From the sequence record OL960581: DNA of 64,000 nucleotides; one strand, written 5' to 3'. This document shows positions 1-64,000 of this stretch, piece by piece; positions within the stretch are counted from its first letter, which is position 1, and every line of letters starts with the position of its first letter. Source of the stretch: Escherichia phage vB_EcoM_SA20RB. Both the position numbers and the translations under genes were made by a program. A model generated the notes under the pieces. The model ran no database searches. It saw only the letters and a program-made list of their open reading frames with translations, and had not been told where the DNA came from.

Positions 1-11
1 AATTTTCCTTA

Positions 12-2189
12 TTAGGCCGCAAGGGCCTTCATAGTTTTAGCGATTTGGGAAACTTCATCATCACTTAAAGAGTTGCGATAACCGATGAAGTCGGAAACAA
101 TACGGAATTTCTTGGTAAACTCAGCAACCATTTTATCACTGTTTTTTGAAGCATTACGTGATAATTCATCAAAAAGATTAGTTACTGTCCAGATGTCATG
201 ACCGATGGTATCTTTTCCACCGTTGAAATATATACCCTGCAATGAACTAACCATATTACCAAGGCGAGTATATTCTTCGGAAACTTCATCTACACTGAAG
301 TACTTCATCATAAAATCTAGTTCAGGATACTTAATAATTTTATCAATATATCGTTTAGCTGAACTTGAATAACCTACATACTTATCATAATCTACAGCAT
401 CAAAAGCATCTACATATAAATCACGCAGAGTTTCAAAAATACATTGGCACTGACCAAGTTCTTTTACCTTTTTCTGCAAAAGCGGACGAATAACATAAAA
501 TTCATTAATACCAATAAGATTAGCCATACGAGTCAAAATACTCGTAGATGGATGACAAAGCGATGTAGTACCATCCATAGAGAAAATATCAGAACGATGC
601 ATATATGCTACATAACCAGTAATTTCATCTGCTTCTGATGTGAGTGTAAATAGTTCCTCTTTTTCCCAGCGTCCGTCTTTAATTTCAAACTTAAATGCAG
701 TAGCAGCTTTAGGACGAGGAGCTTTACTTTTAACTGCCTTCGGAATATAACTTTTAACTAAAGCTTCAATTTCTGACAAATAATGAATGTTAACTTCATC
801 ACTTTCAAACATTGCCATAATATCAGGAAGCAAATCAATCTGCGATTCTACTTCTGGATTAATAAACAGAAGCCGCTCATTGTGATGAATATTTAAGGTG
901 TTATTAAATTCACTATCATCTAACGCGCGTGCTAATCCACGGACAATATTAACACGATTTTTAGTATTATCAATAACAATATTAATTTTTGTCGTATTAA
1001 TACCAAACAGACGATAGCTTGACGCAACGGCTGAAGTTTCATGGCTTTGCTTAATGCGTTTCAGTCGAGGGTCAAGATTTACTTCATACACAACCCCTGC
1101 ATTGCATAACTTACTGTCAGGTTCAAACATGCTCTGCATCTTTTTATATGACAGATTTTTAGTCGTGAATTTGACTGAATTGCTAATCATATAATCTCGA
1201 GCAGAATATCCCATCTTCATCAATTCACGGTATGTATGACGAGGAGATGTAGATTCTTTAAATCGTTTTACATCTTCATTAAATGCCTGCTCACTGAGCT
1301 CTTTAACACGCTCAATAATATTTTTACGAGTACGATCATCTAATGAAAGAGCTTCGCGTGATGGAGCAATATCAAGTGAACCCATTGGAAACTTAATGTA
1401 ATTCACTTCATTGCGGATGCTTAACCAGTTACGATCTCTAATAACACCTTCGATAGGATAAACAATGCCGCCATAGATAGCATACAATCCACCGCGATCT
1501 GGCCAGTATCTTTCTGGATTTACACCGTAATAGTCATCAAAATCCGGAAAATAATCAATTTCGCGGTCAAGACCATTAATGATAGCCAAATCTTTGAATG
1601 GTCGCATGATATAAGAAACTTCATAAGCAAAGTTTCTAAAGTCTTTTTCTTCAACTGGAACTACGATTTCAATACCAGTTTTATCATCTGGACCCATTTC
1701 TTTTACGAATGTAGGTTTAATCTGCGGACCATCACCATCCATGTAAGCTACATAACCACGAATTTCACCTTTATGATATGAAGTAATACTAAATGTATCA
1801 GTATAACTAAACGGAGATTTAGAACCTAAACCAAATCCACCAATGAAATCGTTAGATTCAGCCTTAGATGAACTAAAGTATGAATTATACAACCCAGGAG
1901 AATTATCATCACCCTGAATATCAAAATCGCTCATACCTGGACCAAAATCTCGGCAAACAAATCGCGGATCTAATCGTCCTGGAACTTGAATGATAAATTT
2001 TTCAGGATTTCCATTAAGAGCATGGGCATCAATCATGTTGGTAATCAATTCACGAACCACTGCGCGAATCTTGTTTGTATACAAATCAGATGACAGAATT
2101 TTAAATACTTTAGGATTTGCTGCGATGCTAAATGCCTTTGATTTAGAACCATTACCAAGAATTGTTTCTTTTTCAGTGGTGATAATCAT
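12..2189 (-). CDS. rIIA: rIIA protein (725 aa)
   Basis: 725-aa ORF, ATG start at 2187-2189; size and position at left genome end match T-even rIIA. Confidence 0.85.
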
Positions 2190-2199
2190 AATTTCCTCA

Positions 2200-2403
2200 T
2201 TAATTCATATTGCGTTTAATAACTTCAGCAACTTCTAGTAGTTCATCTTTAGTTGCAGTATCGGATTGAATTTTATCTCTAATATCCTTAAAGCGGTTTT
2301 TAAACTCTTCGGCTTCTCCCATATCGAAAAAGCGTTGAATGATTCTATATTCTCGATGAACTGCTTTATCAAAAAGTTCTAAATTTACTCTATATGATTT
2401 CAT
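2200..2403 (-). CDS. small hypothetical protein (67 aa), T4 rIIA.1 position
   Basis: ATG start; immediately downstream of rIIA-upstream early promoter. Confidence 0.55.
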
Positions 2404-2428
2404 TTCAATATCCTCATTTGCCCAATTA

Positions 2429-2458
2429 ATTATACCACATCCTTGTGGTAAAGTAAAC
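2429..2458 (-). promoter_or_regulatory. T4-type early promoter (GTTTAC -35, TGnTATAAT -10)
   Basis: minus strand reads GTTTAC-17/18nt-TGGTATAAT; plus-strand attata 2429-2434, gtaaac 2454-2459. Confidence 0.6.
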
Positions 2459-4275
2459 TATTGGCTCATCCATTCTTTACGAAGGTCAGCATTATCTCCC
2501 ATGAGCATTTCAAAAAGCTCCTTCCAATTCTCAGGAAGTTTAACAACATCATATACTGGATTTTGAATCATCTCACGATACTCAGATTTTTCCAAAGAGC
2601 CAAGTCCCTTAATATAACGGATGCTATGTTTAGGTAGAGCATCTTTAGCACTCTCATATTCAGCGACTGTATAAAACCATTCTTGTTTTTTACCGACCTG
2701 AGCGATGATTACAGGAGTTTTGACAAAGCGAATTCTTCCTTGTTCAAACAGTTCTGGCCAATTACTGAAAAATCCGAGCAGAGAAGGATAAATGCTTCCT
2801 AGACCATCATGGTCAGCATCGGTCATAATAGCAATATTATGATAATTCAAGTTTTCAGCTTTTTCACCAAGAACTAATCCAGTGATTGCGCAAATATCAA
2901 ACAGTTCTTTATTTTTAAGCATATCAGCATATGACATACCCCAACTGTTGAGAACTTTACCACGCAATGGATAACCGCCATGAAGTTCTTTATCACGAAC
3001 ATCAATAAGATATCCGATAGCAGAATCACCCTCAGTCAAGAAAAGAGTCGTGTCAGCATCTTTACCACAAAGATTCGCTTTAATATGTTTATGAACCTTA
3101 GCTTTAGAAGCCTTTTTAGCTGCTTTAGTTTCTGCTGCTTTTTCTGCCGCCAATTTACGAGCCAAGGCAGCTTCAATAATTGGCATCAAAATAGCTTCAT
3201 TATTTAGAATAGCGCGTGAAATCTTTTTAGCATCAAGTTGAATATGACTACGGATTTCACCAAATGGAGAAGTCAAACGCTCTTTAGTTTGAGAATCAAA
3301 TCGCATGTTTTTCATATCACGAACAAACATAACGATAGTCAAACATTCTTTAACACGTGCTTTAGTTACATCAATTTTGAACTTACGTTTGATTTGTGGA
3401 ATAAGGTCTTCACAAATATCATCCATAACACAGTCAATGTGATGGCCACCATTCTTAGTGTGAATGTTATTCACATAAGTTAATTGGCGAAATCCATCCG
3501 GTGAACGACCAACCGCAATAGAACAATTTTCTTGTTCTTGAACAATAGCATGTTCATCATACTGTCGTGCATATTTCTTAAAATTACCCTGAACCTTTTT
3601 ACCATTAAAGGTAAATTGAATATCAGGATAAACAACAGCAAGTGTCTGGAGACGATCTAGTGTAATGTCAAGATAAACTTGGGACAGCTCATTAGTTTCA
3701 AATGACATAAAATCTGGAATGAAAGTAACACGAGTTCCTTTCCATTTTCCAGGAATAGTTTCCCAGGATTTATTTTCCATGCCATTTGAACAACGAACTA
3801 CAATATTATTTTGACCATCACCAGTTTCACCAACAAACATCACAGAAAAAATGTTAGTTAAACTAGAACCAACACCATTCATACCACCGGTGACACGTTC
3901 TTTATCATCACCGAAGTTACCACCTGCTTTTGGAATAGTCCAAGCAGCAACTGGACCAGGAATTTCTTCACCGGTAGGTGTTTTAACCATCGCTTGTGGA
4001 ATACCGCGACCGTTATCTTCAACTGTTACCTGATTATTTTTAATGGTAACATTAATTTTATTCGCGAATTTAAACTTAGTACGAATACCTTCATCTACTG
4101 AGTTATCGATAATTTCATCAATAAGCTTAACAAGACCAGGTACATACTGAACACTTTCCCATTTACCAAACAGAAAGCGCTCATGCATTTCATTAGCAGA
4201 AGAACCAATGTACATGCCGCTACGCTTTTTGATATGTTCAATATCGCTCAGAATTTTAATTTCATTCTTAATCAT
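2458..4275 (-). CDS. 39: DNA topoisomerase II large (ATPase) subunit, uninterrupted gp39+gp60 equivalent (605 aa)
   Basis: GyrB-like N-terminus; C-terminus matches T4 gp60 tail (..KLPENWKELFEMLMGDNADLRKEWMSQ); ATG at 4273-4275 with GAGGA SD (track start is GTG one codon upstream). Confidence 0.85.
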   Translation of the reverse strand: MIKNEIKILSDIEHIKKRSGMYIGSSANEMHERFLFGKWESVQYVPGLVKLIDEIIDNSVDEGIRTKFKFANKINVTIKNNQVTVEDNGRGIPQAMVKTPTGEEIPGPVAAWTIPKAGGNFGDDKERVTGGMNGVGSSLTNIFSVMFVGETGDGQNNIVVRCSNGMENKSWETIPGKWKGTRVTFIPDFMSFETNELSQVYLDITLDRLQTLAVVYPDIQFTFNGKKVQGNFKKYARQYDEHAIVQEQENCSIAVGRSPDGFRQLTYVNNIHTKNGGHHIDCVMDDICEDLIPQIKRKFKIDVTKARVKECLTIVMFVRDMKNMRFDSQTKERLTSPFGEIRSHIQLDAKKISRAILNNEAILMPIIEAALARKLAAEKAAETKAAKKASKAKVHKHIKANLCGKDADTTLFLTEGDSAIGYLIDVRDKELHGGYPLRGKVLNSWGMSYADMLKNKELFDICAITGLVLGEKAENLNYHNIAIMTDADHDGLGSIYPSLLGFFSNWPELFEQGRIRFVKTPVIIAQVGKKQEWFYTVAEYESAKDALPKHSIRYIKGLGSLEKSEYREMIQNPVYDVVKLPENWKELFEMLMGDNADLRKEWMSQ

Positions 4276-4327
4276 CACTTATCCTCGTTTGGTTTCGGGA
4301 ATATTATACTCCAATAATCATAAAGCT

Positions 4328-4346
4328 AAAGGCCCGAAGGCCTTTT
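4328..4346 (-). other. UUCG-tetraloop stem-loop (RNA stability/terminator-like)
   Basis: aaaggcc-cgaa-ggccttt palindrome; minus RNA loop UUCG; between 39.1-like gene and gene 39. Confidence 0.45.
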
Positions 4347-4605
4347 ATTTAAAACGAATAGTCGAATCCTTGAAGAATAGACCAGAACATACTGTTCCTT
4401 CTACTTTCTGCCCAGTAGGTCCAATAGCACGAAATCCAGTATGTTGGAAATCATTTTCAGAGCAACCGAACCAATTATATCCAGTGATTTCAATATTAGT
4501 AAAACCACTTGAAGACAAAACTTTGGTTGCATTATCAGCATCAGTACATCCTATTAAAGACACTGCTAATACTAATGCTGCAATAGAACGATTAATATAT
4601 TTCAT
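4345..4605 (-). CDS. putative lipoprotein (86 aa)
   Basis: signal peptide with LIGC lipobox; in-frame ATG at 4603-4605 (track start GTG 4614). Confidence 0.5.
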   Translation of the reverse strand: MKYINRSIAALVLAVSLIGCTDADNATKVLSSSGFTNIEITGYNWFGCSENDFQHTGFRAIGPTGQKVEGTVCSGLFFKDSTIRFK

Positions 4606-4610
4606 AATTT

Positions 4611-4982
4611 TCACTTAAATTTAATGGCTTGAAGAAGACTAATAACTCTCAAGCGGCTTCTTTCATCTTTAACTGTAAAGGAAAGAGGGTCACCAGATTT
4701 CATAGTGATAGTGCATCCAAAATCAAAATTTTCGGGAACTTCTTCGAAGAAGTCAAATTCTTCAGCATAAATTAGAACATTACTCTGCGTACTGTGAAGA
4801 ATTTTTCCGTCATTTCCAGATGCTGTACTAATCATCGTAACATTATGACCTTTCATATCTTCAACGATAAATTCGCTTGTAGATATTACAGCATTAATAG
4901 AACCATTCCTATAAATAGCAGACATTAGATATTTCTTTTCTTCGCCTTCGCGAATACGATATTTCTTACCGATTTTAAACAT
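4611..4982 (-). CDS. hypothetical protein (about 123 aa)
   Basis: ORF; in-frame ATG at 4980-4982 (track start GTG 4988). Confidence 0.45.
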   Translation of the reverse strand: MFKIGKKYRIREGEEKKYLMSAIYRNGSINAVISTSEFIVEDMKGHNVTMISTASGNDGKILHSTQSNVLIYAEEFDFFEEVPENFDFGCTITMKSGDPLSFTVKDERSRLRVISLLQAIKFK

Positions 4983-4984
4983 AA

Positions 4985-5161
4985 TCACCCTTTAAGTAAG
5001 TCGTAAAATCCACCATTCACATGCTTAGGAGCGGAAACTAACCGAATAGCAATCCGATGACAATCAGGACATACATCAGTATCCCTTTCAGAAATTTTCT
5101 TGATTTTTTCGTATTCTTTTGCGCAGTCTTTGGATTGACATTTATAATCATAAAGAGGCAT
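4985..5161 (-). CDS. small zinc-ribbon protein (58 aa), not in ORF track
   Basis: hand-translated MPLYDYKCQSKDCAKEYEKIKKISERDTDVCPDCHRIAIRLVSAPKHVNGGFYDLLKG; CxxC..CxxC; AAGGAA SD; start 3 nt after upstream stop. Confidence 0.5.
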   Translation of the reverse strand: MPLYDYKCQSKDCAKEYEKIKKISERDTDVCPDCHRIAIRLVSAPKHVNGGFYDLLKG

Positions 5162-5163
5162 AA

Positions 5164-5583
5164 TTATTCCTTAAAGTGAGCTTTCAACATCTGATACAAT
5201 GACCATGCCTGTTCATTATTTTCAATAATAACTTTCATTACCGGGAATTCTGTGAAATCTTCTATTTGTTCTTGCTCTTCCTGCTCTTGCTCTTCGGCTG
5301 CCTGATATGGATTTTCCACTTCATCAAAGAACCCAGCTTCACTTTTTGAAAGCCAAATAAAGTCTTCATCCAAAACATCTTTACCAGAAGATAGTACTAA
5401 ATTTCCAGTAGATGACAAAATTTTAATAGGACGCCCAAGAGCATCCACATCTAAAATTTTAAAAGGATACATACCTAAACGTCGCGCATAGATTCCGTTA
5501 TCAGTATGGTCTTTAATAAAATTTTCTTGAGCTTGTTTATTTTTAAATTGATACCATTTATTAACTTCAAATTTAATAGCCAT
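5164..5583 (-). CDS. hypothetical protein (139 aa), T4 goF/comC-alpha position
   Basis: ATG start; acidic [10 protein letters not shown] stretch; assignment by position and size only. Confidence 0.45.
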
Positions 5584-5798
5584 TAATAAATTTCCTTCCA
5601 GTAAGTTGTGCCGTCTTCAGTAATTTCACGAAATACACCGTAAATTGGCTGTTTATCACCGACTTTCTCATACACATAAACAGAAGTCAAGTGAGTAAAC
5701 TTGCTAGTATGTTCCTTTTGAACTACTACCAAATTTGGATCAAATAATACATCTTCAAATTCATCATTAGTGCAGTTCTGAACAATTTTACGTTTCAT
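5583..5798 (-). CDS. cef: hypothetical protein (71 aa), T4 cef position and size
   Basis: 71-aa ORF, ATG start, TAATG overlap with downstream gene; assignment by position and size. Confidence 0.45.
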
Positions 5799-5969
5799 TA
5801 CAATTTCCTCATTAATTAAACATTGGAGCGATGCGTTTCAGAAGAGTATCAGCACCTTTAGCGAATTTCCATTTTATTCTCCAAGTTGTTTTCTGTATCA
5901 GTAGTTGATATTGATATAGTACCATAATCAACTACTGATGTATATAGTTTTATGAAAAAATTTTAAACT

Positions 5970-6458
5970 TTATGCATAGAGAGCATTGCTATAGTGTTTA
6001 ATCCAACTTTCAGGAATGACTTTGTATGTTCCTAAAAATACCACATTGTACAGCTTAACACCATCTTCTACCCATTGATCGGTAATGTATCCACACATAG
6101 CACGAGTATAAACAACCCTTCCATCGTCTTTGATAAAGTTAAATTCACAAGGAGCAACGAACTTGATAGCTTGACCGAGTTTCCACTTAAAGTCTACGCC
6201 TACATGCGAAGTATCAATCGTTTCAATTCCTTTAGCAGGAACAGCTTTCAAAAACGCAGACTCAAGAAATTTCGCACGAACATAGCCAAACTGAGGTTTA
6301 GACTTTCCATCTTTAGGAATGATACGCACTTTTACTTCAGAATCTTCATCTTTAACACCGTGTTTAAGCTGAATGCTTACAATTTCAACCAATTTTCCTG
6401 CTGCTTTAGAGCGGGATTTATCAGATACACGAGCTAATTCACCAATATTAATAATCAT
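5970..6458 (-). CDS. motB: MotB-like protein (162 aa)
   Basis: 162-aa ORF with ATG start, downstream of early promoter 6503-6532; size and position match T4 motB. Confidence 0.55.
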   Translation of the reverse strand: MIINIGELARVSDKSRSKAAGKLVEIVSIQLKHGVKDEDSEVKVRIIPKDGKSKPQFGYVRAKFLESAFLKAVPAKGIETIDTSHVGVDFKWKLGQAIKFVAPCEFNFIKDDGRVVYTRAMCGYITDQWVEDGVKLYNVVFLGTYKVIPESWIKHYSNALYA

Positions 6459-6502
6459 AGTTATCTCTCACTTGTTAAAAAGATTTTATACTCCACAGGA
6501 CC

Positions 6503-6532
6503 ATTATACTCTGGTCCCAAGAGTTTGTAAAC
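6503..6532 (-). promoter_or_regulatory. T4-type early promoter
   Basis: plus attata 6503-6508 and gtaaac 6527-6532 (minus GTTTAC..TATAAT). Confidence 0.55.
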
Positions 6533-6534
6533 TA

Positions 6535-7077
6535 TTAATTCAAAATAGCTACCACTGCACTACGAGGTACTACACTAAAATCACCTGCATGAACAACGTT
6601 CAGAAGTTCAACACCATCTTCAATCCACTGGTCTGTTACCCAACCACAGACCGAAATAAATGGGGTCTTGATAACTACAGCACGAGTTAGAAGGTCAGTA
6701 GGATCGCATTCTTGGAAGAGGATAAGCTCTGCTTCAAAGACTATAGTTTTAATTACTTCATCATTATCTAAGCGTTGTGCTCGAATCACGTAAGCTTTAT
6801 TCTTATCATGCCAATTACTTTTTGAAAAACTTTTAACCACAAACTCGCCTTCACCCAAAACACTGGTCAATGCTTTATAACCCAAACTTAGTTCAGTAGT
6901 TTTAATTTCAGTTTCAACCAGTTTGTAGGTTTTGTCAATTTCGATGGTCCGAGCAGTCATAAAAGTTTCCTTAATTTCTAATGGTTTAACAAGAGTGCCG
7001 TATATGCTTGCTATATCCATATCAAATATTTTATCTATAGGATTTGGGGTGTATTCAGGATTATAATTAAATTTCAT
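6535..7077 (-). CDS. MotB paralog (180 aa)
   Basis: C-terminal CGWVTDQWIEDGVELLNVVHAG parallels CGYITDQWVEDGVKLYNVVFLG in 5970..6458. Confidence 0.5.
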   Translation of the reverse strand: MKFNYNPEYTPNPIDKIFDMDIASIYGTLVKPLEIKETFMTARTIEIDKTYKLVETEIKTTELSLGYKALTSVLGEGEFVVKSFSKSNWHDKNKAYVIRAQRLDNDEVIKTIVFEAELILFQECDPTDLLTRAVVIKTPFISVCGWVTDQWIEDGVELLNVVHAGDFSVVPRSAVVAILN

Positions 7078-7079
7078 AA

Positions 7080-7583
7080 TTATCTCATTTCAATAAAATC
7101 TACAAGTTCAGCATGGGATTTGCGGAACATTACTTGATGTCCTCCAATGATAACTTGGTCATCTGGCACTTCGTATACAGCAAGATAAAATCCTTTAGAA
7201 GATAATTCTTCACGCTCTTCTCGGGTGAACCATCTCATCATATCATATTCACTAGCGAAAGCAAAATGATAAAGAGCTATAAACCATCCTGGAATATAGT
7301 GATCTACGCCTACATATTCCTCTTTCTCAAATTTAGTATTAATTGCTATATTAGCATTTTTAACTAATAATTTGTCTTCGCGCGGAAGAGGAATTCTTTT
7401 GTTATCATTACTATGATGCATAAAATTAGGTCTATCATAACCTACGTGTAATAACCACTCTTCGCTCCATGAATCTATTATACTCCTGTATGGCGTTATT
7501 TGAACACAAAGATTTCGACGTATTGTTATAGCATCTTCACAATTAAGAATACTAAAAGATGATTCAACACGATAAATTTTCAT
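7080..7583 (-). CDS. hypothetical protein (167 aa)
   Basis: in-frame ATG at 7581-7583 with GAGGA SD; track start is TTG inside promoter. Confidence 0.5.
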   Translation of the reverse strand: MKIYRVESSFSILNCEDAITIRRNLCVQITPYRSIIDSWSEEWLLHVGYDRPNFMHHSNDNKRIPLPREDKLLVKNANIAINTKFEKEEYVGVDHYIPGWFIALYHFAFASEYDMMRWFTREEREELSSKGFYLAVYEVPDDQVIIGGHQVMFRKSHAELVDFIEMR

Positions 7584-7610
7584 TTTATTATCCTCAGTAG
7601 CTATGATGTT

Positions 7611-7640
7611 ATAATACCACAACTAACCGAGGAAGTAAAC
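7611..7640 (-). promoter_or_regulatory. T4-type early promoter
   Basis: plus ataata 7611-7616, gtaaac 7635-7640. Confidence 0.55.
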
Positions 7641-7646
7641 AACTTT

Positions 7647-8330
7647 TTATCGTTTTGTTGGAAGAGACAGAGGATCGCACTCTTCCTCTGACGGAGCATC
7701 TTCAAGACCCATAGCATATCGCAAAGCATACTTCATCATCAGGATGTCTTTCGCACAGTCATGAATAGAATCATGTGCAACGAATCCATCTAAAGTTCCC
7801 TTTGGAAGGGGGCATGTGGTCATATCACGAACAAGCAGAAGTGCTTCAATTCTGGTACGAATATCACGCTGATTCCAAAATTTACAAGGTTCTAACTTAA
7901 ATGTATCAAGCTCATTCTCGGAAACACCATTAAGACGTTGAATATCGCGAATGAGATCAACTAAAATTGGAAAATCAAACGACATTCCACGGCACCAGCC
8001 TTGAGATTTCCAAGGATCGATGTTATGTGCATTGATGTAATCATTAAATTTTGCAATACCATCGATAGTGCTTACATCTTCATCTGATGGTGCAATATTT
8101 TTTCGAGCTTCGGGAGACTGATTTTTCCACCATTCAATAGTGCTTTTAGTAAAAAGACGATGTCCTTTTTGGCTTTTTAAATCAAACTTGATTTTAATGC
8201 CACGTGAAACTAATTCATCAAATGTTTCAACTACTTCCGGATTAGGGTCAAAGGCAATAACAGCCAAATCAATAACAGCTGCCTTTTCACCGCTTCCCAT
8301 TGTTTCAAAATCTATAATAAAATCAAACAT
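7647..8330 (-). CDS. dexA: exonuclease A (DEDDh 3'-5' exonuclease, 227 aa)
   Basis: 227 aa, DFETMG exonuclease motif, ATG start; size/position match T4 dexA. Confidence 0.8.
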   Translation of the reverse strand: MFDFIIDFETMGSGEKAAVIDLAVIAFDPNPEVVETFDELVSRGIKIKFDLKSQKGHRLFTKSTIEWWKNQSPEARKNIAPSDEDVSTIDGIAKFNDYINAHNIDPWKSQGWCRGMSFDFPILVDLIRDIQRLNGVSENELDTFKLEPCKFWNQRDIRTRIEALLLVRDMTTCPLPKGTLDGFVAHDSIHDCAKDILMMKYALRYAMGLEDAPSEEECDPLSLPTKR

Positions 8331-8572
8331 TAAATTTTCCTCGCTAAATCGCGAATTTGACCTACAGTATAATCTTGGATATAAACTTTATTAATGGGCT
8401 CATCAATAAATTTTGCCATAGATTCAATATCTTTTTGTATCTCTTCAAGACTGTATACTATCTTTAAAGCTTTTTCGCGAATAGTAACATTATCAGGTCC
8501 TGAATTTTCTTGGATGACAGCTTTAATGTTTGCCATAAGAGATTTAAACTGCTGCAAACTTAATTCAATCAT
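8330..8572 (-). CDS. hypothetical protein (80 aa)
   Basis: in-frame ATG at 8570-8572 just after upstream stop (track start GTG 8605). Confidence 0.4.
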   Translation of the reverse strand: MIELSLQQFKSLMANIKAVIQENSGPDNVTIREKALKIVYSLEEIQKDIESMAKFIDEPINKVYIQDYTVGQIRDLARKI

Positions 8573-8825
8573 TAATAACCGCCTTATAAAGATGGCTAAT
8601 TTCACCTAAAATGTAATCACTGATTGTAACAGTTTTTACTTCACCACAAAAGAATTCTAACGCAATCAAATCTCGTTCAATTTCTTCCAATTGAAGCATT
8701 AACTTGCCTGATTCAGTTTTCACATTTTTGCGATTTTTGCTATAAGCTATTTCATAAATTTCGCTTACTTTATCTTGAAGAAGATAAAACTGATCTTTAG
8801 TTATTTCCACGAATAGCTTCCTCAA
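8565..8825 (-). CDS. hypothetical protein (start uncertain)
   Basis: track ORF starts at TTG 8825; GAGGAAG SD precedes GTG at 8808-8810, so true start may be 8810. Confidence 0.4.
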   Translation of the reverse strand: MRKLFVEITKDQFYLLQDKVSEIYEIAYSKNRKNVKTESGKLMLQLEEIERDLIALEFFCGEVKTVTISDYILGEISHLYKAVIND

Positions 8826-8831
8826 ATTTAA

Positions 8832-10151
8832 TCATACATAAAATACATCATAACGACCACGGGTAACACCAACATAAAGAAGCTGCTGAGCTAGTTCAGC
8901 ATCTGCATAATGAATACAAGGCGTATAGATAAAAGCACGGTCTACAGACATGCCCTGAGCTTTATGGAATGTTGATGCAGGAAGTGCTTTCACTTTACTG
9001 AACTGTGATTTAGCATCCCAAAAATCACTCCACGGAGCTTTTCCACCTTTATTCCAATTTTTATAAGTTTCTGCCGTTTTACCTAAAAATAGGTTAAACT
9101 TATATAGCTCTTCATCAGATGAAATTATTTTAATCTTTTCACGATAATATTCATCATCGCCGTAAGTTTCTACTGTTAAATCCCAATGACGAATTAGATA
9201 TTCTCCAGGAACACCACGAGCTTTAACAAATGTTGATGTATATTCTGCTTCTATAATACGAACTAATTGTCCGTTATTAAAAATAATTTCTGACACAGGC
9301 TTTCCATCAATTTTATATGTTTTAATTAATGGTTCCTGCATTACAATAATTTCACCAACGATAAAATCTTTATCAGTTTCAAAAATCTTTTTACGAATAA
9401 TGCTATTTAACTTGTCAACAGATTTATTCGTAAATGCCATTACGCGATTTTCAAACAAATCATCTAGTGATTTTACGATTGAAAAATAATTTACCATAAA
9501 ATCGCGTAAAGCGGTATCACCAGTAAATCCACGTACTCCATGCCCGTCAACAATTTTATCATAAATCCACTTACCATTACGAACATCAGTAGCTACATCA
9601 ATAATAGGAGCATTACTGCGTTTAACTTCAGTGAGTTCACACTGATAAAAATCTTTGTGTGTAAAGAATGGACTGATATAAGCAGTATTTTCTCCTGGAT
9701 CAACAGGTCTAATTTGCTTATTATCACCTATTCCAATTATAGTACACCAAGGTGGAATAGTTGAAAGCAGAATTTTAAATAGCTTTCTATCATACATTGA
9801 CACTTCGTCGCAGATTAATACCCTGCATTTAGCTAAATCTGGTACTTCCTTCTGTTCAAAAAGAACGTTTTCTTCATACGTAACTGGGTTAATTTTAAGA
9901 ATACTGTGAATAGTACTCGCTTCTTTCCCCGACAGTTTTGAAAGAATCTTTTTAGCTGCATGTGTAGGAGCTGCCAAAATGATACCAGTTTCGCCTGTTG
10001 ATATTAAAGCTTCAATGATGAACTTAGTAAGAGTAGTCTTACCGGTACCGGCAGGTCCATTAATAGTTACATGATGTTTCTTTTCTTTAATAGCCTTCAT
10101 AACAATGTTAAAGGCATTTTTCTGGCCTTCGGTCAAATCATCAAATGTCAT
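8832..10151 (-). CDS. dda: Dda SF1 DNA helicase (439 aa)
   Basis: Walker A GPAGTGKTT; 439 aa as T4 Dda; ATG start. Confidence 0.85.
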   Translation of the reverse strand: MTFDDLTEGQKNAFNIVMKAIKEKKHHVTINGPAGTGKTTLTKFIIEALISTGETGIILAAPTHAAKKILSKLSGKEASTIHSILKINPVTYEENVLFEQKEVPDLAKCRVLICDEVSMYDRKLFKILLSTIPPWCTIIGIGDNKQIRPVDPGENTAYISPFFTHKDFYQCELTEVKRSNAPIIDVATDVRNGKWIYDKIVDGHGVRGFTGDTALRDFMVNYFSIVKSLDDLFENRVMAFTNKSVDKLNSIIRKKIFETDKDFIVGEIIVMQEPLIKTYKIDGKPVSEIIFNNGQLVRIIEAEYTSTFVKARGVPGEYLIRHWDLTVETYGDDEYYREKIKIISSDEELYKFNLFLGKTAETYKNWNKGGKAPWSDFWDAKSQFSKVKALPASTFHKAQGMSVDRAFIYTPCIHYADAELAQQLLYVGVTRGRYDVFYV

Positions 10152-10459
10152 CGTAAATTCCCTGCAATTGGTATACTAACAATACGCCCAGTATCTAAAA
10201 TTCGCTGATATAATCTTTGTGTGTCTACGTCAGGCTTAACATGTTTAACTTCTATTTTATTAAACCAAAATTTACGTGGAGTCTCAACTAATCTTGGAAT
10301 TCCCTTACCTAAAGCTAGTCGATACTGCTCTTTAAGAGTGGTAAATACTTTATCAGCAATCTTCCATTCAAAAAATACAGCAGGACGATGTTCATCAAGT
10401 GGAACTGGCGCCGTAAATCCGTCTTTGTCTCGGTAAACTATCGCATATACATAAACCAT
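10148..10459 (-). CDS. hypothetical protein (103 aa)
   Basis: ATG start; ATGA-type overlap with dda start. Confidence 0.5.
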   Translation of the reverse strand: MVYVYAIVYRDKDGFTAPVPLDEHRPAVFFEWKIADKVFTTLKEQYRLALGKGIPRLVETPRKFWFNKIEVKHVKPDVDTQRLYQRILDTGRIVSIPIAGNLR

Positions 10460-10460
10460 A

Positions 10461-11216
10461 TTATCCTCGGATAAGTTTAAAAATTGAACAATTTAGCGGG
10501 TATCCTCTTTTCAGTTTAAGTTTATCAATAAAAGACAAGTTTTGATACCGCTCTACACCTTGAATAATTTTATCACACATATCATATTGCATTTCTGCTT
10601 CTGACAACTTTTTCACGGTTTTCCAATCCGAGCCTTTAAGAAGAACGTTCAATTTAACAACTTCAGCGCCTTCTGCTATACGAGAACCATCAATACGAGC
10701 TTTGAGTGCTATAATCGTTAGCTTAACGTCAGAAGTTTGTTTTGATTTAGAAAGCTGAGAAATGTGCTCAATTCGGTTTTCACGTTTTTTCTGTATAGCT
10801 TTAATTTGATTATAAGTCTTTTTGATTTTAGCCCATTTCTTTTCATCTAAATTTAGTTTATGAACTTTTTTCGCAGATGAACGACCAATTCGCAAAGCAA
10901 ATAAATCACGCTTTTCAATCAGCTCTTCTAAAGTATAATCAGAACGAAATGTATTATACTTTTTCTTTACTGCAATAACATTCCCTTTAATGTATCCAAC
11001 GTTATTATCAAAACGTTCTAATGATAATTTCTCTCCTTCAATACGATTATCAAAAGGTTCTCCCGAGTAAGCGCAAACTTTCTGATCTAAAATGTTCTTA
11101 ATGTAATTGAAGTCTAAGTTAAAATCTTTAGAACGTCTTTTTGCAGATGCCTGAGTATGCTCTAAACGACGTGTAATTTTACGAATTTGATTTTTGGACA
11201 TATTATGCAGTTTCAT
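10461..11216 (-). CDS. srd: hypothetical basic protein (251 aa), T4 srd position
   Basis: 251-aa ORF, ATG start, downstream of early promoter 11253-11282; assignment by position and size. Confidence 0.5.
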   Translation of the reverse strand: MKLHNMSKNQIRKITRRLEHTQASAKRRSKDFNLDFNYIKNILDQKVCAYSGEPFDNRIEGEKLSLERFDNNVGYIKGNVIAVKKKYNTFRSDYTLEELIEKRDLFALRIGRSSAKKVHKLNLDEKKWAKIKKTYNQIKAIQKKRENRIEHISQLSKSKQTSDVKLTIIALKARIDGSRIAEGAEVVKLNVLLKGSDWKTVKKLSEAEMQYDMCDKIIQGVERYQNLSFIDKLKLKRGYPLNCSIFKLIRG

Positions 11217-11252
11217 ATTTTTCTCACATCTTACGGACGGTTGACTAACTAT

Positions 11253-11282
11253 ACTATAACATTTTTACCTTGGCTTGTAAAC
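11253..11282 (-). promoter_or_regulatory. T4-type early promoter
   Basis: plus actata 11253-11258, gtaaac 11277-11282. Confidence 0.55.
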
Positions 11283-11339
11283 AACTTTATGTAAAAATGC
11301 TTTAAAAATTTCATGGTATAATGAATCTAAGTCCTTCCA

Positions 11340-11942
11340 TTATAGATTAAATTCTTCAAAATCGAGAGTATAGATAGTGTATGTTGAATACTTTTTATAC
11401 TCATATCTATCTGCAATTCTAAATACACTTCCAGCCGGTATCATTACTTCTTGTTCATCCGAAACTAATTCCATATTACGATAGCGATGGCTATCTGGAA
11501 ATTTAAAGCTTGGATTATATTCTTTACAGCGTAGAGCTTTTATAGCATACTCCTGGAAATTGAATACCATAGGAGCTTTGAATTCAAAAATAACCTGTGT
11601 GTTATATTCTAAACCAGAAGCAAAATGTAGAGCTATATTTTTATCATATGAAGCTGATACGACTTTATCAAATGTAATAATATCAATTCCTTGATTTAAT
11701 ACTTGCTTAGTCTCAGCTGGAACACCTCTCCAAAGAGGTTTATCGTTTGGTTCCAAACGAGATTTGATTATTTCATTTAACCAAGAGTGGTCGTCTGGCT
11801 TATTAGTAATACAATGAATTAAAAGTTCAATTTCGGATAAATTAAATCCTTCAGAAAGTAATTCTTCACGAATAGAAGCACGCACCGATGCATCCATTGA
11901 TTTGATTTTAAAATCTTTTAATTGCATTGCTGAATATTTCAT
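11340..11942 (-). CDS. modA: ADP-ribosyltransferase ModA (200 aa)
   Basis: 200 aa; tandem with paralogous modB; position after srd as in T4. Confidence 0.65.
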   Translation of the reverse strand: MKYSAMQLKDFKIKSMDASVRASIREELLSEGFNLSEIELLIHCITNKPDDHSWLNEIIKSRLEPNDKPLWRGVPAETKQVLNQGIDIITFDKVVSASYDKNIALHFASGLEYNTQVIFEFKAPMVFNFQEYAIKALRCKEYNPSFKFPDSHRYRNMELVSDEQEVMIPAGSVFRIADRYEYKKYSTYTIYTLDFEEFNL

Positions 11943-12562
11943 TCAACTACCTCAATATCATACACTTTAAATGTTCCAAATGAATCGTGTAATTTTTCTT
12001 TTGAAATAGAAGTTATTTTATACTTTCCAATTGGAATCATCCATTCTTGTTCACGCACAATCATCATTAAGTTATCAGTACGTTCTGAATCTAATCCATC
12101 AGTATCTTCATATGTATACTTAAACTCAGTATTAGGAGAAGAAAGTATAATATCGCTGATATGGTCAGAATAATTAAAAGCTTTATCAGTTTTTAAGCGA
12201 AATATTATTTCAGTGAAATATTCAGCATAAGAAAAACCGCACGCTGTGTGCAAACTAGTAGTAAATGAATCTACTCTGTTCGTTGAAAACACTTCTCCAA
12301 CTTGTAAATCTTTAATGAGTTCTTTTGTCGATTTTGATATACCACGATATAACTGATAAGGCGATTTAGTTAAATGCTTTTTAATGATTTTATTTAACTG
12401 TCTGTGAAGAGCTTCATTCTTTTTGGCTTCCATACATTGCCAAAGAATTGACTGTTCAAAGTCAGTAAATTTTTCACAGACCTTTTTATACATATCATAT
12501 TGAAAATCAACGCTTTCAGCTTTTATAGATAACTGTTCAACATCTGCAAGATTAATAATCAT
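11939..12562 (-). CDS. modB: ADP-ribosyltransferase ModB (207 aa)
   Basis: start moved to ATG 12560-12562 preceded by GGAGG SD (track ATG 12574 has no SD); 207 aa. Confidence 0.65.
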   Translation of the reverse strand: MIINLADVEQLSIKAESVDFQYDMYKKVCEKFTDFEQSILWQCMEAKKNEALHRQLNKIIKKHLTKSPYQLYRGISKSTKELIKDLQVGEVFSTNRVDSFTTSLHTACGFSYAEYFTEIIFRLKTDKAFNYSDHISDIILSSPNTEFKYTYEDTDGLDSERTDNLMMIVREQEWMIPIGKYKITSISKEKLHDSFGTFKVYDIEVVE

Positions 12563-12588
12563 GATAGCCTCCATATACTTCAGAAGCT

Positions 12589-12618
12589 ATCATATCATCG
12601 TTAGAAAGGAAAGTAAAC
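12589..12618 (-). promoter_or_regulatory. T4-type early promoter
   Basis: plus atcata 12589-12594, gtaaac 12613-12618. Confidence 0.5.
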
Positions 12619-12629
12619 AACTTTTTGAA

Positions 12630-12812
12630 TTATTTTGCCCAGGGAGCCCAGGGCGGAGGGTCAAGATGGTATGAAGCTAGTTCTTCTAGAAGAGCATCTG
12701 GGGCTTCAATTCCATAATTCTGTAATACTATACGGTACTCTTTCTTATAATCACTAGAATCATTCTGGATATTCGTAGAATGATTATTTTCTAACATCTC
12801 AAATAAATCCAT
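12630..12812 (-). CDS. hypothetical protein (60 aa)
   Basis: ATG start. Confidence 0.4.
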   Translation of the reverse strand: MDLFEMLENNHSTNIQNDSSDYKKEYRIVLQNYGIEAPDALLEELASYHLDPPPWAPWAK

Positions 12813-12820
12813 ATTAATTC

Positions 12821-13291
12821 CTAGCGATAAAAACCAAAACGACGATTAGTTTCAATAATCTTTCTTTCTTCTTCGGACATTCTCCAGCGTAGTCCAACAT
12901 CAAAATGAGCCCAGACCATCTTAACAAATGCATTTATATCTTTAATATCTTCAATAATAAATGTTTTACTTTTAGAAGGTTGACTAGCTAATTTAACTTT
13001 ATCGTCTTCAAACAAGTCAAAAAGACCATATTCATGAGCCCTTTTATAGCCTTTAATAGTTAAAGCTTCAGAAGAAGAAAACGGTGAATCAGTATTCTGC
13101 AAAATATCTTCAGTATGCTTTATAATTAGAATAACATTTTCTGGATATTTTCTTTCTTTTATATCTTTAATTAAAAGATCCGGATTTTCTGCTAAAGGAA
13201 TAATTAATGAGCACTTTTTATCAAGTGTATTTACTGATTTACCTTCTTTAGACATAAATTCTATTGAATAATGTTTTGCTACTTCAATCAT
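12821..13291 (-). CDS. hypothetical protein (156 aa)
   Basis: ATG start at 13289-13291. Confidence 0.5.
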
Positions 13292-13448
13292 GTGATTTCC
13301 TTTTGCCTACTAATGGACCGTCAGGAATTTTGTTTTCCTGAATATATTTCTCATTTTCTTCCATCATTTTACTGCCAATTTTAAGAAGCAAATCCATTGC
13401 TTCATTTGCTTTATCCTTAGCCTCTTCTAACGTCATATCTCTGTTCAT
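13284..13448 (-). CDS. small hypothetical protein (54 aa), not in ORF track
   Basis: ATGA overlap with upstream stop at 13445-13448 and 8-nt overlap with downstream start; hand-translated [54 protein letters not shown]. Confidence 0.35.
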
Positions 13449-13648
13449 GATTTATCCCCATAGATGTCTCTCATCAATTTAAGCGCTGAGCGTTCTAATT
13501 TCTTTTCTTTCTCAGCACTAATCATTGATTTCATCCATTCTTCTGATTCGTTCTGCATTTCTTTATTTGCTTGTTCAACCCAACCATCGTCAATATACAT
13601 TGAGTTTGGTCTATTGAACCATTCGAGCATTTTCTTCAGAACTTTCAT
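13445..13648 (-). CDS. hypothetical protein (67 aa)
   Basis: ATG start; overlaps upstream gene end by 38 nt, start may be later. Confidence 0.4.
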
Positions 13649-14108
13649 CTGTTTTACCTAAAACAACCGTAGGAGCATCATCAAATTCATGAATTTTTAG
13701 CAAATTTGGATGTAAACTATTCCATACAGAAGAAATAAAGTATGATAAAGCATCTTCGTCCACAATTATAAATTTATTTCCTTTATCTATTTTCCAACTA
13801 TATACTGAATCGTACGAATAAAAAGATAAAGGTTCATCATTATATTTTTCTGTGTTAACATTAATGTATTCTGATTTAGTAAATGCTTCAATTGCTCTAA
13901 ACGGAATATTTGGTACAGTTTCAATAATTCCGATCTTTTTAAGTTTTATTTCAGCATCTTCTGGAACTGGCATTGAAACGAAATTTTCTACAAGATACAT
14001 TGGGTCACAATAACCCTTATCAATCATTACTGCTACAGTAATTGGAACATCTTTAGCAAATGACATGCTATTACTGCTAATATACATTTCAAACAAAATC
14101 GCTTCCAT
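13611..14108 (-). CDS. hypothetical protein (165 aa)
   Basis: in-frame ATG 14106-14108 with GAGGAAA SD (track start TTG 14120). Confidence 0.5.
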
Positions 14109-14116
14109 AATTTTCC

Positions 14117-14458
14117 TCAATCACAAGATGTAGATGAACAACTAGAATCACAAGAACTTCCACATGAATCGCCAGTCCATACATGAACAGGAACATTAGT
14201 ATCATATGAATCAGAACTAGACTGTGTATTCTGCGTATTAGATGATGCAGTAGGTGTTGACCAACGCCAAGGATTTTTATAATATTCCTGGGCTTCTTCA
14301 TAAGTCATAGTAACTGCTTCTACTGTTCCATCTCCCATATAAACATATTCAACTACAGTTAAAGGAAGGTAGTCATTTGAAATAGGAACTACACCTTCTC
14401 CGGGAGTTGTAGAGAAAAAATCTGTAAAGAAATTTTTAAACCAATTAAAGATAAACAT
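14117..14458 (-). CDS. hypothetical protein with Ser/Cys-rich C-terminal tail (113 aa)
   Basis: ATG start; tail [15 protein letters not shown]. Confidence 0.45.
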
Positions 14459-14664
14459 TACAAAAAGCCTCTTTTGAATTCGACTTGCTTATCACCATAA
14501 TCATACCGAATCTCTGCATTAAATTCAACAGAACCATCTGCGTACATCATAAATGAATGCACAACAACTTCTGTAGACCATGGTTGCAATTCATATTTCT
14601 TCATTACATGCCGTGAAATGATAATATCTAAATCTTCATTTGGTTTAATCCAACGATTTAACAT
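14458..14664 (-). CDS. hypothetical protein (68 aa)
   Basis: ATG start 14662-14664 downstream of early promoter 14691-14720. Confidence 0.5.
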   Translation of the reverse strand: MLNRWIKPNEDLDIIISRHVMKKYELQPWSTEVVVHSFMMYADGSVEFNAEIRYDYGDKQVEFKRGFL

Positions 14665-14690
14665 AGTGCTCTCCTCTATAAGATAGTTCT

Positions 14691-14720
14691 ATTATACCAT
14701 ACTCATTTTGATATGTAAAC
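14691..14720 (-). promoter_or_regulatory. T4-type early promoter
   Basis: plus attata 14691-14696, gtaaac 14715-14720. Confidence 0.55.
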
Positions 14721-14730
14721 CATTTAAATG

Positions 14731-14754
14731 AAAAAAGGACTCCCGAGGGAGTCC
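14731..14754 (-). terminator. rho-independent terminator after soc
   Basis: ggactcc-cgag-ggagtcc hairpin followed by U6 on minus strand (plus aaaaaa 14731-14736). Confidence 0.65.
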
Positions 14755-14762
14755 TTGAATTA

Positions 14763-14999
14763 TTAACCACCTATATTTGTAGGTGTAAACATTGCAGCAT
14801 TCTTAGTTTTCCAATCAGCTGCATCAGAAACTACAGTAGAGTATGCTGCCTTTTCAGAAGGAAAGGTCTGATAATGAGAATCTGCGATACGATGCTCGTT
14901 AGAATAAATTTCAAACGGAACAGAAACTTCCATACCTTTAACTTCTTTGCCTTCACCTGCTGGATGAGTAAAGGTCTTGATGTTAACGAAACCACCCAT
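14763..14999 (-). CDS. soc: small outer capsid protein Soc-like (78 aa)
   Basis: motifs GYVNIKTF.. and HYQTFPSEKAAYSTV shared with T4 Soc (recalled); late promoter upstream; terminator downstream. Confidence 0.65.
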   Translation of the reverse strand: MGGFVNIKTFTHPAGEGKEVKGMEVSVPFEIYSNEHRIADSHYQTFPSEKAAYSTVVSDAADWKTKNAAMFTPTNIGG

Positions 15000-15030
15000 A
15001 ATAAACTCCTTTATTGTTTAATTACAAGTG

Positions 15031-15038
15031 TATTTATA
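15031..15038 (-). promoter_or_regulatory. T4 late promoter box (TATAAATA)
   Basis: plus tatttata 15031-15038, 32 nt upstream of soc ATG. Confidence 0.55.
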
Positions 15039-15212
15039 TCAATCTTCAATGAAAACTTGTGCCAGGAATTCATGTTCATCTTTAATTTGTTTATATAAAG
15101 CCATTACAGCATTTATATTAGAGCTATCTACTTTAAGTTGATAAGCATACCACTCGTGTAAATTAATTAAAGCTTTTTGACGTCTAATAAATTCTTCTTT
15201 GGATATTTTCAT
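15039..15212 (-). CDS. small hypothetical protein (57 aa), not in ORF track
   Basis: ATGA overlap with upstream gene stop at 15209-15212; hand-translated MKISKEEFIRRQKALINLHEWYAYQLKVDSSNINAVMALYKQIKDEHEFLAQVFIED. Confidence 0.4.
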   Translation of the reverse strand: MKISKEEFIRRQKALINLHEWYAYQLKVDSSNINAVMALYKQIKDEHEFLAQVFIED

Positions 15213-15403
15213 TTTGAATGCTCTATAATTAATTTTAAAGCTTCTTCACTGACAAAAATTTCGTCATGACCTTCTGTAACTTCAACCATATGAAGCTGAT
15301 TAGTTAAGAGCTCACATACGAGCTCCTTGTTATAATCTTTAAATAGCTGGTCAATACGCTTCTTGCGGGCTTTCTTAAGCTGGCGCTTATTTAAACGAGC
15401 CAT
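15209..15403 (-). CDS. hypothetical protein (64 aa)
   Basis: ATG start; abuts gp56 stop. Confidence 0.45.
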   Translation of the reverse strand: MARLNKRQLKKARKKRIDQLFKDYNKELVCELLTNQLHMVEVTEGHDEIFVSEEALKLIIEHSK

Positions 15404-15921
15404 TAATAACCTCGGTCTTGACGTGCGAAATTTTCTGCATTTTTCAAATAATAAAGTTTAAAGATTTCTTCAGCAGTAAGACCAAGACCTTGGAACATAT
15501 TCAGAACGAAATGAAGAATATCAATCATTTCAAATTTAATTTCCAACTGGTCTTGCGGTGACAAATCAGTAATCAGAGTTTCACGGCGTTCACCATGTTG
15601 CGACTTCCAAGGTTTCCATACAGCAGATGCGTCTTTTTCACCATTACTCATACCACCAAGAGAAGTCAGAAGTTCACGGAATTCATCATCAATATAGTCT
15701 TTCTGATTACGTAGCCAATCAACAACTTCACCGGCAGTAGCCAAATCATCAGGATGACGGTTATATTCAGGTTTATCTTTAGCTAAACGAACCTGCAGAG
15801 ATTTCTGCATATCAAGCATAACCTGCAGCGGGTCTTTTTCATCACCGAGAATATCCCAGTATTCATTTTGAGCTTTATCAGCGCCTTCGATCAGTTGTGA
15901 ACATTCGTTAAAGTATGCCAT
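15403..15921 (-). CDS. 56: dCTPase/dUTPase gp56 (MazG-like, about 172 aa)
   Basis: start moved to ATG 15919-15921 (MAYFNECSQL..) with AAGGA SD; matches T4 gp56 length about 171; track ORF extends 31 codons upstream. Confidence 0.8.
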   Translation of the reverse strand: MAYFNECSQLIEGADKAQNEYWDILGDEKDPLQVMLDMQKSLQVRLAKDKPEYNRHPDDLATAGEVVDWLRNQKDYIDDEFRELLTSLGGMSNGEKDASAVWKPWKSQHGERRETLITDLSPQDQLEIKFEMIDILHFVLNMFQGLGLTAEEIFKLYYLKNAENFARQDRGY

Positions 15922-15992
15922 TATTTTTCCTTTCAATTCATGGGTTAGTAGATTAATTATACAATAAATATATAAAGCAATAAGGAGGACAT

Positions 15993-16193
15993 ATGGTACA
16001 AAAATTAATGGCACTTGTTAATGCCATCAAAGGTAATAAAAAACGTATAGCTTTTACTATTTCTGCTATGGTAGGAATTTTACTCTGGAACTTTATTTTA
16101 TCACCAATTGCAATTGCGCATGGTGTTAATATTCCAGTAGTTACTCTTGATACATTCGTAGATTTAGCATTTGCTCTAGTTGGGCTAATTTAA
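15993..16193 (+). CDS. small hydrophobic (membrane) protein, plus strand (66 aa)
   Basis: ATG 15993 preceded by strong SD taAGGAGGacat; two hydrophobic segments; convergent with gene 61 (4-nt 3' overlap). Confidence 0.5.
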   Translation: MVQKLMALVNAIKGNKKRIAFTISAMVGILLWNFILSPIAIAHGVNIPVVTLDTFVDLAFALVGLI

Positions 16194-17218
16194 ATCTTGG
16201 CATATTTAGATAGCCGCATTTTAGCCATTAACCCCTGGGCAATATTATTTTTCATATATTCCATAATTTGTTCAGGGGTTGCACCTTCCTTTCTAATCAT
16301 ATCATTGACATCTTTTGATTTCCAGGGAGATTTATCCCAAAACATAACCCTTTCTCCTGCATCAACTAATTTAGTCATTCGTTTGATAGTGTCAGGGTGA
16401 CGAGGTTCATTATCTAAAACCCACACTCGTCTATCTTTAAATGGAACAACTTCTAGGTCTAATTGACCGCCAGTAATGGCTATACCATTTTCAATAAAAA
16501 GTGAATCTATAGGTCCTTCTAGAACATATACATCACCATCTTTGACTCGTTCAACTCCATAGATTTTTGTTGCCTCAGGATAAGCTTTGATGGTGATATA
16601 TTTTTGAGGAGCATCTTTCTTTAATGCACGTCCTTGAAAAGACTCAGCTTTTCCATTAGCATTATAAATTGGAATAACAAGACGAGGCTCAGGTATTTCC
16701 TTTTTATATGTTCCTGGCGCTATACTGTTAACTAATTTAGGCCATTCAGTTGTAAACCAAAGATATTTCCATTTATCCTTTGGAATACAACGAGCTTTTA
16801 CATATTTTATAATTGGATGGTCTTCCGCCAGTTTATCTAATCTAATACATGACGGAAGAGATTTAATTATTTTCTTCTCAGGTTGTTTAGGAAGTTCTTT
16901 AGGTTTTTCTACTGGACGACTTTTACCTTTTTCTTTTCTTATTTCAAAGATATACTCACGATATAAATCAGGTTCAAACTCCTTTAAATATATTCCGATT
17001 GGTGCATGATAGTTGCAGTTATAACAATGAATATTTCCTTCATTATTATCGCCATAATACCATCCACGGGCTTTATTTTGATCGGTTTTTGAATCTCCAC
17101 AAACAGGGCATCTAAACCGTAATTTAAAAGTTGAACTATTATTTACTTGTGCGAATTTAGGCAAATGAGCTAATGCACGGTATGCAAACTCATTATCAAT
17201 CCAAGGTATTGATGACAT
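16190..17218 (-). CDS. 61: DNA primase gp61 (342 aa)
   Basis: zinc-ribbon CPVCGDSK..CYNCNYH, 342 aa as T4 gp61, ATG start. Confidence 0.85.
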   Translation of the reverse strand: MSSIPWIDNEFAYRALAHLPKFAQVNNSSTFKLRFRCPVCGDSKTDQNKARGWYYGDNNEGNIHCYNCNYHAPIGIYLKEFEPDLYREYIFEIRKEKGKSRPVEKPKELPKQPEKKIIKSLPSCIRLDKLAEDHPIIKYVKARCIPKDKWKYLWFTTEWPKLVNSIAPGTYKKEIPEPRLVIPIYNANGKAESFQGRALKKDAPQKYITIKAYPEATKIYGVERVKDGDVYVLEGPIDSLFIENGIAITGGQLDLEVVPFKDRRVWVLDNEPRHPDTIKRMTKLVDAGERVMFWDKSPWKSKDVNDMIRKEGATPEQIMEYMKNNIAQGLMAKMRLSKYAKI

Positions 17219-17220
17219 TT

Positions 17221-17385
17221 TTACTCTTCTTTTTCTTTAGATTCCTCTTTTTTCTTTTTAGGAATCTGTTCAGGACCTTTATTTACTACAGCACCTGACG
17301 TTGTTCCAGTAGAGATATTTTCAGGATTACCACCTGAATCTCCAGCTACCATATCTTCTTTAATAAATTCTTTAAACGTTTTCAT
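17221..17385 (-). CDS. small lysine-rich protein (54 aa), not in ORF track
   Basis: hand-translated MKTFKEFIKEDMVAGDSGGNPENISTGTTSGAVVNKGPEQIPKKKKEESKEKEE; stop 2 nt before gene 61 ATG. Confidence 0.4.
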   Translation of the reverse strand: MKTFKEFIKEDMVAGDSGGNPENISTGTTSGAVVNKGPEQIPKKKKEESKEKEE

Positions 17386-17397
17386 ATTAGCCTCTAA

Positions 17398-17691
17398 TTA
17401 TTCACCTACCACTTCAGCGATGATATTTTTATTATTAAAGTTTTTATCGCAATACAGAACATAATTATACTGCATTACACCACCAGACTTAAGCTGTTTT
17501 TGCACTTCGGCTTTCATTTCAGGACGATCACGCTCAACGATATTCATAATATCCGCTTCAATTTGAGTTTCAACCTCAGTCTGATCTGCAGTCATAGACC
17601 ATTCACACAAATCTTTGTCATAACCCGCCATAGCAGGCTGAGCAGTACAAGAAGCCAAAGCAAAAATTGCAGCAAAAACAAATTTTTTCAT
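17398..17691 (-). CDS. sp: periplasmic protein, Spackle (Sp)-like (97 aa)
   Basis: cleavable signal peptide (..PAMA); 97 aa; located between primase and helicase genes as T4 sp. Confidence 0.5.
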   Translation of the reverse strand: MKKFVFAAIFALASCTAQPAMAGYDKDLCEWSMTADQTEVETQIEADIMNIVERDRPEMKAEVQKQLKSGGVMQYNYVLYCDKNFNNKNIIAEVVGE

Positions 17692-17794
17692 GATAATCTC
17701 CTCAGTAGTTTATGTTTACAGTATCTCAATTTTCAACAAAAGTAAACACTAGTAGAAGTAAACAGACAAATTGCAATAATTGGTGATTTCAGTT

Positions 17795-17977
17795 TCATTC
17801 TTCTCCTCCTTCGTGTTGATGAACATATTCTTTTTCAAGTCTAGAGCACAAGTTTTCATATTCAACTAATAAAAATGAATCAAGTGCGTTATTTCTATGC
17901 TGACACCGTTCTTGTAAAGAATCCATCTCTGAACGTTGTTCTTGTGTTAATAATTGATAACCTGATACTTTAGACAT
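17795..17977 (-). CDS. hypothetical acidic protein (60 aa)
   Basis: ATG with GGAGAA SD; downstream of early promoter 18007-18036. Confidence 0.45.
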   Translation of the reverse strand: MSKVSGYQLLTQEQRSEMDSLQERCQHRNNALDSFLLVEYENLCSRLEKEYVHQHEGGEE

Positions 17978-18006
17978 TTTGTTCTCCGCGATTAGCTGAT
18001 AGAATT

Positions 18007-18036
18007 ACTATAACACAACTCTATCAGCTTGTAAAC
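18007..18036 (-). promoter_or_regulatory. T4-type early promoter
   Basis: plus actata 18007-18012, gtaaac 18031-18036. Confidence 0.55.
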
Positions 18037-18038
18037 TA

Positions 18039-18281
18039 CTATTTTACTAGCATCAATAACTGTTTCTCTAACTTGACGATTTTACGAAAGTATCTTTTGC
18101 ATTGGCGAATCTGCCTCTTCGTAGGACGTACAACAAACTTAATAAATTCCACTCGACCAAATGGAGGACTTTCTTCTGCTGGAATATCTAACACCAATTC
18201 CCACGTATCTGCAATAAGTGCTTTGAATTGCGTATTTTTCCTGACTTTATACGGAGTAGGTTTAAATAAAACAATATGCAT
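18039..18281 (-). CDS. hypothetical basic protein (80 aa)
   Basis: start moved to ATG 18279-18281 (GAGGA SD, directly after dmd stop); track start TTG 18323 would overlap dmd by 38 nt. Confidence 0.45.
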   Translation of the reverse strand: MHIVLFKPTPYKVRKNTQFKALIADTWELVLDIPAEESPPFGRVEFIKFVVRPTKRQIRQCKRYFRKIVKLEKQLLMLVK

Positions 18282-18282
18282 A

Positions 18283-18465
18283 TTATCCTCGGCAATCCAC
18301 TTCGCACACTTTCTTGTCATCAATGAAAGCTTTAACTAATGCTTTATTAACTTCAGCATATTGACTAGTAGCCCATTGAACGTCATCTTTCATCATTGTG
18401 ATTTCTTTAGTAAACATGCTTTCATTCTTAAACCACCCCATAAAAACTACCTTTACCAATTCCAT
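18283..18465 (-). CDS. dmd: Dmd antitoxin-like protein (60 aa)
   Basis: 60 aa MELVKVVFMGWFKNESMFTKEITMMKDDVQWATSQYAEVNKALVKAFIDDKKVCEVDCRG matches recalled T4 Dmd; GAGGAG SD; adjacent to gene 41. Confidence 0.6.
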   Translation of the reverse strand: MELVKVVFMGWFKNESMFTKEITMMKDDVQWATSQYAEVNKALVKAFIDDKKVCEVDCRG

Positions 18466-18494
18466 AACAATCTCCTCATTTAACCAACAAGACT

Positions 18495-18524
18495 ACTATA
18501 CCATAGTCTTGTCAGCTTGTAAAC
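18495..18524 (-). promoter_or_regulatory. T4-type early promoter
   Basis: plus actata 18495-18500, gtaaac 18519-18524; near-duplicate of promoter at 18007-18036. Confidence 0.55.
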
Positions 18525-19951
18525 TAAAATTTTAATTCATTTGCCAAAGCATCTAACTGAGCTCGAGTGGATTCATTTCTTTGATAACGATTCTGCTCAG
18601 CCTGAATCTGCTGTGAACCTGCTACTTCGTTCACTTCAGTTGGAGTAGAATCTTGTTCAATTTCTACCCATTTCTGATTTCCCTTTTGAACACCCATCAA
18701 AAACTTATTCCATTTGTTCTTATCACCATATCGTGATTTGATTTGCTTAATAAGTTGTTGTTCAGCAGCTGCTAGCTCCTCGGTTTCAATGACCGCAAGC
18801 ATAAAATCGGCTGTTGCTGGAAGACCAGCAGATTCTGCAATATCGCTCATGTTAACATCAGAAGAATCCCAAGCTTGTTTACCAACCTGTGCTGCAGTCC
18901 AAAGAACAGTTTCGGTTTCAACAGCCAGAGCACGCAATTCCTCTGCAATAGCTTTAACAGTTGTGTAACTATTTTCTGAATAAACTCTAATGCGGCAAGA
19001 TTTACAAATACCTAGATAGTCGACAATAATGATTGTTGGAACAAAATTCTTTTTGAGCTTCAATTCATTCAAGAGAGACCTGAATGTGTTAGCATCTGCT
19101 CCGCCAGTAGGATACTGTTTAACGATTAAACGGCCGAGAGTAGATTTCTCACGCCATTTTTCCATTTTTCCTTTATACTCAGCGTAAGAAATATGTCCAT
19201 CATCAATGTCATCAAGAGAAACATCAAGCATATTAGCATCAATACGCTTAGCACAGACTTCTTCTGCCATTTCCATGGAAATATAAAGAACATTATGTCC
19301 GAGCTGTAAATAATCTGCCGCTAATGAACACAATCCTAATGATTTACCGACGTTAACGCCAGCCATTAAAACGTTCAGTGTTCCAGTTTCAGCTCCGCCT
19401 TTCGTAATTTTGTTTAGAATTCTGAGTTTAAATGGAACCTTACGAGCTTTATTCATATAAGATAGCCAACGTGCTTCGTAGTCATCCATCCAATCATGAC
19501 CAACGTAACTATCAAATGAAATTGATAATGCTTGGCGCATGATGTCAGGAATAGCACCAACATCCGGCATTTTCTTATTTCGTTTTTCCGGAGGAAGCTC
19601 AGCATTAGTTTGAATTTCGATTATTTTAGACGTAGCATTAAACATCGCCCTTTGCTGAACATATTTTTCTGTTTCTTTTATTAACCAACTGTGGTCTTCT
19701 GGAGAATCAGCTAGTTTTGAAATAAGTGTTTTTACACCAGAATATTCTGTTTCAGTAAATGAACTATTTTCTAATGCAACATTTAACGCATTAATAGATG
19801 GAACGCTATGGTATTCATTAACATGAGATTTAATTAATTTGAATGTATTTTTAGCTGGACCACTTTCAAAATATTCTGAATCCATATATGGCCAAACTTT
19901 TGAAAAATAAGCTTGATCAAATATGAGATGAGAAAGAATAATTTCTACCAC
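18524..19951 (-). CDS. 41: replicative DNA helicase gp41 (DnaB-like, 475 aa)
   Basis: Walker A GVNVGKS; 475 aa; GTG start with AAGGAG SD. Confidence 0.85.
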   Translation of the reverse strand: MVEIILSHLIFDQAYFSKVWPYMDSEYFESGPAKNTFKLIKSHVNEYHSVPSINALNVALENSSFTETEYSGVKTLISKLADSPEDHSWLIKETEKYVQQRAMFNATSKIIEIQTNAELPPEKRNKKMPDVGAIPDIMRQALSISFDSYVGHDWMDDYEARWLSYMNKARKVPFKLRILNKITKGGAETGTLNVLMAGVNVGKSLGLCSLAADYLQLGHNVLYISMEMAEEVCAKRIDANMLDVSLDDIDDGHISYAEYKGKMEKWREKSTLGRLIVKQYPTGGADANTFRSLLNELKLKKNFVPTIIIVDYLGICKSCRIRVYSENSYTTVKAIAEELRALAVETETVLWTAAQVGKQAWDSSDVNMSDIAESAGLPATADFMLAVIETEELAAAEQQLIKQIKSRYGDKNKWNKFLMGVQKGNQKWVEIEQDSTPTEVNEVAGSQQIQAEQNRYQRNESTRAQLDALANELKF

Positions 19952-19960
19952 ACTTACTCC

Positions 19961-20323
19961 TTAAAAGAATTTAAATTTTTTCTTTGACCTTTTATTAAAC
20001 GCATCTTGTAGTTGCATTGTAATACATTTTTCTACATGAGGAGCTAACTCAGCTTTTCTTTCTTGGTCAAGAACAGCAAAGTCCATTACGACTTTTCCAT
20101 CAACCCAATCTAATTTTGTCACATACACAATGTGTGTAGAACCATCTTCTAGTTTAATGACAATCTCCTGGATAACATTTTCCATGGCAGATTTAATTAT
20201 CTTAAGAGATTCATTAAAAAGACGTTCTTTTCTTTCTTCTTCCCCCTCCGAAGAGGGGGATTCATCGATAATTTCTAGATCTAAATCTAAATCATCTTTA
20301 TTCATTAAATTCTTCCATATCAC
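19961..20323 (-). CDS. 40: hypothetical protein, T4 gene 40 position (120 aa; start uncertain)
   Basis: track start is GTG 20323 overlapping uvsX end; alternative in-frame ATG at 20305. Confidence 0.45.
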   Translation of the reverse strand: MIWKNLMNKDDLDLDLEIIDESPSSEGEEERKERLFNESLKIIKSAMENVIQEIVIKLEDGSTHIVYVTKLDWVDGKVVMDFAVLDQERKAELAPHVEKCITMQLQDAFNKRSKKKFKFF

Positions 20324-21479
20324 TTAACTGATCTAGGTCAGTTTCTAAATCAGCTGCTGATTTACTTTTACTTTCTGGAGATTTAAATTTTTCAACCTTT
20401 GAGTTAATCAATTCATCAACTTCAGCTTCAACAATTTCATTACTATCAATAGCACCTAACTGATAAGCATGTTTAATAGCATCTCGGAATGGTTGATGCT
20501 TAAATAAAGGACCCCAGAATGTAGTGCAGTTGGTATCTTTTGCACGCCAAGATTTTTCTTCGCGAATCATCTCGCCGGTTTCTTCGTCAAGAAATTCACG
20601 AGCATACCAGCCATTTTTAGGTTTTACCACAAATCCTAATTCAAGAGCCATATCTAACAATCCAGAATAAGGATCGATACCACCGTCAAATTTAACATCA
20701 ATAAAGAATTTACTTTTTTCTTTAACGGTACGAGATTTTTCTACATTTAGAACAAATTGATACCCCTGAAGATCAGAACCATCTTTAATCTGGCGCTTAC
20801 CGATAATGAATACAGTATCAGCCGAATACATTACGCCTGTACCACCTGTCATCACGGTTTTACTAAACATTTCAATTGTTTCAATTGTATGGTTAACCGC
20901 AACGCACGGAATGTTTTTAATACTAAAATAAGGAGTAACAATACGGAATAATGACTTCAGTGATTTAGCACGAGTCATATCTGCCACAGATTTTTCATTC
21001 AAGGCATCTTCCGTTTCTTTCTTAGAAGCCATATTACCGATTGAGTCGATGAATACAATAACCTTTTCACCACGCTCAATAGCTTCAAGCTGGTTCACCA
21101 TATCAATTTTCAGTTGTTCAACTGACTGAATTGGTGTATGAATTACTCGTTCCGGGTCAACTCCCATGGATCGCAAATAAGCAGGAGTAATACCAAATTC
21201 GCTATCATAGAATAGACAAACCGCGTCAGGATATTTGTTCAAATACGCCGCAACCATAGTCAAAGACATATTTGATTTAAAGTGTTTAGAAGGACCTGCA
21301 AAAATGGTTAAACCAGACTGCATACCACCATCAATCGCACCAGAAATAGCAATATTAAGCATTGGGATTTTTGTACGGATTACATCCTTTTCATTAAAGA
21401 ATTTAGATGTAGTCAGTTCAGCAGTCATTTTAGAAGTGGAAGCTTTAATCAAACGGGATTTTAAATCTGCAATAGACAT
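20298..21479 (-). CDS. uvsX: UvsX RecA-like recombinase (393 aa)
   Basis: ATG start; N-terminus SIADLKSRLIKASTSK..; RecA fold motifs; size near T4 UvsX (391). Confidence 0.85.
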   Translation of the reverse strand: MSIADLKSRLIKASTSKMTAELTTSKFFNEKDVIRTKIPMLNIAISGAIDGGMQSGLTIFAGPSKHFKSNMSLTMVAAYLNKYPDAVCLFYDSEFGITPAYLRSMGVDPERVIHTPIQSVEQLKIDMVNQLEAIERGEKVIVFIDSIGNMASKKETEDALNEKSVADMTRAKSLKSLFRIVTPYFSIKNIPCVAVNHTIETIEMFSKTVMTGGTGVMYSADTVFIIGKRQIKDGSDLQGYQFVLNVEKSRTVKEKSKFFIDVKFDGGIDPYSGLLDMALELGFVVKPKNGWYAREFLDEETGEMIREEKSWRAKDTNCTTFWGPLFKHQPFRDAIKHAYQLGAIDSNEIVEAEVDELINSKVEKFKSPESKSKSAADLETDLDQLSDMEEFNE

Positions 21480-21532
21480 TCATTTTTTCCATAGGCATCA
21501 TTATATTTTCCTCACTGGTTAAAGATAGAGTA

Positions 21533-21556
21533 ATTATAACACAATAAATTTAGGCA
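21533..21556 (-). promoter_or_regulatory. possible middle promoter (MotA-box-like TGCCTA + TATAAT) upstream of uvsX
   Basis: minus strand aaTGCCTAaa-12nt-TATAAT; MotA box is one mismatch from TGCTTA. Confidence 0.3.
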
Positions 21557-22399
21557 TTAATCAACTGCTATCGGATGAATAGCATTAAACTTATGAAACG
21601 CTTCTGATTTTTCTTTGCGCGAAACACACATGCGAAGAACCTTTAATGGCTCGTCTTCTTCACCCAACGATTTTCTCTTTTCAATATTCGATGTTTTCCA
21701 ACGAGCTTGCTCTGGAAACTCTCTATTGATTTGCTCAAGAGCTCTATTATGTTTTGAATTACTACGAATTGAACTACATCCGCCAGGAGCTTGCGCTTTT
21801 CCGGATACAACCAGATATTTGAACAAGGCCAAATGCGGATAACCTTGATTAATTAAATTGAGAAATGCATACATATCTTCGCATAAATCAATTTTTCCAT
21901 ACCCAATTTGTTCTGTTGTAAGTTTCCCGAGGTCATACCAAGTATTCGTGAATCCATATGAATTTTCACGATAATTACCCCAAGATGAAGTAATTTTAAA
22001 AATAGGCAGACGAGCATGACCATGATAATACCCGCAATCCATGGCATCTTCAACGTATTGAATCAATTCATAGAACTGTTCACGAGTTAATTGATTAATT
22101 TTATCTACGCAGCGACGATCATCTTTCTTTCGCATTGAACTCATACGAATAGTAGTATCATCATCAATCATCCAAATTCGTTGACCTGCATACATATCAG
22201 TAATTGCTTTACGAGTACCAGCAATTCCATTAACATCATCAGGAATAGTTATAATTTTAGCTCTAGACCCGTAAGCGTCATAATAAGCTTTTTCTTCGTG
22301 TTCACGTACTACAATATGAGGTTCATAATCAGTCGGAAACATATCAAGGGCAGAAACTGCCCCGACACGCTGATAACTTGGAATTACGAATTGAATCAT
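21557..22399 (-). CDS. putative glycosyltransferase at the T4 beta-gt locus (280 aa), possibly T2/T6-type beta-glucosyl-HMC alpha-glucosyltransferase
   Basis: start at ATG 22397-22399 (ATGA overlap with gene 42 stop); DxD-like MIDDDT motif; 280 aa rather than T4 b-gt 351 aa. Confidence 0.5.
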   Translation of the reverse strand: MIQFVIPSYQRVGAVSALDMFPTDYEPHIVVREHEEKAYYDAYGSRAKIITIPDDVNGIAGTRKAITDMYAGQRIWMIDDDTTIRMSSMRKKDDRRCVDKINQLTREQFYELIQYVEDAMDCGYYHGHARLPIFKITSSWGNYRENSYGFTNTWYDLGKLTTEQIGYGKIDLCEDMYAFLNLINQGYPHLALFKYLVVSGKAQAPGGCSSIRSNSKHNRALEQINREFPEQARWKTSNIEKRKSLGEEDEPLKVLRMCVSRKEKSEAFHKFNAIHPIAVD

Positions 22400-23136
22400 T
22401 TCCACTCACCTTTATAATCTTTTTTCACAATATGAGTTTCGCCAGTATTCCACCAATGATCAACCAAGTAAAAATGACGAAAATATACATGAAGACTTCC
22501 AACATTCCATATAATAGAACCTGCTTTATACTGACGAGTTGAATCGCCTGCATTCAAGTCAGATACTAATTTATCTAGTACGTATTTTTGCCATGCATAA
22601 TCATTACGGAATCCGAAGACCACGTCATTTGAACGCATGCTTACTACTGCATTGACTTTCTTATCACGAATCAGGTACTGCACTGTATTAGTACACATGA
22701 AATCTGACATACCATCTTTATTGTAGTCAAACTGCATGGATGGACGAGTATAAATCATGATACCACGCCGAGAATCAGGATTTTGACCAAGTTCAGCTAA
22801 ACACATATCATACTGGGCATAGTTATCTTCTGACCAGATGGCCCAACCATAATTCGAGTTAATTTCGCCTTTAGAAGATGCTACCTGCTGCCAAATCTTT
22901 GGTGTTTCACCCGGAATATCTTTAACAAACAAACTTTTAGATTTATACCATTCAAGTTCACGTTGAATGTATTCATCATTAAGAGCGCCAAAAATAAACG
23001 GTTCATCTGCTACAAATGATGCACCAATAATTTCAATAGTTTTAACACCAGTTTTATCAACTACGAAATCTTTTTCTTTTAATGCAAGCCCCAAATGAAG
23101 ACGGATTTCTTCAACTGTCATAGAGTCACTAATCAT
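22396..23136 (-). CDS. 42: dCMP hydroxymethylase gp42 (246 aa)
   Basis: 246 aa, thymidylate-synthase-like; ATG start. Confidence 0.85.
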   Translation of the reverse strand: MISDSMTVEEIRLHLGLALKEKDFVVDKTGVKTIEIIGASFVADEPFIFGALNDEYIQRELEWYKSKSLFVKDIPGETPKIWQQVASSKGEINSNYGWAIWSEDNYAQYDMCLAELGQNPDSRRGIMIYTRPSMQFDYNKDGMSDFMCTNTVQYLIRDKKVNAVVSMRSNDVVFGFRNDYAWQKYVLDKLVSDLNAGDSTRQYKAGSIIWNVGSLHVYFRHFYLVDHWWNTGETHIVKKDYKGEWK

Positions 23137-23289
23137 TTAAACCTCAATTGATACATTCATATTTAACTTGTAACAGTAATAAACCCCAACCTATAATAAG
23201 TGTCGGAATCATACAAGGAACCGTTACGCTATAGTATATACTTATTATAATCATCAAGATTAAAAGCAATACTGTTAAAATTTTGCTTT

Positions 23290-23541
23290 TCATTCCTTCT
23301 CTCTGATGATAATTACTTGATTCGGTTGTGCAGATTTTTTAGTTTCACCCGCAATTGACCAAATAAATGTAATAAACCAACCAATAATTGACCAATTAAA
23401 CAGTAAAGATGTGAAAAAGATTCCTACTGTCGATTTTGACCCACGCATCAAGGCGATGAACCACGGAAGCATGTATATAATAATAGCCAACACGCCTGAA
23501 ACTAAAACCATAAAAATTGAACCTGCTACTAAAGTTTCCAT
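23290..23541 (-). CDS. imm: immunity (superinfection exclusion) membrane protein Imm (83 aa)
   Basis: 83 aa, two hydrophobic helices; position after gene 42. Confidence 0.7.
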   Translation of the reverse strand: METLVAGSIFMVLVSGVLAIIIYMLPWFIALMRGSKSTVGIFFTSLLFNWSIIGWFITFIWSIAGETKKSAQPNQVIIIREKE

Positions 23542-23548
23542 GTTTTCC

Positions 23549-23929
23549 TCACTTAGTCAAATTTTTTACACATGAATTATAAGAATTCACTACATACTCC
23601 ATCGGAGCATTTTTACCTGTACGCCATTGGTAATTATTAGCCCAATTAGCCCAAATTTCGGCGCAGTAGTTTTCAATTTTTTCTTCGCGTGTAATTACAT
23701 CCGAATTACGATATGCTTGAGCAGATTCGTCTGGACGAATAGCTTCGTCAAAATTCGCCTGCATTTGTTCTACTGTCTGTTTTGGAGCCTCTTTATAACA
23801 CTTGACGTTAGGATTATAAAATTTGCTTGAACAGTTTACAATTTTTCCTGCATCAGACTGATTTACTACCGGTCCTTGAGCTACACAGCCAGTAAGACCC
23901 AATGTAATAACCAAAATAGCAATTTTCAT
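23549..23929 (-). CDS. putative lipoprotein (126 aa)
   Basis: signal peptide with LTGC lipobox; ATG start. Confidence 0.5.
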   Translation of the reverse strand: MKIAILVITLGLTGCVAQGPVVNQSDAGKIVNCSSKFYNPNVKCYKEAPKQTVEQMQANFDEAIRPDESAQAYRNSDVITREEKIENYCAEIWANWANNYQWRTGKNAPMEYVVNSYNSCVKNLTK

Positions 23930-23939
23930 AATAATTTCC

Positions 23940-24197
23940 TCAAATACAAGTAGTAATTACTCCAGTAGTGCTTACACAGGTATTACCTAATTGAACACCA
24001 AGCGTTCCATTAGTATTCATATGAAGATTATCATCAATTTTTGTTGATACTTTACCATTCATGTGAATAACAGTATTAGATTCAATCACATTCTGAGTGT
24101 CATTTTCAATATCAATAAATGGAACAGCTGCTAATGCAACTAGAACAACTGCTAATGCAACTAAACACGCTGCTAAACAACCATAAACAATTTTCAT
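23940..24197 (-). CDS. small membrane-anchored protein (85 aa)
   Basis: start moved to ATG 24195-24197 (GGAG SD) inside conserved promoter cassette; track ORF runs upstream through promoter and terminator. Confidence 0.45.
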   Translation of the reverse strand: MKIVYGCLAACLVALAVVLVALAAVPFIDIENDTQNVIESNTVIHMNGKVSTKIDDNLHMNTNGTLGVQLGNTCVSTTGVITTCI

Positions 24198-24240
24198 TTT
24201 ATTCTCCAAATCCGTATCAGTTGATAGTTGTATAGTACCA
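24191..24240 (-). repeat. 50-bp leader block (-10 region to ATG) of repeated early-promoter cassette, copy 1
   Basis: identical to 52652-52701. Confidence 0.7.
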
Positions 24241-24261
24241 TGGAAGAACAGAGATGTAAAC
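24232..24261 (-). promoter_or_regulatory. T4-type early promoter (cassette copy)
   Basis: plus atagta 24232-24237 (TACTAT -10), gtaaac 24256-24261. Confidence 0.5.
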
Positions 24262-24344
24262 CGTTTTGTGAAAAAATTTTTAATGAATTTACAGGACCTA
24301 GAATCATCTATTTTTCCTAAGTATAGATTTATATTACTTGTATG

Positions 24345-24365
24345 AAAAAGGGACCCGGAGGTCCC
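24345..24365 (-). terminator. rho-independent terminator after gene 43
   Basis: gggacc-cgga-ggtccc hairpin followed by U5 on minus strand. Confidence 0.6.
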
Positions 24366-24378
24366 TAGATTTATTCTA

Positions 24379-27075
24379 TCAGCCAAACAGGAAGTCTAAC
24401 GAAGCTTTTTCCTCATAGTCCATACCTGCCGATTCACACATACCCGCAAGTGGTTTAACAAACGATTTTTGGAACAAAGTTGAGTAGTCAATCCAAGACA
24501 GTACGTCAGAACGAATTTCTTTTGGAAGTTCTGTGCCTGATGGCCAAGCAATGCACTTGTCACCAAATGGATTTCCTTCACGTAATGGAAGAACCATTAC
24601 CTTATTTCCATCCAAAATTGGAGCTACACCTAAACCACTAACAGCTCGACGATAAGTTAGTACGCCACGAATATGGAACGGGCATTTAAATCCTGGCCAA
24701 CCTTTATCATCATATTTCGCTATATCGTTCGCAGTTTTTACTTCAGCAATAACTTTATAGTCAAGTTGACGATATTCTTTCTCAAAGTTCTTGTAGTATT
24801 CTTGGACAGACTCTTCACCTTCCTGAAGAATACGACGAATACTTTCTTCGAGAGCTTCTTGTACTGCTTTTGGTGTTGAACTCTGTTGAGTTTCCATACC
24901 CATAATTTTTAGATGCGGTTCGGCAAATCGCTTATCTTCCATATCATAAACGTTCAGAGCATAACGTTTTTTCGCTTTCCAAAATCCACCAACACCCTTT
25001 GAACCAAGCGGAGGGCAAGAAATAGCTTCACGGTCCATATGCATCAGATGCTCGCGGTTATTCATATAGTCACATAACTCACGATATGCAACATCAATCA
25101 TAGGTTCCATCTTTTTCTTACCAAACTGATTCATGAATTCAACTAAATCATTTTGTTCTTTAAAGCGATCAAGACCTACTTTTTCAATAACTTTATCTAC
25201 ACAAACATATACCGAATCAGTATCACCTGCTGCGATGAAATCTTCACCATTAGTTCCACATACTTTATTCAGATATTCATTAATTTTGCGAGCAATCCAC
25301 TGAATACCGACTTGACCGAAAATTGTGATAGCAGTAGCATTTCGCAAATCATAGTAACGGAAATGAATATTACCAAGAGCACCATAAAGACTGTTAATAA
25401 GAATTTTACGGTTCAGCTGATTTGTGTTAGCAAGTGTAGCTGCTTTTTCACATTCTTCGATCAGACTATTAAGAACAGATTCGGTGTAATTCGATAATTC
25501 GTTTAAGAAATCATCACTGAACTTAACATATCGTTCAACTTCTGGTTTAGTTGAACAAGACCCTGCACCTTTCATAATAATCTTTTTAATAGCTTCGGCA
25601 TTCATTTCTTCAGCGAACATTTTCTTTTTCCAATCTTTACGCTGGAAAAATACTTTAGCGATTTCCTTTGGAATGATACCTTCTTGGTGCTTATCATACA
25701 TCCATCCATTCGGAGAGCAAGAATATTCATCACTTGGCTTAGGAGCTGTTCCTGCGATATATTCATGAATTGGATGAACTTTAAACTGCCCACGAATAGT
25801 CTCAGGACTAATGTTAACCTGACGAATAATGCTAGGATACAGAGACGTCAAGTCAAAACTCATAATGTATCGACGAGCAATCGGTTTAGGTTCAAACACA
25901 AATGCACCTGGAAAACTCTGTTTAACGTGTGAACCTTGTTGAGGAATAACCTTATGTTCACCTTTCAGTGAGTTAAAAATAATAGCATCCCAAGTTTTAA
26001 TAGGACTCATTACACCAGAAAAAGGCATTTTAGCGTAATAAGACATACTTAAAACTAGATCGATAAACCCACGAATTTTATCAATTGCTTGAACTGATTC
26101 TACGTCAATGATGTTATAACTAATGTATCGTTGATGATTAGTCTCACGAAGTTTATTAATAGGACCATCGTACGGTAATTTACCTTTTTTGGTTTCATGT
26201 TGAGCAACTGATTCCAAAGAGAACGATGGCAAATTAGTAAATGCGAATTTCTTGTACAAATCTAAATAATCAAGAATAGATACGCCATCAATAGAATAAA
26301 TTTCTTTGCTACCGTACATATTTTGAATTAGTTTAGATTTTACCCGACCGATTGGAGAGAAGCGTTTCATACTGCGTTCACCGAGAACCATTTTAACACG
26401 GTTCATGATATACGGAACGTCAAATCCCTCAATATTCCAACCGGTAAAAATAGCAGGTCGTTTCTGTTCCCAGAGATTAATATATTCCATGAGCATATCA
26501 CGCTCATTATCAAATGGCATATAAATTACTCGGTCAAGAATTTCTTGAGGAACTTCATCACCACCTTCACAGTCAAGCTTAGCAGCTAACTTTGCATCCC
26601 ATTTTGATACTGAACCGTACATTGAATTCAACAAATCAAAGACGTAAAAACGATCGTCAATTGAATCATAATGAGTGATAGCATCAATTTCATATTCTGC
26701 TTTCATTGGGTCAGGAAATTTATCACCAGTAACCTCAATGTCACAGTTAGCTACACGAACAAATTTTCGGTCATAAACAATTTCTGAACCATATGTATCA
26801 CTGATATAAGCGAGTTTAAAATCGTTCATACCGAGAGCTTCGAGACCGATGTCTTCCATTCGCTTCATCCAGTCTCGTGCATCTTTCATTGATGGAAATT
26901 TTTGAGGAGCACAATTTTTACCATAAATGTCTTTGTATTTTGACTCTTCCTTACAATGCCTAAACATAGTCGGAAGATATTCTACTTCACGAGTACGTTC
27001 CTTTCCGTTTTCATCAATATAACGCTCAACAATATTATTTCCGACTGTTTCGATAGAGATATAAAATTCTTTCAT
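24379..27075 (-). CDS. 43: DNA polymerase gp43 (family B, 898 aa)
   Basis: 898 aa; exonuclease and polymerase motifs (YGDTDS); ATG start. Confidence 0.9.
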   Translation of the reverse strand: MKEFYISIETVGNNIVERYIDENGKERTREVEYLPTMFRHCKEESKYKDIYGKNCAPQKFPSMKDARDWMKRMEDIGLEALGMNDFKLAYISDTYGSEIVYDRKFVRVANCDIEVTGDKFPDPMKAEYEIDAITHYDSIDDRFYVFDLLNSMYGSVSKWDAKLAAKLDCEGGDEVPQEILDRVIYMPFDNERDMLMEYINLWEQKRPAIFTGWNIEGFDVPYIMNRVKMVLGERSMKRFSPIGRVKSKLIQNMYGSKEIYSIDGVSILDYLDLYKKFAFTNLPSFSLESVAQHETKKGKLPYDGPINKLRETNHQRYISYNIIDVESVQAIDKIRGFIDLVLSMSYYAKMPFSGVMSPIKTWDAIIFNSLKGEHKVIPQQGSHVKQSFPGAFVFEPKPIARRYIMSFDLTSLYPSIIRQVNISPETIRGQFKVHPIHEYIAGTAPKPSDEYSCSPNGWMYDKHQEGIIPKEIAKVFFQRKDWKKKMFAEEMNAEAIKKIIMKGAGSCSTKPEVERYVKFSDDFLNELSNYTESVLNSLIEECEKAATLANTNQLNRKILINSLYGALGNIHFRYYDLRNATAITIFGQVGIQWIARKINEYLNKVCGTNGEDFIAAGDTDSVYVCVDKVIEKVGLDRFKEQNDLVEFMNQFGKKKMEPMIDVAYRELCDYMNNREHLMHMDREAISCPPLGSKGVGGFWKAKKRYALNVYDMEDKRFAEPHLKIMGMETQQSSTPKAVQEALEESIRRILQEGEESVQEYYKNFEKEYRQLDYKVIAEVKTANDIAKYDDKGWPGFKCPFHIRGVLTYRRAVSGLGVAPILDGNKVMVLPLREGNPFGDKCIAWPSGTELPKEIRSDVLSWIDYSTLFQKSFVKPLAGMCESAGMDYEEKASLDFLFG

Positions 27076-27130
27076 AGATATTCCTTAGTTTATAGCCCGA
27101 GTTATTAGGCTCTTGATATATTATACTCCA

Positions 27131-27149
27131 AATAAGGGGCCGAAGCCCC
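27131..27149 (-). other. UUCG-tetraloop stem-loop downstream of regA
   Basis: ggggc-cgaa-gcccc. Confidence 0.5.
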
Positions 27150-27153
27150 TTGC

Positions 27154-27522
27154 TTAATTACCAATCGTATATTTAGGAACGAGTTTCCATTCATGTTTTT
27201 GTTTAAAAGAAATAACTCGGAAGTTATTGGTTAAATCTTTCATAAAAGTTCTTTGACCAGGAACGATTTCAATCAGTCCCCAATCTTCTAACAGCCACGC
27301 AATCGAATCACGACGAACTTCATCTTCTTCTGTCATTTCAACCTGACGGCCATCCATACGAAGCATTTCTTTAAAATGAACGATATAGTATAGTCCTTTT
27401 TTCTGAAGAATATGACAGGACTGATACAGAACTTTATCTTTATTATTAGCAATTCCCATACGAGTCAAGGTTTCTTTTACTTTCAGAAAATCTTCAGGTT
27501 TTTTAAGAGTAATTTCAATCAT
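27154..27522 (-). CDS. regA: translational repressor RegA (122 aa)
   Basis: 122 aa, ATG start, position between 62 and 43. Confidence 0.8.
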   Translation of the reverse strand: MIEITLKKPEDFLKVKETLTRMGIANNKDKVLYQSCHILQKKGLYYIVHFKEMLRMDGRQVEMTEEDEVRRDSIAWLLEDWGLIEIVPGQRTFMKDLTNNFRVISFKQKHEWKLVPKYTIGN

Positions 27523-27523
27523 T

Positions 27524-28087
27524 TTACCATTCCAATGCTAGTTTTTTGAGTTGTTTCTGTTCTTTTACATTCTTAGTCACTTCTTTCAAAAAATCATCCG
27601 TGACTAAACCTTTTAGTTCTTTTAATACTAAAGGAAGTTTTCCATTTTTAGTAAGAATTGATTTATAGTTAATTGCATCATTTGTATTAACTTGATACCG
27701 CTTAGCAAGTAACTTAATAATCAATACTTCAGTAGAATCTTCGACCAGTTTTGCCCATTTACCATATCTTTTACCCCGAGGAACAGCAGCCATCAGATAA
27801 TTAAAATGGGCTTCATCGCTTAAACCTGATCCAATTAAATTCATAGCATATACAGCTGGCATGCATTCAGGAAATTGTGATAATGCATTCTCAACCATGT
27901 ATTTTGAATAATCTTTTTGAGCAATAGAGCATTTAGTTTTATTATTAATAGCTCCAATTATTTCAAAAAATTCATTTTCAGCTTTTTCCTTAAAAGAATC
28001 AGCAGCAGATTGGACAGCTGTCCAATCTTTTGAATACCAAGCAACTTGATGCTCGTTTAATTGAATATCATCTTCAAATAAGCTCAT
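27524..28087 (-). CDS. 62: clamp loader small subunit gp62 (187 aa)
   Basis: 187 aa, ATG start, upstream of regA. Confidence 0.8.
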
Positions 28088-28088
28088 A

Positions 28089-29048
28089 TCACTTCCACTG
28101 CATTTCGCATGCTAATTGAATGAAAAGATATGCTAAATGTAATTCCGTATTAGCCGCAATTCCATGATACTGGTTATTTTCACCAACAATTTCATACATA
28201 CGAATAATACTTTGCGGAGTTACGCGTGTATAGATTTCTTCGGCAAGTTTACCTACGAACCACGAATAATCAGCTGCATATTTTGGTGCTAAAGCTCTGA
28301 GCTGTTTAACATCTTTATTTTTGAGAGATTCAAGAACATCATCAATAGCACCACGATCGTTAGTAACCAGTGATAAAATACCAGCATCCAAAACACCTTT
28401 AGATGAATAACTATCGAGCTCACCAATAGTTTTACGAAAATCCGGAAAATTCTTTTTAACCAAAGCTGCTACAACTTTCATATCAGCTATAGCAATTCCT
28501 TCATGCTTGCAGATTTCAGTCAATCGACGAATCATCTGCTTCATCATTTCAATTTTATCTTCATCAGTCGGTTGACCGAATGTAATAACTCGGCAACGTG
28601 ACTGAAGCGGTTTAATAATACCATCAATATTGTTAGCAGTAATAATAATACTACAGTTTGAACTATAAGCTTCCATAAAGGAACGAAGATGTCGCTGAGA
28701 CTCTGCTAACCCTGAGCGGTCAAATTCATCAATAACGATTACTTTTTGACGACCATCAAATGAAGCTGCACTAGCAAAATTAGTCAAAGGACCACGAACG
28801 AAATCAATTTTACAGTCTGATCCATTCACAAACATCATATCAGCATTTACATCATGACACAATGCTTTTGCTACAGTTGTTTTACCTGTTCCTGGAGAAG
28901 GAGAATGAAGAATAATATGTGGAATTTTACCTTTACTTGTAATAGATTTAAAGGTTTCTTTATCAAAGGCGGGAAGAATACATTCATCGATAGTAGATGG
29001 ACGATATTTCTGTTCAAGAATGTGTTCTTTTTCATTTACAGTAATCAT
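28089..29048 (-). CDS. 44: clamp loader ATPase gp44 (319 aa)
   Basis: start moved to ATG 29046-29048 (MITVNEK.., GAGGAAA SD); Walker A GTGKTT; track start TTG 29063. Confidence 0.85.
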
Positions 29049-29080
29049 AATTTCCTCATTCAAGTTTTAGTGTAAATTAT

Positions 29081-29098
29081 AAAGGGCCGAAGCCCTTT
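29081..29098 (-). other. UUCG-tetraloop stem-loop between genes 45 and 44
   Basis: aaagggc-cgaa-gcccttt. Confidence 0.5.
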
Positions 29099-29099
29099 A

Positions 29100-29786
29100 T
29101 TAAAAGTCGTGGGTAGAATCAGCTTCAAGAGCTACTACATAATTCGCATGTTCACCTTCAAATTTAGCAGCGCCTTGTTTACCTTTTGCCCAGAGCAGAA
29201 GTTTATAATTTCCTGGTTGCATTTTCATATTTGCCATATTGATAATGAAATTAAATGTATTTTCACCATCATAATCACCAAGAGTCAAAGAATATTTAAC
29301 ACGGGTCAAAGCAGAATCTTCTACTTTATTAAAACCGTTAATTACGATTTTACCTTCTTTTACTGTGATAGCAATTGTATCAATCTGCAGACCGCGAGAT
29401 ACACGCAACAGCTGTTGAAGGTCTTCAGCTTTAATTTCGGTAACAACAGATGCTACCGGGAATGGAATTGGTTTATTAGGAGCAACTACTGTACTCGGAT
29501 CGGCTGCTGGCCAAAAAATTGTTGAACGGGCATCAGCAATTTTAATATTTCCATCTTCTGACTGGGAAATTTCTGCATCATCATTAACTAGAGACAGAAT
29601 ACCGAGAAAACCGTTCAAATCGTAAATCGCTACATCAAAATCAATAGTGTCAGAAATATTTGCTTCCGCATAAGTTGTACCATTAACTGCGCGAGTCATA
29701 ATAAATTGACCAGATTTAAGCATAATACCAGAGTTAATAGTAGCGAAATTTTTGAGCAGAGCAGTAGTATCTTTAGACAGTTTCAT
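29100..29786 (-). CDS. 45: sliding clamp gp45 (228 aa)
   Basis: 228 aa, ATG start. Confidence 0.85.
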   Translation of the reverse strand: MKLSKDTTALLKNFATINSGIMLKSGQFIMTRAVNGTTYAEANISDTIDFDVAIYDLNGFLGILSLVNDDAEISQSEDGNIKIADARSTIFWPAADPSTVVAPNKPIPFPVASVVTEIKAEDLQQLLRVSRGLQIDTIAITVKEGKIVINGFNKVEDSALTRVKYSLTLGDYDGENTFNFIINMANMKMQPGNYKLLLWAKGKQGAAKFEGEHANYVVALEADSTHDF

Positions 29787-29841
29787 GTAATTTCCTTCAA
29801 TTCAAATGAGATTTAATTTTATAACTAATTTAATAAAGCAA

Positions 29842-30231
29842 TTAACGATTAAAATCGGCAGCAATTGTTTCCGCAACAATTTGAGCAGCAACAATTAGAC
29901 GTTCATCTGCATTACCACAATAATCATCTTCAAGGCGTTCACCACATGAAGTCATAATAAATTTAGCACCAGCATTTAAAGATTCTGTCGTATGTTTGCG
30001 CATTAGTTCAATCCATTTATTACTTACTTCACGATCGATAGCTTCATAATACGCATGACGAGCAGGTGCAGATTTAATTTTGCTCTGAATAACTTCCATC
30101 GCGTTATCAGAAAGAGACAAAACCCATGCTCGACGAATTTTATTTTGGTTTTGTGGATTTGATTCAGAACGCACGTGTTTTGGCTGAATATCTTTTACAT
30201 CAACAGTATAATTCACAGTAATTTTAGTCAT
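29842..30231 (-). CDS. rpbA: RNA polymerase binding protein RpbA-like (129 aa)
   Basis: 129 aa; position after gene 45 as in T4. Confidence 0.55.
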
Positions 30232-30240
30232 AATACACCT

Positions 30241-30429
30241 TTAGTCATAATAATCAGTAACAGTCCAAGCTTCATTTCTGTTGGACATTATTTTCGTATA
30301 TTCTGCTTTAAATGCATTCTTAAGCATAGATTCAGTAACTATATGCTCTTCATTAGAAAAATTATTTCTCAGAATATATCGTTTTATTTCAGGAATAGTT
30401 AATAGATGCTGTCCAGTTGAATATTCCAT
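30241..30429 (-). CDS. hypothetical protein (62 aa)
   Basis: ATG start. Confidence 0.45.
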   Translation of the reverse strand: MEYSTGQHLLTIPEIKRYILRNNFSNEEHIVTESMLKNAFKAEYTKIMSNRNEAWTVTDYYD

Positions 30430-30484
30430 GTTTTTCCTCCATAGAGATTATACTCTAATAAATTAAAGCATAATCTCTTATAAA

Positions 30485-32167
30485 TTAAACCATTACAGTA
30501 AATCGACCAACTTTCTTCATTTGAAGATGCTGACCATATTCTTGCGGGTCATGGTCTTTATGCGAAATTATAAAAACATTAGTATTTTTCATTGAATTTA
30601 TAATATTAGCTACGCCTTTAATACCTTCGGCATCAAATGACCCATCAAACACTTCATCAAGAATTAATGTACTAATACTAACACCAGATACGATAGAAGC
30701 AATATCACGCCAAGTAAATAAAAGAGCAATATCGATTCGTGCTTTTTCACCTTCACTAAATGAAGCATAACTAAAATCTTCGCGACCACGAGATTTAATT
30801 GTCTCATTAAATTCTTCATCTAATGTAAACACATAATCCGCTTCCATTATTTTAAGATAATGGTTAATCTGCTTATTAAATAATGGAATGTACTTTTTAA
30901 TAATAGCACCTTTAATACCAGAATCTTTGAGCATATCAGTCAAAATTCCTCTGTGGTATTTTTCCATTACTAAATTAGTTTTTGTCTTAACAATTTTATC
31001 AAGTTCTTCTTGAAGCAGTGCTATTTCATCAGCATGGTCAATAAACTCGGATGATGCTTTTTCTATAGCTGCTTTAACTTTTTTAGCTTTATCTACCGTC
31101 GTGATTAGAGATTGCTTTTTATTGCGAATATCATTCGCCAGCGTCTGTTGGGTTTTAATATTATCTCGGTATTCATCAACGAGAACTTTTAAATTATCAC
31201 GATGTGTTGAAAGCTGTTCAAACGAATGCGTGCATTCAGAAACTTTATCTTTAATTTTAGAAACAACTTTATCACCGGAACTTAATTGTGACAAACAGGT
31301 TGGACATAATCCACCTTCGTGATACATATTAATGACTTTATTATACGAGTCAATTTTTGATTTAATTAAAAATGCTTCTTGACCGATTTTATTAAATGCA
31401 TCAGTCGGGTCTTCATCCAAAACAATATTAACTAATCTTTCATTAGCTTCTTCTATTTCCGATTTTAACGTTCTAGCTTCTTTTGCCAAATCATCATACA
31501 TATTCTGTAGACGAGTAAGGTTATCACCAGTTAATTTTTTCTGGCGTTCAACGTTATCATTATATATTTTAATTTGTTGGATAATACTATCTTTTTTAAC
31601 ATCAAGCACTTGGTTTTGTGAATTTAATTCACGTATTAGTGCTTTATTAAGCTTATCCATTTCAGCTAATGTTCCTACCTCGAGCAGGTCTTCCACAAGC
31701 TTTCTTCGTGCAGGGGTCGACAAACCCATGAAAGGGGTATACCCTGCTGTACCAAGGACAACAATCTGCTTGAAACTGGCATATGACATTCCGATAAGCT
31801 GTTCAAATTCTGCTTGGAAATCTTTACTGCTGGCAGATTCATTAAGACGTGTACCGTTAACGGTGATTTCGAAAACGTTTGGTTTTTGTCCTCTTTTGAT
31901 ATAGTACTTTTTCTCATCATATTCCATCCACAGTTCAACTAAAAGTTCTTTCTTATTTGTGCTGTTTATTAATTGACCTTTCTTTACATCACGGAATGGC
32001 TTGCCAAAAAGCCCAAATGTGATGGCTTCTAACATAGTAGACTTACCACCGCCATTTCGTCCAGTAATAAGAGTTTTTTGAACCTTATCTAGTTGAATGT
32101 CAATAGGATTTCCACCTACTGACATTATATTTTGATACCTAACTCGGTTTAGTTTAAAATTCTTCAC
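30485..32167 (-). CDS. 46: recombination nuclease ATPase subunit gp46 (Rad50/SbcC-like, 560 aa)
   Basis: Walker A GRNGGGKST; central coiled coil with CPTC hook; GTG start with AAAGGAA SD. Confidence 0.85.
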   Translation of the reverse strand: MKNFKLNRVRYQNIMSVGGNPIDIQLDKVQKTLITGRNGGGKSTMLEAITFGLFGKPFRDVKKGQLINSTNKKELLVELWMEYDEKKYYIKRGQKPNVFEITVNGTRLNESASSKDFQAEFEQLIGMSYASFKQIVVLGTAGYTPFMGLSTPARRKLVEDLLEVGTLAEMDKLNKALIRELNSQNQVLDVKKDSIIQQIKIYNDNVERQKKLTGDNLTRLQNMYDDLAKEARTLKSEIEEANERLVNIVLDEDPTDAFNKIGQEAFLIKSKIDSYNKVINMYHEGGLCPTCLSQLSSGDKVVSKIKDKVSECTHSFEQLSTHRDNLKVLVDEYRDNIKTQQTLANDIRNKKQSLITTVDKAKKVKAAIEKASSEFIDHADEIALLQEELDKIVKTKTNLVMEKYHRGILTDMLKDSGIKGAIIKKYIPLFNKQINHYLKIMEADYVFTLDEEFNETIKSRGREDFSYASFSEGEKARIDIALLFTWRDIASIVSGVSISTLILDEVFDGSFDAEGIKGVANIINSMKNTNVFIISHKDHDPQEYGQHLQMKKVGRFTVMV

Positions 32168-32427
32168 AAAAGATTCCTTTTAATGTATCTTTTAGACCAT
32201 TCTATCATATCATCATAATCTAAAAAGTATTCATCAAATTCAGCCATGCAAACAACACCTTGTGCTGCTTTTGATGTGATATAAATTATTCCAACATATC
32301 TAGAATCTTCTTCGGTGTAATCAATATTTGCTATGAATTCATCATTAATGTCAAATGTCGAAAACTTCACAGTATGCATCCTTAATACAAGATACAGCCA
32401 TATCTTGTAATGATTTAGGTGTATCAT
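32164..32427 (-). CDS. hypothetical protein (87 aa; start uncertain)
   Basis: ATG; overlaps next ORF by 77 nt in another frame. Confidence 0.4.
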   Translation of the reverse strand: MIHLNHYKIWLYLVLRMHTVKFSTFDINDEFIANIDYTEEDSRYVGIIYITSKAAQGVVCMAEFDEYFLDYDDMIEWSKRYIKRNLL

Positions 32428-32614
32428 TATCTAAAATGTTGAAGTTAAAAGATACAGCCCAGTCAGTGCAGACCGTAACCTTTTTAATACAATTATCTTC
32501 AACCTCTAGCGGTTCAAACCAATATTCAATAATTTCTTTATGCCCAATATCATCTTTTACTTCGCATTCAAAATGCTGACTCATCATAACATTTTTAAAT
32601 TCATCAAAAGTCAT
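32351..32614 (-). CDS. hypothetical protein (87 aa)
   Basis: ATG start abutting gene 47 stop. Confidence 0.45.
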   Translation of the reverse strand: MTFDEFKNVMMSQHFECEVKDDIGHKEIIEYWFEPLEVEDNCIKKVTVCTDWAVSFNFNILDNDTPKSLQDMAVSCIKDAYCEVFDI

Positions 32615-33630
32615 TGTGTTGCCTCTACATATAACTGATTTGCATATTGAATAAGTGCTTCGCGATCAGAATCAGTGATGTCTGGAATTGCATTAATGTA
32701 TTCTTCCATCAACGTCTGAAGAGATTGAACTTCAACTTCTTCACTATCATCTGACTCGACAGAGTTATCAATCTTTGACACAACTCGTAATGAATGCACA
32801 ACTTTTTCTAGTTCAGATTCGAACTTCGTCAGATTTTTGTCTACTTCAGTTACTATAACACGCACTGACAGATTTGTAAAATCTTTATAGTCAATTTTTC
32901 CCTTAAATGGATATTGAATTCGACGATGCCAAGTAGTGTTGTTTGGAATAAATTCCATTCGTTCTGTTTCTGTATCAAACATCCAGAACCCACGAGGGTC
33001 ATTCTCGTCACCCGCAGTTAGTGTCCATGGTGTCCCAATATATCTGACGTTAGCAGCCTCAGAGATAGTATGGAAGTGACCAGACCACACTTCTTTGTAA
33101 GTCTTAAGGAAATCAGGTTCAAGACCGTGAGATTTCATTCCTTTATAAAAATAAAATCCATTCAGTTCCCAGTGACCAACACAAAAAGAAGCAGATGAAG
33201 TTTTGATGTGTTCAAGAATTTCACCAGTGTTTTCTTCACACATCCAAGGAATTAAATCAATCAAACATCCGTCAAAATCTACTGTAGTAGGCTTATCATA
33301 TACTTTAACATTAGGATATTTAGCCAAAAGCTCAGTAGAAGCATTTGGATGCATTACATTTTTATAGTGGAGATCGTGATTTCCTACAATAGTATGTAAT
33401 GTGATTCCAGCGGCATCAAGCATTTGAACTATTTCACGGGCAAACTCCATAGTTTTATGCGTGATCGCTTTTCGTACATCAAAAATATCACCGTATTGAA
33501 TCCATACAGTAATTCCATTTTTCTTAGAATATTCTATCGCTTGCTTAATTCCATCAATTTGAATACCGCGAATCCATTCATCATCAGCTTTAACGCCTAA
33601 ATGCCAATCACCCAAGTTTAGTATTTTCAT
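32611..33630 (-). CDS. 47: recombination nuclease gp47 (Mre11/SbcD-like phosphoesterase, 339 aa)
   Basis: phosphoesterase motifs LGDWHLG and GNHD; 339 aa. Confidence 0.85.
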   Translation of the reverse strand: MKILNLGDWHLGVKADDEWIRGIQIDGIKQAIEYSKKNGITVWIQYGDIFDVRKAITHKTMEFAREIVQMLDAAGITLHTIVGNHDLHYKNVMHPNASTELLAKYPNVKVYDKPTTVDFDGCLIDLIPWMCEENTGEILEHIKTSSASFCVGHWELNGFYFYKGMKSHGLEPDFLKTYKEVWSGHFHTISEAANVRYIGTPWTLTAGDENDPRGFWMFDTETERMEFIPNNTTWHRRIQYPFKGKIDYKDFTNLSVRVIVTEVDKNLTKFESELEKVVHSLRVVSKIDNSVESDDSEEVEVQSLQTLMEEYINAIPDITDSDREALIQYANQLYVEATQ

Positions 33631-34231
33631 GGTGTCTTTTCCATCCTAATTTAGCTGCTTTTGAAACTAGTTCTTTAATTTTTCCTTTTGTCCATTCAGG
33701 ACCAGGAGGTTCATGACATAACATTTGCTTAACTCCGTTATTATACCATTTTTTACCTTTATTATGTGATGAAGCTTTAAATTTATTTGACCTTCCTTTT
33801 ACATAACCTTCTGGAATATACGGTAAAAAGGCAGATTTTCCTGTTAATGGGTCATGTGAATGTATGTTTCCTTTACAATTATGAGAACCATATAATGGAT
33901 GATTTTGTCCTTTAATATCTCTTCCAAATGAACCTTTTGGAGCAGCATATGACATATTAAAGAATAATGGATTTTTAACCGCATCATGCAAACGTTGATA
34001 ATATAGCTCGCATTTAATAGCTTCTTCGCGTGTATCAAATTCATCTAAAATGCATGAATCAAATAAATGTGGGTTATTTGAAAGTTCTTCATTATAAATT
34101 TTCTTATACTTTTTAGATAAAACTGATCCATGATATCCGGCTAAATGCCTGTCTAAAGATGTAGATCCAATATAAAAAGGAGGAAGTTTATCTCCACTAT
34201 ATATTGTTAAATAAGTTATATATTTTTTCAT
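33608..34231 (-). CDS. GIY-YIG homing endonuclease-like protein (seg-like, 207 aa)
   Basis: YITYLTIYSGDKLPPFYIGSTS (GIY-YIG), conserved Arg/Glu downstream, NUMOD3-like GKKWYNNG; overlaps gene 47 start by 23 nt. Confidence 0.6.
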   Translation of the reverse strand: MKKYITYLTIYSGDKLPPFYIGSTSLDRHLAGYHGSVLSKKYKKIYNEELSNNPHLFDSCILDEFDTREEAIKCELYYQRLHDAVKNPLFFNMSYAAPKGSFGRDIKGQNHPLYGSHNCKGNIHSHDPLTGKSAFLPYIPEGYVKGRSNKFKASSHNKGKKWYNNGVKQMLCHEPPGPEWTKGKIKELVSKAAKLGWKRHHENTKLG

Positions 34232-34392
34232 ATATCAAGAACCGTCATTGAAATGCAAAATAAAATTATTGAAATAAATCCATCTGGAGTGCTAAAGAAC
34301 CCAATCCAACACGCTCTAGTGAATAGATAAAATGCGAGAAAAAGTATCACATATCCAAGAAATATCATTATATCAAACTCCGTATAAAGCTA

Positions 34393-34410
34393 AAGGGCCG
34401 AAGCCCTTTA
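34393..34410 (-). other. UUCG-tetraloop stem-loop at a-gt 3' end
   Basis: aaagggc-cgaa-gcccttt, near-identical to 29081-29098. Confidence 0.5.
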
Positions 34411-35610
34411 TTTTGTAATAATGTCAAACTGTTCTTTAAAGCAGAAGCTTGAATCTTGATGCTGATACAAAAATTCATAAGCTTTTTCGCGTTCACGGTC
34501 ATAAAGAGCTCGGTCAGATGACAGTTCTTTAATACGTTCAAATGTTGATTCCATGTCATTTTCATCAAACCAAACGATACCGCTATCATGAGAAATTAAC
34601 GGAGTATTATCAACACGGAATTTTAAATTTTCGCCAGTAGATTTCCAAAATACTGGAATTGTTCCACATGCACCAAGCTCGAGATGAGTATATTCTAAAG
34701 AACGTTGTAGATATTTTTTGTCCAACTTACTCAGCTGATAACCAAATCCGGATTTACTCATGCGCTCAAGCATTTCGCTATTTACATAACGGTCAAGAAT
34801 TTGCGTTGGCAAATTAGGAGCAATTTTAATTTGGTCTACTTGATGAAGACGATAATACTCGTATGGAATTCCTTTTTCTTTAATAGGAATGAACGCAGGA
34901 GAACGTTCCAGACCTTCCATAATAGTACTTAGCCCAGCAGGTTTAAGATGTTTTTCGTGAAAATCAAACATCTGATAAAAACCTTTCCATGTAGTCGTAC
35001 GACCAATCCAACGGTTGACATTCATGTTAATTTCAGAAACATCTTTCCAGTAGGTTGATCGAACCTTCGCAATATCCATAGGAGGCTGAAAGTTGTATAC
35101 AGTCGGTGCTTCTTCAATATCATCAAACAGAGAAACTGTTTCTGGATACCATTCTTTCATCAAAACTTTATTAAAATCACCATTATCAGAATGACTAAAA
35201 ATAACATCAGCTCGACGAACAGTTTCTTCTAATCCCAAATTTCGGCGCAAAGAAAGAGAAGAATGGTCATGTTGATAAACTACAACACGAACTGAAGGTT
35301 TAATGTTATCAATAATTTTTTTATAGTTATTAATAGTGTCTTCTTCGACTGAAGTAGCAGGAACTGAATTGATAATTAGAATATCACAATCATTTACCAG
35401 CTTAAGTGTTTTATCGTATTCTTTTGCCAATAAAACCGGAATTGAAAATGATTTATAATCATGCGCGCAATTACGAGTAAATGATTTATCTTTAGCATAA
35501 ACCAAAGTTACTTCATGACCATTTTTAATAAACCAATCACGCTGCTCGAGAGAAAATTTAGTTACGCCGCAACCTTCAAGACCTCGAGCCATAAAAATAC
35601 ATACTTTCAT
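34408..35610 (-). CDS. a-gt: alpha-glucosyltransferase (400 aa)
   Basis: 400 aa as T4 a-gt; position between 47 and 55. Confidence 0.75.
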   Translation of the reverse strand: MKVCIFMARGLEGCGVTKFSLEQRDWFIKNGHEVTLVYAKDKSFTRNCAHDYKSFSIPVLLAKEYDKTLKLVNDCDILIINSVPATSVEEDTINNYKKIIDNIKPSVRVVVYQHDHSSLSLRRNLGLEETVRRADVIFSHSDNGDFNKVLMKEWYPETVSLFDDIEEAPTVYNFQPPMDIAKVRSTYWKDVSEINMNVNRWIGRTTTWKGFYQMFDFHEKHLKPAGLSTIMEGLERSPAFIPIKEKGIPYEYYRLHQVDQIKIAPNLPTQILDRYVNSEMLERMSKSGFGYQLSKLDKKYLQRSLEYTHLELGACGTIPVFWKSTGENLKFRVDNTPLISHDSGIVWFDENDMESTFERIKELSSDRALYDREREKAYEFLYQHQDSSFCFKEQFDIITK

Positions 35611-35660
35611 TTAATATCCTCATTGTTTTGGTTTATTTTACCAAAAATTTATAAAGCAAT

Positions 35661-35680
35661 ATAGGAGCCGAAGCTCCTAT
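35661..35680 (-). other. UUCG-tetraloop stem-loop
   Basis: taggagc-cgaa-gctccta. Confidence 0.45.
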
Positions 35681-35850
35681 CCGCATAATACACCATACAG
35701 AGGCTCATTAGAGCTTCTAAATTTTATACGTTTATGTGTTATAGTTCCTTCTGCTTTAGCTTTATCATGAGACTCTTTAAAGCGCCTCATCATTTCTACT
35801 TTAGAGGAACGAATTTTATTATAATCTATTTCACAAGTCTGGGCGTTCAT
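35677..35850 (-). CDS. small basic protein (57 aa), not in ORF track
   Basis: hand-translated MNAQTCEIDYNKIRSSKVEMMRRFKESHDKAKAEGTITHKRIKFRSSNEPLYGVLCG; weak SD. Confidence 0.3.
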   Translation of the reverse strand: MNAQTCEIDYNKIRSSKVEMMRRFKESHDKAKAEGTITHKRIKFRSSNEPLYGVLCG

Positions 35851-35853
35851 CTT

Positions 35854-36057
35854 TCACAGTTGCCACCATTTTTTGACTTGATAGGAATCAACCCACACTT
35901 TCATATTAGGGTCTGCTCTTACAATAGGAGGATTAACTTCTTTAATTGAACTATCATGGTATTCTTTTTCAGAAATTTTCACGCAAAGATGACCATTCAA
36001 AGATTCAGTAAATCCTGCATTAATTTTAAGACGCTTGAATTTTACGCGTGTAAGCAT
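35854..36057 (-). CDS. hypothetical protein (67 aa)
   Basis: ATG 36055-36057 (track start TTG 36060). Confidence 0.4.
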   Translation of the reverse strand: MLTRVKFKRLKINAGFTESLNGHLCVKISEKEYHDSSIKEVNPPIVRADPNMKVWVDSYQVKKWWQL

Positions 36058-36343
36058 CAATCATATCCTCAATCTGCGATCTAGTAGTCTTCCAAAGAAT
36101 ACTAATGAGTTCATCGTTATATGGCTGTTTTAGAATATCCCGACTTTTCTTGATAGCATATTCGTATTGAGCAAAATTATTGTTTTCAGCTGCAATCTGA
36201 GCGTGTTTATAAAGACGGTTCAGTTCGCGTTTGTTTTTAGACAATAACTTATTTGCTTTTCTTTCTGCTTCAAGACGGTTCTTTTCTTCAATAGAAGAAA
36301 TAAGCTTTTCCACTTCATCATTAATTTCGGGTTTATCAGTCAT
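36026..36343 (-). CDS. hypothetical protein (105 aa)
   Basis: ATG start. Confidence 0.45.
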   Translation of the reverse strand: MTDKPEINDEVEKLISSIEEKNRLEAERKANKLLSKNKRELNRLYKHAQIAAENNNFAQYEYAIKKSRDILKQPYNDELISILWKTTRSQIEDMIDAYTRKIQAS

Positions 36344-36344
36344 A

Positions 36345-36563
36345 TTATTTCTCTAATATAAAATAAAAATCATCATCTGTTAAATGATACCGATAGTTTA
36401 ATTCTACACCATTAGATTTAAAAGCGGTATCATACGGATTTTCTGGATCAATATCAATGTCAAGAGCTAAAACTTCCCTGAGATACATTTTAAGTAAATA
36501 GGGAATAGCTTCAACTTCAGGTATTTCTTCCAAGAATCCGGAGAGGTTAATCGTTAGCCTCAT
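36345..36563 (-). CDS. hypothetical protein (72 aa)
   Basis: ATG start. Confidence 0.45.
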
Positions 36564-37104
36564 ATAAAAAATCCAAACTAGGAGAATCGTCTACAACACT
36601 TTTCTTTTCAGCCCCCGGTGTTCTATAGGTTGATTCTTCGTAATGCGTCATTTTATCGTAGATGTCTTGAATAAAAGTTTCATCTACTAACGCAACCATA
36701 TCGTCGTCACGACTGTCATAGACATTGTGAACGAAGTAACTATATTTCTTTGCAACTTCCTTACGTTCTTTTTTAATACGTTGGACGAATGCATTAAAAC
36801 AAGCTTGAGTTATATATGCATGTGGGTTTTTATATTTCGTTTCATCAAAATTATGAAGCCCCTTAATAGAAGCTTCTATACCATCTGCAATCATTTCTTG
36901 TTTCCAAGATTGGGTGTATCCTGAAAAGTTGAAACGTTTAGATAAGCCTTCTGCAATAAGCATAATGGCTAATCCGATAGTATCATTCTGACGAACTACT
37001 TTATTTGGGTCTTTATTATTTGCTAATTCTGTTTTCCAATCAATAATAGCTTGTAAAAGCTCTTTATTGTTTACGTAATTATATTTAGGCTTAGTTTCTG
37101 ACAT
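36547..37104 (-). CDS. 55: late-transcription sigma factor gp55 (185 aa)
   Basis: start moved to ATG 37102-37104 ([10 protein letters not shown].., AAGAGGTGA SD); 185 aa as T4 gp55. Confidence 0.8.
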
Positions 37105-37182
37105 TTTCACCTCTTAGCTCAATTCATAGATCTATTATATCATAATATTTGAAGATCTATCTTAAAGCATAGAGGATATCAG

Positions 37183-37452
37183 TTATCTAAGTAAACAGTA
37201 TGCTTGGAACACTTTCTCCATCATCTTTTTAAATTCATGAATATCTATGTAATGACTAGTTAAATCAGCATGATATAAAAAGTCTAAAAACTTTTCATGT
37301 GTGCTAGCATATTCACTTTCATTTAATTCAGAAACATGGCTTTCCCAATATCCAACACCAGTCTTATTTGGGAAAAATGAAATTTTCATGTATTGGTCAA
37401 CATAGAAAATGCCATAATTTTCAATAGTAATAGAAATATTAATAAATTTCAT
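37183..37452 (-). CDS. hypothetical protein (89 aa)
   Basis: ATG start. Confidence 0.45.
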   Translation of the reverse strand: MKFINISITIENYGIFYVDQYMKISFFPNKTGVGYWESHVSELNESEYASTHEKFLDFLYHADLTSHYIDIHEFKKMMEKVFQAYCLLR

Positions 37453-37670
37453 ACATTCATCAACTTAGCCGCTTCGAGAGCTGCATCTAGTGAATCAAAT
37501 TGGTCAACGTATTCAATCAATTCGCCATAATTAGCGTATAACCACCATTGGCTAAATTCATACTCAAGGATGAATCCATTTCCTTCAATTTGAGTTAAAC
37601 CAATGCCATTTGTATTTACTTCATATCCGGCAAGACGTAAATCGTTAATAAGAGCTTCGTTCATATTCAT
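37449..37670 (-). CDS. hypothetical protein (73 aa)
   Basis: ATG start. Confidence 0.45.
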   Translation of the reverse strand: MNMNEALINDLRLAGYEVNTNGIGLTQIEGNGFILEYEFSQWWLYANYGELIEYVDQFDSLDAALEAAKLMNV

Positions 37671-37993
37671 ACCTTAGCAATTTTCAGGTCAGCAAATTTT
37701 TTCTTGCGTTGATTTTTCATACGACGAATAGTTTTATCGGAAATTTCATGCTTTTGATAAGCTTTAGATTCTACACCAAAAGCTTTAACATCAAATTCTG
37801 ACAAGATATATTGAACCAACAATTCACGGACAGTATTGCGTCCAATTTTCTGATCATTCTGTTTCATCGTCTGATGAAGTTCTTTTTCCCATTTATCCAA
37901 AATTTGAGGAGTTACAATATCGCCTTTTTCTAGCAGAGAAACTACTTTATCATATGCATAAGAATTGATGGCGTTTTTAATTTGAATAGTCAT
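37667..37993 (-). CDS. hypothetical protein (108 aa)
   Basis: ATG start. Confidence 0.45.
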   Translation of the reverse strand: MTIQIKNAINSYAYDKVVSLLEKGDIVTPQILDKWEKELHQTMKQNDQKIGRNTVRELLVQYILSEFDVKAFGVESKAYQKHEISDKTIRRMKNQRKKKFADLKIAKV

Positions 37994-38028
37994 ACATTAT
38001 CCTCAATTGCGTTAAAATTTTATTATCC

Positions 38029-38047
38029 AAAAAGGGCCGAAGCCCTT
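38029..38047 (-). terminator. rho-independent terminator (UUCG hairpin + U-run)
   Basis: aagggc-cgaa-gccctt with plus aaaaa 38029-38033 (U5 downstream on minus). Confidence 0.6.
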
Positions 38048-38246
38048 AGCTAAACTGTTTGGCACCCTTCCAGCCTTCGTACATCATTGCAGCTGATATT
38101 AATATTGCTCCTGCGCATTTTGAATATTTGTGATTCCAAAACCAGTTCAGAAAAACTTCGTCATCAATACCTTGGGCTATCATATTTTCAAAGAACTGAC
38201 GACGAGCTTCGGCAATTCGTTGTGATAATTTAGATTCAGGATTCAT
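38046..38246 (-). CDS. hypothetical protein (66 aa)
   Basis: ATG start. Confidence 0.45.
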   Translation of the reverse strand: MNPESKLSQRIAEARRQFFENMIAQGIDDEVFLNWFWNHKYSKCAGAILISAAMMYEGWKGAKQFS

Positions 38247-38378
38247 TTAAATTTTCCAGTTACCGTTTTCATCAATGAATTTAATCCAGTCATTTACTGA
38301 CCACTTAGTCGTATCGCCTTTTGGAGCGACATTTAAAGTGTATAATCCTTGTTTAAAAAGCATGCGTTTGATATTCAT
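38247..38378 (-). CDS. small hypothetical protein (43 aa)
   Basis: ATG 38376-38378 with GAGGAAA SD just after upstream stop; track ORF (to 38462) would overlap neighbour by 71 nt. Confidence 0.35.
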   Translation of the reverse strand: MNIKRMLFKQGLYTLNVAPKGDTTKWSVNDWIKFIDENGNWKI

Positions 38379-38385
38379 ATTTTCC

Positions 38386-38679
38386 TCAGCTGTAACGATA
38401 GCACTCGTTTGATTTACGCTTAGCAACTCGTTGAGAAGTATTGTAATCAAAATCATCGTCAATGTAAACTGATTTTTTCAACTTTCTTACTTCACCACGC
38501 AATTGACGATTTAACTCATCTTTAACTTCTGAATCAATGCCTTTCATTCTACGCCATTTATCTGAGCGAAAAATGTTTTCAACCATATCTTTATGACTTA
38601 CACCATCAGGAGCTTTACGCTTTCCGAAATAGTCATAATCACGAACTTTCAAGTCTTTACGACGATACGTTTTACCCAT
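38386..38679 (-). CDS. hypothetical basic protein (97 aa)
   Basis: ATG 38677-38679 with AAGGAAA SD (track start 38724 lies in upstream gene). Confidence 0.4.
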   Translation of the reverse strand: MGKTYRRKDLKVRDYDYFGKRKAPDGVSHKDMVENIFRSDKWRRMKGIDSEVKDELNRQLRGEVRKLKKSVYIDDDFDYNTSQRVAKRKSNECYRYS

Positions 38680-38854
38680 GGAGTTTAATTTCCTTAGCAA
38701 CTGAACTAAATACAGCACGATCACAAATCATCTGTTTATGTAACTTGAGTATAAGATAATAAACTTCAAAACCGTTTACATAAGTAACACGAACAACATT
38801 ACCATTAATAAAATAATATTGTCCCTTTTTAATTTCTTTATCAACCACAACCAT
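38672..38854 (-). CDS. hypothetical protein (60 aa)
   Basis: ATG start downstream of early promoter 38885-38914. Confidence 0.45.
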   Translation of the reverse strand: MVVVDKEIKKGQYYFINGNVVRVTYVNGFEVYYLILKLHKQMICDRAVFSSVAKEIKLHG

Positions 38855-38884
38855 ATCAAATCCTCAAAGGCAATTCATATGTTA

Positions 38885-38914
38885 ATAATACCATAGTTTG
38901 AACTTCTTGTAAAC
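38885..38914 (-). promoter_or_regulatory. T4-type early promoter
   Basis: plus ataata 38885-38890, gtaaac 38909-38914. Confidence 0.5.
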
Positions 38915-38989
38915 AACTTTGTGAAATTATTTTAGGGAACGATAAGAAGGGAACGATAGCTTAGAATGGTAATATACAGAATGCGAGAA

Positions 38990-39007
38990 AGAAAGGCCCA
39001 GAGGGCC
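38990..39007 (-). terminator. stem-loop/terminator after nrdH
   Basis: ggccc-aga-gggcc followed by U-rich tract on minus strand. Confidence 0.5.
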
Positions 39008-39011
39008 CGTC

Positions 39012-39320
39012 TTAGTCTTCTATGATATCTCTATCATATCCAAGTGAAATGAGAGTTTCTTTGAAGTGTTTAATGTTCTTTTGTCTAGAATCATTGATGA
39101 AAATGACTGGATAACGAATGTTAAGAGATGTGAATCCAGCGCGTTTAGCAAGAGATACAATCAGTGGACGATCATACTCAATCTTACCATTATTTGTAAG
39201 AACTTTATAGAAAGTAAAAGGAGCATTGAGCTCCTTTAGAAGTTTTGTAACTGATTGACATCCAGGACAACGACCTACTTCATCTGGAATTCCATAGACT
39301 TCAATCTTATTTTGTTTCAC
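39012..39320 (-). CDS. nrdH: glutaredoxin-like protein NrdH (102 aa)
   Basis: CPGC redox motif; GTG start with AAGGAA SD. Confidence 0.7.
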   Translation of the reverse strand: MKQNKIEVYGIPDEVGRCPGCQSVTKLLKELNAPFTFYKVLTNNGKIEYDRPLIVSLAKRAGFTSLNIRYPVIFINDSRQKNIKHFKETLISLGYDRDIIED

Positions 39321-39322
39321 AA

Positions 39323-39535
39323 CTATTCCTTACTAAGAGCAGCATTCAGCTTATTAGTAATTTTATCCAGACGCTCATTGAACTCGCTAGAAGACAGTCC
39401 TTTTTCTGGAGAAATCAAACTAATCACGAAAAATATAACAATAAAAGGAATAAGGAAAATAGCTCCAACTGCCATAAACAAAAAGAATGTTACGGTTGTA
39501 AGAAAATCAGCTAAACCTTTACGAAATTTATACAT
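39323..39535 (-). CDS. small membrane protein (70 aa)
   Basis: ATG start; long hydrophobic segment. Confidence 0.45.
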   Translation of the reverse strand: MYKFRKGLADFLTTVTFFLFMAVGAIFLIPFIVIFFVISLISPEKGLSSSEFNERLDKITNKLNAALSKE

Positions 39536-39650
39536 ATTTTACCCTTAATTGATTAACCAAGCATTGATAAGCACTAAACTATATTGCGAATAAAATTCTG
39601 GACCAAAATGAAAAATCATATCATTTATAGTGTCCATAATATAATTCAAT

Positions 39651-40121
39651 TTAATCATGTTTCCACACCCCATCGGTATTTGACCAAAGTCGCTGATTAT
39701 CTGATCCTCGCCACAGCTTTTTGGTAGGAAGATTTTTCTCATACTTCCCATCAATAATAACATCAACATATTTAAGCATTTCTAGTTGTTTAATATCTTC
39801 AAATTTATATCCTGTCCACAACCAAATGCTTTTATTGGAATAAAGATTTTTTACTGTTTGAACCACAGAGTGAATAACATCTCGGTTATCAGGATAGAGA
39901 GGGTCTCCTCCAGTTATAGTTAATCCTTCTATATAATCATTATTCAAACATTCAATTAATTGTTCTAGTGTTTCACCAGTGAATGGAACACCATTTCTAG
40001 CATTCCATGTTGATTTATTATAACACCCTTCGCATTTATGCAAACAACCTGTAACGAAAAGAACTGTCCTGCATCCAGGACCATTAACAAAGCAGCATGG
40101 GTATATTCTGTCATAATTCAT
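39651..40121 (-). CDS. nrdG: anaerobic ribonucleotide reductase activating protein NrdG (radical SAM, 156 aa)
   Basis: Cys cluster CLHKCEGC; 156 aa; ATG start. Confidence 0.8.
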   Translation of the reverse strand: MNYDRIYPCCFVNGPGCRTVLFVTGCLHKCEGCYNKSTWNARNGVPFTGETLEQLIECLNNDYIEGLTITGGDPLYPDNRDVIHSVVQTVKNLYSNKSIWLWTGYKFEDIKQLEMLKYVDVIIDGKYEKNLPTKKLWRGSDNQRLWSNTDGVWKHD

Positions 40122-40950
40122 TTATATATTTCCAATTATAGCCTTCAACACTTTTACGTTCGCCATTTAAACATTTTAAAATATTTCCTTTGCTAGAAAT
40201 ATTAAAATATTTTGCTGCGTCTGGTATATAATTAAATGTTTTTAAAAGAACACCATCTTTATATGCGCCAAATAAATTAAGAGTATATTTTTCTCGAAGA
40301 CGCTGATGTTTCCTTTTCATAACCTCAGGATTTGCATACGCCAACCTCAATGAATTTCTATGTTTTTCTTTTACTTCAGGTTTTTGCATTGCTAACTTAG
40401 TTAGCCTGGAAATTTTATTTCTAACTTCGTCAGTTTTCATTGCATTTGACAAATTTAATAAAGTTTTATTTCTAACTTCAGGTTTTTGCATTGCTAACTT
40501 AGTTAGTTCTCTATGTCTTTTTCTAAAATCGTCATCCTTCCATATATTTTTCGATAATTTTGACATAGAGCGGTGAAATAATTCCTTTTCACTGGAATAC
40601 AATTTAAAAATTTCATCCAATTCATCCGCATTAAATCTATCGGTATTCGAGTTTATCATTCTATGAAAGGCATAACACATTTTACTATTGCTTGTTTTAG
40701 CTAAATAGTAATGAGCTAACGCATGGTCATAATATGACAAATTAACAATATTCCATTTATCTGTTTTATATTCAGGAAATATAGATTTGGGAAGCACGTG
40801 ATGTGCTTCCGTTTTTCCTTTTATTTTAGGATTATTATAATTTTTTGTTATCAAATCAACATATGACAATAGTAAATCATTATTTTCTTCAAATATTAAA
40901 GCTAATTTATCATTCACAAAATCGCAAGGATAAAATCTATCGTAATTCAT
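40111..40950 (-). CDS. HNH homing endonuclease-like protein (mob-type, 279 aa)
   Basis: HNH motif AHHVLPKS..YYDHALAHYY; repeated KLAMQKPEV modules; ATGA overlap with nrdD stop. Confidence 0.6.
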   Translation of the reverse strand: MNYDRFYPCDFVNDKLALIFEENNDLLLSYVDLITKNYNNPKIKGKTEAHHVLPKSIFPEYKTDKWNIVNLSYYDHALAHYYLAKTSNSKMCYAFHRMINSNTDRFNADELDEIFKLYSSEKELFHRSMSKLSKNIWKDDDFRKRHRELTKLAMQKPEVRNKTLLNLSNAMKTDEVRNKISRLTKLAMQKPEVKEKHRNSLRLAYANPEVMKRKHQRLREKYTLNLFGAYKDGVLLKTFNYIPDAAKYFNISSKGNILKCLNGERKSVEGYNWKYINEL

Positions 40951-42238
40951 TGGTGTTTAACCCTATGCATGATTTCTTTATTTTTTCCGAGATTAAATCC
41001 GCGTTCATTCGGATTTCCCAAATAACCACAAGTTCTTCTTATTGTGTTCATCTTTTTAGGATCAGTTTCTCCACAAATAGAACAAACAAATCCGTTTTCA
41101 GTAGGAGTCATTTCATGTGTACTTCCACATGTAAAACATTTATCTACTGGCATGTTAACACCAAAATAATCTAAATGTTGTGCAGCATAATCCCATACAG
41201 CCTCAAGACCTTTTAAGTTATTTTTCATATCAGGAAGTTCAACATAAGAAATGTGACCACCTGTCGCAATGAAATGATATGGGGCTTCGCGAGAAATCTT
41301 TTCAAATGGAGTGATATTTTCTTCTACTGAAACATGGAAACTATTAGTGTACCAGCCTTTATCAGTAACATCTTTTACACTTCCATATTTTTCAGTATCA
41401 AGTTTACAGAAGCGATAACAAAGGTTTTCAGCAGGTGTAGAATACAAGCTAAAAGCAAAACCAGTTCTTTCAGTCCACTGCTTAAGACGAGCATTCATTT
41501 TAGTTAAAATTTCCTGTCCAATATCACGACCGACAAGAATATTCAATTCGTGAATACCAATGTATCCTAGGGACACTGAACTTCTACCGTTTTTAAATAA
41601 CTCAATTATGTCGTCATCAGGTTTAAGACGAACCCCGAATGCACCTTCTTGGTAAAGAATAGGAGCAACAGTAGCTTTAACTCCTTTTAAGGAACTAATT
41701 CTACACATCAATGCTTCAAAACATAAATCCATTCTCTCATTGAACAATTCGGCAAATTTCTGTTCATTGAACTGTGTTCCAATATAAGAATCTAATGCGA
41801 TACGAGGAAGATTCAGTGTTACAACACCAAGATTATTACGTCCATCAAGAATTTCATTACCAGTCGAATCTTTCCATACGCTCAAGAAACTACGGCAACC
41901 CATTGGAGAAACAGGAACAGATGAACCAGTGATAGCTCTATTGTTCTTAGCTGAAATAATATCAGGATACATCCTTTTGCTTGCACACTCTAGAGCAAGC
42001 TGCTTAATATCATAGTTCGGATCGTCTTTGTAAAGATTAACACCTTCTTCAACGAACATGACAAGTTTAGGGAAAATAGGAGTTATCCCATCACGACCAA
42101 GACCTTTGATACGATTTTTCAGAATTGCTTTCTGAATCATTCGTTCAGTCCAGTCAGTTCCCGTACCAAATGTAATTGTTACAAAAGGCGTTTGACCATT
42201 AGAGCTGAAAAGTGTATTTACTTCATCATTATATTCAG
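40947..42238 (-). CDS. nrdD: anaerobic ribonucleoside-triphosphate reductase NrdD, exon 2
   Basis: C-terminal glycyl-radical motif RTCGYLG; in-frame with exon 1 after removing 1033-nt intron. Confidence 0.7.
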
Positions 42239-43271
42239 CATGAGTCGCAAATTCATGCCCGTTTATATGAAACAACAAAATTTGGATAGTCCATAGATAT
42301 GCAACGTTCTTTTATAGTGCTAGGATGAAAATTTAGCGCTTTAGCTGCTTCTATATAAGACGTATACTTAATACCGTCAACAACCACATATTCAGGAACT
42401 TTATGAATAGTAGTCTTAATACTCAAAACAAGAGGATGAGTTTCGACTTCACTTTCAGTGCAATTTAAATATTCCGCTGCTTTTTTAAAACTTCTAAAAG
42501 TTTTATTTTTAAGCTTTATCGATACTTGTTTTTTACTTTTTCGACTATTGATATTATTTTGCACATGTTCCTTAGATCTTCCGTTTTTAGCATAATATTC
42601 AGCTACAGAAGATTTTATATTGTTTTTATGAGATTCGGATAACACTTTACCCTTATGAGCATCTCTTAATTTTTGAATATGTTCTTCAGTATCCGGATGC
42701 TTATAAAACTTTTTACCGCCTATGGATTTATTTAAACATTTTTTGCTATAAAAATATTTACGTATGACCTCTTCTTCATGTTTTAATGCATCTTTATAAC
42801 TATCAAATGTTTTTAAAATTATCCATTTAGTAGGTGTATCAGTTTTTAAGCGTTCATTTATATACTTAGATGACGTTGTGTAAGTTTTCCAGTTTGTGGG
42901 CTTGTTTTTAATTGTTCTAAATTTTTTATAACCGATATAAATGTCGCCATTAGAAAACTTAACTAAGTATGTAAATGCGTCTTTATCTTTTATTTTAGTA
43001 CAACGTCTTTTTATCCATTTCATTGTTTCACCTCGTATTCATAAGATAATCTTATTTATACAAGATGACTGCTGCATGTCGCCATGCAGATTAGACTATA
43101 TCTTCATCTTTCGATGCCGGCCGTTTCGAATAGCATTAGCTTCTATTCTACACCGTTACATTCATCACGGTTAGTCGTTAGGCATTTAGTTCAAAAGAAC
43201 ATTTAGCACGGGATTGTCTACTAGAGAGGTTCCCCGTTTAGACCGGTTTTACATGAGCCTGAATTAAATTA
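42239..43271 (-). mobile_element. group I self-splicing intron in nrdD (1033 nt) carrying a GIY-YIG endonuclease ORF
   Basis: conserved core ..CTAAACGGGGAACCTCTCTAGTAGACAATCCCGTGCTAAAT.. on minus strand; junction GAGU|..G|CUGAA restores frame; length equals recalled T4 nrdD intron (1033). Confidence 0.6.
42253..43023 (-). CDS. intron-encoded GIY-YIG homing endonuclease (I-TevII-like, 256 aa)
   Basis: FTYLVKFSNGDIYIGYKKF GIY-YIG motif; lies wholly within nrdD intron. Confidence 0.7.
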   Translation of the reverse strand: MKWIKRRCTKIKDKDAFTYLVKFSNGDIYIGYKKFRTIKNKPTNWKTYTTSSKYINERLKTDTPTKWIILKTFDSYKDALKHEEEVIRKYFYSKKCLNKSIGGKKFYKHPDTEEHIQKLRDAHKGKVLSESHKNNIKSSVAEYYAKNGRSKEHVQNNINSRKSKKQVSIKLKNKTFRSFKKAAEYLNCTESEVETHPLVLSIKTTIHKVPEYVVVDGIKYTSYIEAAKALNFHPSTIKERCISMDYPNFVVSYKRA

Positions 43272-43809
43272 ACTCATACGCCTGGAATGCATCGTATACG
43301 TCTTTTTCTGTTTTAGACTGGGCATAATTCAACGCATCAGCGATTTGCCATTTTTCTGCATCCTCAATATGTTTTGCATAGGTGCGTTTAACATAAGGAG
43401 AAAGTACTTTATCTACATTAGCAAAAGTCGTTCCGCCGTACTGATGTGAAGCAACCTGTGCAGTAATTTGTGCCATAATTGCAGTAGCAACGCCAATTGA
43501 TTTAGGAGTTTCAATCTGTGCATTGCCGAGCTTAAATCCGTTCTCAAGCATTCCTTTTAAATCTACTAAACAGCAATTAGTAAATGGAAGAGCAGGGGAA
43601 TAATCAATATCGTGGAAATGGATAATTCCGCTTTCATGCGCTTTCATAATAAAAGACGGGACCATATTTTTGGCAATGTGTTTAGACACAATACCAGCCA
43701 TAAGGTCCCGTTGAGTTGGAAAAACACGAGAATCTTTATTAGCATTCTCGTTCAAAAGGTCTTTATTAGTTTTATGAATCAATCCTTCAATTTCTTTTTC
43801 AATTGTCAT
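43272..43809 (-). CDS. nrdD: anaerobic ribonucleoside-triphosphate reductase NrdD, exon 1
   Basis: ATG 43807-43809 (ATGA overlap with gene 49 stop); reading frame hits TAA immediately inside intron. Confidence 0.7.
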
Positions 43810-44279
43810 TTTAAACTCTTTCTAAGCTGCTTCTTAAATGAAGCTATTAATTGTGTTTTAGTGTCAGATTCATTATATTCAAATCCTCTTTGAAGCATCT
43901 CAGCCATCATTTCCTCTTTTCCTAAACGAGAAAATTCCTTTGATTTATCTCCAACGAAGTTAGGGTGAATATTATTTTGGGTGTAATCGGATTTTAAATA
44001 AGTAAGTAAATTTTCTAACCATTCAAGATAATCAACGCCTTGTCCCTTTAAGCCAGAACGATTAAATTTGTGCTTCATTTGACCTTCCGCTGCATTGCAA
44101 AGATTACAGAGCAATCCACGTACCTTTCCTGCTTTTGGTCCATTTAATTCATGGTCATGGTCAAGGTGATTAGCTTGAACATCAGGATTTAGTTCTCGTT
44201 GGCAAATTAAGCATTTACCGTTTTGTGCATTATAAAATTTCTGTTTTTCTTCTTTATATAATTTGCCAGTCAATAACAT
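43806..44279 (-). CDS. 49: endonuclease VII (Holliday junction resolvase, 157 aa)
   Basis: 157 aa; zinc-binding CLICQ..HLDHDH..CNLCN; ATG start. Confidence 0.8.
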   Translation of the reverse strand: MLLTGKLYKEEKQKFYNAQNGKCLICQRELNPDVQANHLDHDHELNGPKAGKVRGLLCNLCNAAEGQMKHKFNRSGLKGQGVDYLEWLENLLTYLKSDYTQNNIHPNFVGDKSKEFSRLGKEEMMAEMLQRGFEYNESDTKTQLIASFKKQLRKSLK

Positions 44280-44282
44280 AAT

Positions 44283-44320
44283 AAAACCCTTACCTTAAAT
44301 AGATAAGGGTATTTATTATT
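44283..44320 (-). terminator. stem-loop with flanking U-runs (possible bidirectional terminator)
   Basis: ccctta-12nt-taaggg hairpin; T-rich tracts on both sides. Confidence 0.45.
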
Positions 44321-44497
44321 TCAAGTATTGTAAAACATTCGATGCAATCGTTTATATTGCCGAATCATCTTTTTAGTAGGACGAGAATAAGTTCCTACAC
44401 AAGTGGTCATATTAGGGTCTGTAGAATTTCCTTTAATAAAAAGTTTCCAAACCTTACCACCATTTAACTTTTCAGTATAAATCAATTCAGTTTTCAT
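44321..44497 (-). CDS. small hypothetical protein (58 aa), not in ORF track
   Basis: TAATG overlap with upstream stop; hand-translated MKTELIYTEKLNGGKVWKLFIKGNSTDPNMTTCVGTYSRPTKKMIRQYKRLHRMFYNT; followed by hairpin. Confidence 0.45.
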   Translation of the reverse strand: MKTELIYTEKLNGGKVWKLFIKGNSTDPNMTTCVGTYSRPTKKMIRQYKRLHRMFYNT

Positions 44498-44943
44498 TAA
44501 AACGCTCGGTCAGAAAAAGAAATTTGAGTTTCAAGCCATTCAATATATTCTGCTGCAGCTTGCATCAAATTTCCTTCATAACCATCATTATTTTCTTGTG
44601 CAGCTAATTTAGCTAATGCATATGAAATACGTTCACCTTGAAAAGCGGCTTTAGGTTTATGAATAGCTTGATCAACTCGTTCTACAACTTCTTCAATTTC
44701 GCCATTTTCCGCTGATTCAGTATTCCACAAGCACCAATACGTAATTGGCTTATCGTAAATGTTAATAATCTTTCCATCAGAAAGTTCAATTTCAATAATT
44801 CCAGTATCAGGTTCTATGTCGTCTTCGCATTCTTTTGCAAGTTCACGAACTTTAAAGACAGTACCTGCACTAAGTTCTGGCCAGTAATTACACAGCCCTT
44901 TATCAGCACGATTAATTCTAAACCACTTATCTACTATAATCAT
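44497..44943 (-). CDS. hypothetical protein (148 aa), T4 pin/49.x region
   Basis: ATG 44941-44943 with GGAG SD (track start TTG 44961). Confidence 0.45.
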   Translation of the reverse strand: MIIVDKWFRINRADKGLCNYWPELSAGTVFKVRELAKECEDDIEPDTGIIEIELSDGKIINIYDKPITYWCLWNTESAENGEIEEVVERVDQAIHKPKAAFQGERISYALAKLAAQENNDGYEGNLMQAAAEYIEWLETQISFSDRAF

Positions 44944-44984
44944 GTCCCATCTCCATATCAATTAAGTCATTTATCGTAGGTTCA

Positions 44985-45013
44985 TTATATACTGTTTCTT
45001 CATCAGTGTAAAC
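44985..45013 (-). promoter_or_regulatory. T4-type early promoter
   Basis: plus attata 44985-44990, gtaaac 45008-45013. Confidence 0.5.
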
Positions 45014-45065
45014 CGGTTCTTCCGGCTCTGGCTCTACAGTTTCCCATCTAGCCGCCCACCAAGGT

Positions 45066-45275
45066 TTAACCCCGAAGCTTATTAAGTTCTTCATAATCAA
45101 TCCAGGATTCTAATCCTGATGGCAAATCAGATTCAATTTCCCAAAGAAGTTCTTCAATTTTATGAAGACGATCTAGTTCTTCAGCAGGAATAGTAACCAT
45201 TGACGGAGCTCTTGCTACACTAATATCGTAAATCATATTTACCCCAGTTTGACCATGCAATCGCCGTATTTCCAT
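45066..45275 (-). CDS. hypothetical protein (69 aa)
   Basis: ATG start. Confidence 0.4.
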   Translation of the reverse strand: MEIRRLHGQTGVNMIYDISVARAPSMVTIPAEELDRLHKIEELLWEIESDLPSGLESWIDYEELNKLRG

Positions 45276-45454
45276 TTAGAAATAGACTTTTCACCGTTAG
45301 AATAATAAACTTCGAGTTTAGCACGATTATTTTTAATTTGAATAACCTTTGCTGTCATCAAAGTTCCATACCCGTAATAAACTGCAACCTCATCACCTAC
45401 ATATACCGCGCTTCCGCGGTAGTCATGGATATAATCAGTTCCTTCGAGCATCAT
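45239..45454 (-). CDS. hypothetical protein (71 aa)
   Basis: ATG start overlapping nrdC stop. Confidence 0.4.
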   Translation of the reverse strand: MMLEGTDYIHDYRGSAVYVGDEVAVYYGYGTLMTAKVIQIKNNRAKLEVYYSNGEKSISKWKYGDCMVKLG

Positions 45455-45714
45455 TTAAAGTATTCCCGCAATTGGTCAAATCCACCAATATGACTTCCAT
45501 CAGGAGCAAATACTTGCGGCATTGTCAAACCAATTTGAGTATCACGACCTAGTTTCGTCAGAAGCTCAGCGATTTTCTCATCATCAAAAACACCTTTTTC
45601 CGGCATAATGTTGATAAATTCAAACGGCTGTTTCTTCACAGTCAAAAGACGTTTTGCATTATCGCAATACACACATTTGTGGATGTTGCTATCATAACCA
45701 TATACTTTAAACAT
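45451..45714 (-). CDS. nrdC: thioredoxin NrdC (87 aa)
   Basis: CVYC active site; 87 aa. Confidence 0.75.
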   Translation of the reverse strand: MFKVYGYDSNIHKCVYCDNAKRLLTVKKQPFEFINIMPEKGVFDDEKIAELLTKLGRDTQIGLTMPQVFAPDGSHIGGFDQLREYFK

Positions 45715-45715
45715 A

Positions 45716-45958
45716 TTATTCCTTAATTCCTAGTACTTGTTTAAAAGTCTCGTCGTAATCAAGACTTTGACCCGTTTGTTCTTTATGTTTGTATATAATA
45801 TCACTTACTTCTGATAGCATATTTTTATATGAACGAGTTAAAGCAGATTTAAGCACGCTGTATCTATCAGGAAATTTACCGTGTTCATTATAATACGCTA
45901 TTGCTAATTCACGGACTGCCTTTTCAGCAATCTCCATATATTCTTTACGCTTGGTCAT
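45716..45958 (-). CDS. hypothetical protein (80 aa)
   Basis: ATG start. Confidence 0.45.
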
Positions 45959-46262
45959 TTTCTTCTCGGTTAAATCGGTGTTTACAATGACGACATTTAT
46001 AACGAAGATTACTAGTCTGCCAATGAATTAATTGAACCTGTTCAGTACCACATTTTGGACAGTTCGGAACATTCTTAGAAACCCTTTCGCGGCGTTCAAC
46101 CATAACCATAATGGCATCCCAGGCTGGAGGTTTAAAATCTAAATCATCACAACCATGAATCTTTCCACGCATTTCCAGATCGTCTTCTTCACCAGCCATA
46201 ATAATTTTAATTAGACTGGAATTACTTGAAGCTGCAATATCTTCTAATAGACGCTTTTTCAT
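45945..46262 (-). CDS. zinc-ribbon protein (105 aa)
   Basis: CPKC..CRHC motifs. Confidence 0.5.
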
Positions 46263-47188
46263 TTCAATACCTCAATAGCATTACGTAAACCATTTGCTTT
46301 TGCATTAAGAGCTTTTAACAATTTAGTGTGTTCGGCAATTTGGGCTTCAACTTCAATCAAACGAGCATTGAGATATTCGCGTTCTTCGCTCAAGCTATCA
46401 ACCTTTTCTACTTTAGGTTCTTTTACAACTGGCTTATATGTATTAGGGTTCTTCAGTTTAATTAGAATACGTGAACTGTATAACATTGAACCATTATTTT
46501 CGATTTCGTCATACATTTCTACTACGTCCATGATTTTTAACATCATGCGGAGTTTATAAGATAACGAACGAATAGTTTTGTTGTGCTTATTAATTTCTCT
46601 AGCTGTCATGGTGCCGAGATTACGTGAGTAATAATAAGGAACCTGGATATTAATTAACACTGATGAACCACCTGGCTTGTGTGTTACTTCATCAGCAATA
46701 ACCCAGTCCTTAACATGAACTGTATTTGTACGGTCATCACCAGCGGTAAATAGTTTGCGAGCATGCTTAAAAAGCATATTCACTTGGTCATTGAACTGAC
46801 AAGCAAATTTATCAGCAAATTTAGTTTCAGGAATGGTAGATAACCAATCAGCCAAATGAGTCTTTTTAACATCGTTAACAATAGTAAATTCAACCAAATC
46901 GGTTATAGATGTCGCAGATTTAATGAAGCTTGGCTTCATAAAGTTTTTAATGTTATCGCGAGCTACAGTAGAAGATAACATACGAGAACGTTTAAACCAT
47001 TCAAGCAAATTGCCTAACGAATGAGAATAAGCGTTTTGAGTATCTTTACAGATATGATTTTCCTGACCAACATATTGAAGGAAATCACGAAGAATATTAT
47101 TGATTACTGCTCTGTGTCCAATCTGATAACTACGGTGTTTAGTAATAAGACTGTCAAAATAATCAATATAATGTTTACGAGTTTTCAT
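46259..47188 (-). CDS. hypothetical protein with C-terminal coiled coil (309 aa), paralog family member 1
   Basis: ATG start; A-[SR]-[RK]-L-x-G-like motif; heptad-like tail. Confidence 0.55.
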   Translation of the reverse strand: MKTRKHYIDYFDSLITKHRSYQIGHRAVINNILRDFLQYVGQENHICKDTQNAYSHSLGNLLEWFKRSRMLSSTVARDNIKNFMKPSFIKSATSITDLVEFTIVNDVKKTHLADWLSTIPETKFADKFACQFNDQVNMLFKHARKLFTAGDDRTNTVHVKDWVIADEVTHKPGGSSVLINIQVPYYYSRNLGTMTAREINKHNKTIRSLSYKLRMMLKIMDVVEMYDEIENNGSMLYSSRILIKLKNPNTYKPVVKEPKVEKVDSLSEEREYLNARLIEVEAQIAEHTKLLKALNAKANGLRNAIEVLK

Positions 47189-47240
47189 GTTCTTCTCACT
47201 TGGTTAATGATTTATACTCCGAGCCATCCTTGGCTTTAAA

Positions 47241-48242
47241 TTACTTAATTAACTGTAAAGCTTGTTCAAGACGATCCAGGCGATTAACAGATTCTTCCCA
47301 AATCCTTTTAGCCTGCTCATATTCTTTCTGCGCTTTATTAGAAATTTCTAGAGCTTCTTTATAAGCTTTTTCTAGTGCAATAACTTCTGGACGAATTTCT
47401 ACAGGTTCAGGCGAATCATCAAGATTATCCATTAGTTCCTCAAGTGTAATTTCTTCTTTAGGAGTATTCACAATTTCATCACATTTTTGTTGGTAAATTT
47501 CTTTATCAGTCGGTGAGTACGCACATTTCACTTCACGAAGACTAACTACAATTTTATATCCTTCCCAACCACACATATTTTTGAAAGGATATGTATGAAT
47601 ATTTTCTACTGTTTCCATACAAAGTAATGCGGTTTCTAATTGACGAGTTATAGTGCTAGCAATTGAGAAAAATTTATTAATGTTCTTTTGGTTAGTTTCT
47701 GGTGTAAAAAATCCATAATTCACAAAAATAGATACTTTATTTTTATCAAGTTCATATTCTTTTATGATAATCATATCAGAAGCCAAAGGATGAATTTGAC
47801 GATAATCGCCATAACATAATTTAGAAGCTGATTTTAGAAGTTGCTTCTTGAAAAGTCTGAAATTACTAATCCAACGACGAGTAAAAATATTCTCAGGGTC
47901 TTCTTTATTATTAAGATGATAAGAATTAACATCACCGAACCAATTATATCCTACTACATCTTTGGTTCGTTTAATTTCTTTCCCAAAATTACCAAGAATA
48001 TCCCGATTAACCAAATATGAAAGAAGACGAGACTCTTTAAAGGTTTTCTTGATAACATCTTTATCTACACGGCTAGAAATTTTACGAATTTCATGAATAA
48101 ATTTAACAGAAGAAACAATACTTGCGTCAACACTATTGAGCCATTGATTGATAATAGAAATAACGCTATTTTGACCAAACATCGGTATAGCTTTATCATC
48201 AATAACACTATTGAATGATTTGATATATTCGTTACGAGTCAT
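47241..48242 (-). CDS. hypothetical protein with C-terminal coiled coil (333 aa), paralog family member 2
   Basis: ATG 48240-48242 with GAGGAG SD (track start TTG 48293 lies in promoter). Confidence 0.55.
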   Translation of the reverse strand: MTRNEYIKSFNSVIDDKAIPMFGQNSVISIINQWLNSVDASIVSSVKFIHEIRKISSRVDKDVIKKTFKESRLLSYLVNRDILGNFGKEIKRTKDVVGYNWFGDVNSYHLNNKEDPENIFTRRWISNFRLFKKQLLKSASKLCYGDYRQIHPLASDMIIIKEYELDKNKVSIFVNYGFFTPETNQKNINKFFSIASTITRQLETALLCMETVENIHTYPFKNMCGWEGYKIVVSLREVKCAYSPTDKEIYQQKCDEIVNTPKEEITLEELMDNLDDSPEPVEIRPEVIALEKAYKEALEISNKAQKEYEQAKRIWEESVNRLDRLEQALQLIK

Positions 48243-48270
48243 ATTAATCTCCTCAGTAGAAAGTAAGAAC

Positions 48271-48300
48271 ATTATACCACATCCTTGTGGCAAAGTAAAC
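48271..48300 (-). promoter_or_regulatory. T4-type early promoter
   Basis: plus attata 48271-48276, gtaaac 48295-48300; near-identical to promoter at 2429-2458. Confidence 0.55.
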
Positions 48301-49328
48301 TAGTTCAGTGCATTTAGTGCATTGTTCAGTTTAGAACGTTGCTTCGTGAGATTTTTGACTTTTTCTTGAGCTTTTTCTAGCATCTTTTCAGCTTCTAACA
48401 CTTCATTAGTTGCTTTAACGAGTTCATCATCTACTGCCTTGATAGACTTCTCAATCGCATCCGCGTGCCATTTTTCAACAGGTTTAAGACTCGGATTTTC
48501 AACAGGAAGAAAATTCGCTTTATTGAATTTCCATGCATCCTTATTACCTGAACTATACATCCAAAATTTAGGATCGTTTGATGAGTAATTGGATAAATTT
48601 AAATTTAAGTTATCTTGCACTTCTTGCTTTTTCTCTTGCGTGACTTCGTCCTTTCTCAAAAAATCGTATTTAAATGAAATGATCATATCAAGTTCATATG
48701 TTGTTGTGTCTAATTTAAATCGTTCGAAATGCTGTGAAATCTTAGACTGAACAGCAGCAACAACGTCCATATACTTAAATGCTTCTGTCAACTGTGATTT
48801 AAGGCATTCGCAAATTGAAAGAGAATTTTTTGTATTAGGTTTAAAGCTAATTCGTGCAGTTCTGTTATTTTCTTTTAATGGTCTTACTTCCATCTGAAGA
48901 GTATAACCATCAAATTTCAGATTCTTTAAGTTAATATCAGAACCTTTTAATCGACTCGCAGTTGATAAAATTTGCTTTAATTGTCTACGGAACAGAGCAA
49001 TAAATCTCCATTCAATACGATAATGATTTGGATTGAAAAATCCAGATGATAAATCGACCTTACTTTGACCAACGCCTTGAACAAATAGAGGATTTTTATA
49101 ATCGATAGTTTTACAGAAATCGGTGAGCTGCTCACGAGCCGTCATTTGTGTAATATAACCCGCTTTACTAAAATTACGCACCCATTCACTGCTATTCGTA
49201 TACTTAAAGTGATGAATAACACGATTAACTTTATCAGGGTCTAAATTATTTTCACACAAAAATGTCATAACATCACGAGTATAACTGGCATTACGAACCA
49301 TATCTTCAATTTGAGAACGAGTTTTCAT
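48300..49328 (-). CDS. hypothetical protein with C-terminal coiled coil (342 aa), paralog family member 3
   Basis: ATG start; motif ..STASRLKG.. Confidence 0.55.
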   Translation of the reverse strand: MKTRSQIEDMVRNASYTRDVMTFLCENNLDPDKVNRVIHHFKYTNSSEWVRNFSKAGYITQMTAREQLTDFCKTIDYKNPLFVQGVGQSKVDLSSGFFNPNHYRIEWRFIALFRRQLKQILSTASRLKGSDINLKNLKFDGYTLQMEVRPLKENNRTARISFKPNTKNSLSICECLKSQLTEAFKYMDVVAAVQSKISQHFERFKLDTTTYELDMIISFKYDFLRKDEVTQEKKQEVQDNLNLNLSNYSSNDPKFWMYSSGNKDAWKFNKANFLPVENPSLKPVEKWHADAIEKSIKAVDDELVKATNEVLEAEKMLEKAQEKVKNLTKQRSKLNNALNALN

Positions 49329-49336
49329 GGTATTCC

Positions 49337-50227
49337 TTAAGATTTAAGTAAATCAACAATTTTAATTAACTTTTCACGCTCAGATTTAGCTTTACTACTC
49401 AATCCAGATAGTCTGAAAATTTCATCGTCATATTGTTGAATAGAAATATTCAGCTCTTCAATCTGCTTATTAAAATAATCAATTTGTTCAGAATGTTTTT
49501 CGTTACTACGAACTGGTACAGGTTTTGTAGGCAATTTAGTTGAACTGGATTCATCCGGACGATAAATTAAAATACAACTTGAACCAATAGGGCATTTTGC
49601 ACCAGATGAATATTCTAATGTTCCAGCTTCTTTTAAAACTTCAAAAGCTAAACAGAGATGATGCCCCATATTAACATAATCTGTAGAGTGAGCTCTGATA
49701 TAATAATCATCTCCACGAATACTAAATTTAAAGCATTTAAGGTCTTCTGTATTATTGGTCTTAAAAATCATTTGTTTATCTAGACCTTTAGCTAATCGAG
49801 CGCCTAATGCTAATAATCGTCGTTGATTTTCCCACAAATCTGCAATCATTTGGTCAAATGATAACTTCGGCATTAGTCGACCATAAAGGTCATATCCTTT
49901 ATTGTAATTACGAAGGATTTCACTCGCATTAATACGAGACAACGCTCCAATTTTATTAAGGGCTTTCATAATGCGATTAGATAAACTCATTCCAGACCCG
50001 TTTGTTCGCTGTAAATGTTTTTCTAATCCAAATCCAATATCAACTTTAAACTTATCTAAAATTTCAGCATGAACATCTCTGTCGATAACATTCAAATCCA
50101 AAGTTGGGTTAAATCTATGAAAAAATTTATCTGGCTCTCCACGGCGAAGTACAGTCCATTCATTCATCATTTTTTTATTAACTAAAGATTTAATTACTGC
50201 ATTGACATTATTAATTACTACTGACAT
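49337..50227 (-). CDS. hypothetical protein with C-terminal coiled coil (296 aa), paralog family member 4
   Basis: ATG 50225-50227 with GAGGAAA SD (track start GTG 50263). Confidence 0.5.
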   Translation of the reverse strand: MSVVINNVNAVIKSLVNKKMMNEWTVLRRGEPDKFFHRFNPTLDLNVIDRDVHAEILDKFKVDIGFGLEKHLQRTNGSGMSLSNRIMKALNKIGALSRINASEILRNYNKGYDLYGRLMPKLSFDQMIADLWENQRRLLALGARLAKGLDKQMIFKTNNTEDLKCFKFSIRGDDYYIRAHSTDYVNMGHHLCLAFEVLKEAGTLEYSSGAKCPIGSSCILIYRPDESSSTKLPTKPVPVRSNEKHSEQIDYFNKQIEELNISIQQYDDEIFRLSGLSSKAKSEREKLIKIVDLLKS

Positions 50228-50234
50228 ATTTTCC

Positions 50235-50642
50235 TCACTCAATTTCAATTTTACTAAATACACAGAATATGATTGAACAGACTACATAAGCACCACACAC
50301 AGATTGAACTAATACCATCCCAAAGAACCAAACAATATTATCAAACAGTGTCTGTTTTACGTCGAAAGGACGTAAACTTACAGTAATATTATCACCTTTT
50401 TCTATTGAAGAATACATCTCTGGGGAAATATATTCACTAAATCTATAACCGTCTTTGAGTTCATATACGGCAATAAACGATAAACTAGACCCTTTTCCTT
50501 GTGTTCCTGTAATGGTATTAACTACAGTAACATCATAATCTTTATAATGCATATAATCATTAATTGCGTAATAACCATATGCAACTACTACACATAAACA
50601 ACATATCAATAAATTCAATCTTTTAATTATCAACTGTTTCAT
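50235..50642 (-). CDS. membrane protein (135 aa)
   Basis: N- and C-terminal hydrophobic helices. Confidence 0.5.
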   Translation of the reverse strand: MKQLIIKRLNLLICCLCVVVAYGYYAINDYMHYKDYDVTVVNTITGTQGKGSSLSFIAVYELKDGYRFSEYISPEMYSSIEKGDNITVSLRPFDVKQTLFDNIVWFFGMVLVQSVCGAYVVCSIIFCVFSKIEIE

Positions 50643-50697
50643 AATAATCTCAATTAAAAGGGCTTAGAACCATTATACCATCCTTGGTATAAAGCGG

Positions 50698-51225
50698 TTA
50701 TGCGAGTACCGTCTTTAACCGTTCTTCAAACTTCCGAAGAGTATTTTGGCGTTCAGCTCTTTGCTTTTTGTAAGTTTCAATACGCTCTGAAATGAGAGTG
50801 TATCGTTCATTTACTGATTCTTTCATAAAATCAGGAATTTCACGAGAAGCTTTAATCTCGTCAAATTTATCAATAACAGCTTGCTCTTCAGCAATTAAGT
50901 TATCATACATTAAAATATCTTTCTTGATGAACTCAATATCTTCTTGAGTTACACGAGATAATTTAGATGCTTTATCCTTTTTGTACTGTTCGTTAGTATC
51001 ACGAGACCAGTGCAATGTACGATTTTTATTCGTATTTTTGTAAATTTCTACAATACCGATCTCATCAATAATAACGATCCAATTCCAACGGGATTTGTAA
51101 ATTTGTCCTCCATCAACAGTGATTTCACCTCCGATTGAGATGTCGTTAAAGAACTTGCTTTGTGCTTCAGATTTAAATTTACCATCGTTGTAATTTACCA
51201 AGTTGAAAATATCTTTAGCGTTCAT
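50698..51225 (-). CDS. hypothetical protein (175 aa)
   Basis: ATG start downstream of promoter 51255-51283. Confidence 0.5.
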   Translation of the reverse strand: MNAKDIFNLVNYNDGKFKSEAQSKFFNDISIGGEITVDGGQIYKSRWNWIVIIDEIGIVEIYKNTNKNRTLHWSRDTNEQYKKDKASKLSRVTQEDIEFIKKDILMYDNLIAEEQAVIDKFDEIKASREIPDFMKESVNERYTLISERIETYKKQRAERQNTLRKFEERLKTVLA

Positions 51226-51254
51226 TTTGTGTTCCTCCGTAGTTGATAGTTGTA

Positions 51255-51283
51255 TAGTACCACAGAGGAACAGTCTTGTAAAC
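51255..51283 (-). promoter_or_regulatory. T4-type early promoter (cassette family)
   Basis: plus atagta 51255-51260, gtaaac 51278-51283. Confidence 0.5.
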
Positions 51284-51285
51284 CA

Positions 51286-51600
51286 CTAAAAGAAACTTCT
51301 TTCACAATTTTTTCCACTGAACCAGGCGCTCACTGCTTTCTTAGTCTCAGGAGCAGTGTTATCCATAAACCATTCAAAGGCAGCCTTTTTATGATTCTGG
51401 AGGGCTTCTCGGGCTTTAATCTGCTCACGGTCTATTAACACTAACATATGAGCCTTTCTTGTCACCATGGGCTTCTTATGATTTTTTGAATACTCCCAGT
51501 CATTTGTCCATCGCATTGTCGTTGCGAACTGAAATACTGCTTCTTTAATTTTAGTTTCGTAAATTTCACGAGCCTTTGAGTATAACATCATTACCTCCAT
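51286..51600 (-). CDS. hypothetical protein (104 aa)
   Basis: ATG start. Confidence 0.45.
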   Translation of the reverse strand: MEVMMLYSKAREIYETKIKEAVFQFATTMRWTNDWEYSKNHKKPMVTRKAHMLVLIDREQIKAREALQNHKKAAFEWFMDNTAPETKKAVSAWFSGKNCERSFF

Positions 51601-51689
51601 TCACCAGTTTAATTCTAGTCATCTTTTTAATGGCAGTCCATATAATCTATTTCTGAACTGCCTTTTTGTCATAGAAGTCCTCTTATGAA

Positions 51690-52658
51690 TTATTTCAGAA
51701 GAGTAACCTCAGCAATTTCTTCCCAACCGTTTTTGTCGGTCATAATAAAGTCAGCAAGATAAAGAGCAGTACGCAGTGAAACATTGCGTAAACGGTTAAC
51801 ATTAACTTTCATCCATGATAATGCTTTATAAGTTTCTTCATCAGAAAGACCGCGCTTTTGCATCATGTCAGTTGAAAGAATAACATCTTCAACCCTGACC
51901 ATAATTTCTTCATTAGTATGAACACCCAAATCCAAATAAACCGAGCGGGACACTAATGCTTGTAAATGTGGAGCAAGTTTAGTACCACGGTCTAATTCGC
52001 GGTCAATGTCAACGTTTGTGATAAAAACAATCGTTCCTTTAAATTCAAACTCACGCTCAATGCCTTTTTCTTCTAAGTAAGAAGACGCAGTGCTCCAGCA
52101 GACTTTACGGGTCTCTCCGGTGTCCAGAGCGGCTTTTAGAAGATTAAGAATGTCCATATCAGAGAAAACATCCACATCATCAATCAAAAGGACAGAATTC
52201 TCTTCACGATTATTCCAAAGCTGCTCATAAAGACCAATACCAGAGATTTTACCATTAATGCTTTTATATTCAATGTATCCAATATCATTTGCTTTATTTA
52301 AAGCTTTATCTAAAGAATACGTTTTACCAATACCTGCTGCACCAGAGATAATCAATGAACGAATATTTCCATTAATAATACCATTCGTCATCATTCCCAT
52401 AACATTAAATCTTTTATTAATGCGGGTTTTCATATCTTCATACGATTCTTTAACTTCTTCAACCTTTACACCATCATATGAAATATCTGATTTGTAAACC
52501 CAAACACCGCGACGTTTACCGTCAATTTCAACAAAAACTTTACCATCTCCTTGTGCATCTACCGGAGCATTATCTGGGAACCATTCGCCTAAGAGCTCAA
52601 AAGTTCCAGAGATTTCTTTACCGAAGTAGATACCCTTATTGATAGTTACAGTTTTCAT
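51690..52658 (-). CDS. P-loop ATPase (AAA+-like, 322 aa)
   Basis: Walker A SGAAGIGKT, Walker B VLLIDDVD; ATG 52656-52658 inside conserved promoter-leader cassette. Confidence 0.6.
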   Translation of the reverse strand: MKTVTINKGIYFGKEISGTFELLGEWFPDNAPVDAQGDGKVFVEIDGKRRGVWVYKSDISYDGVKVEEVKESYEDMKTRINKRFNVMGMMTNGIINGNIRSLIISGAAGIGKTYSLDKALNKANDIGYIEYKSINGKISGIGLYEQLWNNREENSVLLIDDVDVFSDMDILNLLKAALDTGETRKVCWSTASSYLEEKGIEREFEFKGTIVFITNVDIDRELDRGTKLAPHLQALVSRSVYLDLGVHTNEEIMVRVEDVILSTDMMQKRGLSDEETYKALSWMKVNVNRLRNVSLRTALYLADFIMTDKNGWEEIAEVTLLK

Positions 52659-52701
52659 TTTATTCTCCAAATCCGTATCAGTTGATAGTTGTATAGTACC
52701 A
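52652..52701 (-). repeat. 50-bp leader block of repeated early-promoter cassette, copy 2
   Basis: identical to 24191-24240. Confidence 0.7.
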
Positions 52702-52722
52702 TAAAGCTTTATGCTTGTAAAC
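52694..52722 (-). promoter_or_regulatory. T4-type early promoter (cassette copy)
   Basis: plus atagta 52694-52699, gtaaac 52717-52722. Confidence 0.5.
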
Positions 52723-52745
52723 CGTTTTGTGAAAAAATTTTGAAA

Positions 52746-52770
52746 TAAAAAAGGGAGCCCGAAGGCTCCC
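52746..52770 (-). terminator. rho-independent terminator (UUCG hairpin + U6)
   Basis: gggagcc-cgaa-ggctccc with plus aaaaaa 52746-52751. Confidence 0.65.
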
Positions 52771-52772
52771 TA

Positions 52773-53783
52773 TCATTTATAATAACTTCGGTGGTTTTCA
52801 AGATAAACCCTCTCAAGGAAGTCATCCCAGAAACCCATGTCTACTTTTTGTTGCATACCGTTCTTAGAAGCTTCAATAGATGCTGCTTCTACTTGATCGA
52901 CCACATCTTCCAAAAACTCTTGAACAGTTTTAAATGGATGTTTACCAAGCTTCACGTCGAGAATAAATGGAGCGTCTTGGAGTGGATAGACTAAGTCACC
53001 AGTTTTGTAAATTTCCAATAGTTGGAGTCCACCACGACAAGCATGACTCAGAGCTTTCCAGTCAATACCCTCATTCGCTTCAGCCTTACGAGCACGTTCA
53101 CCATATTCAGCATCAAGTTTATTCAAAGACTGCTTAAGCTCAATAAGAGAAAGAGTTGTCTGATATTTACGACCCAACACAGTGTAGAACGTTTGTGGGC
53201 CTGTTTTCTCATGATTATGGAATACCCATTCACAGAATTCGTTCTCTGGAAGACGATGCTTAATATCTTCAACTTTAGTTCGACGCTGCTTAATGGAACC
53301 GTCTTCTTGGTAATCAACCCATTGCTCAGGGATTTGATTAACTACTTTCAATACATCACGCAATGCGGCCAAACGAGAACCCTTGACACCATATTTAGAA
53401 GCTTGCTTGCGGACATATCCTAAATAAGATTTCATGTTAGTTGTATAAAAACGAGAACGATTGTCTTGAATAAACTTCCACACATCAGGTAAATCAGATT
53501 TAACCACTAGTTCAGGTGGAGTGTGAAGCATATCTAATGCTACGGTTTCACCATCTGCTGCTAATTTAAAGAAATATTTAAGACTGTATAGTTCATGGTC
53601 AATATCATCTTTAGTGTTTTTAGATGATGTGTTGTTGGTATTTTTACTCATATGCTCTTTAACATTTCCGATAAGAATATCACGAGCAGGAGGAACAAAG
53701 ATTTCTTTAAAATCTACATCAGATTCTGGGGTAGAAGTTCCATAAAGATGACTACCAAAATAACTTTTCATTACTGTTTTCAT
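52773..53783 (-). CDS. putative nucleotidyltransferase (Pol-beta superfamily fold, 336 aa)
   Basis: N-terminal GSHLYGTSTPESDVDF matches minimal NTase motif GS-x(9-13)-D-h-D/E-h. Confidence 0.5.
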   Translation of the reverse strand: MKTVMKSYFGSHLYGTSTPESDVDFKEIFVPPARDILIGNVKEHMSKNTNNTSSKNTKDDIDHELYSLKYFFKLAADGETVALDMLHTPPELVVKSDLPDVWKFIQDNRSRFYTTNMKSYLGYVRKQASKYGVKGSRLAALRDVLKVVNQIPEQWVDYQEDGSIKQRRTKVEDIKHRLPENEFCEWVFHNHEKTGPQTFYTVLGRKYQTTLSLIELKQSLNKLDAEYGERARKAEANEGIDWKALSHACRGGLQLLEIYKTGDLVYPLQDAPFILDVKLGKHPFKTVQEFLEDVVDQVEAASIEASKNGMQQKVDMGFWDDFLERVYLENHRSYYK

Positions 53784-54226
53784 TTAACATCCTTAAATTC
53801 TATCATAGGGCAGATTTTAGATTTACTAGCTTTAAGGTATTCAACGATTACACTATTAGGATGTTCAATACCGTTTTCTTCGTCTTGTTGACGCTTCCAC
53901 GCTCTATCATACCTGACTCCTTCCCATAAACCTGAAATCTTAGCTACAATATATGCTATACCTACTGCAATAACGACAATCGTAGCAAATATCAGTACAC
54001 CAAATACGGTTCCGCCTGCGTGTAGAAGCCAGAATCCTGTAACACCAAATTGACTTAAAATAGCTTGTCCTACCACCCAACTACCTAATAGCCCCGATGT
54101 GCAAATAACACCGATAACTAAGAACGTCCACGCCATTTTCCAGAAATATTTACACAAAGAATTCGGACGCTGCCAGTAAAAGAAATCATGCATACGAACG
54201 TGCCAAGAGTTTTCATTAATAATCAT
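53780..54226 (-). CDS. integral membrane protein (148 aa)
   Basis: three or more hydrophobic helices. Confidence 0.5.
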   Translation of the reverse strand: MIINENSWHVRMHDFFYWQRPNSLCKYFWKMAWTFLVIGVICTSGLLGSWVVGQAILSQFGVTGFWLLHAGGTVFGVLIFATIVVIAVGIAYIVAKISGLWEGVRYDRAWKRQQDEENGIEHPNSVIVEYLKASKSKICPMIEFKDVK

Positions 54227-54228
54227 AA

Positions 54229-54750
54229 TTATCCTTTCATTGAAGGTGTAACAGTTGTTAAATACTTAATCATAGCTTCAGCTTCTGATTTTGATAATGA
54301 AATTTCTCCATTGTTTTGACGAATAGAAATAAAATCCGGATGACGGTCACCACCAGCTTTTAAAATACACATATAAGTATCAGTTTCATCTTCAATATCT
54401 GAAATGATTGAAGCAGTTCCGCATGAATGCGGTTTTTGATAAATCAATGCAGCTTTTCTTCCACCGTTTGACTGTTCATAAACTTTTAACACATCAAACA
54501 AATCACTTCTTTTATCAATAGCTAAGATGTTGTTTTCATCTTCAATGTTAAATCCTTCGGATACTTCATAAAGTGTCACCCATAAATCACCTATATCGAT
54601 AGTAGCATTTCCTTTTCCACGACTTTCAAGAGTATGACAAATTTTCTTGATTTCGTCATAACTCATTTTAATAATATCATCTCCTTGAATAAGGAAGATG
54701 TCATTTTTAAATTCAACACGAATTAAACCGCTTTCACTTGAAATAAACAT
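54229..54750 (-). CDS. hypothetical protein (173 aa), paralog of 54757..55314
   Basis: C-terminus SKSEAEAMIKYLTTVTPSMKG parallels TKDEAIALKTYLDSVIPTMISK. Confidence 0.5.
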   Translation of the reverse strand: MFISSESGLIRVEFKNDIFLIQGDDIIKMSYDEIKKICHTLESRGKGNATIDIGDLWVTLYEVSEGFNIEDENNILAIDKRSDLFDVLKVYEQSNGGRKAALIYQKPHSCGTASIISDIEDETDTYMCILKAGGDRHPDFISIRQNNGEISLSKSEAEAMIKYLTTVTPSMKG

Positions 54751-54756
54751 ATTTCC

Positions 54757-55314
54757 TCACTTTGAAATCATAGTTGGAATGACAGAATCAAGATAAGTCT
54801 TTAGCGCAATGGCTTCGTCTTTGGTAAATGTGACAATATGTGATCGAAAATCATCAATTTGACGAATAGTTAAGACATCTCCCTCTTCATAACATTTTGA
54901 TACATTTAAAAGAGTTTCATCATTCTGATTGCAATCGTTAGTAATAATAGCATTGCAATTTTTGAGCCATTTTAAACTATGTTTTCTTTCATTAGAATAA
55001 TAAAAATATTTAATCTTAGCTATAAAACTATCCCAATGAATAACTGATAAACACATTGACTCACTTTTAATATTAAATCCTGGGCATGAAGAATAAAAAT
55101 GAATTTTGTGCTCATCATTGATGCTTACTATTTTATCAGTATAAGGATATTCAATTTGGGTTAAATGAATGATTTCACTAGGCGTAAAATACAGCATATC
55201 GTCTTCTTGCGTCAAACGATACATGTTATTTACTTTTTCTATAGCCAATTCACCAAAAAGCGGACTAACTTCTAATACTAATCGTTTCATATTGATTCTC
55301 TTCGACTCATTCAC
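54757..55314 (-). CDS. hypothetical protein (185 aa; GTG start or ATG at 55290)
   Basis: GTG 55314 preceded by AGGAG SD. Confidence 0.45.
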   Translation of the reverse strand: MNESKRINMKRLVLEVSPLFGELAIEKVNNMYRLTQEDDMLYFTPSEIIHLTQIEYPYTDKIVSINDEHKIHFYSSCPGFNIKSESMCLSVIHWDSFIAKIKYFYYSNERKHSLKWLKNCNAIITNDCNQNDETLLNVSKCYEEGDVLTIRQIDDFRSHIVTFTKDEAIALKTYLDSVIPTMISK

Positions 55315-55316
55315 AA

Positions 55317-55421
55317 TTACATACTCCTTTGAATAATATCAATAATGTTGTTCACCAGATTATAAGTAAACATCGGGTGATAATATTGAATCATCACATA
55401 CACAACAAACAAAACTTTCAT
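55317..55421 (-). CDS. possible hydrophobic micropeptide (34 aa)
   Basis: ATG 55419-55421 preceded by AAGGAG SD; hand-translated MKVLFVVYVMIQYYHPMFTYNLVNNIIDIIQRSM. Confidence 0.3.
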   Translation of the reverse strand: MKVLFVVYVMIQYYHPMFTYNLVNNIIDIIQRSM

Positions 55422-55449
55422 TCTCTTCTCCTTGGCAGTTGACAAGATT

Positions 55450-55479
55450 ACTATACCATAACCTTGCCAACTTGTAAAC
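55450..55479 (-). promoter_or_regulatory. T4-type early promoter
   Basis: plus actata 55450-55455, gtaaac 55474-55479. Confidence 0.5.
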
Positions 55480-55481
55480 CA

Positions 55482-55637
55482 TTAAATGACGTTTTCAATA
55501 AAATTCTGAAGCTTTGTGTGAGCATCAACCATGATTTTCATTTCTTCCTTTGCGAAAGCTGTACCTCTTTCACGAGAAGAATACTCATAGTCAGAAACTG
55601 CATTAGCATATTCTTCAATTAGCTTCATTAAAAACAT
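55482..55637 (-). CDS. possible small protein (51 aa), not in ORF track
   Basis: hand-translated MFLMKLIEEYANAVSDYEYSSRERGTAFAKEEMKIMVDAHTKLQNFIENVI; no clear SD. Confidence 0.3.
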   Translation of the reverse strand: MFLMKLIEEYANAVSDYEYSSRERGTAFAKEEMKIMVDAHTKLQNFIENVI

Positions 55638-55644
55638 CTGCTTT

Positions 55645-55839
55645 TCAGTTTTCATTATTCCACCTAATCATTTCAAGATATTGAACTAACTTAGCTTTAG
55701 ATTTATCCAAATCCTTTTTAGCTGCTTCTATACCATCGTATGAATATCCTTCACAATGCTCAACTGCCAATTGGTATGAATCTATTTCAATATCACGTGC
55801 TAATTTAATGATTTTTTCAAACTGTTCACGTGTTAGCAT
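55645..55839 (-). CDS. hypothetical protein (64 aa)
   Basis: ATG start. Confidence 0.4.
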   Translation of the reverse strand: MLTREQFEKIIKLARDIEIDSYQLAVEHCEGYSYDGIEAAKKDLDKSKAKLVQYLEMIRWNNEN

Positions 55840-55841
55840 AC

Positions 55842-56045
55842 TTAAACTCTCGTATTATGATCGATAATTTCATCAAGAAACATATCTAAAGCTTCTACAG
55901 CATTATCAACTTTAGCTTCAAGTTCTTCAGCGCCTTTATTTGCAATGCCTGACGAAAACCAAGCAAAGTCACTAAGTTCCTCATCTGCTTTGCGAATTAA
56001 AGCTACCAATTCTTTAATTTTATCTGCTTGTTCGATACTAATCAT
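55842..56045 (-). CDS. hypothetical protein (67 aa)
   Basis: ATG 56043-56045, TAATG overlap with upstream stop (track start GTG 56081). Confidence 0.45.
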   Translation of the reverse strand: MISIEQADKIKELVALIRKADEELSDFAWFSSGIANKGAEELEAKVDNAVEALDMFLDEIIDHNTRV

Positions 56046-56233
56046 TATTCCACCACATATGAAAGAGAGAATATTGCACACGCCATATGAGTTGCAGCTT
56101 CATCACACATATCATAACGTTTCTTAAGAAGTTTTTCAAGTTCTTCACTGGTAACTTCATCCATGTTGACGAAAAAATCACCATTAATGATGACGTAGAT
56201 ATTTCCTTCTTGATTAAGTGCTTCAATTTTCAT
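56045..56233 (-). CDS. hypothetical protein (62 aa)
   Basis: ATG 56231-56233 with AGAGGAG SD inside promoter-leader cassette (track start TTG 56278). Confidence 0.45.
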
Positions 56234-56261
56234 GATGTTCTCCTCTTTATCTGATGGTTGT

Positions 56262-56291
56262 ATAGTATCACAGCTCAAATGGAAAGTAAAC
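56262..56291 (-). promoter_or_regulatory. T4-type early promoter (cassette family)
   Basis: plus atagta 56262-56267, gtaaac 56286-56291. Confidence 0.5.
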
Positions 56292-56301
56292 CGGTAAAAT
56301 G

Positions 56302-56324
56302 AAAAAAGTCTCCCGAAGGAGACT
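56302..56324 (-). terminator. rho-independent terminator (UUCG hairpin + U-run)
   Basis: agtctcc-cgaa-ggagact with plus aaaaa 56302-56306. Confidence 0.6.
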
Positions 56325-56328
56325 AATG

Positions 56329-56715
56329 TTATTCGAGGGAAAGAAGATATTTACTTTGATAAAACATTCCAGTAATATCATCTATCGTGCTTTGAATGGC
56401 TGGAGGCATTTCTTTATAAATGCTGTTAGATTGGTCTAGTATGCGATCAATCATTTTAATTGTGTCGGTAGGAAGTTTACTAGCATCTGGAATTGAAGGT
56501 GTGTATTTTCTACCAGAATACCCCAAATATTGCTCACCAAATTTATCAATCAAATCTGGTAACTCAGAGAAAATAAAATCGTATGCTTTATGTCTAGCAT
56601 AACTTTTAGTTTCAAAATGCGCAGAATGAAAATAAGCTTGTGCAGCCATTAATAAACCTAAGTATTCATCTGCCTTTGAAGGTTTTCCACTTTGTGAAAA
56701 GTCGCTGAATTTCAT
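56329..56715 (-). CDS. hypothetical protein (128 aa)
   Basis: ATG start overlapping rI stop. Confidence 0.5.
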
Positions 56716-57005
56716 TCAGTCTCCAATTTAATGTTCATAATTCTAGCGTATGATTGTGCCATCTCCGCGCCTCGCTCTATACATTCAAAATCGGAAGAGC
56801 ACGGGTCATTTTTATAGGTCGTTCGCATAAAACTATAGAACTGTTCAGATGATTCTACGCTTTTATTTTCAAAAAGCATATAAACATGTCTAATGCCAGA
56901 TTCCATAAATTTATCAAAATGAGGATCGACATTTGCTTCAATCGGTGGAGATAAAGCAAACGCTAATCCTAGCATGGCAAATAGTGCCGTTGCTTTTAAG
57001 GCCAT
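56712..57005 (-). CDS. rI: lysis-inhibition regulator RI (antiholin, 97 aa)
   Basis: 97 aa, N-terminal signal-anchor; AGGAGG SD; position upstream of tk region. Confidence 0.6.
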   Translation of the reverse strand: MALKATALFAMLGLAFALSPPIEANVDPHFDKFMESGIRHVYMLFENKSVESSEQFYSFMRTTYKNDPCSSDFECIERGAEMAQSYARIMNIKLETE

Positions 57006-57017
57006 AAAGGCCTCCTA

Positions 57018-57230
57018 TCATTTTTGTCCTGTATTTACTTTATGCCGATGCACGGCCTTAACTTTATCAAGGTATTTTTCAAAATTTCGCAATCTAGTAT
57101 AGTCTGCCGGAGATTGGTTGAGTGATACTTCTCGACGCAAAGCTGAAATGATATTTCCAACTTCCCTACGAATTTCATCTAATTGAAGAACAGTAAGATT
57201 GCGAAGTTGCTTTTCAGTTAATTGTAGCAT
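57018..57230 (-). CDS. hypothetical protein (70 aa)
   Basis: ATG start; late promoter box upstream. Confidence 0.45.
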
Positions 57231-57255
57231 ATATACCCCTTTAGTTAGATAAACC

Positions 57256-57263
57256 TATTTATA
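57256..57263 (-). promoter_or_regulatory. T4 late promoter box (TATAAATA)
   Basis: plus tatttata 57256-57263, about 26 nt upstream of ATG 57230. Confidence 0.45.
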
Positions 57264-57272
57264 ACTTTTGCA

Positions 57273-57854
57273 CTAACCGAGCTTTTTAGTTAATTCATTC
57301 CAATGTTTTCTGCACAAAGAAACATAAATTTCATCACCAATACAGATTTGATTACCTTCTTTAACTGGTGTTCCATCTTCCATTAATCGAGCTGTCATAA
57401 TAGCTTTTTTACCACAATGACAAACTGCTTTTAGTTCAATAAGTTTATCTGCAATCGCCAAAAGTTCTTTAGAACCTTCAAATAATTTTCCAGCGAAATC
57501 AGTCCTTAGTCCATAAGCCATAACAGGAACATTATATGTATCAACAATTCGGCTTAATTGATGCACCTGTTCAGTTTTTAAAAACTGAGCTTCATCTACA
57601 AATACGCAATGAATATCTTTTTGTGCTTCAGCCCATTTATAGAACTCAAAAATATCCATATCATCCGTAATAATATTCGCTTCCTGTTTAATTCCAATGC
57701 GAGAAACGACTTCACAAACAGAATCGCGAGTATCAATAGCAGGTTTAAGAACTAATACACCCATTCCGCGTTCTTTATAATTATGCGCAGCAGTTAAAAG
57801 AGAAGCAGATTTTCCAGCATTCATTGCTGCATAAGTAAAAATTAAACTCGCCAT
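57273..57854 (-). CDS. tk: thymidine kinase (193 aa)
   Basis: P-loop AAMNAGKSASLL; 193 aa as T4 Tk. Confidence 0.85.
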   Translation of the reverse strand: MASLIFTYAAMNAGKSASLLTAAHNYKERGMGVLVLKPAIDTRDSVCEVVSRIGIKQEANIITDDMDIFEFYKWAEAQKDIHCVFVDEAQFLKTEQVHQLSRIVDTYNVPVMAYGLRTDFAGKLFEGSKELLAIADKLIELKAVCHCGKKAIMTARLMEDGTPVKEGNQICIGDEIYVSLCRKHWNELTKKLG

Positions 57855-57863
57855 ATCACCTTC

Positions 57864-58049
57864 TTAAAGCGTATTCACATAAGCTATTAATTCGTTTTCT
57901 TTCTTATCAAACCGGTCAGCAAATTCTTCTTGCTGTTCGGGAGATAGCGGGCCGTATTCATCATAAAAGGTGTTTGCTTCTGTATGCTCATCTAGAAGTT
58001 CATGGATAAGCTCAAACAATTTATCTTTTTGTTCTTTACTCAGACTCAT
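57864..58049 (-). CDS. hypothetical acidic protein (61 aa)
   Basis: ATG start. Confidence 0.45.
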   Translation of the reverse strand: MSLSKEQKDKLFELIHELLDEHTEANTFYDEYGPLSPEQQEEFADRFDKKENELIAYVNTL

Positions 58050-58219
58050 ATATTAATTTCCAGGAGTTTTAAAATAATTCGCTTTTGCTTAAATATTTCC
58101 ATAGTTAAATGGTCAGTATCTTTTTGACCGATTCCAATAGCAAAACCTTTATTAACAGCGAGTTCAATTAAATTATCAAGCTCACGTAACACTTCATATT
58201 GTAACTCAAAACTATTCAT
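58046..58219 (-). CDS. small hypothetical protein (57 aa), not in ORF track
   Basis: ATGA overlaps at both ends; hand-translated MNSFELQYEVLRELDNLIELAVNKGFAIGIGQKDTDHLTMEIFKQKRIILKLLEINI. Confidence 0.45.
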   Translation of the reverse strand: MNSFELQYEVLRELDNLIELAVNKGFAIGIGQKDTDHLTMEIFKQKRIILKLLEINI

Positions 58220-58422
58220 TTTGGTTTACCTTCTTTAACGAAATCGGGATAAGGATAAAATCCTGAATAAAATCCTTCACCTTTATGATTGATGCATCCT
58301 TTATTAGAACAATAGCACCAATAGTCGAAATCACAAGCCATTTCATCATTACATAAAGCAAAAACAACCGGCCATTTACACTTTTCACAATGGGCATTTT
58401 TAAGAATACTAGTTTGGCTCAT
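58216..58422 (-). CDS. cysteine-rich small protein (68 aa)
   Basis: ATG 58420-58422 in ATGA overlap with upstream stop (track start TTG 58443); CEKCK..C..C..CYC..C. Confidence 0.45.
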   Translation of the reverse strand: MSQTSILKNAHCEKCKWPVVFALCNDEMACDFDYWCYCSNKGCINHKGEGFYSGFYPYPDFVKEGKPK

Positions 58423-58631
58423 AACCATGTAACCTTTAAGCAATATTCTTCTACATGTTGTTTACGACCTTTCCTATCAATAAAGGTATATTCAACAAAT
58501 GTTCCAATATAGTCTTTATCTACATCATGAGGACTATTAATTGGGCATTTAGTACGGCAAATGCGTTCCCATTGACGAATAATTTCTGCTTTGTTTTTAG
58601 GATCAAACGGATGCGGGTAATGTACTTTCAT
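58419..58631 (-). CDS. hypothetical protein (70 aa)
   Basis: ATG start. Confidence 0.45.
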   Translation of the reverse strand: MKVHYPHPFDPKNKAEIIRQWERICRTKCPINSPHDVDKDYIGTFVEYTFIDRKGRKQHVEEYCLKVTWL

Positions 58632-59082
58632 AATCCACCACTATTAAATCAATATCAGGAGTAAACATGTCGATTAATTTAGAAACCTTATCCCAATCAC
58701 CGCCAGCAATACCACAACCTATGCGTGGAATGTAAATTACTGGTTTAAACAAAAGGGTCTCTGCCTGTAGATTTAATTCTATCATGCAGTTTACTAAAGC
58801 ACCATAATCAAGATTAGGACCCGGTTCGTATTGCGTATACAGGTTATAGCATATACCAAATCCCGTAGGACTATGTTTAAAAACAATAGACATATCGCCT
58901 AATTTATCGCGAGAACCGTACTCGGTAGTAGTTTTATCTATTTCTAAAATTTTAGGATAGGCCCTCGCTAATTGACCCGCTACACCTGAACCCATAGTAT
59001 GAAAGCAGTTGCACCCGTGCGCAATAATATTACCTTGAAGAAATAGGGCGACAATATCGCCCTTGATATATTTTACAATCAT
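58603..59082 (-). CDS. macrodomain protein, TARG1/OARD1/DarG-like (putative ADP-ribose hydrolase, 159 aa)
   Basis: motifs GDIV..AHGCNCFHTMGSGVAGQ and PRIGCGIAGGDW resemble TARG1 HCISEDCRMGAGIA and PRIGCGLD; GAGGA SD. Confidence 0.55.
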   Translation of the reverse strand: MIVKYIKGDIVALFLQGNIIAHGCNCFHTMGSGVAGQLARAYPKILEIDKTTTEYGSRDKLGDMSIVFKHSPTGFGICYNLYTQYEPGPNLDYGALVNCMIELNLQAETLLFKPVIYIPRIGCGIAGGDWDKVSKLIDMFTPDIDLIVVDYESTLPASV

Positions 59083-59426
59083 CTAGTACTCAATCCTCGA
59101 TTATAAGAATCTACCAAACGGTCAACCATTGAATGACAAGCGGCTTTATCTTTCTCCTCCGCAACTGAACATTCTAAGGTATTCCACTTTTTAGCATATC
59201 GTTTTAACAATGTATCATTTTTATATCTACTTGATTTATCTCTTTCTCCGTCTTTATATGCATATATTAATTTCTGCGCAAATTCAGCTTGGCATGCTTT
59301 ATTTTTCCCACAATAATCTGCCGCAGTGCGATTTACATATTCTCTAATTTCAGTATATGATGTATCTGCTGACGCAGAAGCAGAAAATGAAATTAATCCT
59401 ATACATAAAACCAAAATTTTAGTCAT
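59079..59426 (-). CDS. secreted/periplasmic protein (115 aa)
   Basis: signal peptide MTKILVLCIGLISFSASASA; four Cys. Confidence 0.5.
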   Translation of the reverse strand: MTKILVLCIGLISFSASASADTSYTEIREYVNRTAADYCGKNKACQAEFAQKLIYAYKDGERDKSSRYKNDTLLKRYAKKWNTLECSVAEEKDKAACHSMVDRLVDSYNRGLSTR

Positions 59427-59964
59427 TTACTATTTCCAAAAGTTTATTATTTTTAAGGTAATTAGCCTTTTCTAGGACTTCAGAAGCATATTTAGAACCT
59501 GCTTTAACATTCCATCCCGAATTATAAGAGGATATTGCTTTTCTTATATCACCCTTATGTATATTTAACCAATAAGAAAGTTCAATGTACGCCCAGGAAG
59601 CTGAATTGGATCGTTTATTCAACATTCTTTTTATTTCGGCATCGGTCATATTATAACCAAGTTCCTTAACTCTTGCTCGCATAGTAGGCAAATAATTTTG
59701 GAACATTCCGTAGGCGTGATGCTTTGGTTTAGATTTTAAATTAACTCCGGCAGAGCTTTCTTGCCATAAAATAGCAGCCATTATATGACCCAATCCGCTC
59801 TTGTGGATGTTTTTGTGTGTTTTATATTTTCCATCCTTAGAAAATTGTTCCCCGAATTGATATGCGTAGCGCATGTTATCGAGTTGGACATTACTGAAAG
59901 TATGCTCGGAGCTATGTGCCATCATTGAAATGGCCAATAGACCAGCGAGTAGTGCTTTTCTCAT
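59419..59964 (-). CDS. periplasmic lytic transglycosylase-like protein (SLT domain, 181 aa)
   Basis: signal peptide; SLT-like motifs LWQESS, GMFQ, SSYNSGWN. Confidence 0.5.
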   Translation of the reverse strand: MRKALLAGLLAISMMAHSSEHTFSNVQLDNMRYAYQFGEQFSKDGKYKTHKNIHKSGLGHIMAAILWQESSAGVNLKSKPKHHAYGMFQNYLPTMRARVKELGYNMTDAEIKRMLNKRSNSASWAYIELSYWLNIHKGDIRKAISSYNSGWNVKAGSKYASEVLEKANYLKNNKLLEIVND

Positions 59965-59971
59965 GCTTACC

Positions 59972-60433
59972 TCATTGAGTTTTAATTACGGCTTTAGAAG
60001 CCTTTCCTGGTAAACGACGACTGTTGATAATTGCCATCCTACATTGAAGTGACGGGTCTTTGAACTTCGCGTTAGGTTTACAAACTGTAAATCCAAGCCA
60101 AAGATTTCCATCTGTGATTTCTAAACGTCCAGGACGATATTCAACCCCATCAATAAAATCCTCGTCAATGTCAGGACGCGGAGGCATACTCAGGAATTCA
60201 TTAACTTCTAAAACATGGTCTTTTATTTTGTGGAATAATTCAAAAACATATGTCTCATCAATCTCCCGTTGAATTGCACGATCAAGAAGATGTTGAGAAT
60301 ATTTTAGATGAAACGATGAGACCCCTGCTGCTTTTGATGCCTCACGAATCTCATTGTTAATTTGACGAAACTCCGACTCAAAGTGACGACGAAGTTTATT
60401 TCGACGGATAAAAACTTCTGTATTGATAGTCAT
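59972..60433 (-). CDS. regB: endoribonuclease RegB (153 aa)
   Basis: 153 aa; N-terminus MTINTEVFIRRNK; early promoter upstream. Confidence 0.75.
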   Translation of the reverse strand: MTINTEVFIRRNKLRRHFESEFRQINNEIREASKAAGVSSFHLKYSQHLLDRAIQREIDETYVFELFHKIKDHVLEVNEFLSMPPRPDIDEDFIDGVEYRPGRLEITDGNLWLGFTVCKPNAKFKDPSLQCRMAIINSRRLPGKASKAVIKTQ

Positions 60434-60460
60434 GTTATTCTCCTCTTAACTGATAGAAAA

Positions 60461-60490
60461 ATTATACCACAGTCAAGAGGAAAAGTAAAC
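60461..60490 (-). promoter_or_regulatory. T4-type early promoter
   Basis: plus attata 60461-60466, gtaaac 60485-60490. Confidence 0.55.
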
Positions 60491-60492
60491 AA

Positions 60493-60771
60493 TTATTCTT
60501 TAAATCTAATCAATTTATTCATAGACTTTGTAACTTCTGCACGAACCTCATGTAGGTTTTTAAGCTGTTCAAGACGCTGCTCATAGTAAGCAATTTCATC
60601 TTCTTCGAGACAGTCCTGTGAATCTTCTTTAAGATAACGTGCATAGTCCTGGAAAGCTTTACGGACTACTTCCTGGAAGTCATCAAGACTTTGAATTTTC
60701 TTAGGAGCAACAGATACACGACGAGGGGCAGTATAATACTCATAACCAAACCCTGCGCTTAATTGGGCCAT
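60493..60771 (-). CDS. hypothetical protein (92 aa)
   Basis: ATG 60769-60771 in TAATG overlap with upstream stop (track start GTG 60813). Confidence 0.4.
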
Positions 60772-61037
60772 TAATATTTTTCCTCTGGTTGGAACACAGC
60801 ACGACAAGCCCACATACTGGCTTCTTTGAGTTTCGTTTTAGCAATAGTTAACTGATCGAGACTTTCAGCATAATTCTTCGCGAATTCACAGTCTTCACAA
60901 TTATTTAGTGCTTCCCAGAATTCATCATACAAAGCATCAAAGATAAGTCCTAAACGAACTTCAGCGTCTTTGATAGCATTCACTTTACCGATTTTCTCTT
61001 CAGTATGTGGTTTATAACCTTTAATGTCTTCAATCAT
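60771..61037 (-). CDS. hypothetical protein (88 aa)
   Basis: ATG start. Confidence 0.45.
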
Positions 61038-61251
61038 ATTTTACTTCCTCACCAGTACCTAAATCATATTCAACTAAACGAATAGGCTCATGAATGCCAT
61101 AACCCTGAACAGAAATTTCTGTCGTAGGATAAATTCCATCAATATCACCCATATTCCATGCTTCATTAAATTGCTGTTCGCCTGAATTACTAAACCACTC
61201 GGCGAAAGCATTTAGCACATCTTTAGAACCTTCAATAATTATCTTTGCCAT
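61030..61251 (-). CDS. hypothetical protein (73 aa)
   Basis: ATG start abutting upstream stop. Confidence 0.45.
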   Translation of the reverse strand: MAKIIIEGSKDVLNAFAEWFSNSGEQQFNEAWNMGDIDGIYPTTEISVQGYGIHEPIRLVEYDLGTGEEVKYD

Positions 61252-61613
61252 TACAAACTCTCAGTAAAGGTACGAGCGATAACGTCGCGCTGCTGTTCCG
61301 GAGTTAGAGAGTTAAAGCGAACTGCATAACCGGATACACGGATGGTCAGCTGCGGATATTTTTCCGGATGCTTAACTGCATCTTCCAGAGTTTCACGACG
61401 CAGAACGTTAACGTTCAGGTGTTGACCACCTTCAATTTTAACTGTAGGCTGTTGCTCAATTTCAATTTCACGGGCATGCAAACCATAGAAAATTTCTGGG
61501 TCTACAAAAGAGTCCTCTTTAAAGGTTTTAGAGACAATAATTCGTGCTTGAATACCATCTTCAAAATAAATAGTACCTTTATGTGTGCCTTCAAGAATTT
61601 GATATGCTTTCAT
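61251..61613 (-). CDS. autonomous glycyl-radical cofactor (GrcA/YfiD-like, 120 aa)
   Basis: C-terminal about 60 aa ..[60 protein letters not shown] with RVSGY glycyl-radical motif, as recalled for E. coli GrcA and T4 Y06I. Confidence 0.75.
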
Positions 61614-61620
61614 ATAAACC

Positions 61621-61848
61621 TCAATTAGAAAATAAATTTATCCAAGATTGTTCTTTAATTAAAAATGGCTCAGAATCATATGCCATTAAACTCTGTGTGA
61701 TTAGTCCTTTAAAAGGCCCATCAATAAATTCCATGGTAAAATATGGAATTTTATTCATTAGCCGTGCATTAGGAGCCGTGCACAAAACTCTGCATCCTTT
61801 GAATACGCCTTTTTGTAATTTGTATTGCTTAGGATAAAATTCGCTCAA
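61621..61848 (-). CDS. doubtful ORF (75 aa from TTG; 45 aa from first ATG)
   Basis: no ATG start or SD at the 5' end. Confidence 0.25.
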
Positions 61849-61948
61849 AATGTTATTTTTTTTGCCAAAATTTCAAAATGATTCACCAATTTATTTTTAA
61901 TAGTTTTTGGTGAAAAATAAAGATATTCGAAAAGCTGAGTGTCTGTCA

Positions 61949-62491
61949 TCATTGCATTCCGATTACGAAAAACTGCGGACGAGTAATACCACCAATGCAG
62001 CATTTACTATTGCAGCAGTGTTGCACAGTTTCAATATGAATATCGTAAATTTTATCCATATCAGGAGATTTAACAGGCTCATCGATTATATACAAAATTC
62101 GAGAAAGCGATAAACCTCTGAACTTGCTACCTCTATTACCAACAAAACTACGGACAGAATCAGTAAATAAACGGAATCGAATATCATCGCTAGAATAACG
62201 AGAAAATTCTTTTTTAATGCGGCCCGCAGAAATTTTAGCGTAAGCTGAAGTATTAGAAAGAACAATAACTGTTCCACCATCATACAACCAATTAGCGGCA
62301 AAATTAGTTACTGCAGTTGATTTACCAGATTGTCTGCCACCATCTAAACGAAGTGTACAATATTCTTTAAATAAATGCGACGAATCAGGTACATAAAATC
62401 CACTATTACAAATTTCTTCTACTCTAGCATCAGAATGGTGTGTAAAAGCATTCATCAGGGATAGATAAGGACCAGTTAAAAATGTTCTCAT
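61949..62491 (-). CDS. small P-loop NTPase (180 aa)
   Basis: Walker A GGRQSGKST, Walker B ILYIIDEP; ATG start. Confidence 0.5.
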   Translation of the reverse strand: MRTFLTGPYLSLMNAFTHHSDARVEEICNSGFYVPDSSHLFKEYCTLRLDGGRQSGKSTAVTNFAANWLYDGGTVIVLSNTSAYAKISAGRIKKEFSRYSSDDIRFRLFTDSVRSFVGNRGSKFRGLSLSRILYIIDEPVKSPDMDKIYDIHIETVQHCCNSKCCIGGITRPQFFVIGMQ

Positions 62492-62631
62492 TTCTTCTCT
62501 CTAAGTTTGGGCCATTCCATGGCGCATGAATTGTCCATTTCTGTATTTACCCATTACCGCACTTGGGCTCGACCTTATTACAGGTTGGCGGGAATCCCTC
62601 ACAGAATCATGAGGTCCAGGTTGTTCCCATA

Positions 62632-63105
62632 TTATTTGAACGATTTAACGTACTGAATAGAACCTTTACTATTCACGAAAGCGATTTTACCATTTTTATT
62701 ATACATGGTAGCAGTACGCTGATAGCCATAAGTTTGCTTACCAGATTGATAACCAACTAATGCAAAATTATCTTCACCCATTTTATTCTGTTTAGCACGA
62801 ATGCGTTCATGACCATGTGCCATAAGAACCTTAGCATCACCAGTTGCAATGGATCTACGAGTTTTTTCATCTTCAACTGTATTAACAAAGTCGTCAAATG
62901 AATCAAATTTAGCATGAGATTTATTATACAGTTTTCCATCTACTGCATAATTATATCCCTGTACATCCATCTCAACTTCTGTACCATCATCCAATACAGC
63001 AGTGATTTTCTGTCCTTTTTTAAATTTCAAAAGATCAGTAAAAGATTCAGCAATAATTTGAGAATTAATAGCTGCTTCAGTAATAAATTCTTGATATGTT
63101 TTCAT
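62632..63105 (-). CDS. capsid internal protein with N-terminal capsid-targeting sequence (157 aa)
   Basis: N-terminus MKTYQEFITEA matches T-even IP capsid-targeting sequence (MKTYQEFIAE); AAAGGAAA SD. Confidence 0.6.
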   Translation of the reverse strand: MKTYQEFITEAAINSQIIAESFTDLLKFKKGQKITAVLDDGTEVEMDVQGYNYAVDGKLYNKSHAKFDSFDDFVNTVEDEKTRRSIATGDAKVLMAHGHERIRAKQNKMGEDNFALVGYQSGKQTYGYQRTATMYNKNGKIAFVNSKGSIQYVKSFK

Positions 63106-63159
63106 GTGTTTCCTTTAAATATTTTAATTAGTAATCTATTTATTTAAGTAACTGTGAAT

Positions 63160-63189
63160 ATACTATCACAGTTTTAGGAGAAAGTAAAC
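63160..63189 (-). promoter_or_regulatory. T4-type early promoter
   Basis: plus atacta 63160-63165, gtaaac 63184-63189. Confidence 0.5.
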
Positions 63190-63193
63190 AACT

Positions 63194-64000
<807 letters not shown>

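Follow-up and report, generated by a model that had tools for sequence, protein, structure and literature searches.

A diverged group I intron of the T4 type, with an I-TevII-like endonuclease gene, in nrdD of a Tequatrovirus

Phage T4 carries group I introns in td, nrdB and nrdD. The T4 nrdD (sunY) intron splices; it is 1033 nt long (T4 44815..45847), which the first-pass annotation of the present DNA had given correctly, and it encodes the endonuclease I-TevII in an open reading frame (ORF) placed after P9. The td intron, in contrast, lies in another host gene at another site, has a P2 helix and an ORF that lies in the P6 loop and not after P9; its product, I-TevI, is a different GIY-YIG enzyme. 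The nrdB intron of T4 and RB3 (I-TevIII) is of the same family in yet another gene, and its ORF, located in P6, encodes an HNH endonuclease. Translation of the T4 intron endonucleases from early pre-mRNA is blocked, and late transcripts start inside a hairpin, which frees the ribosome-binding site (PMC2988022).

The window analysed here is the whole 64-kb stretch (64,000 nt) of Escherichia phage vB_EcoM_SA20RB (OL960581), a T4-like Tequatrovirus. On the minus strand, gene 49 (its product is endonuclease VII according to Pfam matches), nrdD, an HNH endonuclease gene and nrdG follow each other in the order found in T4. The 1.3 kb surrounding the intron show 99.0-99.6% identity to the best-matching deposited phage genomes, e.g. 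ELT1, JK45 and vB_EcoM_SP1. The nrdD gene spans 43809..40947 on the minus strand and is interrupted by a group I intron. The ORF list agrees with the first-pass annotation that nrdD stops after 181 codons and resumes about 1 kb downstream: the first frame opens at 43809 and meets its stop at 43264, directly after AYELI, the second ends at 40947, and an ORF of 256 aa lies between them. We consider it about 90% probable that the interruption is a mobile group I intron of the T4 type, inserted at exactly the T4 nrdD (sunY) site and representing a second, diverged lineage. The element is ordinary biology and of a well-known intron kind, but the variant itself is not the T4 allele. The main parts of the locus are as follows.

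43272..43809, minus strand: nrdD exon 1, 538 nt (179 codons plus 1 nt), from the ORF list, the identity to T4 exon 1 and the P1 pairing.
42227..43271, minus strand: group I intron of 1045 nt, beginning UAAUUUAAUUCAG and with its terminal G at 42227; inserted when compared with uninterrupted alleles, aligning collinearly with its T4 nrdD counterpart and matched by RF00028 at 72.4 bits.
42253..43023, minus strand: intron ORF, 771 nt and 256 aa, an I-TevII-like homing endonuclease with GIY-YIG and NUMOD1 domains, from I-TevII homology, Pfam and phrog_314.
40947..42226, minus strand: nrdD exon 2, beginning AUGAAGUAAAU, from translation and a gapless match to T4 NrdD (PDB 1h78).

A single blastn alignment runs over the whole nrdD region, collinear with T4 and at 84.6% identity. 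Segment by segment, identity to T4 is 95.9% in exon 1, 74.1% between the intron's 5' end and the ORF start, 63.5% in the intron ORF (nucleotide segment), 61.5% in the 3' tail of the intron, 75.6% in the first 45 nt of exon 2 and 95.6% in the rest of exon 2. The identity with the T4 intron that the first-pass annotation implied gives way to a diverged lineage, with a core at 74% and an endonuclease at 56% amino acid identity. Both introns are inserted between ...UAUGAGU and AUGAAGU..., with the same P1 and guide (AUGAGU/GCUCAU); both lack P2, possess P7.1 and P7.2, and have their ORF located beyond P9, at the P9.1 hairpin; and both have a hairpin that includes TATAAATA and hides the Shine-Dalgarno sequence, a P9.2 hairpin followed by a 10-nt tail, and a full-length homologous endonuclease. 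In contrast, the window intron is 1045 nt long and not 1033 nt, the stem sequences of P6a, P7.2 and P8 differ, the P3-P6 part resembles td and not T4 nrdD, P9.1 has 9 nt more, which form an inner hairpin, and the first 45 nt of exon 2 carry 11 synonymous differences that leave the protein at the junction unchanged.

Exon 1 ends at 43272, after AUGAGU, and this exon sequence (43277..43272) pairs with GCUCAU (43258..43253) to form a P1 of 6 bp whose last pair is U.G, identical to that of T4.

43253..43258, minus strand: internal guide sequence GCUCAU, intron nucleotides 14-19, identical in T4.

The P1 pairing and the T4 alignment agree with the 5' splice site proposed by the first-pass annotation (after GAGU, exon end 43272). 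Exon 1 ends in GAG in both intron-bearing lineages, which is a requirement of P1, and most uninterrupted alleles have GAA at this place.

The other end of the intron has to be placed differently. The first-pass annotation had ended the intron at 42239, after ACUCAUG, with a length of 1033 nt and a hybrid Ser codon at the junction. By alignment with T4 and with uninterrupted alleles, the 3' splice site is G42227, the intron (43271..42227) is 1045 nt long and the junction codon is Tyr (U from exon 1, AU from exon 2); comparison with the T4 sunY intron thus upholds the 5' site and replaces the 3' site, the length and the junction codon. Uninterrupted nrdD alleles, that of RB14 and 21 further ones, IMG/VR contigs among them, read TATGA(G/A)T followed directly by ATGAAGT, and the ends of the insertion can be placed without ambiguity, since its first and last bases differ from the exon bases next to them. 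The exons would be joined as ...UAUGAGU-AUGAAGU..., with splicing and the exact ligation point deduced from homology and structure, and a 605-aa NrdD reading ...AYE-Y-EVNTLF... across the junction would be restored.

An intron of 1033 nt (43271..42239), which would put a Ser codon at the junction and SEYND into NrdD, is in our view very improbable, even though 42239 is a G, the 12-nt difference keeps the frame and the length would equal that of T4. Excision to 42239 would retain 12 nt, CUGAAUAUAAUG, in the exon, and these are homologous to the final 12 intron nucleotides of the T4 nrdD and td introns. The nrdD region is indeed 12 nt longer than that of T4 (2863 vs 2851), but the additional nucleotides correspond to small indels in P7.2, P8 and P9.1 and not to the exon. 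The protein would read AYE-SEYND-EVNT, with SEYND replacing a single Y, while T4 NrdD (PDB 1h78) has AYE-Y-EVNT without the four-residue insert and the more distant NrdD of PDB 9d3x, which lacks it as well, has LEY-EINT. Among IMG/VR contigs, the T4-type junction was found uninterrupted in 22 by exact pattern match, as against none with the junction TATGARTCTGAATATAATGATGAAGT (GAGU followed by CUGAAU) that a cut at 42239 would create, and a 300-nt query of the ligated exons gave a single-place match in 620 GenBank phage records, which fit the junction at G42227. Furthermore, G42239 lies within the stem of a conserved hairpin, P9.2, where it pairs with a C, and the equivalent position in T4 is an A.

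42237..42259, minus strand: P9.2 hairpin, GGCAUGA, loop AUUUGCGAC, UCAUGCU; a covarying 7-bp stem that RNAfold also predicts.
42227..42236, minus strand: 3' tail of the intron, GAAUAUAAUG, 10 nt with terminal G 42227, matched by tails in the td, T4 nrdD and nrdB introns.

The P9.2 hairpin also contains the stop codon of the intron ORF. Its homologues in the T4 td, nrdB and nrdD introns each have a 7-bp stem placed 9-10 nt before the terminal G. Across the four introns all 28 cells of the stem are paired, and in five of the seven pairs both partners have changed; these pairs were counted on a manual alignment, as MAFFT alignments had placed a gap inside the stem. The loops are 9-10 nt long with U and CGA in common, and AUUNNCGAC occurs in both the window intron and td. 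The equivalent tails are GAACAUAAUG in td, GAACACAUUG in T4 nrdD and GAACAUACG in nrdB, each ending at the splice site; the 3' sites of these three T4 introns were verified by stop-free spliced translation or from the T4 record.

The pairings that position the terminal G, P9.0 and P10, speak less clearly. CUGAAU after G42239 is perfectly complementary to AUUCAG (intron nucleotides 8-13), directly 5' of the guide sequence, and would form a P10 of 6 bp, whereas the P10 available to G42227 has only 4 bp (UGAA/UUCA). This complementarity is real, but as evidence for G42239 it is outweighed by the junction evidence. A P9.0 of 2 bp (AU with AU of J7/9) is possible and fits G42227 and G42239 equally; two registers of it, each fitting three of four T4-type introns, leave the two candidate sites undiscriminated. 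On these comparisons, G42227 is fixed by homology and the P9.2 hairpin and not by P9.0 or P10. Since CUGAAU and AUUCAG would make an ideal P10, we keep the caveat that minor cryptic 3' splicing may take place at G42239.

The 3' domain, i.e. P9.2 and the 10-nt tail ending at G42227, would have to reach the core across the 771 nt of the ORF. Two strands near the ends of the ORF could form a long-range helix.

43017..43031, minus strand: predicted 5' strand of the long-range helix, GUGAAACAAUGAAAU, covering the ORF start codon and pairing at 15 of 15 positions with 42281..42267.
42267..42281, minus strand: predicted 3' strand of the long-range helix, AUUUUGUUGUUUCAU, near the 3' end of the ORF and complementary to 43031..43017.

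All 15 pairs are present in the window intron, and T4 has 14 of the 15 at the corresponding place; shuffled sequences matched the duplex in 4 of 500 cases for the window and in 12 of 500 for T4. The helix probably closes the ORF as a loop and so brings the 3' domain to the core. Such an arrangement fits the sunY intron, the splicing of which reportedly depends on a long-range pairing with its 3' domain (work ascribed to Michel et al., Genes Dev, 1992). Two other pairings of the tail were considered and set aside. For T4, RNAduplex suggests that the 3' tail pairs with P7.1 and P7.2 (GUAGGGU/ACUCUAC); this pairing is absent from the window, and the same nucleotides form P9.2, which covaries in four introns. 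The window tail GACUCAUGC and the end of exon 1, GUAUGAGUU, can form 9 bp in a duplex of -22.6 kcal/mol; T4 has only 5 bp there and the tail strand is used by P9.2, so we regard this pairing as incidental.

The catalytic core was compared with T4, with the known helices of the T4 intron serving as a guide for folding the window intron.

43072..43246, minus strand: ribozyme core, P3, P4, P5, P6, P6a, P7, P7.1, P7.2, P8 and P9, intron nucleotides 26-200, with no P2; from the covariance-model alignment and from helices and covariation relative to T4.

The group I core noticed by the first-pass annotation on the coding strand is present, with CTAAACGGGGAACCTCTCTAGTAGACAATCCCGTGCTAAAT on the minus strand within 43242..43201. 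P1, P3, P4, P5, P6, P6a, P7, P7.1, P7.2, P8, P9 and P9.1 all form in both the window and the T4 introns. Nine pairs are changed on both sides relative to T4: two in P3 (U-A to C-G and U-A to G-C), two in P4 (A-U to C-G and C-G to G-C), three of the four pairs of P6a, and two in P7.1 (U-A to A-U and C-G to G-C). P7.2 and P8 are wholly different stems. Judged from these alignments, the compensatory pattern is the signature of a ribozyme that has stayed functional while its sequence drifted. Two natural introns about 74% identical at one site also lend support, by way of such compensatory changes, to the sunY secondary structure, its 3' domain included.

The Rfam group I intron model, RF00028, matched positions 43340..43072 on the minus strand with 72.4 bits (gathering score 50, E = 4.5e-18), so that the covariance-model search which the first-pass annotation had proposed as a check does recover the fold. 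The match was obtained only by scanning the 1.5 kb of 42000..43500 with laxer filters; an Rfam scan of the whole 64-kb window at the default gathering setting gave no matches. In the alignment to the model P3 to P9 are well placed, and the P1 and P2 columns of the model fall on the exon and are unreliable. Since default Rfam settings miss the intron, treating the lack of a fold as grounds for rejection, as the first-pass annotation proposed, would give a false negative, and a missing covariance-model match in a default whole-window scan should not count as a refutation. Together with the Pfam matches and the homology to T4 described below, RF00028 supports the original diagnosis of an nrdD group I intron that holds an I-TevII-like GIY-YIG ORF.

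From homology to T4 and from structure, guanosine-dependent self-splicing is predicted, in which the P3-P9 core would attack the 5' splice site with free guanosine. The best-matching phage records in GenBank list nrdD as two CDSs with a 'homing endonuclease' and have no intron annotated, in line with a reading in which splicing has been lost and nrdD is a split gene that encodes two polypeptides. Functional split ribonucleotide reductase genes are known in T4-like phages (PMC3653736), a described precedent being Aeh1 nrdA, which is split by mobE. For the present locus we find such a state scarcely credible. The ribozyme fold is intact, with compensatory substitutions over about 26% divergence, and neither P1 nor the terminal G is missing. 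The exon 1 frame extends only 2 codons into the intron, and the exon 2 frame could start upstream only at a TTG, which lies within the 3' end of the intron ORF. Moreover, the insertion is at the site of the T4 intron, and the T4 RefSeq record annotates nrdD as a two-part join. Under the intron reading, annotation with the correct boundaries (1045 nt, GAGU joined to AUGAAG) would present nrdD as a single 605-aa protein.

The 771-nt ORF begins after P9, at the foot of the P9.1 hairpin. Its product aligns with T4 I-TevII over the full length (144 of 257 positions identical, 56%; E = 1e-101; 2 gapped positions) and shares the conserved YIG, HEE and LNKSIGG blocks. Pfam reports SegE_GIY-YIG at residues 9-86 (26.6 bits, only marginally above the cut-off of 25) and NUMOD1 at residues 171-193 (25.3 bits, cut-off 22.8), and phrog_314, 'homing endonuclease', matches at 3.6e-29. 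These matches above the cut-offs and the 56% identity agree with the I-TevII-like GIY-YIG ORF that the first-pass annotation had seen in the gap. When 5.8 billion proteins were searched, the matches fell into only two clusters, that of the ORF itself (64 members) and that of I-TevII (38 members). The exact protein is deposited as 'homing endonuclease' for several GenBank phages.

43028..43068, minus strand: P9.1 hairpin, -17.3 kcal/mol, its 3' strand holding the Shine-Dalgarno sequence of the ORF, GAGG (43034..43031); z = -5.6, with a T4 homologue.
43053..43060, minus strand: predicted late promoter TATAAATA in the 5' half of P9.1, with the same motif at the homologous place in T4.

None of 200 shuffled sequences folded as stably as P9.1. 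The homologous hairpin of T4 is CCUCGUAU/AUACGAGG. The motif TATAAATA occurs once in the intron, and at 43053..43060 it fits the T4 late-promoter consensus. By analogy with T4, the endonuclease would be silent in the nrdD pre-mRNA, with P9.1 burying its Shine-Dalgarno sequence, and would be expressed late from the promoter inside the hairpin. Use of TATAAATA as a promoter and silencing of the Shine-Dalgarno sequence are thus predictions from the T4 system, and the same applies to the activity and the target of the 256-aa product, which would cleave exon 2 of nrdD alleles that lack the intron, whereupon repair would copy the intron into them.

Some close relatives have the intron and others do not. 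The cut made by I-TevII lies 13-15 nt downstream of the insertion site; on that basis, the diverged first 45 nt of exon 2 look like a co-conversion tract left by homing. An intron that splices but carries its endonuclease as a non-mobile passenger, either inactive or serving only as a repressor or maturase, and that spreads by ordinary recombination, is a reading we consider unlikely. Decayed copies of the ORF do exist in related phages, with an internal deletion of about 570 nt in 215Ecol030PP and split ORFs in 236Ecol005PP and vB_EcoM_F1; the GIY-YIG match in Pfam is, as noted, marginal; and T4 itself has a defective I-TevIII (PMC2988022). However, the ORF is full length and about 99% identical among the members of its 64-member cluster, it aligns end to end with the active I-TevII, including YIG, HEE and LNKSIGG, and the 45 nt of exon 2 adjoining the intron are 76% identical to T4 as compared with about 96% elsewhere in the exons, as co-conversion during homing would leave them.

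With the window intron as query, megablast found 43 phage records at 80% coverage or more, the sampled full-length matches being 99.5-99.9% identical, and the sole link to T4 records was a 42-nt match to their td intron. With the T4 intron as query, 25 records were found at 99% identity or more, none of which carries the window variant. The disjoint sets of records indicate two distinct intron lineages at one nrdD site. For annotation, this means that at least 43 deposited genomes of T4-like phages carry the lineage described here, as against 25 records with the T4 allele; our literature search found no paper on this intron variant. The two endonucleases, 56% identical and apparently sharing one target, could be used for studies of GIY-YIG specificity and of competition between introns.

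The 42-nt match to td coincides with one part of the core.

43201..43242, minus strand: P3 to P6 stretch, intron nucleotides 30-71, 42 nt, 100% identical to the T4 td intron and with 9 differences from T4 nrdD.

Some of the nine differences of T4 nrdD in this stretch are compensatory pairs. In addition, J6/7 to P7 is identical to td over 17 nt, the tail CUGAAYAUAAUG differs from that of td at one position, and the P9.2 loops are similar (AUUNNCGAC); the J6/7-P7 segment and the 3' tail of the window intron are both nearer to td than to T4 nrdD. At about 20% divergence, as between T4 nrdD and td in the stretch, zero differences in 42 nt would be expected with a probability of 0.8^42, roughly 1e-4 as a rough estimate. 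As such a run is unlikely by descent alone, sequence exchange between the td intron and the window nrdD intron is plausible. Domain shuffling between T4 introns was reportedly described by Bryk and Belfort in 1990. We offer only tentatively, as possible but doubtful, the fuller scenario of a second nrdD lineage that competes with that of T4 for the site, has, by recombination between introns, taken its P3-P6 part from the td intron that the genome also carries or exchanged it with that intron, and encodes an endonuclease whose target has shifted to match its own exon 2. The nrdB intron has its P9 sequence, its P9.2 hairpin and a GAACAUACG tail in common with the window intron, the tail of nrdB being one nucleotide shorter.

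The first 45 nt of nrdD exon 2 (window 42182..42226, minus strand) are only 76% identical to the T4 sequence, and the remaining nrdD exon sequence is approximately 96% identical to that of T4. The 11 differences leave the protein sequence at the junction unaltered relative to T4, and the diverged stretch probably arose by co-conversion of the region that the endonuclease cleaves. On the upstream side, most intron-less nrdD alleles (loci L004 and L006-L027) end the exon with GAAT, containing the Glu codon GAA; GAGT is found at this position in both intron-bearing lineages (window 43272..43277, minus strand). The G that sets GAGT apart from GAAT pairs with a C of the intron guide sequence in P1; therefore, the presence of the intron and the exon base go together.

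Within the intron core, a 42-nt stretch covering P3-P6 (window 43201..43242, minus strand) matches the td intron of T4 with 100% identity, whereas the T4 nrdD intron, which occupies the same site, differs from it at nine positions. This pattern suggests sequence exchange between td and nrdD introns. Just 5' of the intron ORF lies TATGAATACGAGGTGAAAC (window 43028..43048, minus strand), which is similar to the intron-less target TATGAGTATGAAGTAAATAC, i.e. the ligated exon junction (about 13 of 19 positions alike, counted by eye). The corresponding upstream sequence in T4 is identical to TATGAATACGAGGTGAAAC. A putative I-TevII operator has been mentioned previously (PMC2988022), and TATGAATACGAGGTGAAAC is the counterpart of this putative element.

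A second endonuclease-like gene is placed between nrdD and nrdG, and its 5' end MNYDRFYPCDFVN duplicates the nrdG 5' end MNYDRIYPCCFVN over the first ~40 nt:

40111..40950, minus strand: HNH/NUMOD-type homing-endonuclease-like ORF, 279 aa (phrog_655 match, 5.7e-37)
40950..40910 versus 40121..40081, minus strand: duplicated 5' ends of the HNH ORF and nrdG, respectively (sequence comparison)

In T4, the same junction is occupied by mobC, which likewise duplicates the nrdG 5' end, over ~25 nt. Since the identity between the HNH ORF and mobC is only 38% over 60 aa, the two are, on sequence grounds, different free-standing endonucleases at the same junction, which in some relatives, e.g. 236Ecol005PP, has no inserted gene. 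The endonuclease genes inserted here appear to have copied the start of nrdG, and the ATGA stop-start overlap with nrdD appears to have come along with it.

An Rfam scan of the entire window (1..64000) at default gathering settings returned no family, although the nrdD intron scored 72.4 bits (gathering score 50) when a 1.5-kb stretch was scanned; the intron is lost to the speed filters. Decayed copies of this intron are present in other phages, at 1580..2200 of L002 (PP328843.1) and 2878..3649 of L003 (PP434423.1). One decayed copy carries a ~570-nt deletion within the ORF, with the ribozyme and 3' domain still intact, and in another the intron ORF is broken into two pieces.

Follow-up and report, generated by a model that had tools for sequence, protein, structure and literature searches.

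What is the role of a 34-codon gene that is placed between an early promoter and two larger, related genes? Such an arrangement is found in the 64,000-nt stretch of the Escherichia phage vB_EcoM_SA20RB genome (OL960581) analyzed here, which is referred to as the window. A preliminary description of this sequence listed three consecutive ORFs (54229..54750, 54757..55314 and 55317..55421), regarded the two larger ones as tandem paralogs sharing a C-terminal motif and proposed that the smallest one encodes a hydrophobic peptide acting either as regulatory leader peptide or as small membrane effector. All three ORFs are present at these positions on the minus strand. The smallest one corresponds to mobD.2 of phage T4, and sequence comparison identifies it as a true protein-coding gene under purifying selection.

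Identity and gene order of the locus

The window belongs to a Tequatrovirus, and a 2.7-kb stretch around the three ORFs shares 99.5% identity with Escherichia phage Ec_O157kw. This stretch matched 505 T4-like records, in 364 cases over 80% or more of its length. The minus-strand gene order, as derived from annotated relatives and T4, starts with tk, rI.1, rI, rI.-1, mobD.5, mobD.4, mobD.3 and mobD.2a and continues with the promoter, mobD.2, a mobD.1-type gene, a second mobD.1-type gene, a membrane protein gene and nrdC.11. Taken as a whole, the locus is best explained, with good probability, as the mobD.2-mobD.1 segment of the hyperplastic early region of T4-like phages (Tequatrovirus).

The mobD.2/mobD.1 cluster is already catalogued and all of its features belong to known, named families. 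Its value as a discovery is small: the genes have been part of the T4 annotation since completion of the genome, Pfam and PHROG families exist, and the promoter-hairpin represents a published class of elements. In RefSeq these ORFs carry the label 'molybdopterin-guanine dinucleotide biosynthesis protein MobD', which is due to a collision of gene names. Many GenBank records leave mobD.2 unannotated. A literature search found no functional study of mobD.2 or y05I; one report with a promising title (PMC13250531) was discarded, as it deals with T5-like phages and not with the mobD.2/y05I genes.

Conservation of mobD.2

The mobD.2 gene (55317..55421, minus strand, ATG start) codes for the 34-aa conserved small protein MKVLFVVYVMIQYYHPMFTYNLVNNIIDIIQRSM. 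The protein matched phrog_3515 over its full length (residues 1-34, E = 2.1e-20), and according to precomputed assignments PF26864 is carried by near-identical proteins, which are 85-97% identical to MobD.2. The full-length profile match and the orthologous position between rI.-1 and nrdC.11 place MobD.2 in this family (PHROG 3515/PF26864), in agreement with the T4 annotation. The perfect SD sequence reported previously was found on the minus strand at 55433..55428; this AAGGAG precedes the ATG at 55421 by 6 nt and is identical in T4. An alternative TTG start at 55445, resulting in a 42-aa ORF, was rejected: the SD sequence is positioned for the ATG, homologs from other genera begin at the aligned methionine, and the predicted transcription start coincides with or follows the TTG.

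Using tblastn, mobD.2 was detected in 843 phage records, and at least 80% of the peptide was covered in 744 of them. The preliminary description had made its proposal dependent on conservation of the reading frame in related phages. In fact, the protein is conserved in at least six genera of the Tevenvirinae, among them Tequatro-, Mosig-, Karam-, Winkler-, Gelderland- and Jiaodavirus, and further copies come from other Klebsiella phages. The homologs have a length of 32-36 aa. Comparison of 11 sequences from at least six genera revealed nine invariant residues besides M1 (Y8, Q12, Y13, P16, F18, T19, Y20, N21 and V23), and the conserved core reads QYxxPxFTYNxV. The residues under selection are located in the middle of the peptide and not at the SD-bearing 3′ end. 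Between genera (13 sequences, at least six genera), pS values of 0.38-0.96 approach saturation while pN ranges from 0.17 to 0.37, and dN/dS is about 0.1-0.6 wherever dS could be computed. Saturation at synonymous sites together with low dN/dS characterizes mobD.2 as a genuine protein-coding gene.

A homology search of 1.84 billion cluster representatives, for which the TTG-extended 42-aa ORF served as query, returned just five MobD.2 clusters, all of them T4-like. According to this search, the family is restricted to T4-like phages, and MobD.2 does not occur as a segment of a larger protein. The sole long match, a 124-aa protein (P0062), was rejected as a candidate domain fusion, since it joins MobD.2 to the ORF upstream by read-through.

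A promoter-hairpin precedes mobD.2

The early promoter that had been placed directly in front of the micropeptide ORF was confirmed. On the minus strand, a σ70-type sequence consists of the -35 box TTTACA (55478..55473), a 17-nt spacer with TGn and the -10 box TATAGT (55455..55450). It reached a score of 10/12 and was among the top matches of the scan. This promoter is combined with a 15-bp hairpin (55472..55437), the loop and upper stem of which contain the -10 box. The stop codon of mobD.2a (55484..55482) lies 3 nt ahead of the complete cassette (55437..55478).

The predicted free energy of the hairpin is -19.0 kcal/mol (z = -4.1), and none of 200 shuffled sequences folded as well. Mosig-, Winkler- and Gelderlandvirus show the same layout at the homologous position, with unrelated stem sequences. 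The hairpins of Mosigvirus (-20.6 kcal/mol) and Winklervirus (-19.7 kcal/mol) are of similar stability, whereas that of Gelderlandvirus (S16) is weaker (-14.2 kcal/mol, z = -2.1, 6 of 200 shuffled sequences as good). The nucleotide changes by which the window and a Mosigvirus variant differ from their relatives leave G.U pairing intact on the sense strand. Four further promoters of this kind are located within the window.

Promoter-early stem-loop (PeSL) cassettes have been described in T4-type phages (Arbiol 2010, PMC2839356; Comeau 2014, PMC4122927) and include a subclass in which the stem overlaps the -10 box (PMC2839356, PMC4122927). The window element follows the published order, which consists of an upstream stop codon, an AT-rich stretch, the promoter, a stem-loop over the -10 box with G.T pairs, the SD sequence and the ATG. 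Like the published PeSLs it resides in a hyperplastic region with variable gene content, and the genes after mobD.2 do vary among relatives. Its -10 box TATAGT shows one mismatch to the T4/PST consensus TTTACW-N17-TAYWAT (PMC4122927). Two characteristics of a PeSL were found, a promoter with AT-rich region and upstream stop codon as well as a stable stem-loop at the promoter boxes. By sequence and predicted fold, the early promoter ahead of mobD.2 is thus a PeSL. Terminator activity has been demonstrated for a PeSL of phage RB49 (PMC2839356, PMC4122927). A U-tract is absent after the stem of the window hairpin, and a terminator role of this element, like recombination between it and other copies, is putative.

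mobD.2 and the downstream genes

The proposed function as regulatory leader peptide did not stand up to comparison of the downstream regions. In Tequatrovirus, mobD.2 is followed by a y05I gene; in Mosigvirus, a gene for a 59-aa helical protein precedes the y05I gene, and in Karam- and Jiaodavirus the next gene codes for a DksA-like zinc-finger protein. One Tequatrovirus contig contains two extra genes between mobD.2 and the y05I gene. Furthermore, mobD.2 of Karam- and Jiaodavirus is without a promoter ahead, and the ORF overlaps the preceding gene. No attenuator structure was predicted: the stretch of mRNA between the deduced transcription start and the next gene folds no better than shuffled sequences (z = +0.54), and an Rfam scan (E ≤ 1) gave no match above threshold. 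Because the downstream neighbor varies by genus and no attenuator structure follows, a dedicated leader role, be it of the attenuation type or specific for one gene, is not supported for mobD.2. The gap of 2 nt to the next gene and the residue-specific purifying selection also argue against it.

In the window, the SD sequence of the following gene (AAGGAG, 55329..55324) is part of the last mobD.2 codons, and its GTG start codon lies 2 nt behind the mobD.2 stop codon. Translation of mobD.2 therefore probably hands ribosomes to the following gene. Since the mobD.2 stop codon abuts or overlaps the next start codon everywhere, translational coupling is a likely side role of mobD.2, judged from gene arrangement; such adjacency of stop and start codons is the norm in T4-type genomes and does not by itself prove coupling.

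Coupling might even be the main purpose of the ORF. The strong SD sequence would then load ribosomes for a weak downstream start, which is GTG in the window, and the peptide itself would be functionless. Apart from the short gap and the SD sequence within the last codons, this explanation agrees with the TAATG or ATGA stop/start overlaps in T4 and other genera. Moreover, the MobD.2 protein of T4, the RNA of which is early, was undetected by proteomics (PMC9697503 supplement), and dCas13d knock-downs of T4 mobD.2 and mobD.1 were classified as 'Not Fit', that is without fitness effect, with prior essentiality listed as unknown (PMC11879866 supplement). However, an ORF serving coupling alone needs just its length and its ends. 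It would not account for nine invariant residues and a dN/dS well below 1 at saturated dS, nor for the location of the conserved residues in the middle of the peptide, away from the SD-bearing 3′ end. In addition, the downstream gene is not conserved and a regulatory RNA structure is absent. We consider it unlikely that MobD.2 is mainly a coupling or leader ORF.

A short ORF that abuts the next cistron and carries an invariant internal motif with proline and aromatic residues is also reminiscent of ribosome-arrest peptides of the TnaC/SecM kind. In this case QYxxPxFTYN would act in the exit tunnel and thereby influence downstream translation. However, the homologs end 10 to 15 residues behind N21, so that the motif is not at a fixed distance from the stop codon. 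Furthermore, the genes downstream show no relationship to each other, and the mRNA offers no structure for remodeling by a stalled ribosome. Ribosome arrest is therefore a very improbable function of MobD.2.

Properties of the MobD.2 protein

The characterization of the peptide as hydrophobic is partly correct. Strong hydrophobicity is seen in residues 3-11, and the GRAVY value of the entire peptide is 0.69. The highest Kyte-Doolittle mean over 19 residues, however, amounts to 1.03 in the window protein and to 0.69-1.04 across eight homologs, compared to a usual threshold of 1.6. The summed Hessa scale gave +8.2 to +9.3 kcal/mol in all eight homologs. As the values of both scales fall short, a canonical transmembrane helix is unsupported, and this candidate was rejected on the basis of these simple scales, in which all eight homologs remained below the thresholds. 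A hydrophobic peptide of 34 aa is hard to detect by tryptic mass spectrometry.

AlphaFold2 modeling with a nine-row alignment predicted one helix comprising residues 2-33 (pLDDT 88), which could be the default prediction for a single chain. On a helical wheel (100° per residue), seven of the nine invariant residues other than M1 (Y8, Q12, Y13, P16, T19, Y20 and V23) fall into a sector of 140°. This clustering points to a putative binding face.

Several of these properties are compatible with an integral single-pass membrane micro-protein, which would act on a membrane protein of host or phage, for example together with the phrog_944 protein of the operon. At the N terminus of MobD.2, Lys/Arg precedes a run of 9-10 hydrophobic residues; 23-29 consecutive residues are uncharged, and the model consists of a single long helix. 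A one-sided conserved face, as observed here, also occurs in small transmembrane regulators, and a nearby membrane protein is co-conserved. Against such a location stand the low Kyte-Doolittle means and the Hessa sums mentioned above. Moreover, Q, H, N, P, T and Y are frequent in the core, and T4 keeps mobD.2 but is without the phrog_944 gene at this site. We therefore regard membrane integration as quite unlikely. Of the proposed small membrane effector, the effector part can be retained, whereas the membrane part is hypothetical: the hydrophobic run comprises 9-10 residues, and on simple scales the peptide ranks below canonical transmembrane helices. MobD.2 is still best regarded as a small effector protein of some kind. 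We favor a small helical protein that may dock on a partner or associate peripherally with the membrane.

The tandem y05I paralogs

The gene following mobD.2 (54757..55314, minus strand) is the ortholog of T4 mobD.1 (UniProt Y05I_BPT4), called 'mobD.1a' in phage ime09. Initiation at GTG 55314, which is located 9 nt downstream of its SD sequence, results in a protein of 185 aa, while the in-frame ATG at 55290, the start annotated in GenBank relatives, results in 177 aa. The next gene (54229..54750, minus strand, ATG start) codes for a diverged tandem paralog of 173 aa, which is called 'mobD.1' in ime09 and is absent from T4. In T4, mobD.1 RNA is early and the MobD.1 protein is early and was detected by mass spectrometry (PMC9697503 supplement).

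BLASTP aligned the 173-aa and 185-aa proteins over their whole length (26% identity, 175 columns, E = 3e-8 in a single comparison). Both proteins contain the Pfam domains PF24449 (T4_y05I_N) and PF24448 (T4_y05I_C) with E values from 6e-39 to 2e-21. The scores over the full model length were 110.5 and 82.6 bits for the 173-aa protein and 133.1 and 76.7 bits for the 185-aa protein, at gathering cut-offs of 24.9 and 27. Both paralogs also matched phrog_1502. The whole-length alignment together with the Pfam and PHROG matches confirms the paralogy and extends it beyond the C-terminal motif from which it had been deduced. The motif itself is shared in the form K-x-E-A-x-A-[LM]-x-x-Y-L-x-x-V-x-P-[ST]-M, whereas the previously given 'IKYL' fits the 173-aa copy alone. 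In the structure model it maps to residues 165-184, the final helix of the C-terminal domain. On six contigs, a 179-aa protein combines parts of both paralogs, with the junction at a shared GATGAAACT. This chimera indicates that the tandem copies recombine.

The AlphaFold2 model of the 185-aa protein (pLDDT 77, about 90 in the N-terminal domain) displays three β4(5)-α units, two β4-α units forming the N-terminal and one β-α unit forming the C-terminal domain. Comparison of the repeats by hhalign gave a marginal E value of 0.003 for repeats 1 and 3, and the other pairs were not significant. Foldseek searches of BFVD detected family members alone, including stand-alone N- and C-terminal domains. 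Against the PDB, matches of low TM score and one local match to repeat III of Drosophila Pur-alpha (5fgo) were obtained; the latter comprises 54 residues with an rmsd of 2.1 Å, a target TM score of 0.68 and a probability of 1.0, but an E value of 0.08. PUR repeats and Whirly-like modules consist of β4-α units as in the y05I model, but do not match the whole protein (query TM 0.26). Sequence searches with the y05I proteins revealed no similarity to any solved structure in the PDB and no match in NCBIfam or PADLOC. 'Putative transcription factor' is the Pfam label of y05I. Together with the weak PUR-like resemblance of the model, this label is only a lead towards possible nucleic-acid binding and dimerization.

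A y05I C-terminal domain, either in a full-length protein or stand-alone (73-82 aa), is encoded within about 0.7 kb downstream of mobD.2 in Tequatro-, Mosig-, Karam-, Jiaoda- and Gelderlandvirus; across coliphage groups, the mobD.2 and y05I families have closely matching record counts. This co-occurrence may reflect common descent just as well as a functional link. The invariant helical face of MobD.2 might recognize a target conserved in enterobacteria or else the y05I C-terminal domain with which it is co-conserved; the two together would constitute a small early host-takeover or counter-defence module, the phenotype of which would lie outside the hosts and conditions of laboratory screens. 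To this specific proposal we assign a low, though not negligible, likelihood.

The following cistron of this densely packed unit (53780..54226, minus strand) codes for a predicted membrane protein of 148 aa, which belongs to phrog_944. It is separated by 2 nt from the upstream gene and overlaps nrdC.11 by 4 nt (ATGA).

Discussion

The following scenario is conceivable for the expression of the locus. The PeSL would act as a strong early promoter with UP, -35, TGn and -10 elements, from which a polycistronic early mRNA would start at approx. 55443. Transcripts coming from upstream would probably be attenuated or ended by the hairpin just after the mobD.2a stop codon, as experiments with the RB49 PeSL suggest. 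MobD.2 with its 34 residues would be the first translation product, synthesized from its own AAGGAG sequence. Most likely, it would dock on a partner via its conserved face or associate peripherally with the membrane, and may serve as a dispensable accessory or host-interaction factor. At the same time, its translation probably passes ribosomes to whatever gene follows. The next two cistrons encode the diverged paralogs of the T4 Y05I/MobD.1 family. As MobD.2 is among the most strongly conserved functionally unassigned T4 ORFs of less than 40 residues, it is a reasonable target for micro-protein studies.

Comparison with T4 reveals the same basic arrangement with differences in detail. T4 mobD.2 (T4p098, UniProt P39239) has the same length of 34 aa and is 85% identical to the window protein, corresponding to five amino acid differences. 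Both phages share the SD sequence and its spacing, the promoter-hairpin ahead of the gene and mobD.1 directly downstream. The equivalent hairpin of T4 has a perfect stem (-20.2 kcal/mol). In T4, the mobD.2 stop codon overlaps the ATG of mobD.1 (TAATG), whereas a small indel in the window results in a GTG 2 nt downstream. Sequences of the T4 MobD.1 type are about 88-90% identical to the 185-aa protein of the window. Like the window, most Tequatroviruses possess the second, 26% identical y05I copy, whereas T4 contains a single copy followed by mobD. The insertion site of mobD in T4 is nrdC.11/mobD.1 (PMC2988022), and this HNH homing endonuclease gene occupies the place that is taken in the window by the 173-aa paralog and the phrog_944 membrane protein gene.

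Additional early promoters with a hairpin

Four additional early promoters of the TTTAC-N17-TATAAT type were found in the window, all of them on the minus strand (60489..60461, 18523..18495, 18035..18007 and 6531..6503). The initial transcribed region of each is complementary to the spacer, which places the -10 box in a hairpin of -17 to -20 kcal/mol. These four promoters are additional cassettes of the promoter-early stem-loop (PeSL) type.

Variation around mobD.2 and the y05I paralogs

At the mobD.2a-mobD.2 junction (55484..55419), the ATG of mobD.2 is in the same frame as the stop codon of mobD.2a at a distance of 60 nt, with no intervening stop codon. Exactly such an in-frame joining is displayed by the database protein P0062 (124 aa, Mosigvirus-type), in which MobD.2 is fused to the upstream ORF across the promoter-hairpin. 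The fusion could be due to loss of the stop codon or to a sequencing error, or could be a hint of read-through. On the other side of mobD.2, a Tequatrovirus contig (IMG/VR UViG_3300045988_128797) carries two additional genes of 61 and 92 aa between mobD.2 and the y05I gene (contig positions 1605..2058), the first of which starts in a TAATG overlap with mobD.2.

The y05I copies themselves have recombined. A database protein of 179 aa (P0021), present in six contigs, is encoded by a chimeric y05I gene combining the N-terminal part of the 185-aa paralog with the C-terminal part of the 173-aa paralog. Its junction is the 9-nt sequence GATGAAACT, which is common to both paralogs (window positions ~54880..54900 and ~54375..54395). 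P0021 is the product of a deletion via recombination between the tandem copies.

Upstream mobD genes and their names

Both mobD.3 (55645..55839) and mobD.4 (55842..56081), located on the minus strand, match phrog_653 and thus represent a second tandem paralog pair, coding for small helical proteins. MobD.2a (55482..55655, minus strand; phrog_2758, DUF7438) is weakly related to this group via phrog_4859, labeled 'helicase loader'. RefSeq records give the name 'molybdopterin-guanine dinucleotide biosynthesis protein MobD' to several of the mobD.x ORFs (e.g. NC_000866 mobD.4, NC_031103 and NC_025449), apparently through a clash of gene names with mobD of T4, which stands for a mobile HNH endonuclease. 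In a similar way, some records list nrdC.10 and nrdC.11 as 'thioredoxin'.

Probable borders of transcription units

Directly 3' of rI.-1, a GC-rich hairpin followed by a T-run (56324..56307, minus strand) resembles an intrinsic terminator and forms the border between the rI unit and the unit of mobD.5-mobD.2a, for which a separate promoter-like site is present at 56139..56111. Downstream of the membrane-protein gene and in the same direction lie nrdC.11 (52773..53783, minus strand), which codes for a nucleotidyltransferase-like protein and starts in an ATGA overlap with that gene, and nrdC.10 (51690..52670, minus strand), whose product contains the AAA-type ATPase motif GAAGIGKT. In phage JB75, terminators are annotated at the counterpart of the 56324..56307 hairpin and 3' of nrdC.11.

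What the first reader, a model, noticed from the sequence alone, without database searches (positions are those of the whole stretch)
58603..59082. TARG1/DarG-like macrodomain gene in the tk-regB early block
The 159-aa product carries the two signature segments of TARG1/OARD1-type macrodomains (AHGCNCFHTMGSGVAGQ and PRIGCGIAGGDW), the fold used by the DarG antitoxin to remove ADP-ribose. In a phage that also encodes ModA/ModB ADP-ribosyltransferases (11340..12562), this could be an eraser of ADP-ribosylation, an anti-DarT-type counter-defence or a regulator of phage-driven ADP-ribosylation. I do not recall a characterised macrodomain enzyme in T4.
Basis: partly seen in the sequence, partly recalled or inferred. 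Interest (0 to 1): 0.65.

Follow-up and report, generated by a model that had tools for sequence, protein, structure and literature searches.

The report
Phage macrodomain Tk.4/AdfM, anti-DarT2 candidate

Summary
The ORF is real: 58603..59082 on the minus strand, 159 aa, with both quoted motifs. It passes Pfam Macro. An AlphaFold model (pLDDT 94) matches TARG1, Poa1p, BT1257, DarG and SCO6735.

The window is a T4-like phage (Tequatrovirus). The gene is tk.4, lying between vs and tk.3. Two 2025-26 papers bear on it:
- T4 tk.4 was the only transposon hit needed on a DarTG2 host. A clean knockout sensitised T4, and the gene was named adfM.
- An unrelated, DarG-type macrodomain of PhiKZ, also called AdfM, removes ADP-ribose from thymidine in vitro.

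Three refinements:
1. The TARG1/DarG catalytic Lys (and TARG1 Asp) are absent. An invariant Gln84 sits at the Lys position, as in SCO6735, where Gln85 is essential for cleaving thymidine-ADP-ribose.
2. The closest characterised relatives by sequence are phage Adpp ADPR-1''-phosphate phosphatases (39% identity). This is a live rival or second activity.
3. This copy is only 58% identical to T4 Tk.4. It is a JS98-type allele recombined into T4-type flanks.

No T4-type Tk.4 protein has been assayed biochemically.

The parts
58603..59082 (-). tk.4 / adfM coding sequence, 159 aa, a single stand-alone macrodomain
   Evidence: ORF; Pfam Macro 32 bits, above cut-off 22; PHROG 335; AF2 pLDDT 94.3, pTM 0.89; Foldseek top hits TARG1/Poa1p/BT1257/DarG; annotated Tk.4 in Shfl2, JS98, T4 and RB69 at the same position
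58972..59022 (-). aa 21-37, AHGCNCFHTMGSGVAGQ. Contains family-invariant H22, G23, N25, C26, G33 and A35. H22 corresponds to Poa1p H23 and Gary Adpp H24. N25 corresponds to PhiKZ AdfM N23. GSGVAG is the first ADP-ribose (phosphate) binding loop.
   Evidence: invariant columns; alignment to Poa1p; N25 aligned to gp104 N23; Adpp H24A; gp104 N23A reduces activity; coordinates
58831..58845 (-). aa 80-84, N-L-Y-T-Q. The invariant Gln84 sits at the position of the catalytic Lys of TARG1 (K84) and DarG (K80) and of the essential Gln85 of SCO6735.
   Evidence: profile-to-sequence and profile-to-profile alignments; invariance in 57 homologues and in Adpp proteins; SCO6735 Q85A is dead (PMC9411070)
58693..58728 (-). 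aa 119-130, PRIGCGIAGGDW, the second (diphosphate-binding) loop. Ala126 sits at the position of TARG1 Asp125. T4 has GAGIGKGNW here.
59079..59082 (-). ATGA overlap of the vs stop codon with the tk.4 start codon, suggesting translational coupling within the regB-vs.1-vs-tk.4-tk.3 gene string
58600..59050 (.). Recombined allele segment. It is 80-96% identical to JS98 (Dhakavirus) but only 42-70% to T4. The flanking vs/vs.1 are 95-100% and tk.3 is 93-95% T4-like.
   Evidence: sliding identity on alignments
60461..60489 (-). Sigma-70-like promoter (TTTACT-17-TATAAT with TG) just upstream of regB. It is a candidate early promoter for the co-directional string that includes tk.4. Inferred only.
   Evidence: The number of promoter-like sites in the region is not above that of shuffled sequence, so this is a consensus match only.

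Best explanation
The ORF is this phage's tk.4 (adfM) gene. It encodes a 159-aa, single-domain macrodomain of the ALC1-like class (the class of TARG1, DarG and SCO6735). It is made early from the regB-vs.1-vs-tk.4-tk.3 gene string.

Most likely it acts as an 'orphan antitoxin'. When a host DarT2 toxin attaches ADP-ribose to thymidines of single-stranded phage DNA, the enzyme binds the ADP-ribose in the cleft formed by the GSGVAG and GCGIAGG loops. It then hydrolyses the ribose-thymine bond, releasing ADP-ribose and restoring replicable DNA.

Catalysis would not use the Lys of DarG/TARG1. An invariant Gln84 would position the distal ribose for water-mediated cleavage, helped by His22 and Asn25, as proposed for SCO6735.

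Shown here: the ORF, the fold, orthology and synteny with T4 tk.4, and the residue at the Lys position.
Shown by others: T4 tk.4 is required for growth on DarTG2 hosts, and a Gln-type macrodomain can cleave thymidine-ADP-ribose.
Inferred: this 58%-identical allele does the same, and the protection is enzymatic.
For: Fold and family:
- Macro fold and class.
- PADLOC's only hit is the DarG model.

Orthology with T4 tk.4:
- Same locus as T4 tk.4, 58% identity over the full length, E 1e-70.
- All 15 family-invariant residues are present.

Genetic and biochemical precedent:
- T4 tk.4 was the single HIDEN-SEQ hit on a DarTG2 host. A clean knockout sensitised T4, and the gene was named adfM.
- T2 and T4 lacking adfA/adfN stay DarTG2-resistant, so another factor was expected.
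- Gln84 aligns with DarG K80, TARG1 K84 and BT1257 Q82.
- SCO6735 is 54% identical to BT1257. It has Gln85 at that site, Q85A is inactive, and the enzyme rapidly removes DarT-made thymidine-ADP-ribose and rescues E. coli from DarT.

Context:
- The NARP1 genes that give Adpp its known role are absent from the window. No coliphage appears in the NARP1-Macro table.
- The allele is recombined between phage genera, as expected for a counter-defence gene under diversifying pressure.
Against: - No T4-type Tk.4 protein has been assayed on ADP-ribosylated DNA. The T4 evidence is genetic only and comes from a preprint.
- This allele differs from T4's at 42% of residues, including the diphosphate loop (GCGIAGGDW versus GAGIGKGNW).
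- Its nearest biochemically characterised relative is an ADPR-1''-phosphate phosphatase: Gary Adpp, 39% identity and 116 bits on the family profile, against 46 bits for Mtb DarG.
- It lacks the five-residue-longer 'mobile loop' that the SCO6735 authors link to high DNA activity.
- It is mildly acidic (pI 5.0), although PhiKZ AdfM is too.
Confidence: 0.6

Rival explanations
1. It is mainly an ADPR-1''-phosphate phosphatase (Adpp/Poa1p-like). It would convert the ADPR-1''-phosphate made by RES-domain NADase defences (aRES), or by Tpt1/KptA-type RNA repair, into ADP-ribose. It may do this in addition to DNA de-ADP-ribosylation.
For: - Best PDB sequence hits include yeast Poa1p (E 1.6e-9), well above DarG (5e-5) and TARG1 (0.01).
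- Purified Vibrio phage Gary Adpp converts ADPR-1P to ADPR and is needed to overcome aRES.
- Gary Adpp is 39% identical to this protein (E 1e-26). It shares H-x-C-N-C, N-x-Y-x-Q and GCGLAGGDW.
- The H24A mutant made in that study targets the residue equivalent to His22.
- Homologues at 33-37% identity sit beside Adps-like and Namat-like genes in Acinetobacter phage Liucustia, and beside PNK/RNA ligase in a Vibrio phage.
- GenBank and PHROG label the family 'phosphatase'.
Against: - Adpp's demonstrated benefit needs the NARP1 enzymes Adps and Namat. tblastn finds neither in the window.
- No Escherichia, Shigella, Salmonella or Klebsiella phage is listed among NARP1-associated Macro genes.
- The only phenotype known for the syntenic T4 orthologue is against DarTG2.
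- Many macrodomains show ADPR-1''P phosphatase activity in vitro without it being their biological role (stated, Discussion).
Confidence: 0.2
2. It removes ADP-ribose from another nucleic-acid or small-molecule target of a host defence. Examples are ADP-ribosylated RNA, another DarT variant's product, or an ADPR-derived signal. The JS98-type and T4-type alleles would then differ in target.
For: - The two alleles are only 58% identical although their flanks are 95-100% identical, and they differ in the substrate loops.
- SCO6735 and TARG1 act on several substrate classes.
Against: - There is no direct evidence for any such target.
- All family-invariant active-site residues are shared by both alleles.
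- HIDEN-SEQ found tk.4 only with DarTG2 among the systems tested.
Confidence: 0.12
3. It is an eraser or regulator of the phage's own Alt/ModA/ModB ADP-ribosylation (or RNAylation) of host proteins.
For: The same window encodes two ModA/ModB-type ADP-ribosyltransferases (PHROG 832), and both gene sets are early.
Against: - Alt, ModA and ModB modify arginine (established knowledge). ALC1-like macrodomains characterised so far act on Glu/Asp esters, thymidine or 1''-phosphate, not Arg.
- The gene lies 46 kb from modA/modB.
- Homologues occur in many phage groups, including Felixounavirus, Pakpunavirus and Vibrio and Acinetobacter phages. Whether those phages carry Mod enzymes was not tested here.
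- T4 tk.4 is dispensable on hosts lacking DarTG2.
Confidence: 0.04

Closest known systems
T4 Tk.4 = AdfM (anti-DarT factor Macrodomain; bioRxiv 10.1101/2025.11.20.689424)
   Same: Same locus between vs and tk.3, same length class, and 58% identity over the whole protein (E 1e-70). All family-invariant residues, including H22, N25 and Q84, are shared.
   Different: 42% of residues differ, and the diphosphate loop is GCGIAGGDW rather than GAGIGKGNW. There is a 4-aa C-terminal extension and a 29-nt rather than 4-nt overlap with tk.3. The allele is JS98 (Dhakavirus)-type (93% aa) and sits inside T4-type flanks. Its DarTG2 phenotype is untested.
SCO6735 of Streptomyces coelicolor / BT1257 (Gln-type ALC1-like macrodomains; PMC9411070)
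   Same: Same fold class. A Gln replaces the catalytic Lys. PRIGCGxAGGxW loop. BT1257 is the best PDB sequence hit (E 4e-10) and SCO6735 scores E 8.5e-8. SCO6735 cleaves thymidine-ADP-ribose and Q85A is dead.
   Different: About 25% identity. The phage protein lacks the roughly five-residue-longer mobile loop after the Gln. It is acidic rather than basic.
Adpp of Vibrio phage Gary / yeast Poa1p (ADPR-1''-phosphate phosphatases; bioRxiv 10.64898/2026.01.28.702374)
   Same: 39% identity to Gary Adpp (E 1e-26), the same invariant motifs, and the His equivalent to Poa1p H23 / Adpp H24. Same PHROG label, 'phosphatase'.
   Different: Not next to the NARP1 genes Adps and Namat. Shorter loop after the Gln. 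The syntenic T4 orthologue has a DarTG2 phenotype instead.
DarG2 antitoxin macrodomain and PhiKZ gp104 AdfM (Cell Rep 2026, PMC13309987)
   Same: Same fold (TM about 0.75 to Taq and Mtb DarG), same conserved Asn, and the same proposed role of reversing DarT2 modification.
   Different: DarG and gp104 carry the F-P-T-K catalytic Lys motif, and gp104 matches Mtb DarG at E 9e-25. The window protein has Gln there, matches DarG only at E 5e-5, scores 27.7 bits against the NCBIfam DarG cut-off of 250, and has no DarT-binding C-terminal domain. The two proteins called 'AdfM' are therefore separate macrodomain lineages.
Human TARG1/OARD1
   Same: Top Foldseek hit (E 3e-9). Shared AH-x-C...MG-x-G-x-A and PRIGCG...W segments.
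   Different: The K84/D125 catalytic dyad is replaced by Q84/A126. About 20% identity.

Membership tests
Macro domain superfamily (Pfam PF01661) | Profile match above the curated threshold | tested here: met
   32 bits against a cut-off of 22, E 1.3e-7, covering profile positions 2-117 of 118
Macro domain superfamily (Pfam PF01661) | Three-layer alpha/beta/alpha fold with two Gly-rich ADP-ribose-binding loops | tested here: met
   AF2 model with pLDDT 94.3. 150 PDB macrodomain matches at E<=0.001. GSGVAG and GCGIAGG loops.
Macro domain superfamily (Pfam PF01661) | Binds ADP-ribose | not testable with these tools
   Needs ITC, crystallography or a dot-blot with purified protein
TARG1/OARD1-type hydrolase | Catalytic Lys84/Asp125 dyad | tested here: not met
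   The family profile aligned to TARG1 places Gln84 at K84 and Ala126 at D125. The TARG1 sequence was recalled from memory; its K84/D125 numbering and its match to the PDB 4j5r hits are consistent.
DarG (DarG2) antitoxin | Catalytic Lys in the F-P-T-K motif (Taq K80) | tested here: not met
   hhalign probability 98.7%: N-L-Y-T-Q84 aligns with N-F-P-T-K. The same result comes from hmmsearch.
DarG (DarG2) antitoxin | C-terminal DarT-binding domain, an adjacent darT gene, and a score above the equivalog cut-off | tested here: not met
   159 aa consisting of the macrodomain only. The neighbours are vs and tk.3. NCBIfam DarG scores 27.7 bits against a cut-off of 250.
T4-type AdfM (Tk.4) | Orthologous position and full-length similarity to T4 Tk.4 | tested here: met
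   Lies between vs and tk.3 in both genomes. 58% identity, E 1e-70, no gaps.
T4-type AdfM (Tk.4) | Required for plating on DarTG2-carrying hosts | not testable with these tools
   Shown only for T4. Needs a deletion or complementation with this allele.
Gln-type ALC1-like macrodomains (SCO6735/BT1257) | Gln at the position of the DarG/TARG1 Lys | tested here: met
   Gln84 aligns with BT1257 Gln82. SCO6735 Gln85 is stated to be equivalent to K80/K84. Gln84 is invariant in 57 homologues.
Gln-type ALC1-like macrodomains (SCO6735/BT1257) | Extended 'mobile loop' (about 5 residues longer) after the Gln | tested here: not met
   BT1257 needs a 6-residue insertion relative to the family profile between the Gln and the conserved Tyr. 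The window loop is of TARG1/DarG length.
Adpp / Poa1p ADPR-1''-phosphate phosphatase | Sequence relationship to Adpp, and the conserved His (Poa1p H23, Adpp H24) | tested here: met
   39% identity, E 1e-26 to Gary Adpp. His22 is invariant.
Adpp / Poa1p ADPR-1''-phosphate phosphatase | Genomic association with NARP1 (Adps + Namat) | tested here: not met
   No tblastn hit better than E 2 in the window. No enterobacterial phage appears in the authors' NARP1-Macro table. Only 64 kb of the genome could be searched.
Adpp / Poa1p ADPR-1''-phosphate phosphatase | Dephosphorylates ADPR-1''-phosphate | not testable with these tools
   Needs LC-MS with purified protein

The most novel reading that the evidence does not exclude
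The T4-family Tk.4 macrodomain may be a dual-purpose counter-defence enzyme. One Gln-type active site would both strip DarT2-made ADP-ribose from thymidine in phage DNA and dephosphorylate ADPR-1''-phosphate made by RES-type NADases. The sharply diverged JS98-type and T4-type alleles, swapped by recombination inside otherwise near-identical flanks, would then be tuned to different targets or different DarT variants.
Probability: 0.2. Interest if true: 0.55.

Novelty: already known. Interest (0 to 1): 0.28.

Why it matters
DNA ADP-ribosylation by DarT toxins is a widespread anti-phage defence. T-even phages appear to carry a layered set of erasers: AdfA, the NADAR enzyme AdfN against guanine modification, and this macrodomain against thymidine modification. 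That this gene is the DarTG2 countermeasure is already reported for T4, so the finding mainly confirms a known element.

Three questions remain open:
1. Does a macrodomain without the DarG/TARG1 lysine really hydrolyse thymidine-ADP-ribose in phage?
2. Does the same family's proven ADPR-1''-phosphate phosphatase activity give it a second anti-defence role?
3. Why do two 58%-identical alleles circulate by recombination among otherwise near-identical T4-like genomes?

Tried and rejected
- A four-sequence MAFFT alignment with TARG1 and PhiKZ gp104 mis-registered the central region. It was replaced by profile-based alignments.
- The phmmer pairwise alignment to BT1257 shifted the Gln by six residues. 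The family-profile alignment corrected this.
- A sub-sequence PDB search meant to show the SCO6735 Gln region aligned only the C-terminal loop. Equivalence to SCO6735 Gln85 therefore rests on BT1257 and on the authors' statement.
It was rerun without that row.
- Isoelectric point and net charge do not separate DNA-ADP-ribose hydrolases from Adpp phosphatases. PhiKZ AdfM is as acidic as this protein.
- The promoter/terminator scan found no more sites than in shuffled sequence.
- The hairpin inside the 5' end of tk.4 is not exceptional in stability (z = -1.25).
- The one bacterial homologue examined (Pelagimonas) is a stand-alone gene with no DarT, RES or NARP neighbours, so its context was uninformative.
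- Pfam gave nothing for ModA/ModB. PHROGs did.
- A K127 in T4's loop was considered as a substitute catalytic Lys. It was rejected because close T4-type relatives have Asn or Gly there.

Full report
**Observation.** The two quoted segments are aa 21-37 and aa 119-130. It is a real gene.
- It passes the Pfam Macro threshold (32 bits against 22).
- It matches PHROG 335 at E 1e-71.
- It has tblastn homologues in 2,789 phage records.
- Its start codon overlaps the stop codon of the upstream gene vs in an ATGA.

**What the window is.** Four kilobases around the ORF are 98% identical to many Tequatrovirus (T4-like) genomes. In annotated relatives the order is regB, vs.1, vs, Tk.4, Tk.3 ... tk, and the ORF is Tk.4. 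Its neighbours were confirmed by profile searches: RegB, an SLT-domain Vs.1, Vs, and DUF7202 Tk.3.

**Fold and class.** An AlphaFold2 model built on 57 homologues has pLDDT 94.3 and pTM 0.89. Foldseek against the PDB gives, in order:
- TARG1 first (E 3e-9, TM 0.72-0.75)
- yeast Poa1p
- BT1257
- Thermus and Mycobacterium DarG macrodomains
- SCO6735

By sequence the order differs: BT1257 E 4e-10, Poa1p 1.6e-9, SCO6735 8.5e-8, DarG 5e-5, TARG1 0.01. NCBIfam's DarG equivalog scores 27.7 bits against a cut-off of 250. PADLOC's only hit is DarG, and it is weak.

**Catalytic residues.** In 57 homologues the invariant residues are H22, G23, N25, C26, G33, A35, D49, G62, N80, Y82, Q84, P119, G122, G124 and W130.
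- A family profile aligned to TARG1 puts Gln84 on the catalytic Lys84 and Ala126 on Asp125.
- Profile-profile alignment to DarG macrodomains (probability 98.7%) puts N-L-Y-T-Q84 on N-F-P-T-K, the DarG catalytic Lys.
- The same profile puts BT1257 Gln82 on Gln84.

This is a known variant. SCO6735 is 54% identical to BT1257 and has Gln85 at this position. Q85A and Q85E are inactive. The enzyme removes DarT-made thymidine-ADP-ribose faster than DarG or TARG1 and rescues E. coli from DarT. The authors propose a water-mediated mechanism in which the Gln positions the distal ribose (PMC9411070). The phage protein lacks the longer 'mobile loop' of that subclass.

**What is already known about this gene.**
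- The HIDEN-SEQ preprint (bioRxiv 10.1101/2025.11.20.689424) infected a DarTG2 host with a T4 transposon library and found one significant hit, tk.4. A clean knockout sensitised T4 to DarTG2. The authors named the gene adfM and inferred, without biochemistry, that it removes ADP-ribose from DNA.
- Earlier work had shown that T2 and T4 stay DarTG2-resistant without adfA and adfN, and had predicted a further factor (PMC11825919).
- A Cell Reports 2026 paper independently named PhiKZ gp104 'AdfM'. It showed that gp104 removes ADP-ribose from the thymidine of TNTC DNA in vitro and neutralises DarT2 (PMC13309987).

I translated gp104 from that paper's construct. It matches Mtb DarG at E 9e-25 and has the F-P-T-K Lys motif. 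It matches the window protein only locally (E 0.001). The two 'AdfM' proteins are thus different macrodomain lineages that converged on one role.

**A rival from the same family.** A 2026 preprint (bioRxiv 10.64898/2026.01.28.702374) shows that a phage Macro protein, Adpp of Vibrio phage Gary, is a Poa1p-like ADPR-1''-phosphate phosphatase. It lets the NARP1 NAD+-rebuilding pathway overcome RES-domain NADases.
- Its sequence, taken from their Table S1, is 39% identical to the window protein (E 1e-26) and 35% identical to T4 Tk.4.
- It shares H-x-C-N-C, N-x-Y-x-Q and GCGLAGGDW.
- The H24A mutation made in that study (primers listed in their Table S4) corresponds to His22.
- On the family profile, Adpp proteins score 116-144 bits. 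BT1257 scores 71, TARG1 66 and DarG 46.
- More distant homologues sit beside Adps-like and Namat-like genes in an Acinetobacter phage, and beside PNK/RNA ligase in a Vibrio phage.

Against this being the main role here:
- No NARP1 gene is detectable in the window.
- No enterobacterial phage is in the authors' list of NARP1-linked Macro genes.
- The syntenic T4 gene has the DarTG2 phenotype.

A dual activity is not excluded.

**This copy is a different allele.** The protein is 100% identical to those of phages PBM-1 and OE5505 and 93% identical to JS98. It is only 58% identical to T4 and RB69 Tk.4 and about 57% to T6 Tk.4. Sliding identity shows:

| Segment | Identity to T4 | Identity to JS98 |
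|---|---|---|
| vs.1 and vs | 95-100% | 41-87% |
| within tk.4, about 59050 to 58600 | 42-70% | 80-96% |
| tk.3 | 93-95% | 62-78% |

Downstream of tk.3 the sequence diverges from T4 again. The allele was therefore exchanged by recombination between T-even genera. The most visible active-site difference is the diphosphate loop, which is GCGIAGGDW here (the family consensus) and GAGIGKGNW in T4.

**Verdict.** It is already described for the T4 orthologue, so I rate it 'already known'.

My best explanation (confidence 0.6) is an early-expressed orphan-antitoxin-like hydrolase that removes DarT2-made ADP-ribose from thymidine, using a Gln-type, SCO6735-like mechanism. Rivals:
- ADPR-1''-phosphate phosphatase: 0.2
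- another ADP-ribose target or allele-specific target: 0.12
- eraser of Mod/Alt modifications: 0.04

What remains untested is any biochemistry for T4-type Tk.4, and the function of this particular allele.

Noticed in passing
window 57800-59990: Fine-scale mosaic. Segments that are 95-100% T4-like (vs.1, vs, tk.3) alternate with segments that are 80-96% JS98 (Dhakavirus)-like (most of tk.4; ORFs below 58440 and around 57850-58030). One stretch of about 150 nt (58090-58220) matches neither.
   Followed up: partly
window 59045-59063 (minus strand): An 8-bp GC-rich hairpin, AGGGCGAUAUUGUCGCCCU, lies within codons 7-13 of tk.4, in the part of the gene that is nearly identical to T4. Folding of the surrounding 91 nt is not exceptional (z = -1.25), so it may only reflect the conserved KGDIVALF coding sequence.
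   Followed up: partly
window 58603-58631: tk.4 overlaps the start of tk.3 by 29 nt here and in JS98, but by only 4 nt in T4. The JS98-type allele carries a 4-aa C-terminal extension.
   Followed up: partly
window 58216-58443 (minus strand): A 75-aa ORF with a strong 'Phage zinc binding domain' match (PF23895, E 3e-29). It occupies the place where T4 has tk.1/tk.2-type genes, and this stretch is not alignable with T4.
   Followed up: no
window 59419-59964 (minus strand): Vs.1 carries an SLT lytic-transglycosylase domain (PF01464, just above threshold) and a hydrophobic, signal-peptide-like N-terminus. Vs (59079-59426) also has a signal-like N-terminus.
   Followed up: no
window 11340-12574 (minus strand): The ModA/ModB-type ADP-ribosyltransferases are invisible to Pfam at E<=0.01 and are recognised only by PHROG 832.
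   Followed up: yes
literature (PMC13309987 and bioRxiv 10.1101/2025.11.20.689424): The name AdfM has been given independently to two non-orthologous macrodomains. PhiKZ gp104 is DarG-type with the catalytic Lys. T4 Tk.4 is Gln-type and Adpp/BT1257-like. This is a likely source of annotation confusion.
   Followed up: yes
L003 901-4474 (Acinetobacter phage Liucustia): A Tk.4 homologue (33-36% identity) directly follows genes annotated ribose-phosphate pyrophosphokinase and nicotinamide phosphoribosyltransferase. This is an NARP1-with-phosphatase type operon, next to RNA ligase 2.
   Followed up: partly

Follow-up and report, generated by a model that had tools for sequence, protein, structure and literature searches.

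Escherichia phage vB_EcoM_SA20RB carries, within the 64,000-nucleotide stretch analysed here (record OL960581; hereafter the window), two adjoining early genes of T4 whose products are both predicted to leave the cytoplasm. Positions 59079-59964 hold exactly these two genes and are filled by them: vs.1, whose 181-aa product is identical to T4 Vs.1 at 180 of 181 residues, and vs, whose 115-aa product is identical to T4 Vs (ORF 60.9) at all 115. By every test that we applied to its sequence and predicted structure, Vs.1 is an SLT-type lytic transglycosylase, its activity being a prediction. We hold with moderate confidence that vs.1 and vs form a conserved, envelope-directed module of T4-like phages, most likely one for non-lytic remodelling of the sacculus, with Vs as a partner or modulator beside or on Vs.1. 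More tentatively, we propose that ORF 60.9 is something other, or something more, than the cytoplasmic valyl-tRNA synthetase modifier of its label, and that it may instead be an exported, disulfide-stapled periplasmic protein, lipid-anchored in some phages, which makes up with Vs.1 a translationally coupled envelope module. The locus is worth following because the annotation of Vs conflicts with export features that its family has kept, and because vs and vs.1 are so tightly paired.

Locus and early expression

The window is a genome segment of a T4-type phage (Tequatrovirus). Positions 58500-60500 match Shigella phage Shfl2 and Citrobacter phage CrRp10 at 98% DNA identity, and 722 phage records contain similar DNA. 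Every gene of this stretch lies on the minus strand, with the transcription order regB, vs.1, vs and tk.4 (Table 1). The first-pass annotation, made from the sequence alone, had correctly placed two consecutive ORFs of 181 and 115 aa here; both lie on that strand. It had also put the pair upstream of regB; transcription runs from right to left, so the pair is in fact downstream of that gene. Nor is the pair far from the endolysin, as had been claimed, since gene e is found on the same strand and in the same window, with an internal-head-protein-like gene (62632-63105) between e and the pair. The identity of the two ORFs with T4 vs.1 and vs had gone unrecognised, and with it the published SLT similarity and the conflicting annotation of Vs were missed. 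A further periplasm-directed gene, rI, lies about 2.4 kb downstream of the pair.

The genes are closely packed. Between the regB stop codon and the vs.1 start codon there are 7 nt and no terminator, and tk.4 overlaps the vs stop codon by 4 nt. Judged by sequence, the nearest promoter able to drive regB-vs.1-vs is the early-type element before regB, which scored 10/12 plus the TG extension in a promoter scan. No T4 late-promoter box was found on the minus strand from 57263 to 63702, and no MotA-box pattern on the same strand between regB and vs. In T4 itself, early expression is established: according to the supplement of Wolfram-Schauerte et al. 2022, vs.1 and vs belong to the early class by RNA and to the middle class by protein, regB is likewise of the early RNA class in T4 omics, and the mass-spectrometric intensities of T4 Vs.1 and Vs rise through infection (Wolfram-Schauerte et al. 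2022). The early RNA class and the detection by mass spectrometry in T4 thus indicate that the products of vs.1 and vs are real and are expressed from early transcripts, bearing out the early expression that had been proposed for the pair.

Table 1. Window coordinates of the features discussed
Feature	Position	Strand	Remarks
Early-type sigma-70 promoter before regB	60461..60489	-	TTTACT, 17-nt spacer, TG-extended TATAAT
regB (RegB endoribonuclease)	59972..60433	-	Pfam REGB_T4, E=1.4e-68
Shine-Dalgarno GAGGT of vs.1	59969..59973	-	overlaps regB stop codon; direct sequence reading
vs.1 CDS, 181 aa, predicted exported family-1 (GH23, SLT-type) lytic transglycosylase	59419..59964	-	
Predicted Sec signal peptide of Vs.1, residues 1-18, cleavage AHS/S	59911..59964	-	rule-based
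Glu69 codon, predicted catalytic acid, WQES motif	59758..59760	-	invariant in 31 homologues
8-nt overlap of vs.1 and vs, ATGACTAA	59419..59426	-	vs start codon inside the end of vs.1
vs CDS, 115 aa, predicted exported four-helix protein, two Cys pairs	59079..59426	-	
Predicted Sec signal peptide of Vs, residues 1-20, cleavage ASA/D	59367..59426	-	rule-based
tk.4, macro-domain protein	58603..59082	-	Pfam Macro, E=1.3e-7
Gene e, T4 lysozyme endolysin	63194..63688	-	3.2 kb upstream of the pair, same window

Predicted fold, active site and export signals

That vs.1 is SLT-like was published in 2003-2006, and the assignment of the enzyme class is not new. Nolan et al. 2006 found vs.1 of six T4-like genomes to match SLT marginally; as cited there, the 2003 T4 genome review had linked vs.1 to lysozyme by PSI-BLAST, and several database entries name Vs.1 'transglycosylase SLT domain-containing protein'. 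In our hands, the Pfam SLT family (PF01464) matched Vs.1 over residues 61-154 at 23.4 bits (E=4.8e-5), a narrow margin over the gathering score of 21.3. By tblastn, Vs.1 was detected in 2084 records of the phage collection, including those of Felixounavirus and Ackermannviridae.

An alignment of 31 Vs.1 homologues, reaching down to 41% identity, shows E69, G86, F88, Q89, Y147, N148 and G150 to be invariant, and the pair E69-S70 is likewise unchanged throughout. The LWQESS, GMFQ and SSYNSGWN motifs on which the 181-aa protein had first been called muramidase-like are therefore present, with their key residues invariant. The G-L-M-Q motif takes the form G86-M-F88-Q89, with F replacing M, and the A-Y-N-x-G motif the form S-Y147-N148-S-G150. 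An AlphaFold2 model built from the same 31 sequences (pLDDT 88, pTM 0.82, with low pLDDT at residues 1-20) has a lysozyme-like, alpha-helical fold that is superimposable on solved lytic transglycosylases, with E69 at the end of a helix spanning residues 59-70. Structure prediction had been named as a check on the 181-aa protein; the SLT/lysozyme-like fold is seen in this model, and Foldseek gave the same answer with weaker statistics. With a predicted fold of this kind and an intact catalytic Glu, the muramidase-like call holds.

Comparison at the level of sequence points in the same direction as the fold. A profile alignment equates E69 of Vs.1 with E64 of MltE and E505 of Slt70 (precursor numbering), and YGMFQ with the IGLMQ and SGLMQ of MltE and Slt70, the pairwise statistics being weak in both cases. 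When searched against PDB sequences, the Vs.1 and Vs sequences gave chance-level matches only; the Vs.1 profile gave a weak match to a goose-type lysozyme (E=0.4), and an NCBIfam scan returned nothing useful. No second conserved acidic residue was found in Vs.1, from which we infer that a transglycosylase is likelier than a hydrolase.

Vs belongs to PHROG 1256 (E=1.7e-39). Its AlphaFold2 model (pLDDT 83) comprises four helices, at residues 22-39, 43-63, 70-86 and 91-113. The first-pass annotation had noted that the 115-aa protein contains cysteine, and its mature region indeed has four, C39, C45, C86 and C97, all of which are invariant; exactly four occur in the mature region of all 44 distinct Vs-like proteins, each with an export-type N-terminus. 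In the model, the pairs C39/C45 and C86/C97 sit at two helix-turn-helix junctions, an arrangement that suggests two disulfide staples. A fold search with Vs gave generic helical bundles and no informative match. An exhaustive profile search of 1.84 billion representatives returned eight proteins, all from the same small family, so no distant family offers a functional clue.

Signal peptides, which had been claimed for both proteins, were assigned by a rule-based analysis of n-, h- and c-regions. Both N-termini show the expected layout, with a basic n-region, a hydrophobic core of 11-13 residues and a small-x-small site. In Vs.1 these are MRK, ALLAGLLAISMMA and AHS/S, for a predicted mature protein of 163 residues that begins SEHTFSNVQLDNMR; in Vs they are MTK, ILVLCIGLISF and ASA/D, for a predicted mature protein of 95 aa and 11.0 kDa that begins DTSYTEIR. 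The layout is kept in 52 distinct Vs.1-like and 44 distinct Vs-like proteins, and this conservation across homologues argues that it is not a chance feature. Among 12 close homologues of Vs, position -1 relative to the predicted cleavage site is always Ala, and position -3 holds a small residue. Mean identity is 0.40 in the signal-like N-termini against 0.61 in the mature parts; for Vs, the N-terminal 20 residues are 0.39 identical to the window protein and the remainder 0.61. Such faster divergence of the N-termini is expected of signal peptides.

Four Vs-like proteins carry a lipobox (LSGC) in place of the signal peptidase I site, as in MKKLFVLLIVFALSGC; the lipobox forms belong to the more distant part of the family, which has likewise kept the four Cys. 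T4 Vs itself was considered as a lipoprotein and rejected, its LVLC sequence having Leu at -1 and its Cys8 being unconserved. A literature search returned no experiments on Vs.1, or on export of Vs.1 or Vs. On the function of vs.1 and Vs, its yield was limited to mentions in annotations, the comparative-genomics paper of 2006 and one study in which expressed Vs was insoluble; in that 2021 study, full-length His-tagged Vs was expressed in the cytoplasm and formed inclusion bodies.

Pairing of vs.1 with vs and the valyl-tRNA synthetase label

We followed the linkage of the two genes in 55 IMG/VR loci with Vs.1 relatives and in five annotated phage regions, all scanned with an HMM of the Vs family. 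Of 53 T4-like loci, all 53 have a Vs-like gene directly after vs.1 at a distance of -8 to +3 nt, and the contigs of all 27 independently found Vs loci also carry Vs.1. The 53 loci include Acinetobacter phages, whose identity to the proteins of the window is about 40% for Vs.1 and about 20-25% for Vs; near vs.1-vs in these phages, neither regB nor tk.4 was detected. The tblastn counts (795 records with Vs against 2084 with Vs.1) had suggested that Vs is often missing beside Vs.1; within T4-like phages this was a sensitivity artefact, as the HMM result of 53/53 shows. In two loci Vs is truncated or split, and some phages can thus dispense with it.

Relatives of Vs.1 without an adjoining Vs occur in one Aeromonas phage, in Felixounavirus, in Ackermannviridae and in a few other contigs. 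The Felixounavirus gene sits after rIIA-rIIB and the Ackermannviridae gene after the gp46/47 genes. These unpaired relatives, those of Felixounavirus and Ackermannviridae among them, have kept the signal peptide and the catalytic motifs, and their neighbours are early or DNA-metabolism genes, not lysis genes.

Gene order is kept generally in this region, regB lying directly upstream of vs.1 in 49 of the 53 loci, so adjacency alone is weak evidence for a shared function. Mirror-tree distance matrices correlated at r=0.65 for Vs.1 and Vs against r=0.90 for Vs.1 and RegB, and gave no extra co-evolution signal between Vs.1 and Vs. The rate of evolution of Vs is about double that of Vs.1, at mean pairwise distances of 0.60 and 0.33. 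Vs.1 is basic throughout, with a pI of about 9.6; values for Vs are spread between 4.3 and 9.1, and the two proteins show no consistent pattern of charge complementarity.

Databases uniformly label Vs 'valyl-tRNA synthetase modifier'. Read from its sequence, the protein seems at odds with this name: export signals and conserved Cys residues clash with a tRNA-synthetase modifier acting in the cytoplasm. The main rival to our proposal is that the textbook label is right and the N-terminus is not functional in export. Vs would then be a cytoplasmic tau factor that binds the host valyl-tRNA synthetase, its N-terminus would be no working export signal or would export Vs only in part, and its place after vs.1 would be inherited gene order with no bearing on function. 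We think this unlikely, while recognising what speaks for it. Naming in the databases and usage in the literature agree on it, and the strong general synteny of the region (regB-vs.1 included) and the missing co-evolution signal between Vs.1 and Vs are as it would predict. Mutations in vs act in vivo on valS(ts) hosts, which argues for a cytoplasmic product of the genetic vs locus, and the factor of the 1970s papers was of about 10 kDa, a size to which mature Vs comes close.

Against a cytoplasmic Vs stands the fact that 44 of 44 distinct homologues combine a signal peptide or lipobox with four Cys, a set of features that would be hard to keep without export. The tie between the genetic locus and the ORF is also less secure than the uniform naming implies. 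The original sequence record, X04567, lists the gene only as ORF 60.9, with the name vs absent, and our literature search found no evidence linking the genetic vs locus to ORF 60.9. A comparable mix-up of gene and ORF is on record for T4, whose GenBank entry describes gp40 as 'misidentified as spackle gene'.

Were ORF 60.9 an exported envelope protein, as we tentatively propose, then either the 50-year-old vs label would be on the wrong ORF or Vs would associate with valyl-tRNA synthetase outside the normal compartment of that enzyme. The conflicting annotation has been copied into hundreds of phage genomes, and settling it could either put right a gene assignment of long standing or uncover a protein that, unusually, works in two compartments.

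Proposed role and known systems

In the envelope module that we favour, both genes would be transcribed early within a polycistronic regB-vs.1-vs-tk.4 message, and the ATGACTAA overlap would couple the translation of vs to termination on vs.1. Vs.1 would be exported by the Sec pathway and cleaved after AHS18, and the soluble product would work in the periplasm of infected cells as a family-1 (GH23) lytic transglycosylase. With Glu69 as its single catalytic acid, it would cut MurNAc-GlcNAc bonds and leave 1,6-anhydroMurNAc ends, and on this predicted activity it probably remodels the sacculus without lysing the cell. Vs would be exported likewise and cleaved after ASA20 to an 11-kDa four-helix protein with two disulfides, which may contact Vs.1. 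If this is right, T4 carries an unstudied early system for cell-wall remodelling, and so widespread an early lytic transglycosylase, predicted to be exported, would bear on the envelope biology of the infected cell.

That Vs modulates or partners Vs.1 is only a guess, made by analogy. T4 Spackle (gp61.3) has a cleaved signal peptide and is a small, disulfide-bonded helical bundle that inhibits the gp5 tail lysozyme in the periplasm. Given this precedent of an exported helical disulfide protein that controls a muramidase, a role as modulator or partner is the most economical guess for Vs.

A different use of the same enzyme, which we consider distinctly improbable, would be in lysis. Vs.1 would be an accessory lysis enzyme that is pre-placed in the periplasm and aids wall breakdown after the holin fires, as its muralytic fold, intact predicted active site and export signal would allow, and one Felixounavirus homologue is annotated 'putative lysin'. 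Its expression is early and not late, however, and no holin or spanin adjoins vs.1 in T4-like, Felixounavirus or Ackermannviridae genomes. T4 also has a dedicated endolysin in the nearby gene e; T4 e mutants fail to lyse, so Vs.1 would be insufficient for lysis.

We give still less credence to a role of the pair in superinfection exclusion or resistance to lysis from without, through an altered wall or a decoy for the tail lysozyme. The first-pass annotation had suggested superinfection exclusion, DNA entry or an inhibitor-like decoy, and our analysis turned up no evidence for any of the three. Early expression and predicted periplasmic targeting fit the timing of exclusion, and the periplasm-directed rI is close by; against this, the known exclusion functions of T4 are assigned to Imm and Spackle, and an enzyme that cuts glycan strands should weaken the wall instead of sealing it. 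Hardly credible is a catalytically dead wall-binding protein or decoy that keeps the SLT fold: the Pfam score barely above threshold and the weak sequence matches to solved lytic transglycosylases would suit it, but none of the 31 homologues departs from the catalytic Glu or from the other two family-1 motifs, and all three are kept even in the Felixounavirus and Ackermannviridae proteins of about 30% identity.

Non-lytic remodelling by Vs.1, with Vs at its side, can be set against several known systems. T4 Vs.1 (UniProt P13311, ORF 61.4, 'SLT domain-containing protein') is the same gene, at the same site between regB and vs. For T4 Vs (UniProt P13310, ORF 60.9), the assigned function needs the cytoplasm, whereas the family carries export signals and four Cys. 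Vs.1 is about 13-19% identical to the GH23 enzymes Slt70, MltE/EmtA and MltC of E. coli and MltF and Slt of P. aeruginosa. Unlike these bacterial family-1 enzymes, it is a minimal single domain with an N-terminal helix and hairpin of its own (residues 25-47) and with neither a lipid anchor nor accessory domains, and it is encoded by a phage and expressed early.

For the possible role of Vs, Spackle, an early product of T4, is the closest precedent in function. [quoted passage not shown] The virion-associated lytic transglycosylases of other phages, phiKZ gp144, T7 gp16 and PRD1 P7, and the SAR or secreted endolysins are structural or late lysis proteins. An endolysin would be expressed late and be linked to holin or spanin genes; vs.1 has an early RNA, no late promoter, and regB, vs and tk.4 as its neighbours. 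Vs.1 thus differs from these phage enzymes in being small, in having a signal of the cleavable type and not a SAR anchor, and in being made early, from a gene that lies among early genes.

Relatives and variants of Vs.1 and Vs

Vs.1 relatives also occur outside the Straboviridae, where they carry a signal peptide and intact motifs at about 30% identity. In Felixounavirus, the gene immediately follows rIIA-rIIB; its Ackermannviridae counterpart comes after the gp46/47 genes. The neighbours in both groups are early or DNA-metabolism genes rather than lysis genes.

Vs homologues vary in their export signal and in their integrity. The Vs homologues of one T4-like group carry, in place of the signal peptidase I site, a lipobox (FALSGC and then K), and are therefore predicted lipoproteins. 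In one further phage, the homologue is shortened to 85 aa with two cysteines, and in another, it is split into two ORFs; these truncated and split forms suggest occasional decay of the Vs gene. Several T4-like genera have an additional ORF of 130-145 aa between vs and the tk.4 homologue, an ORF with no counterpart in the window.

As for the attachment of genetic labels to ORFs, the T4 GenBank note on gene 40 describes gp40 as formerly "misidentified as spackle gene", a documented T4 example in which a classical genetic locus was assigned to the wrong ORF.

Features of the vs region and of related loci (window coordinates refer to vB_EcoM_SA20RB; L-numbered loci with Vs.1 relatives, and L094 of T4, have their own coordinates)
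Feature	Location	Strand	Basis
Vs.1 relative, Escherichia phage tootiki	L006 5001-5549
Vs.1 relative, Klebsiella phage May	L007 4953-5570
Lipobox-type Vs homologues	L041, L045, L061 ~3549-3875; L042 ~2495-2821; also homologue P0096
Shortened Vs homologue	L024 3541-3798
Split Vs homologue	L044 3549-3746 + 3691-3876
130-145 aa ORF just 3' of Vs-like gene	L019-L023, L038, L039, L041-L045, L047, L052, L061
T4 gene 40	L094 4050-4394
regB ribosome-binding site, AAGAGGAGAA	window 60440-60450	minus	sequence
Perfect GC-rich palindrome, AGGGCGA-TATTG-TCGCCCT	window 59045-59063	both	sequence
MotA-box-like middle-promoter pattern (TGCTTTA, spacer, TAGAAT) in tk.4	window 58776-58801	minus
Segment containing the 157-aa ORF	window 61949-63688	minus

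Candidate expression signals

The regB ribosome-binding site contains GGAG, which the T4 record gives as the motif cut by RegB itself; the site in front of vs.1, GAGGT, lacks GGAG. The palindrome begins 16 nt past the vs stop codon, just within the 5' end of tk.4, and is followed on the minus strand by a T-rich stretch; our scan marks it as terminator-like. It could serve as a partial terminator or RNA-stability element between vs and tk.4. Further along, the MotA-box-like pattern could drive the tk.3-tk genes downstream of it; such patterns number 19 in the entire window, against 6.5 expected.

The segment between the vs.8 position and gene e

A single ORF, of 157 aa, separates the endolysin gene e from a 180-aa ORF at the vs.8 position. 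Shfl2 carries a 157-aa Ip4 gene at the matching position, whereas T4 has denV, ipII and ipIII in its place, which marks this segment as a variable part of the region among close relatives.
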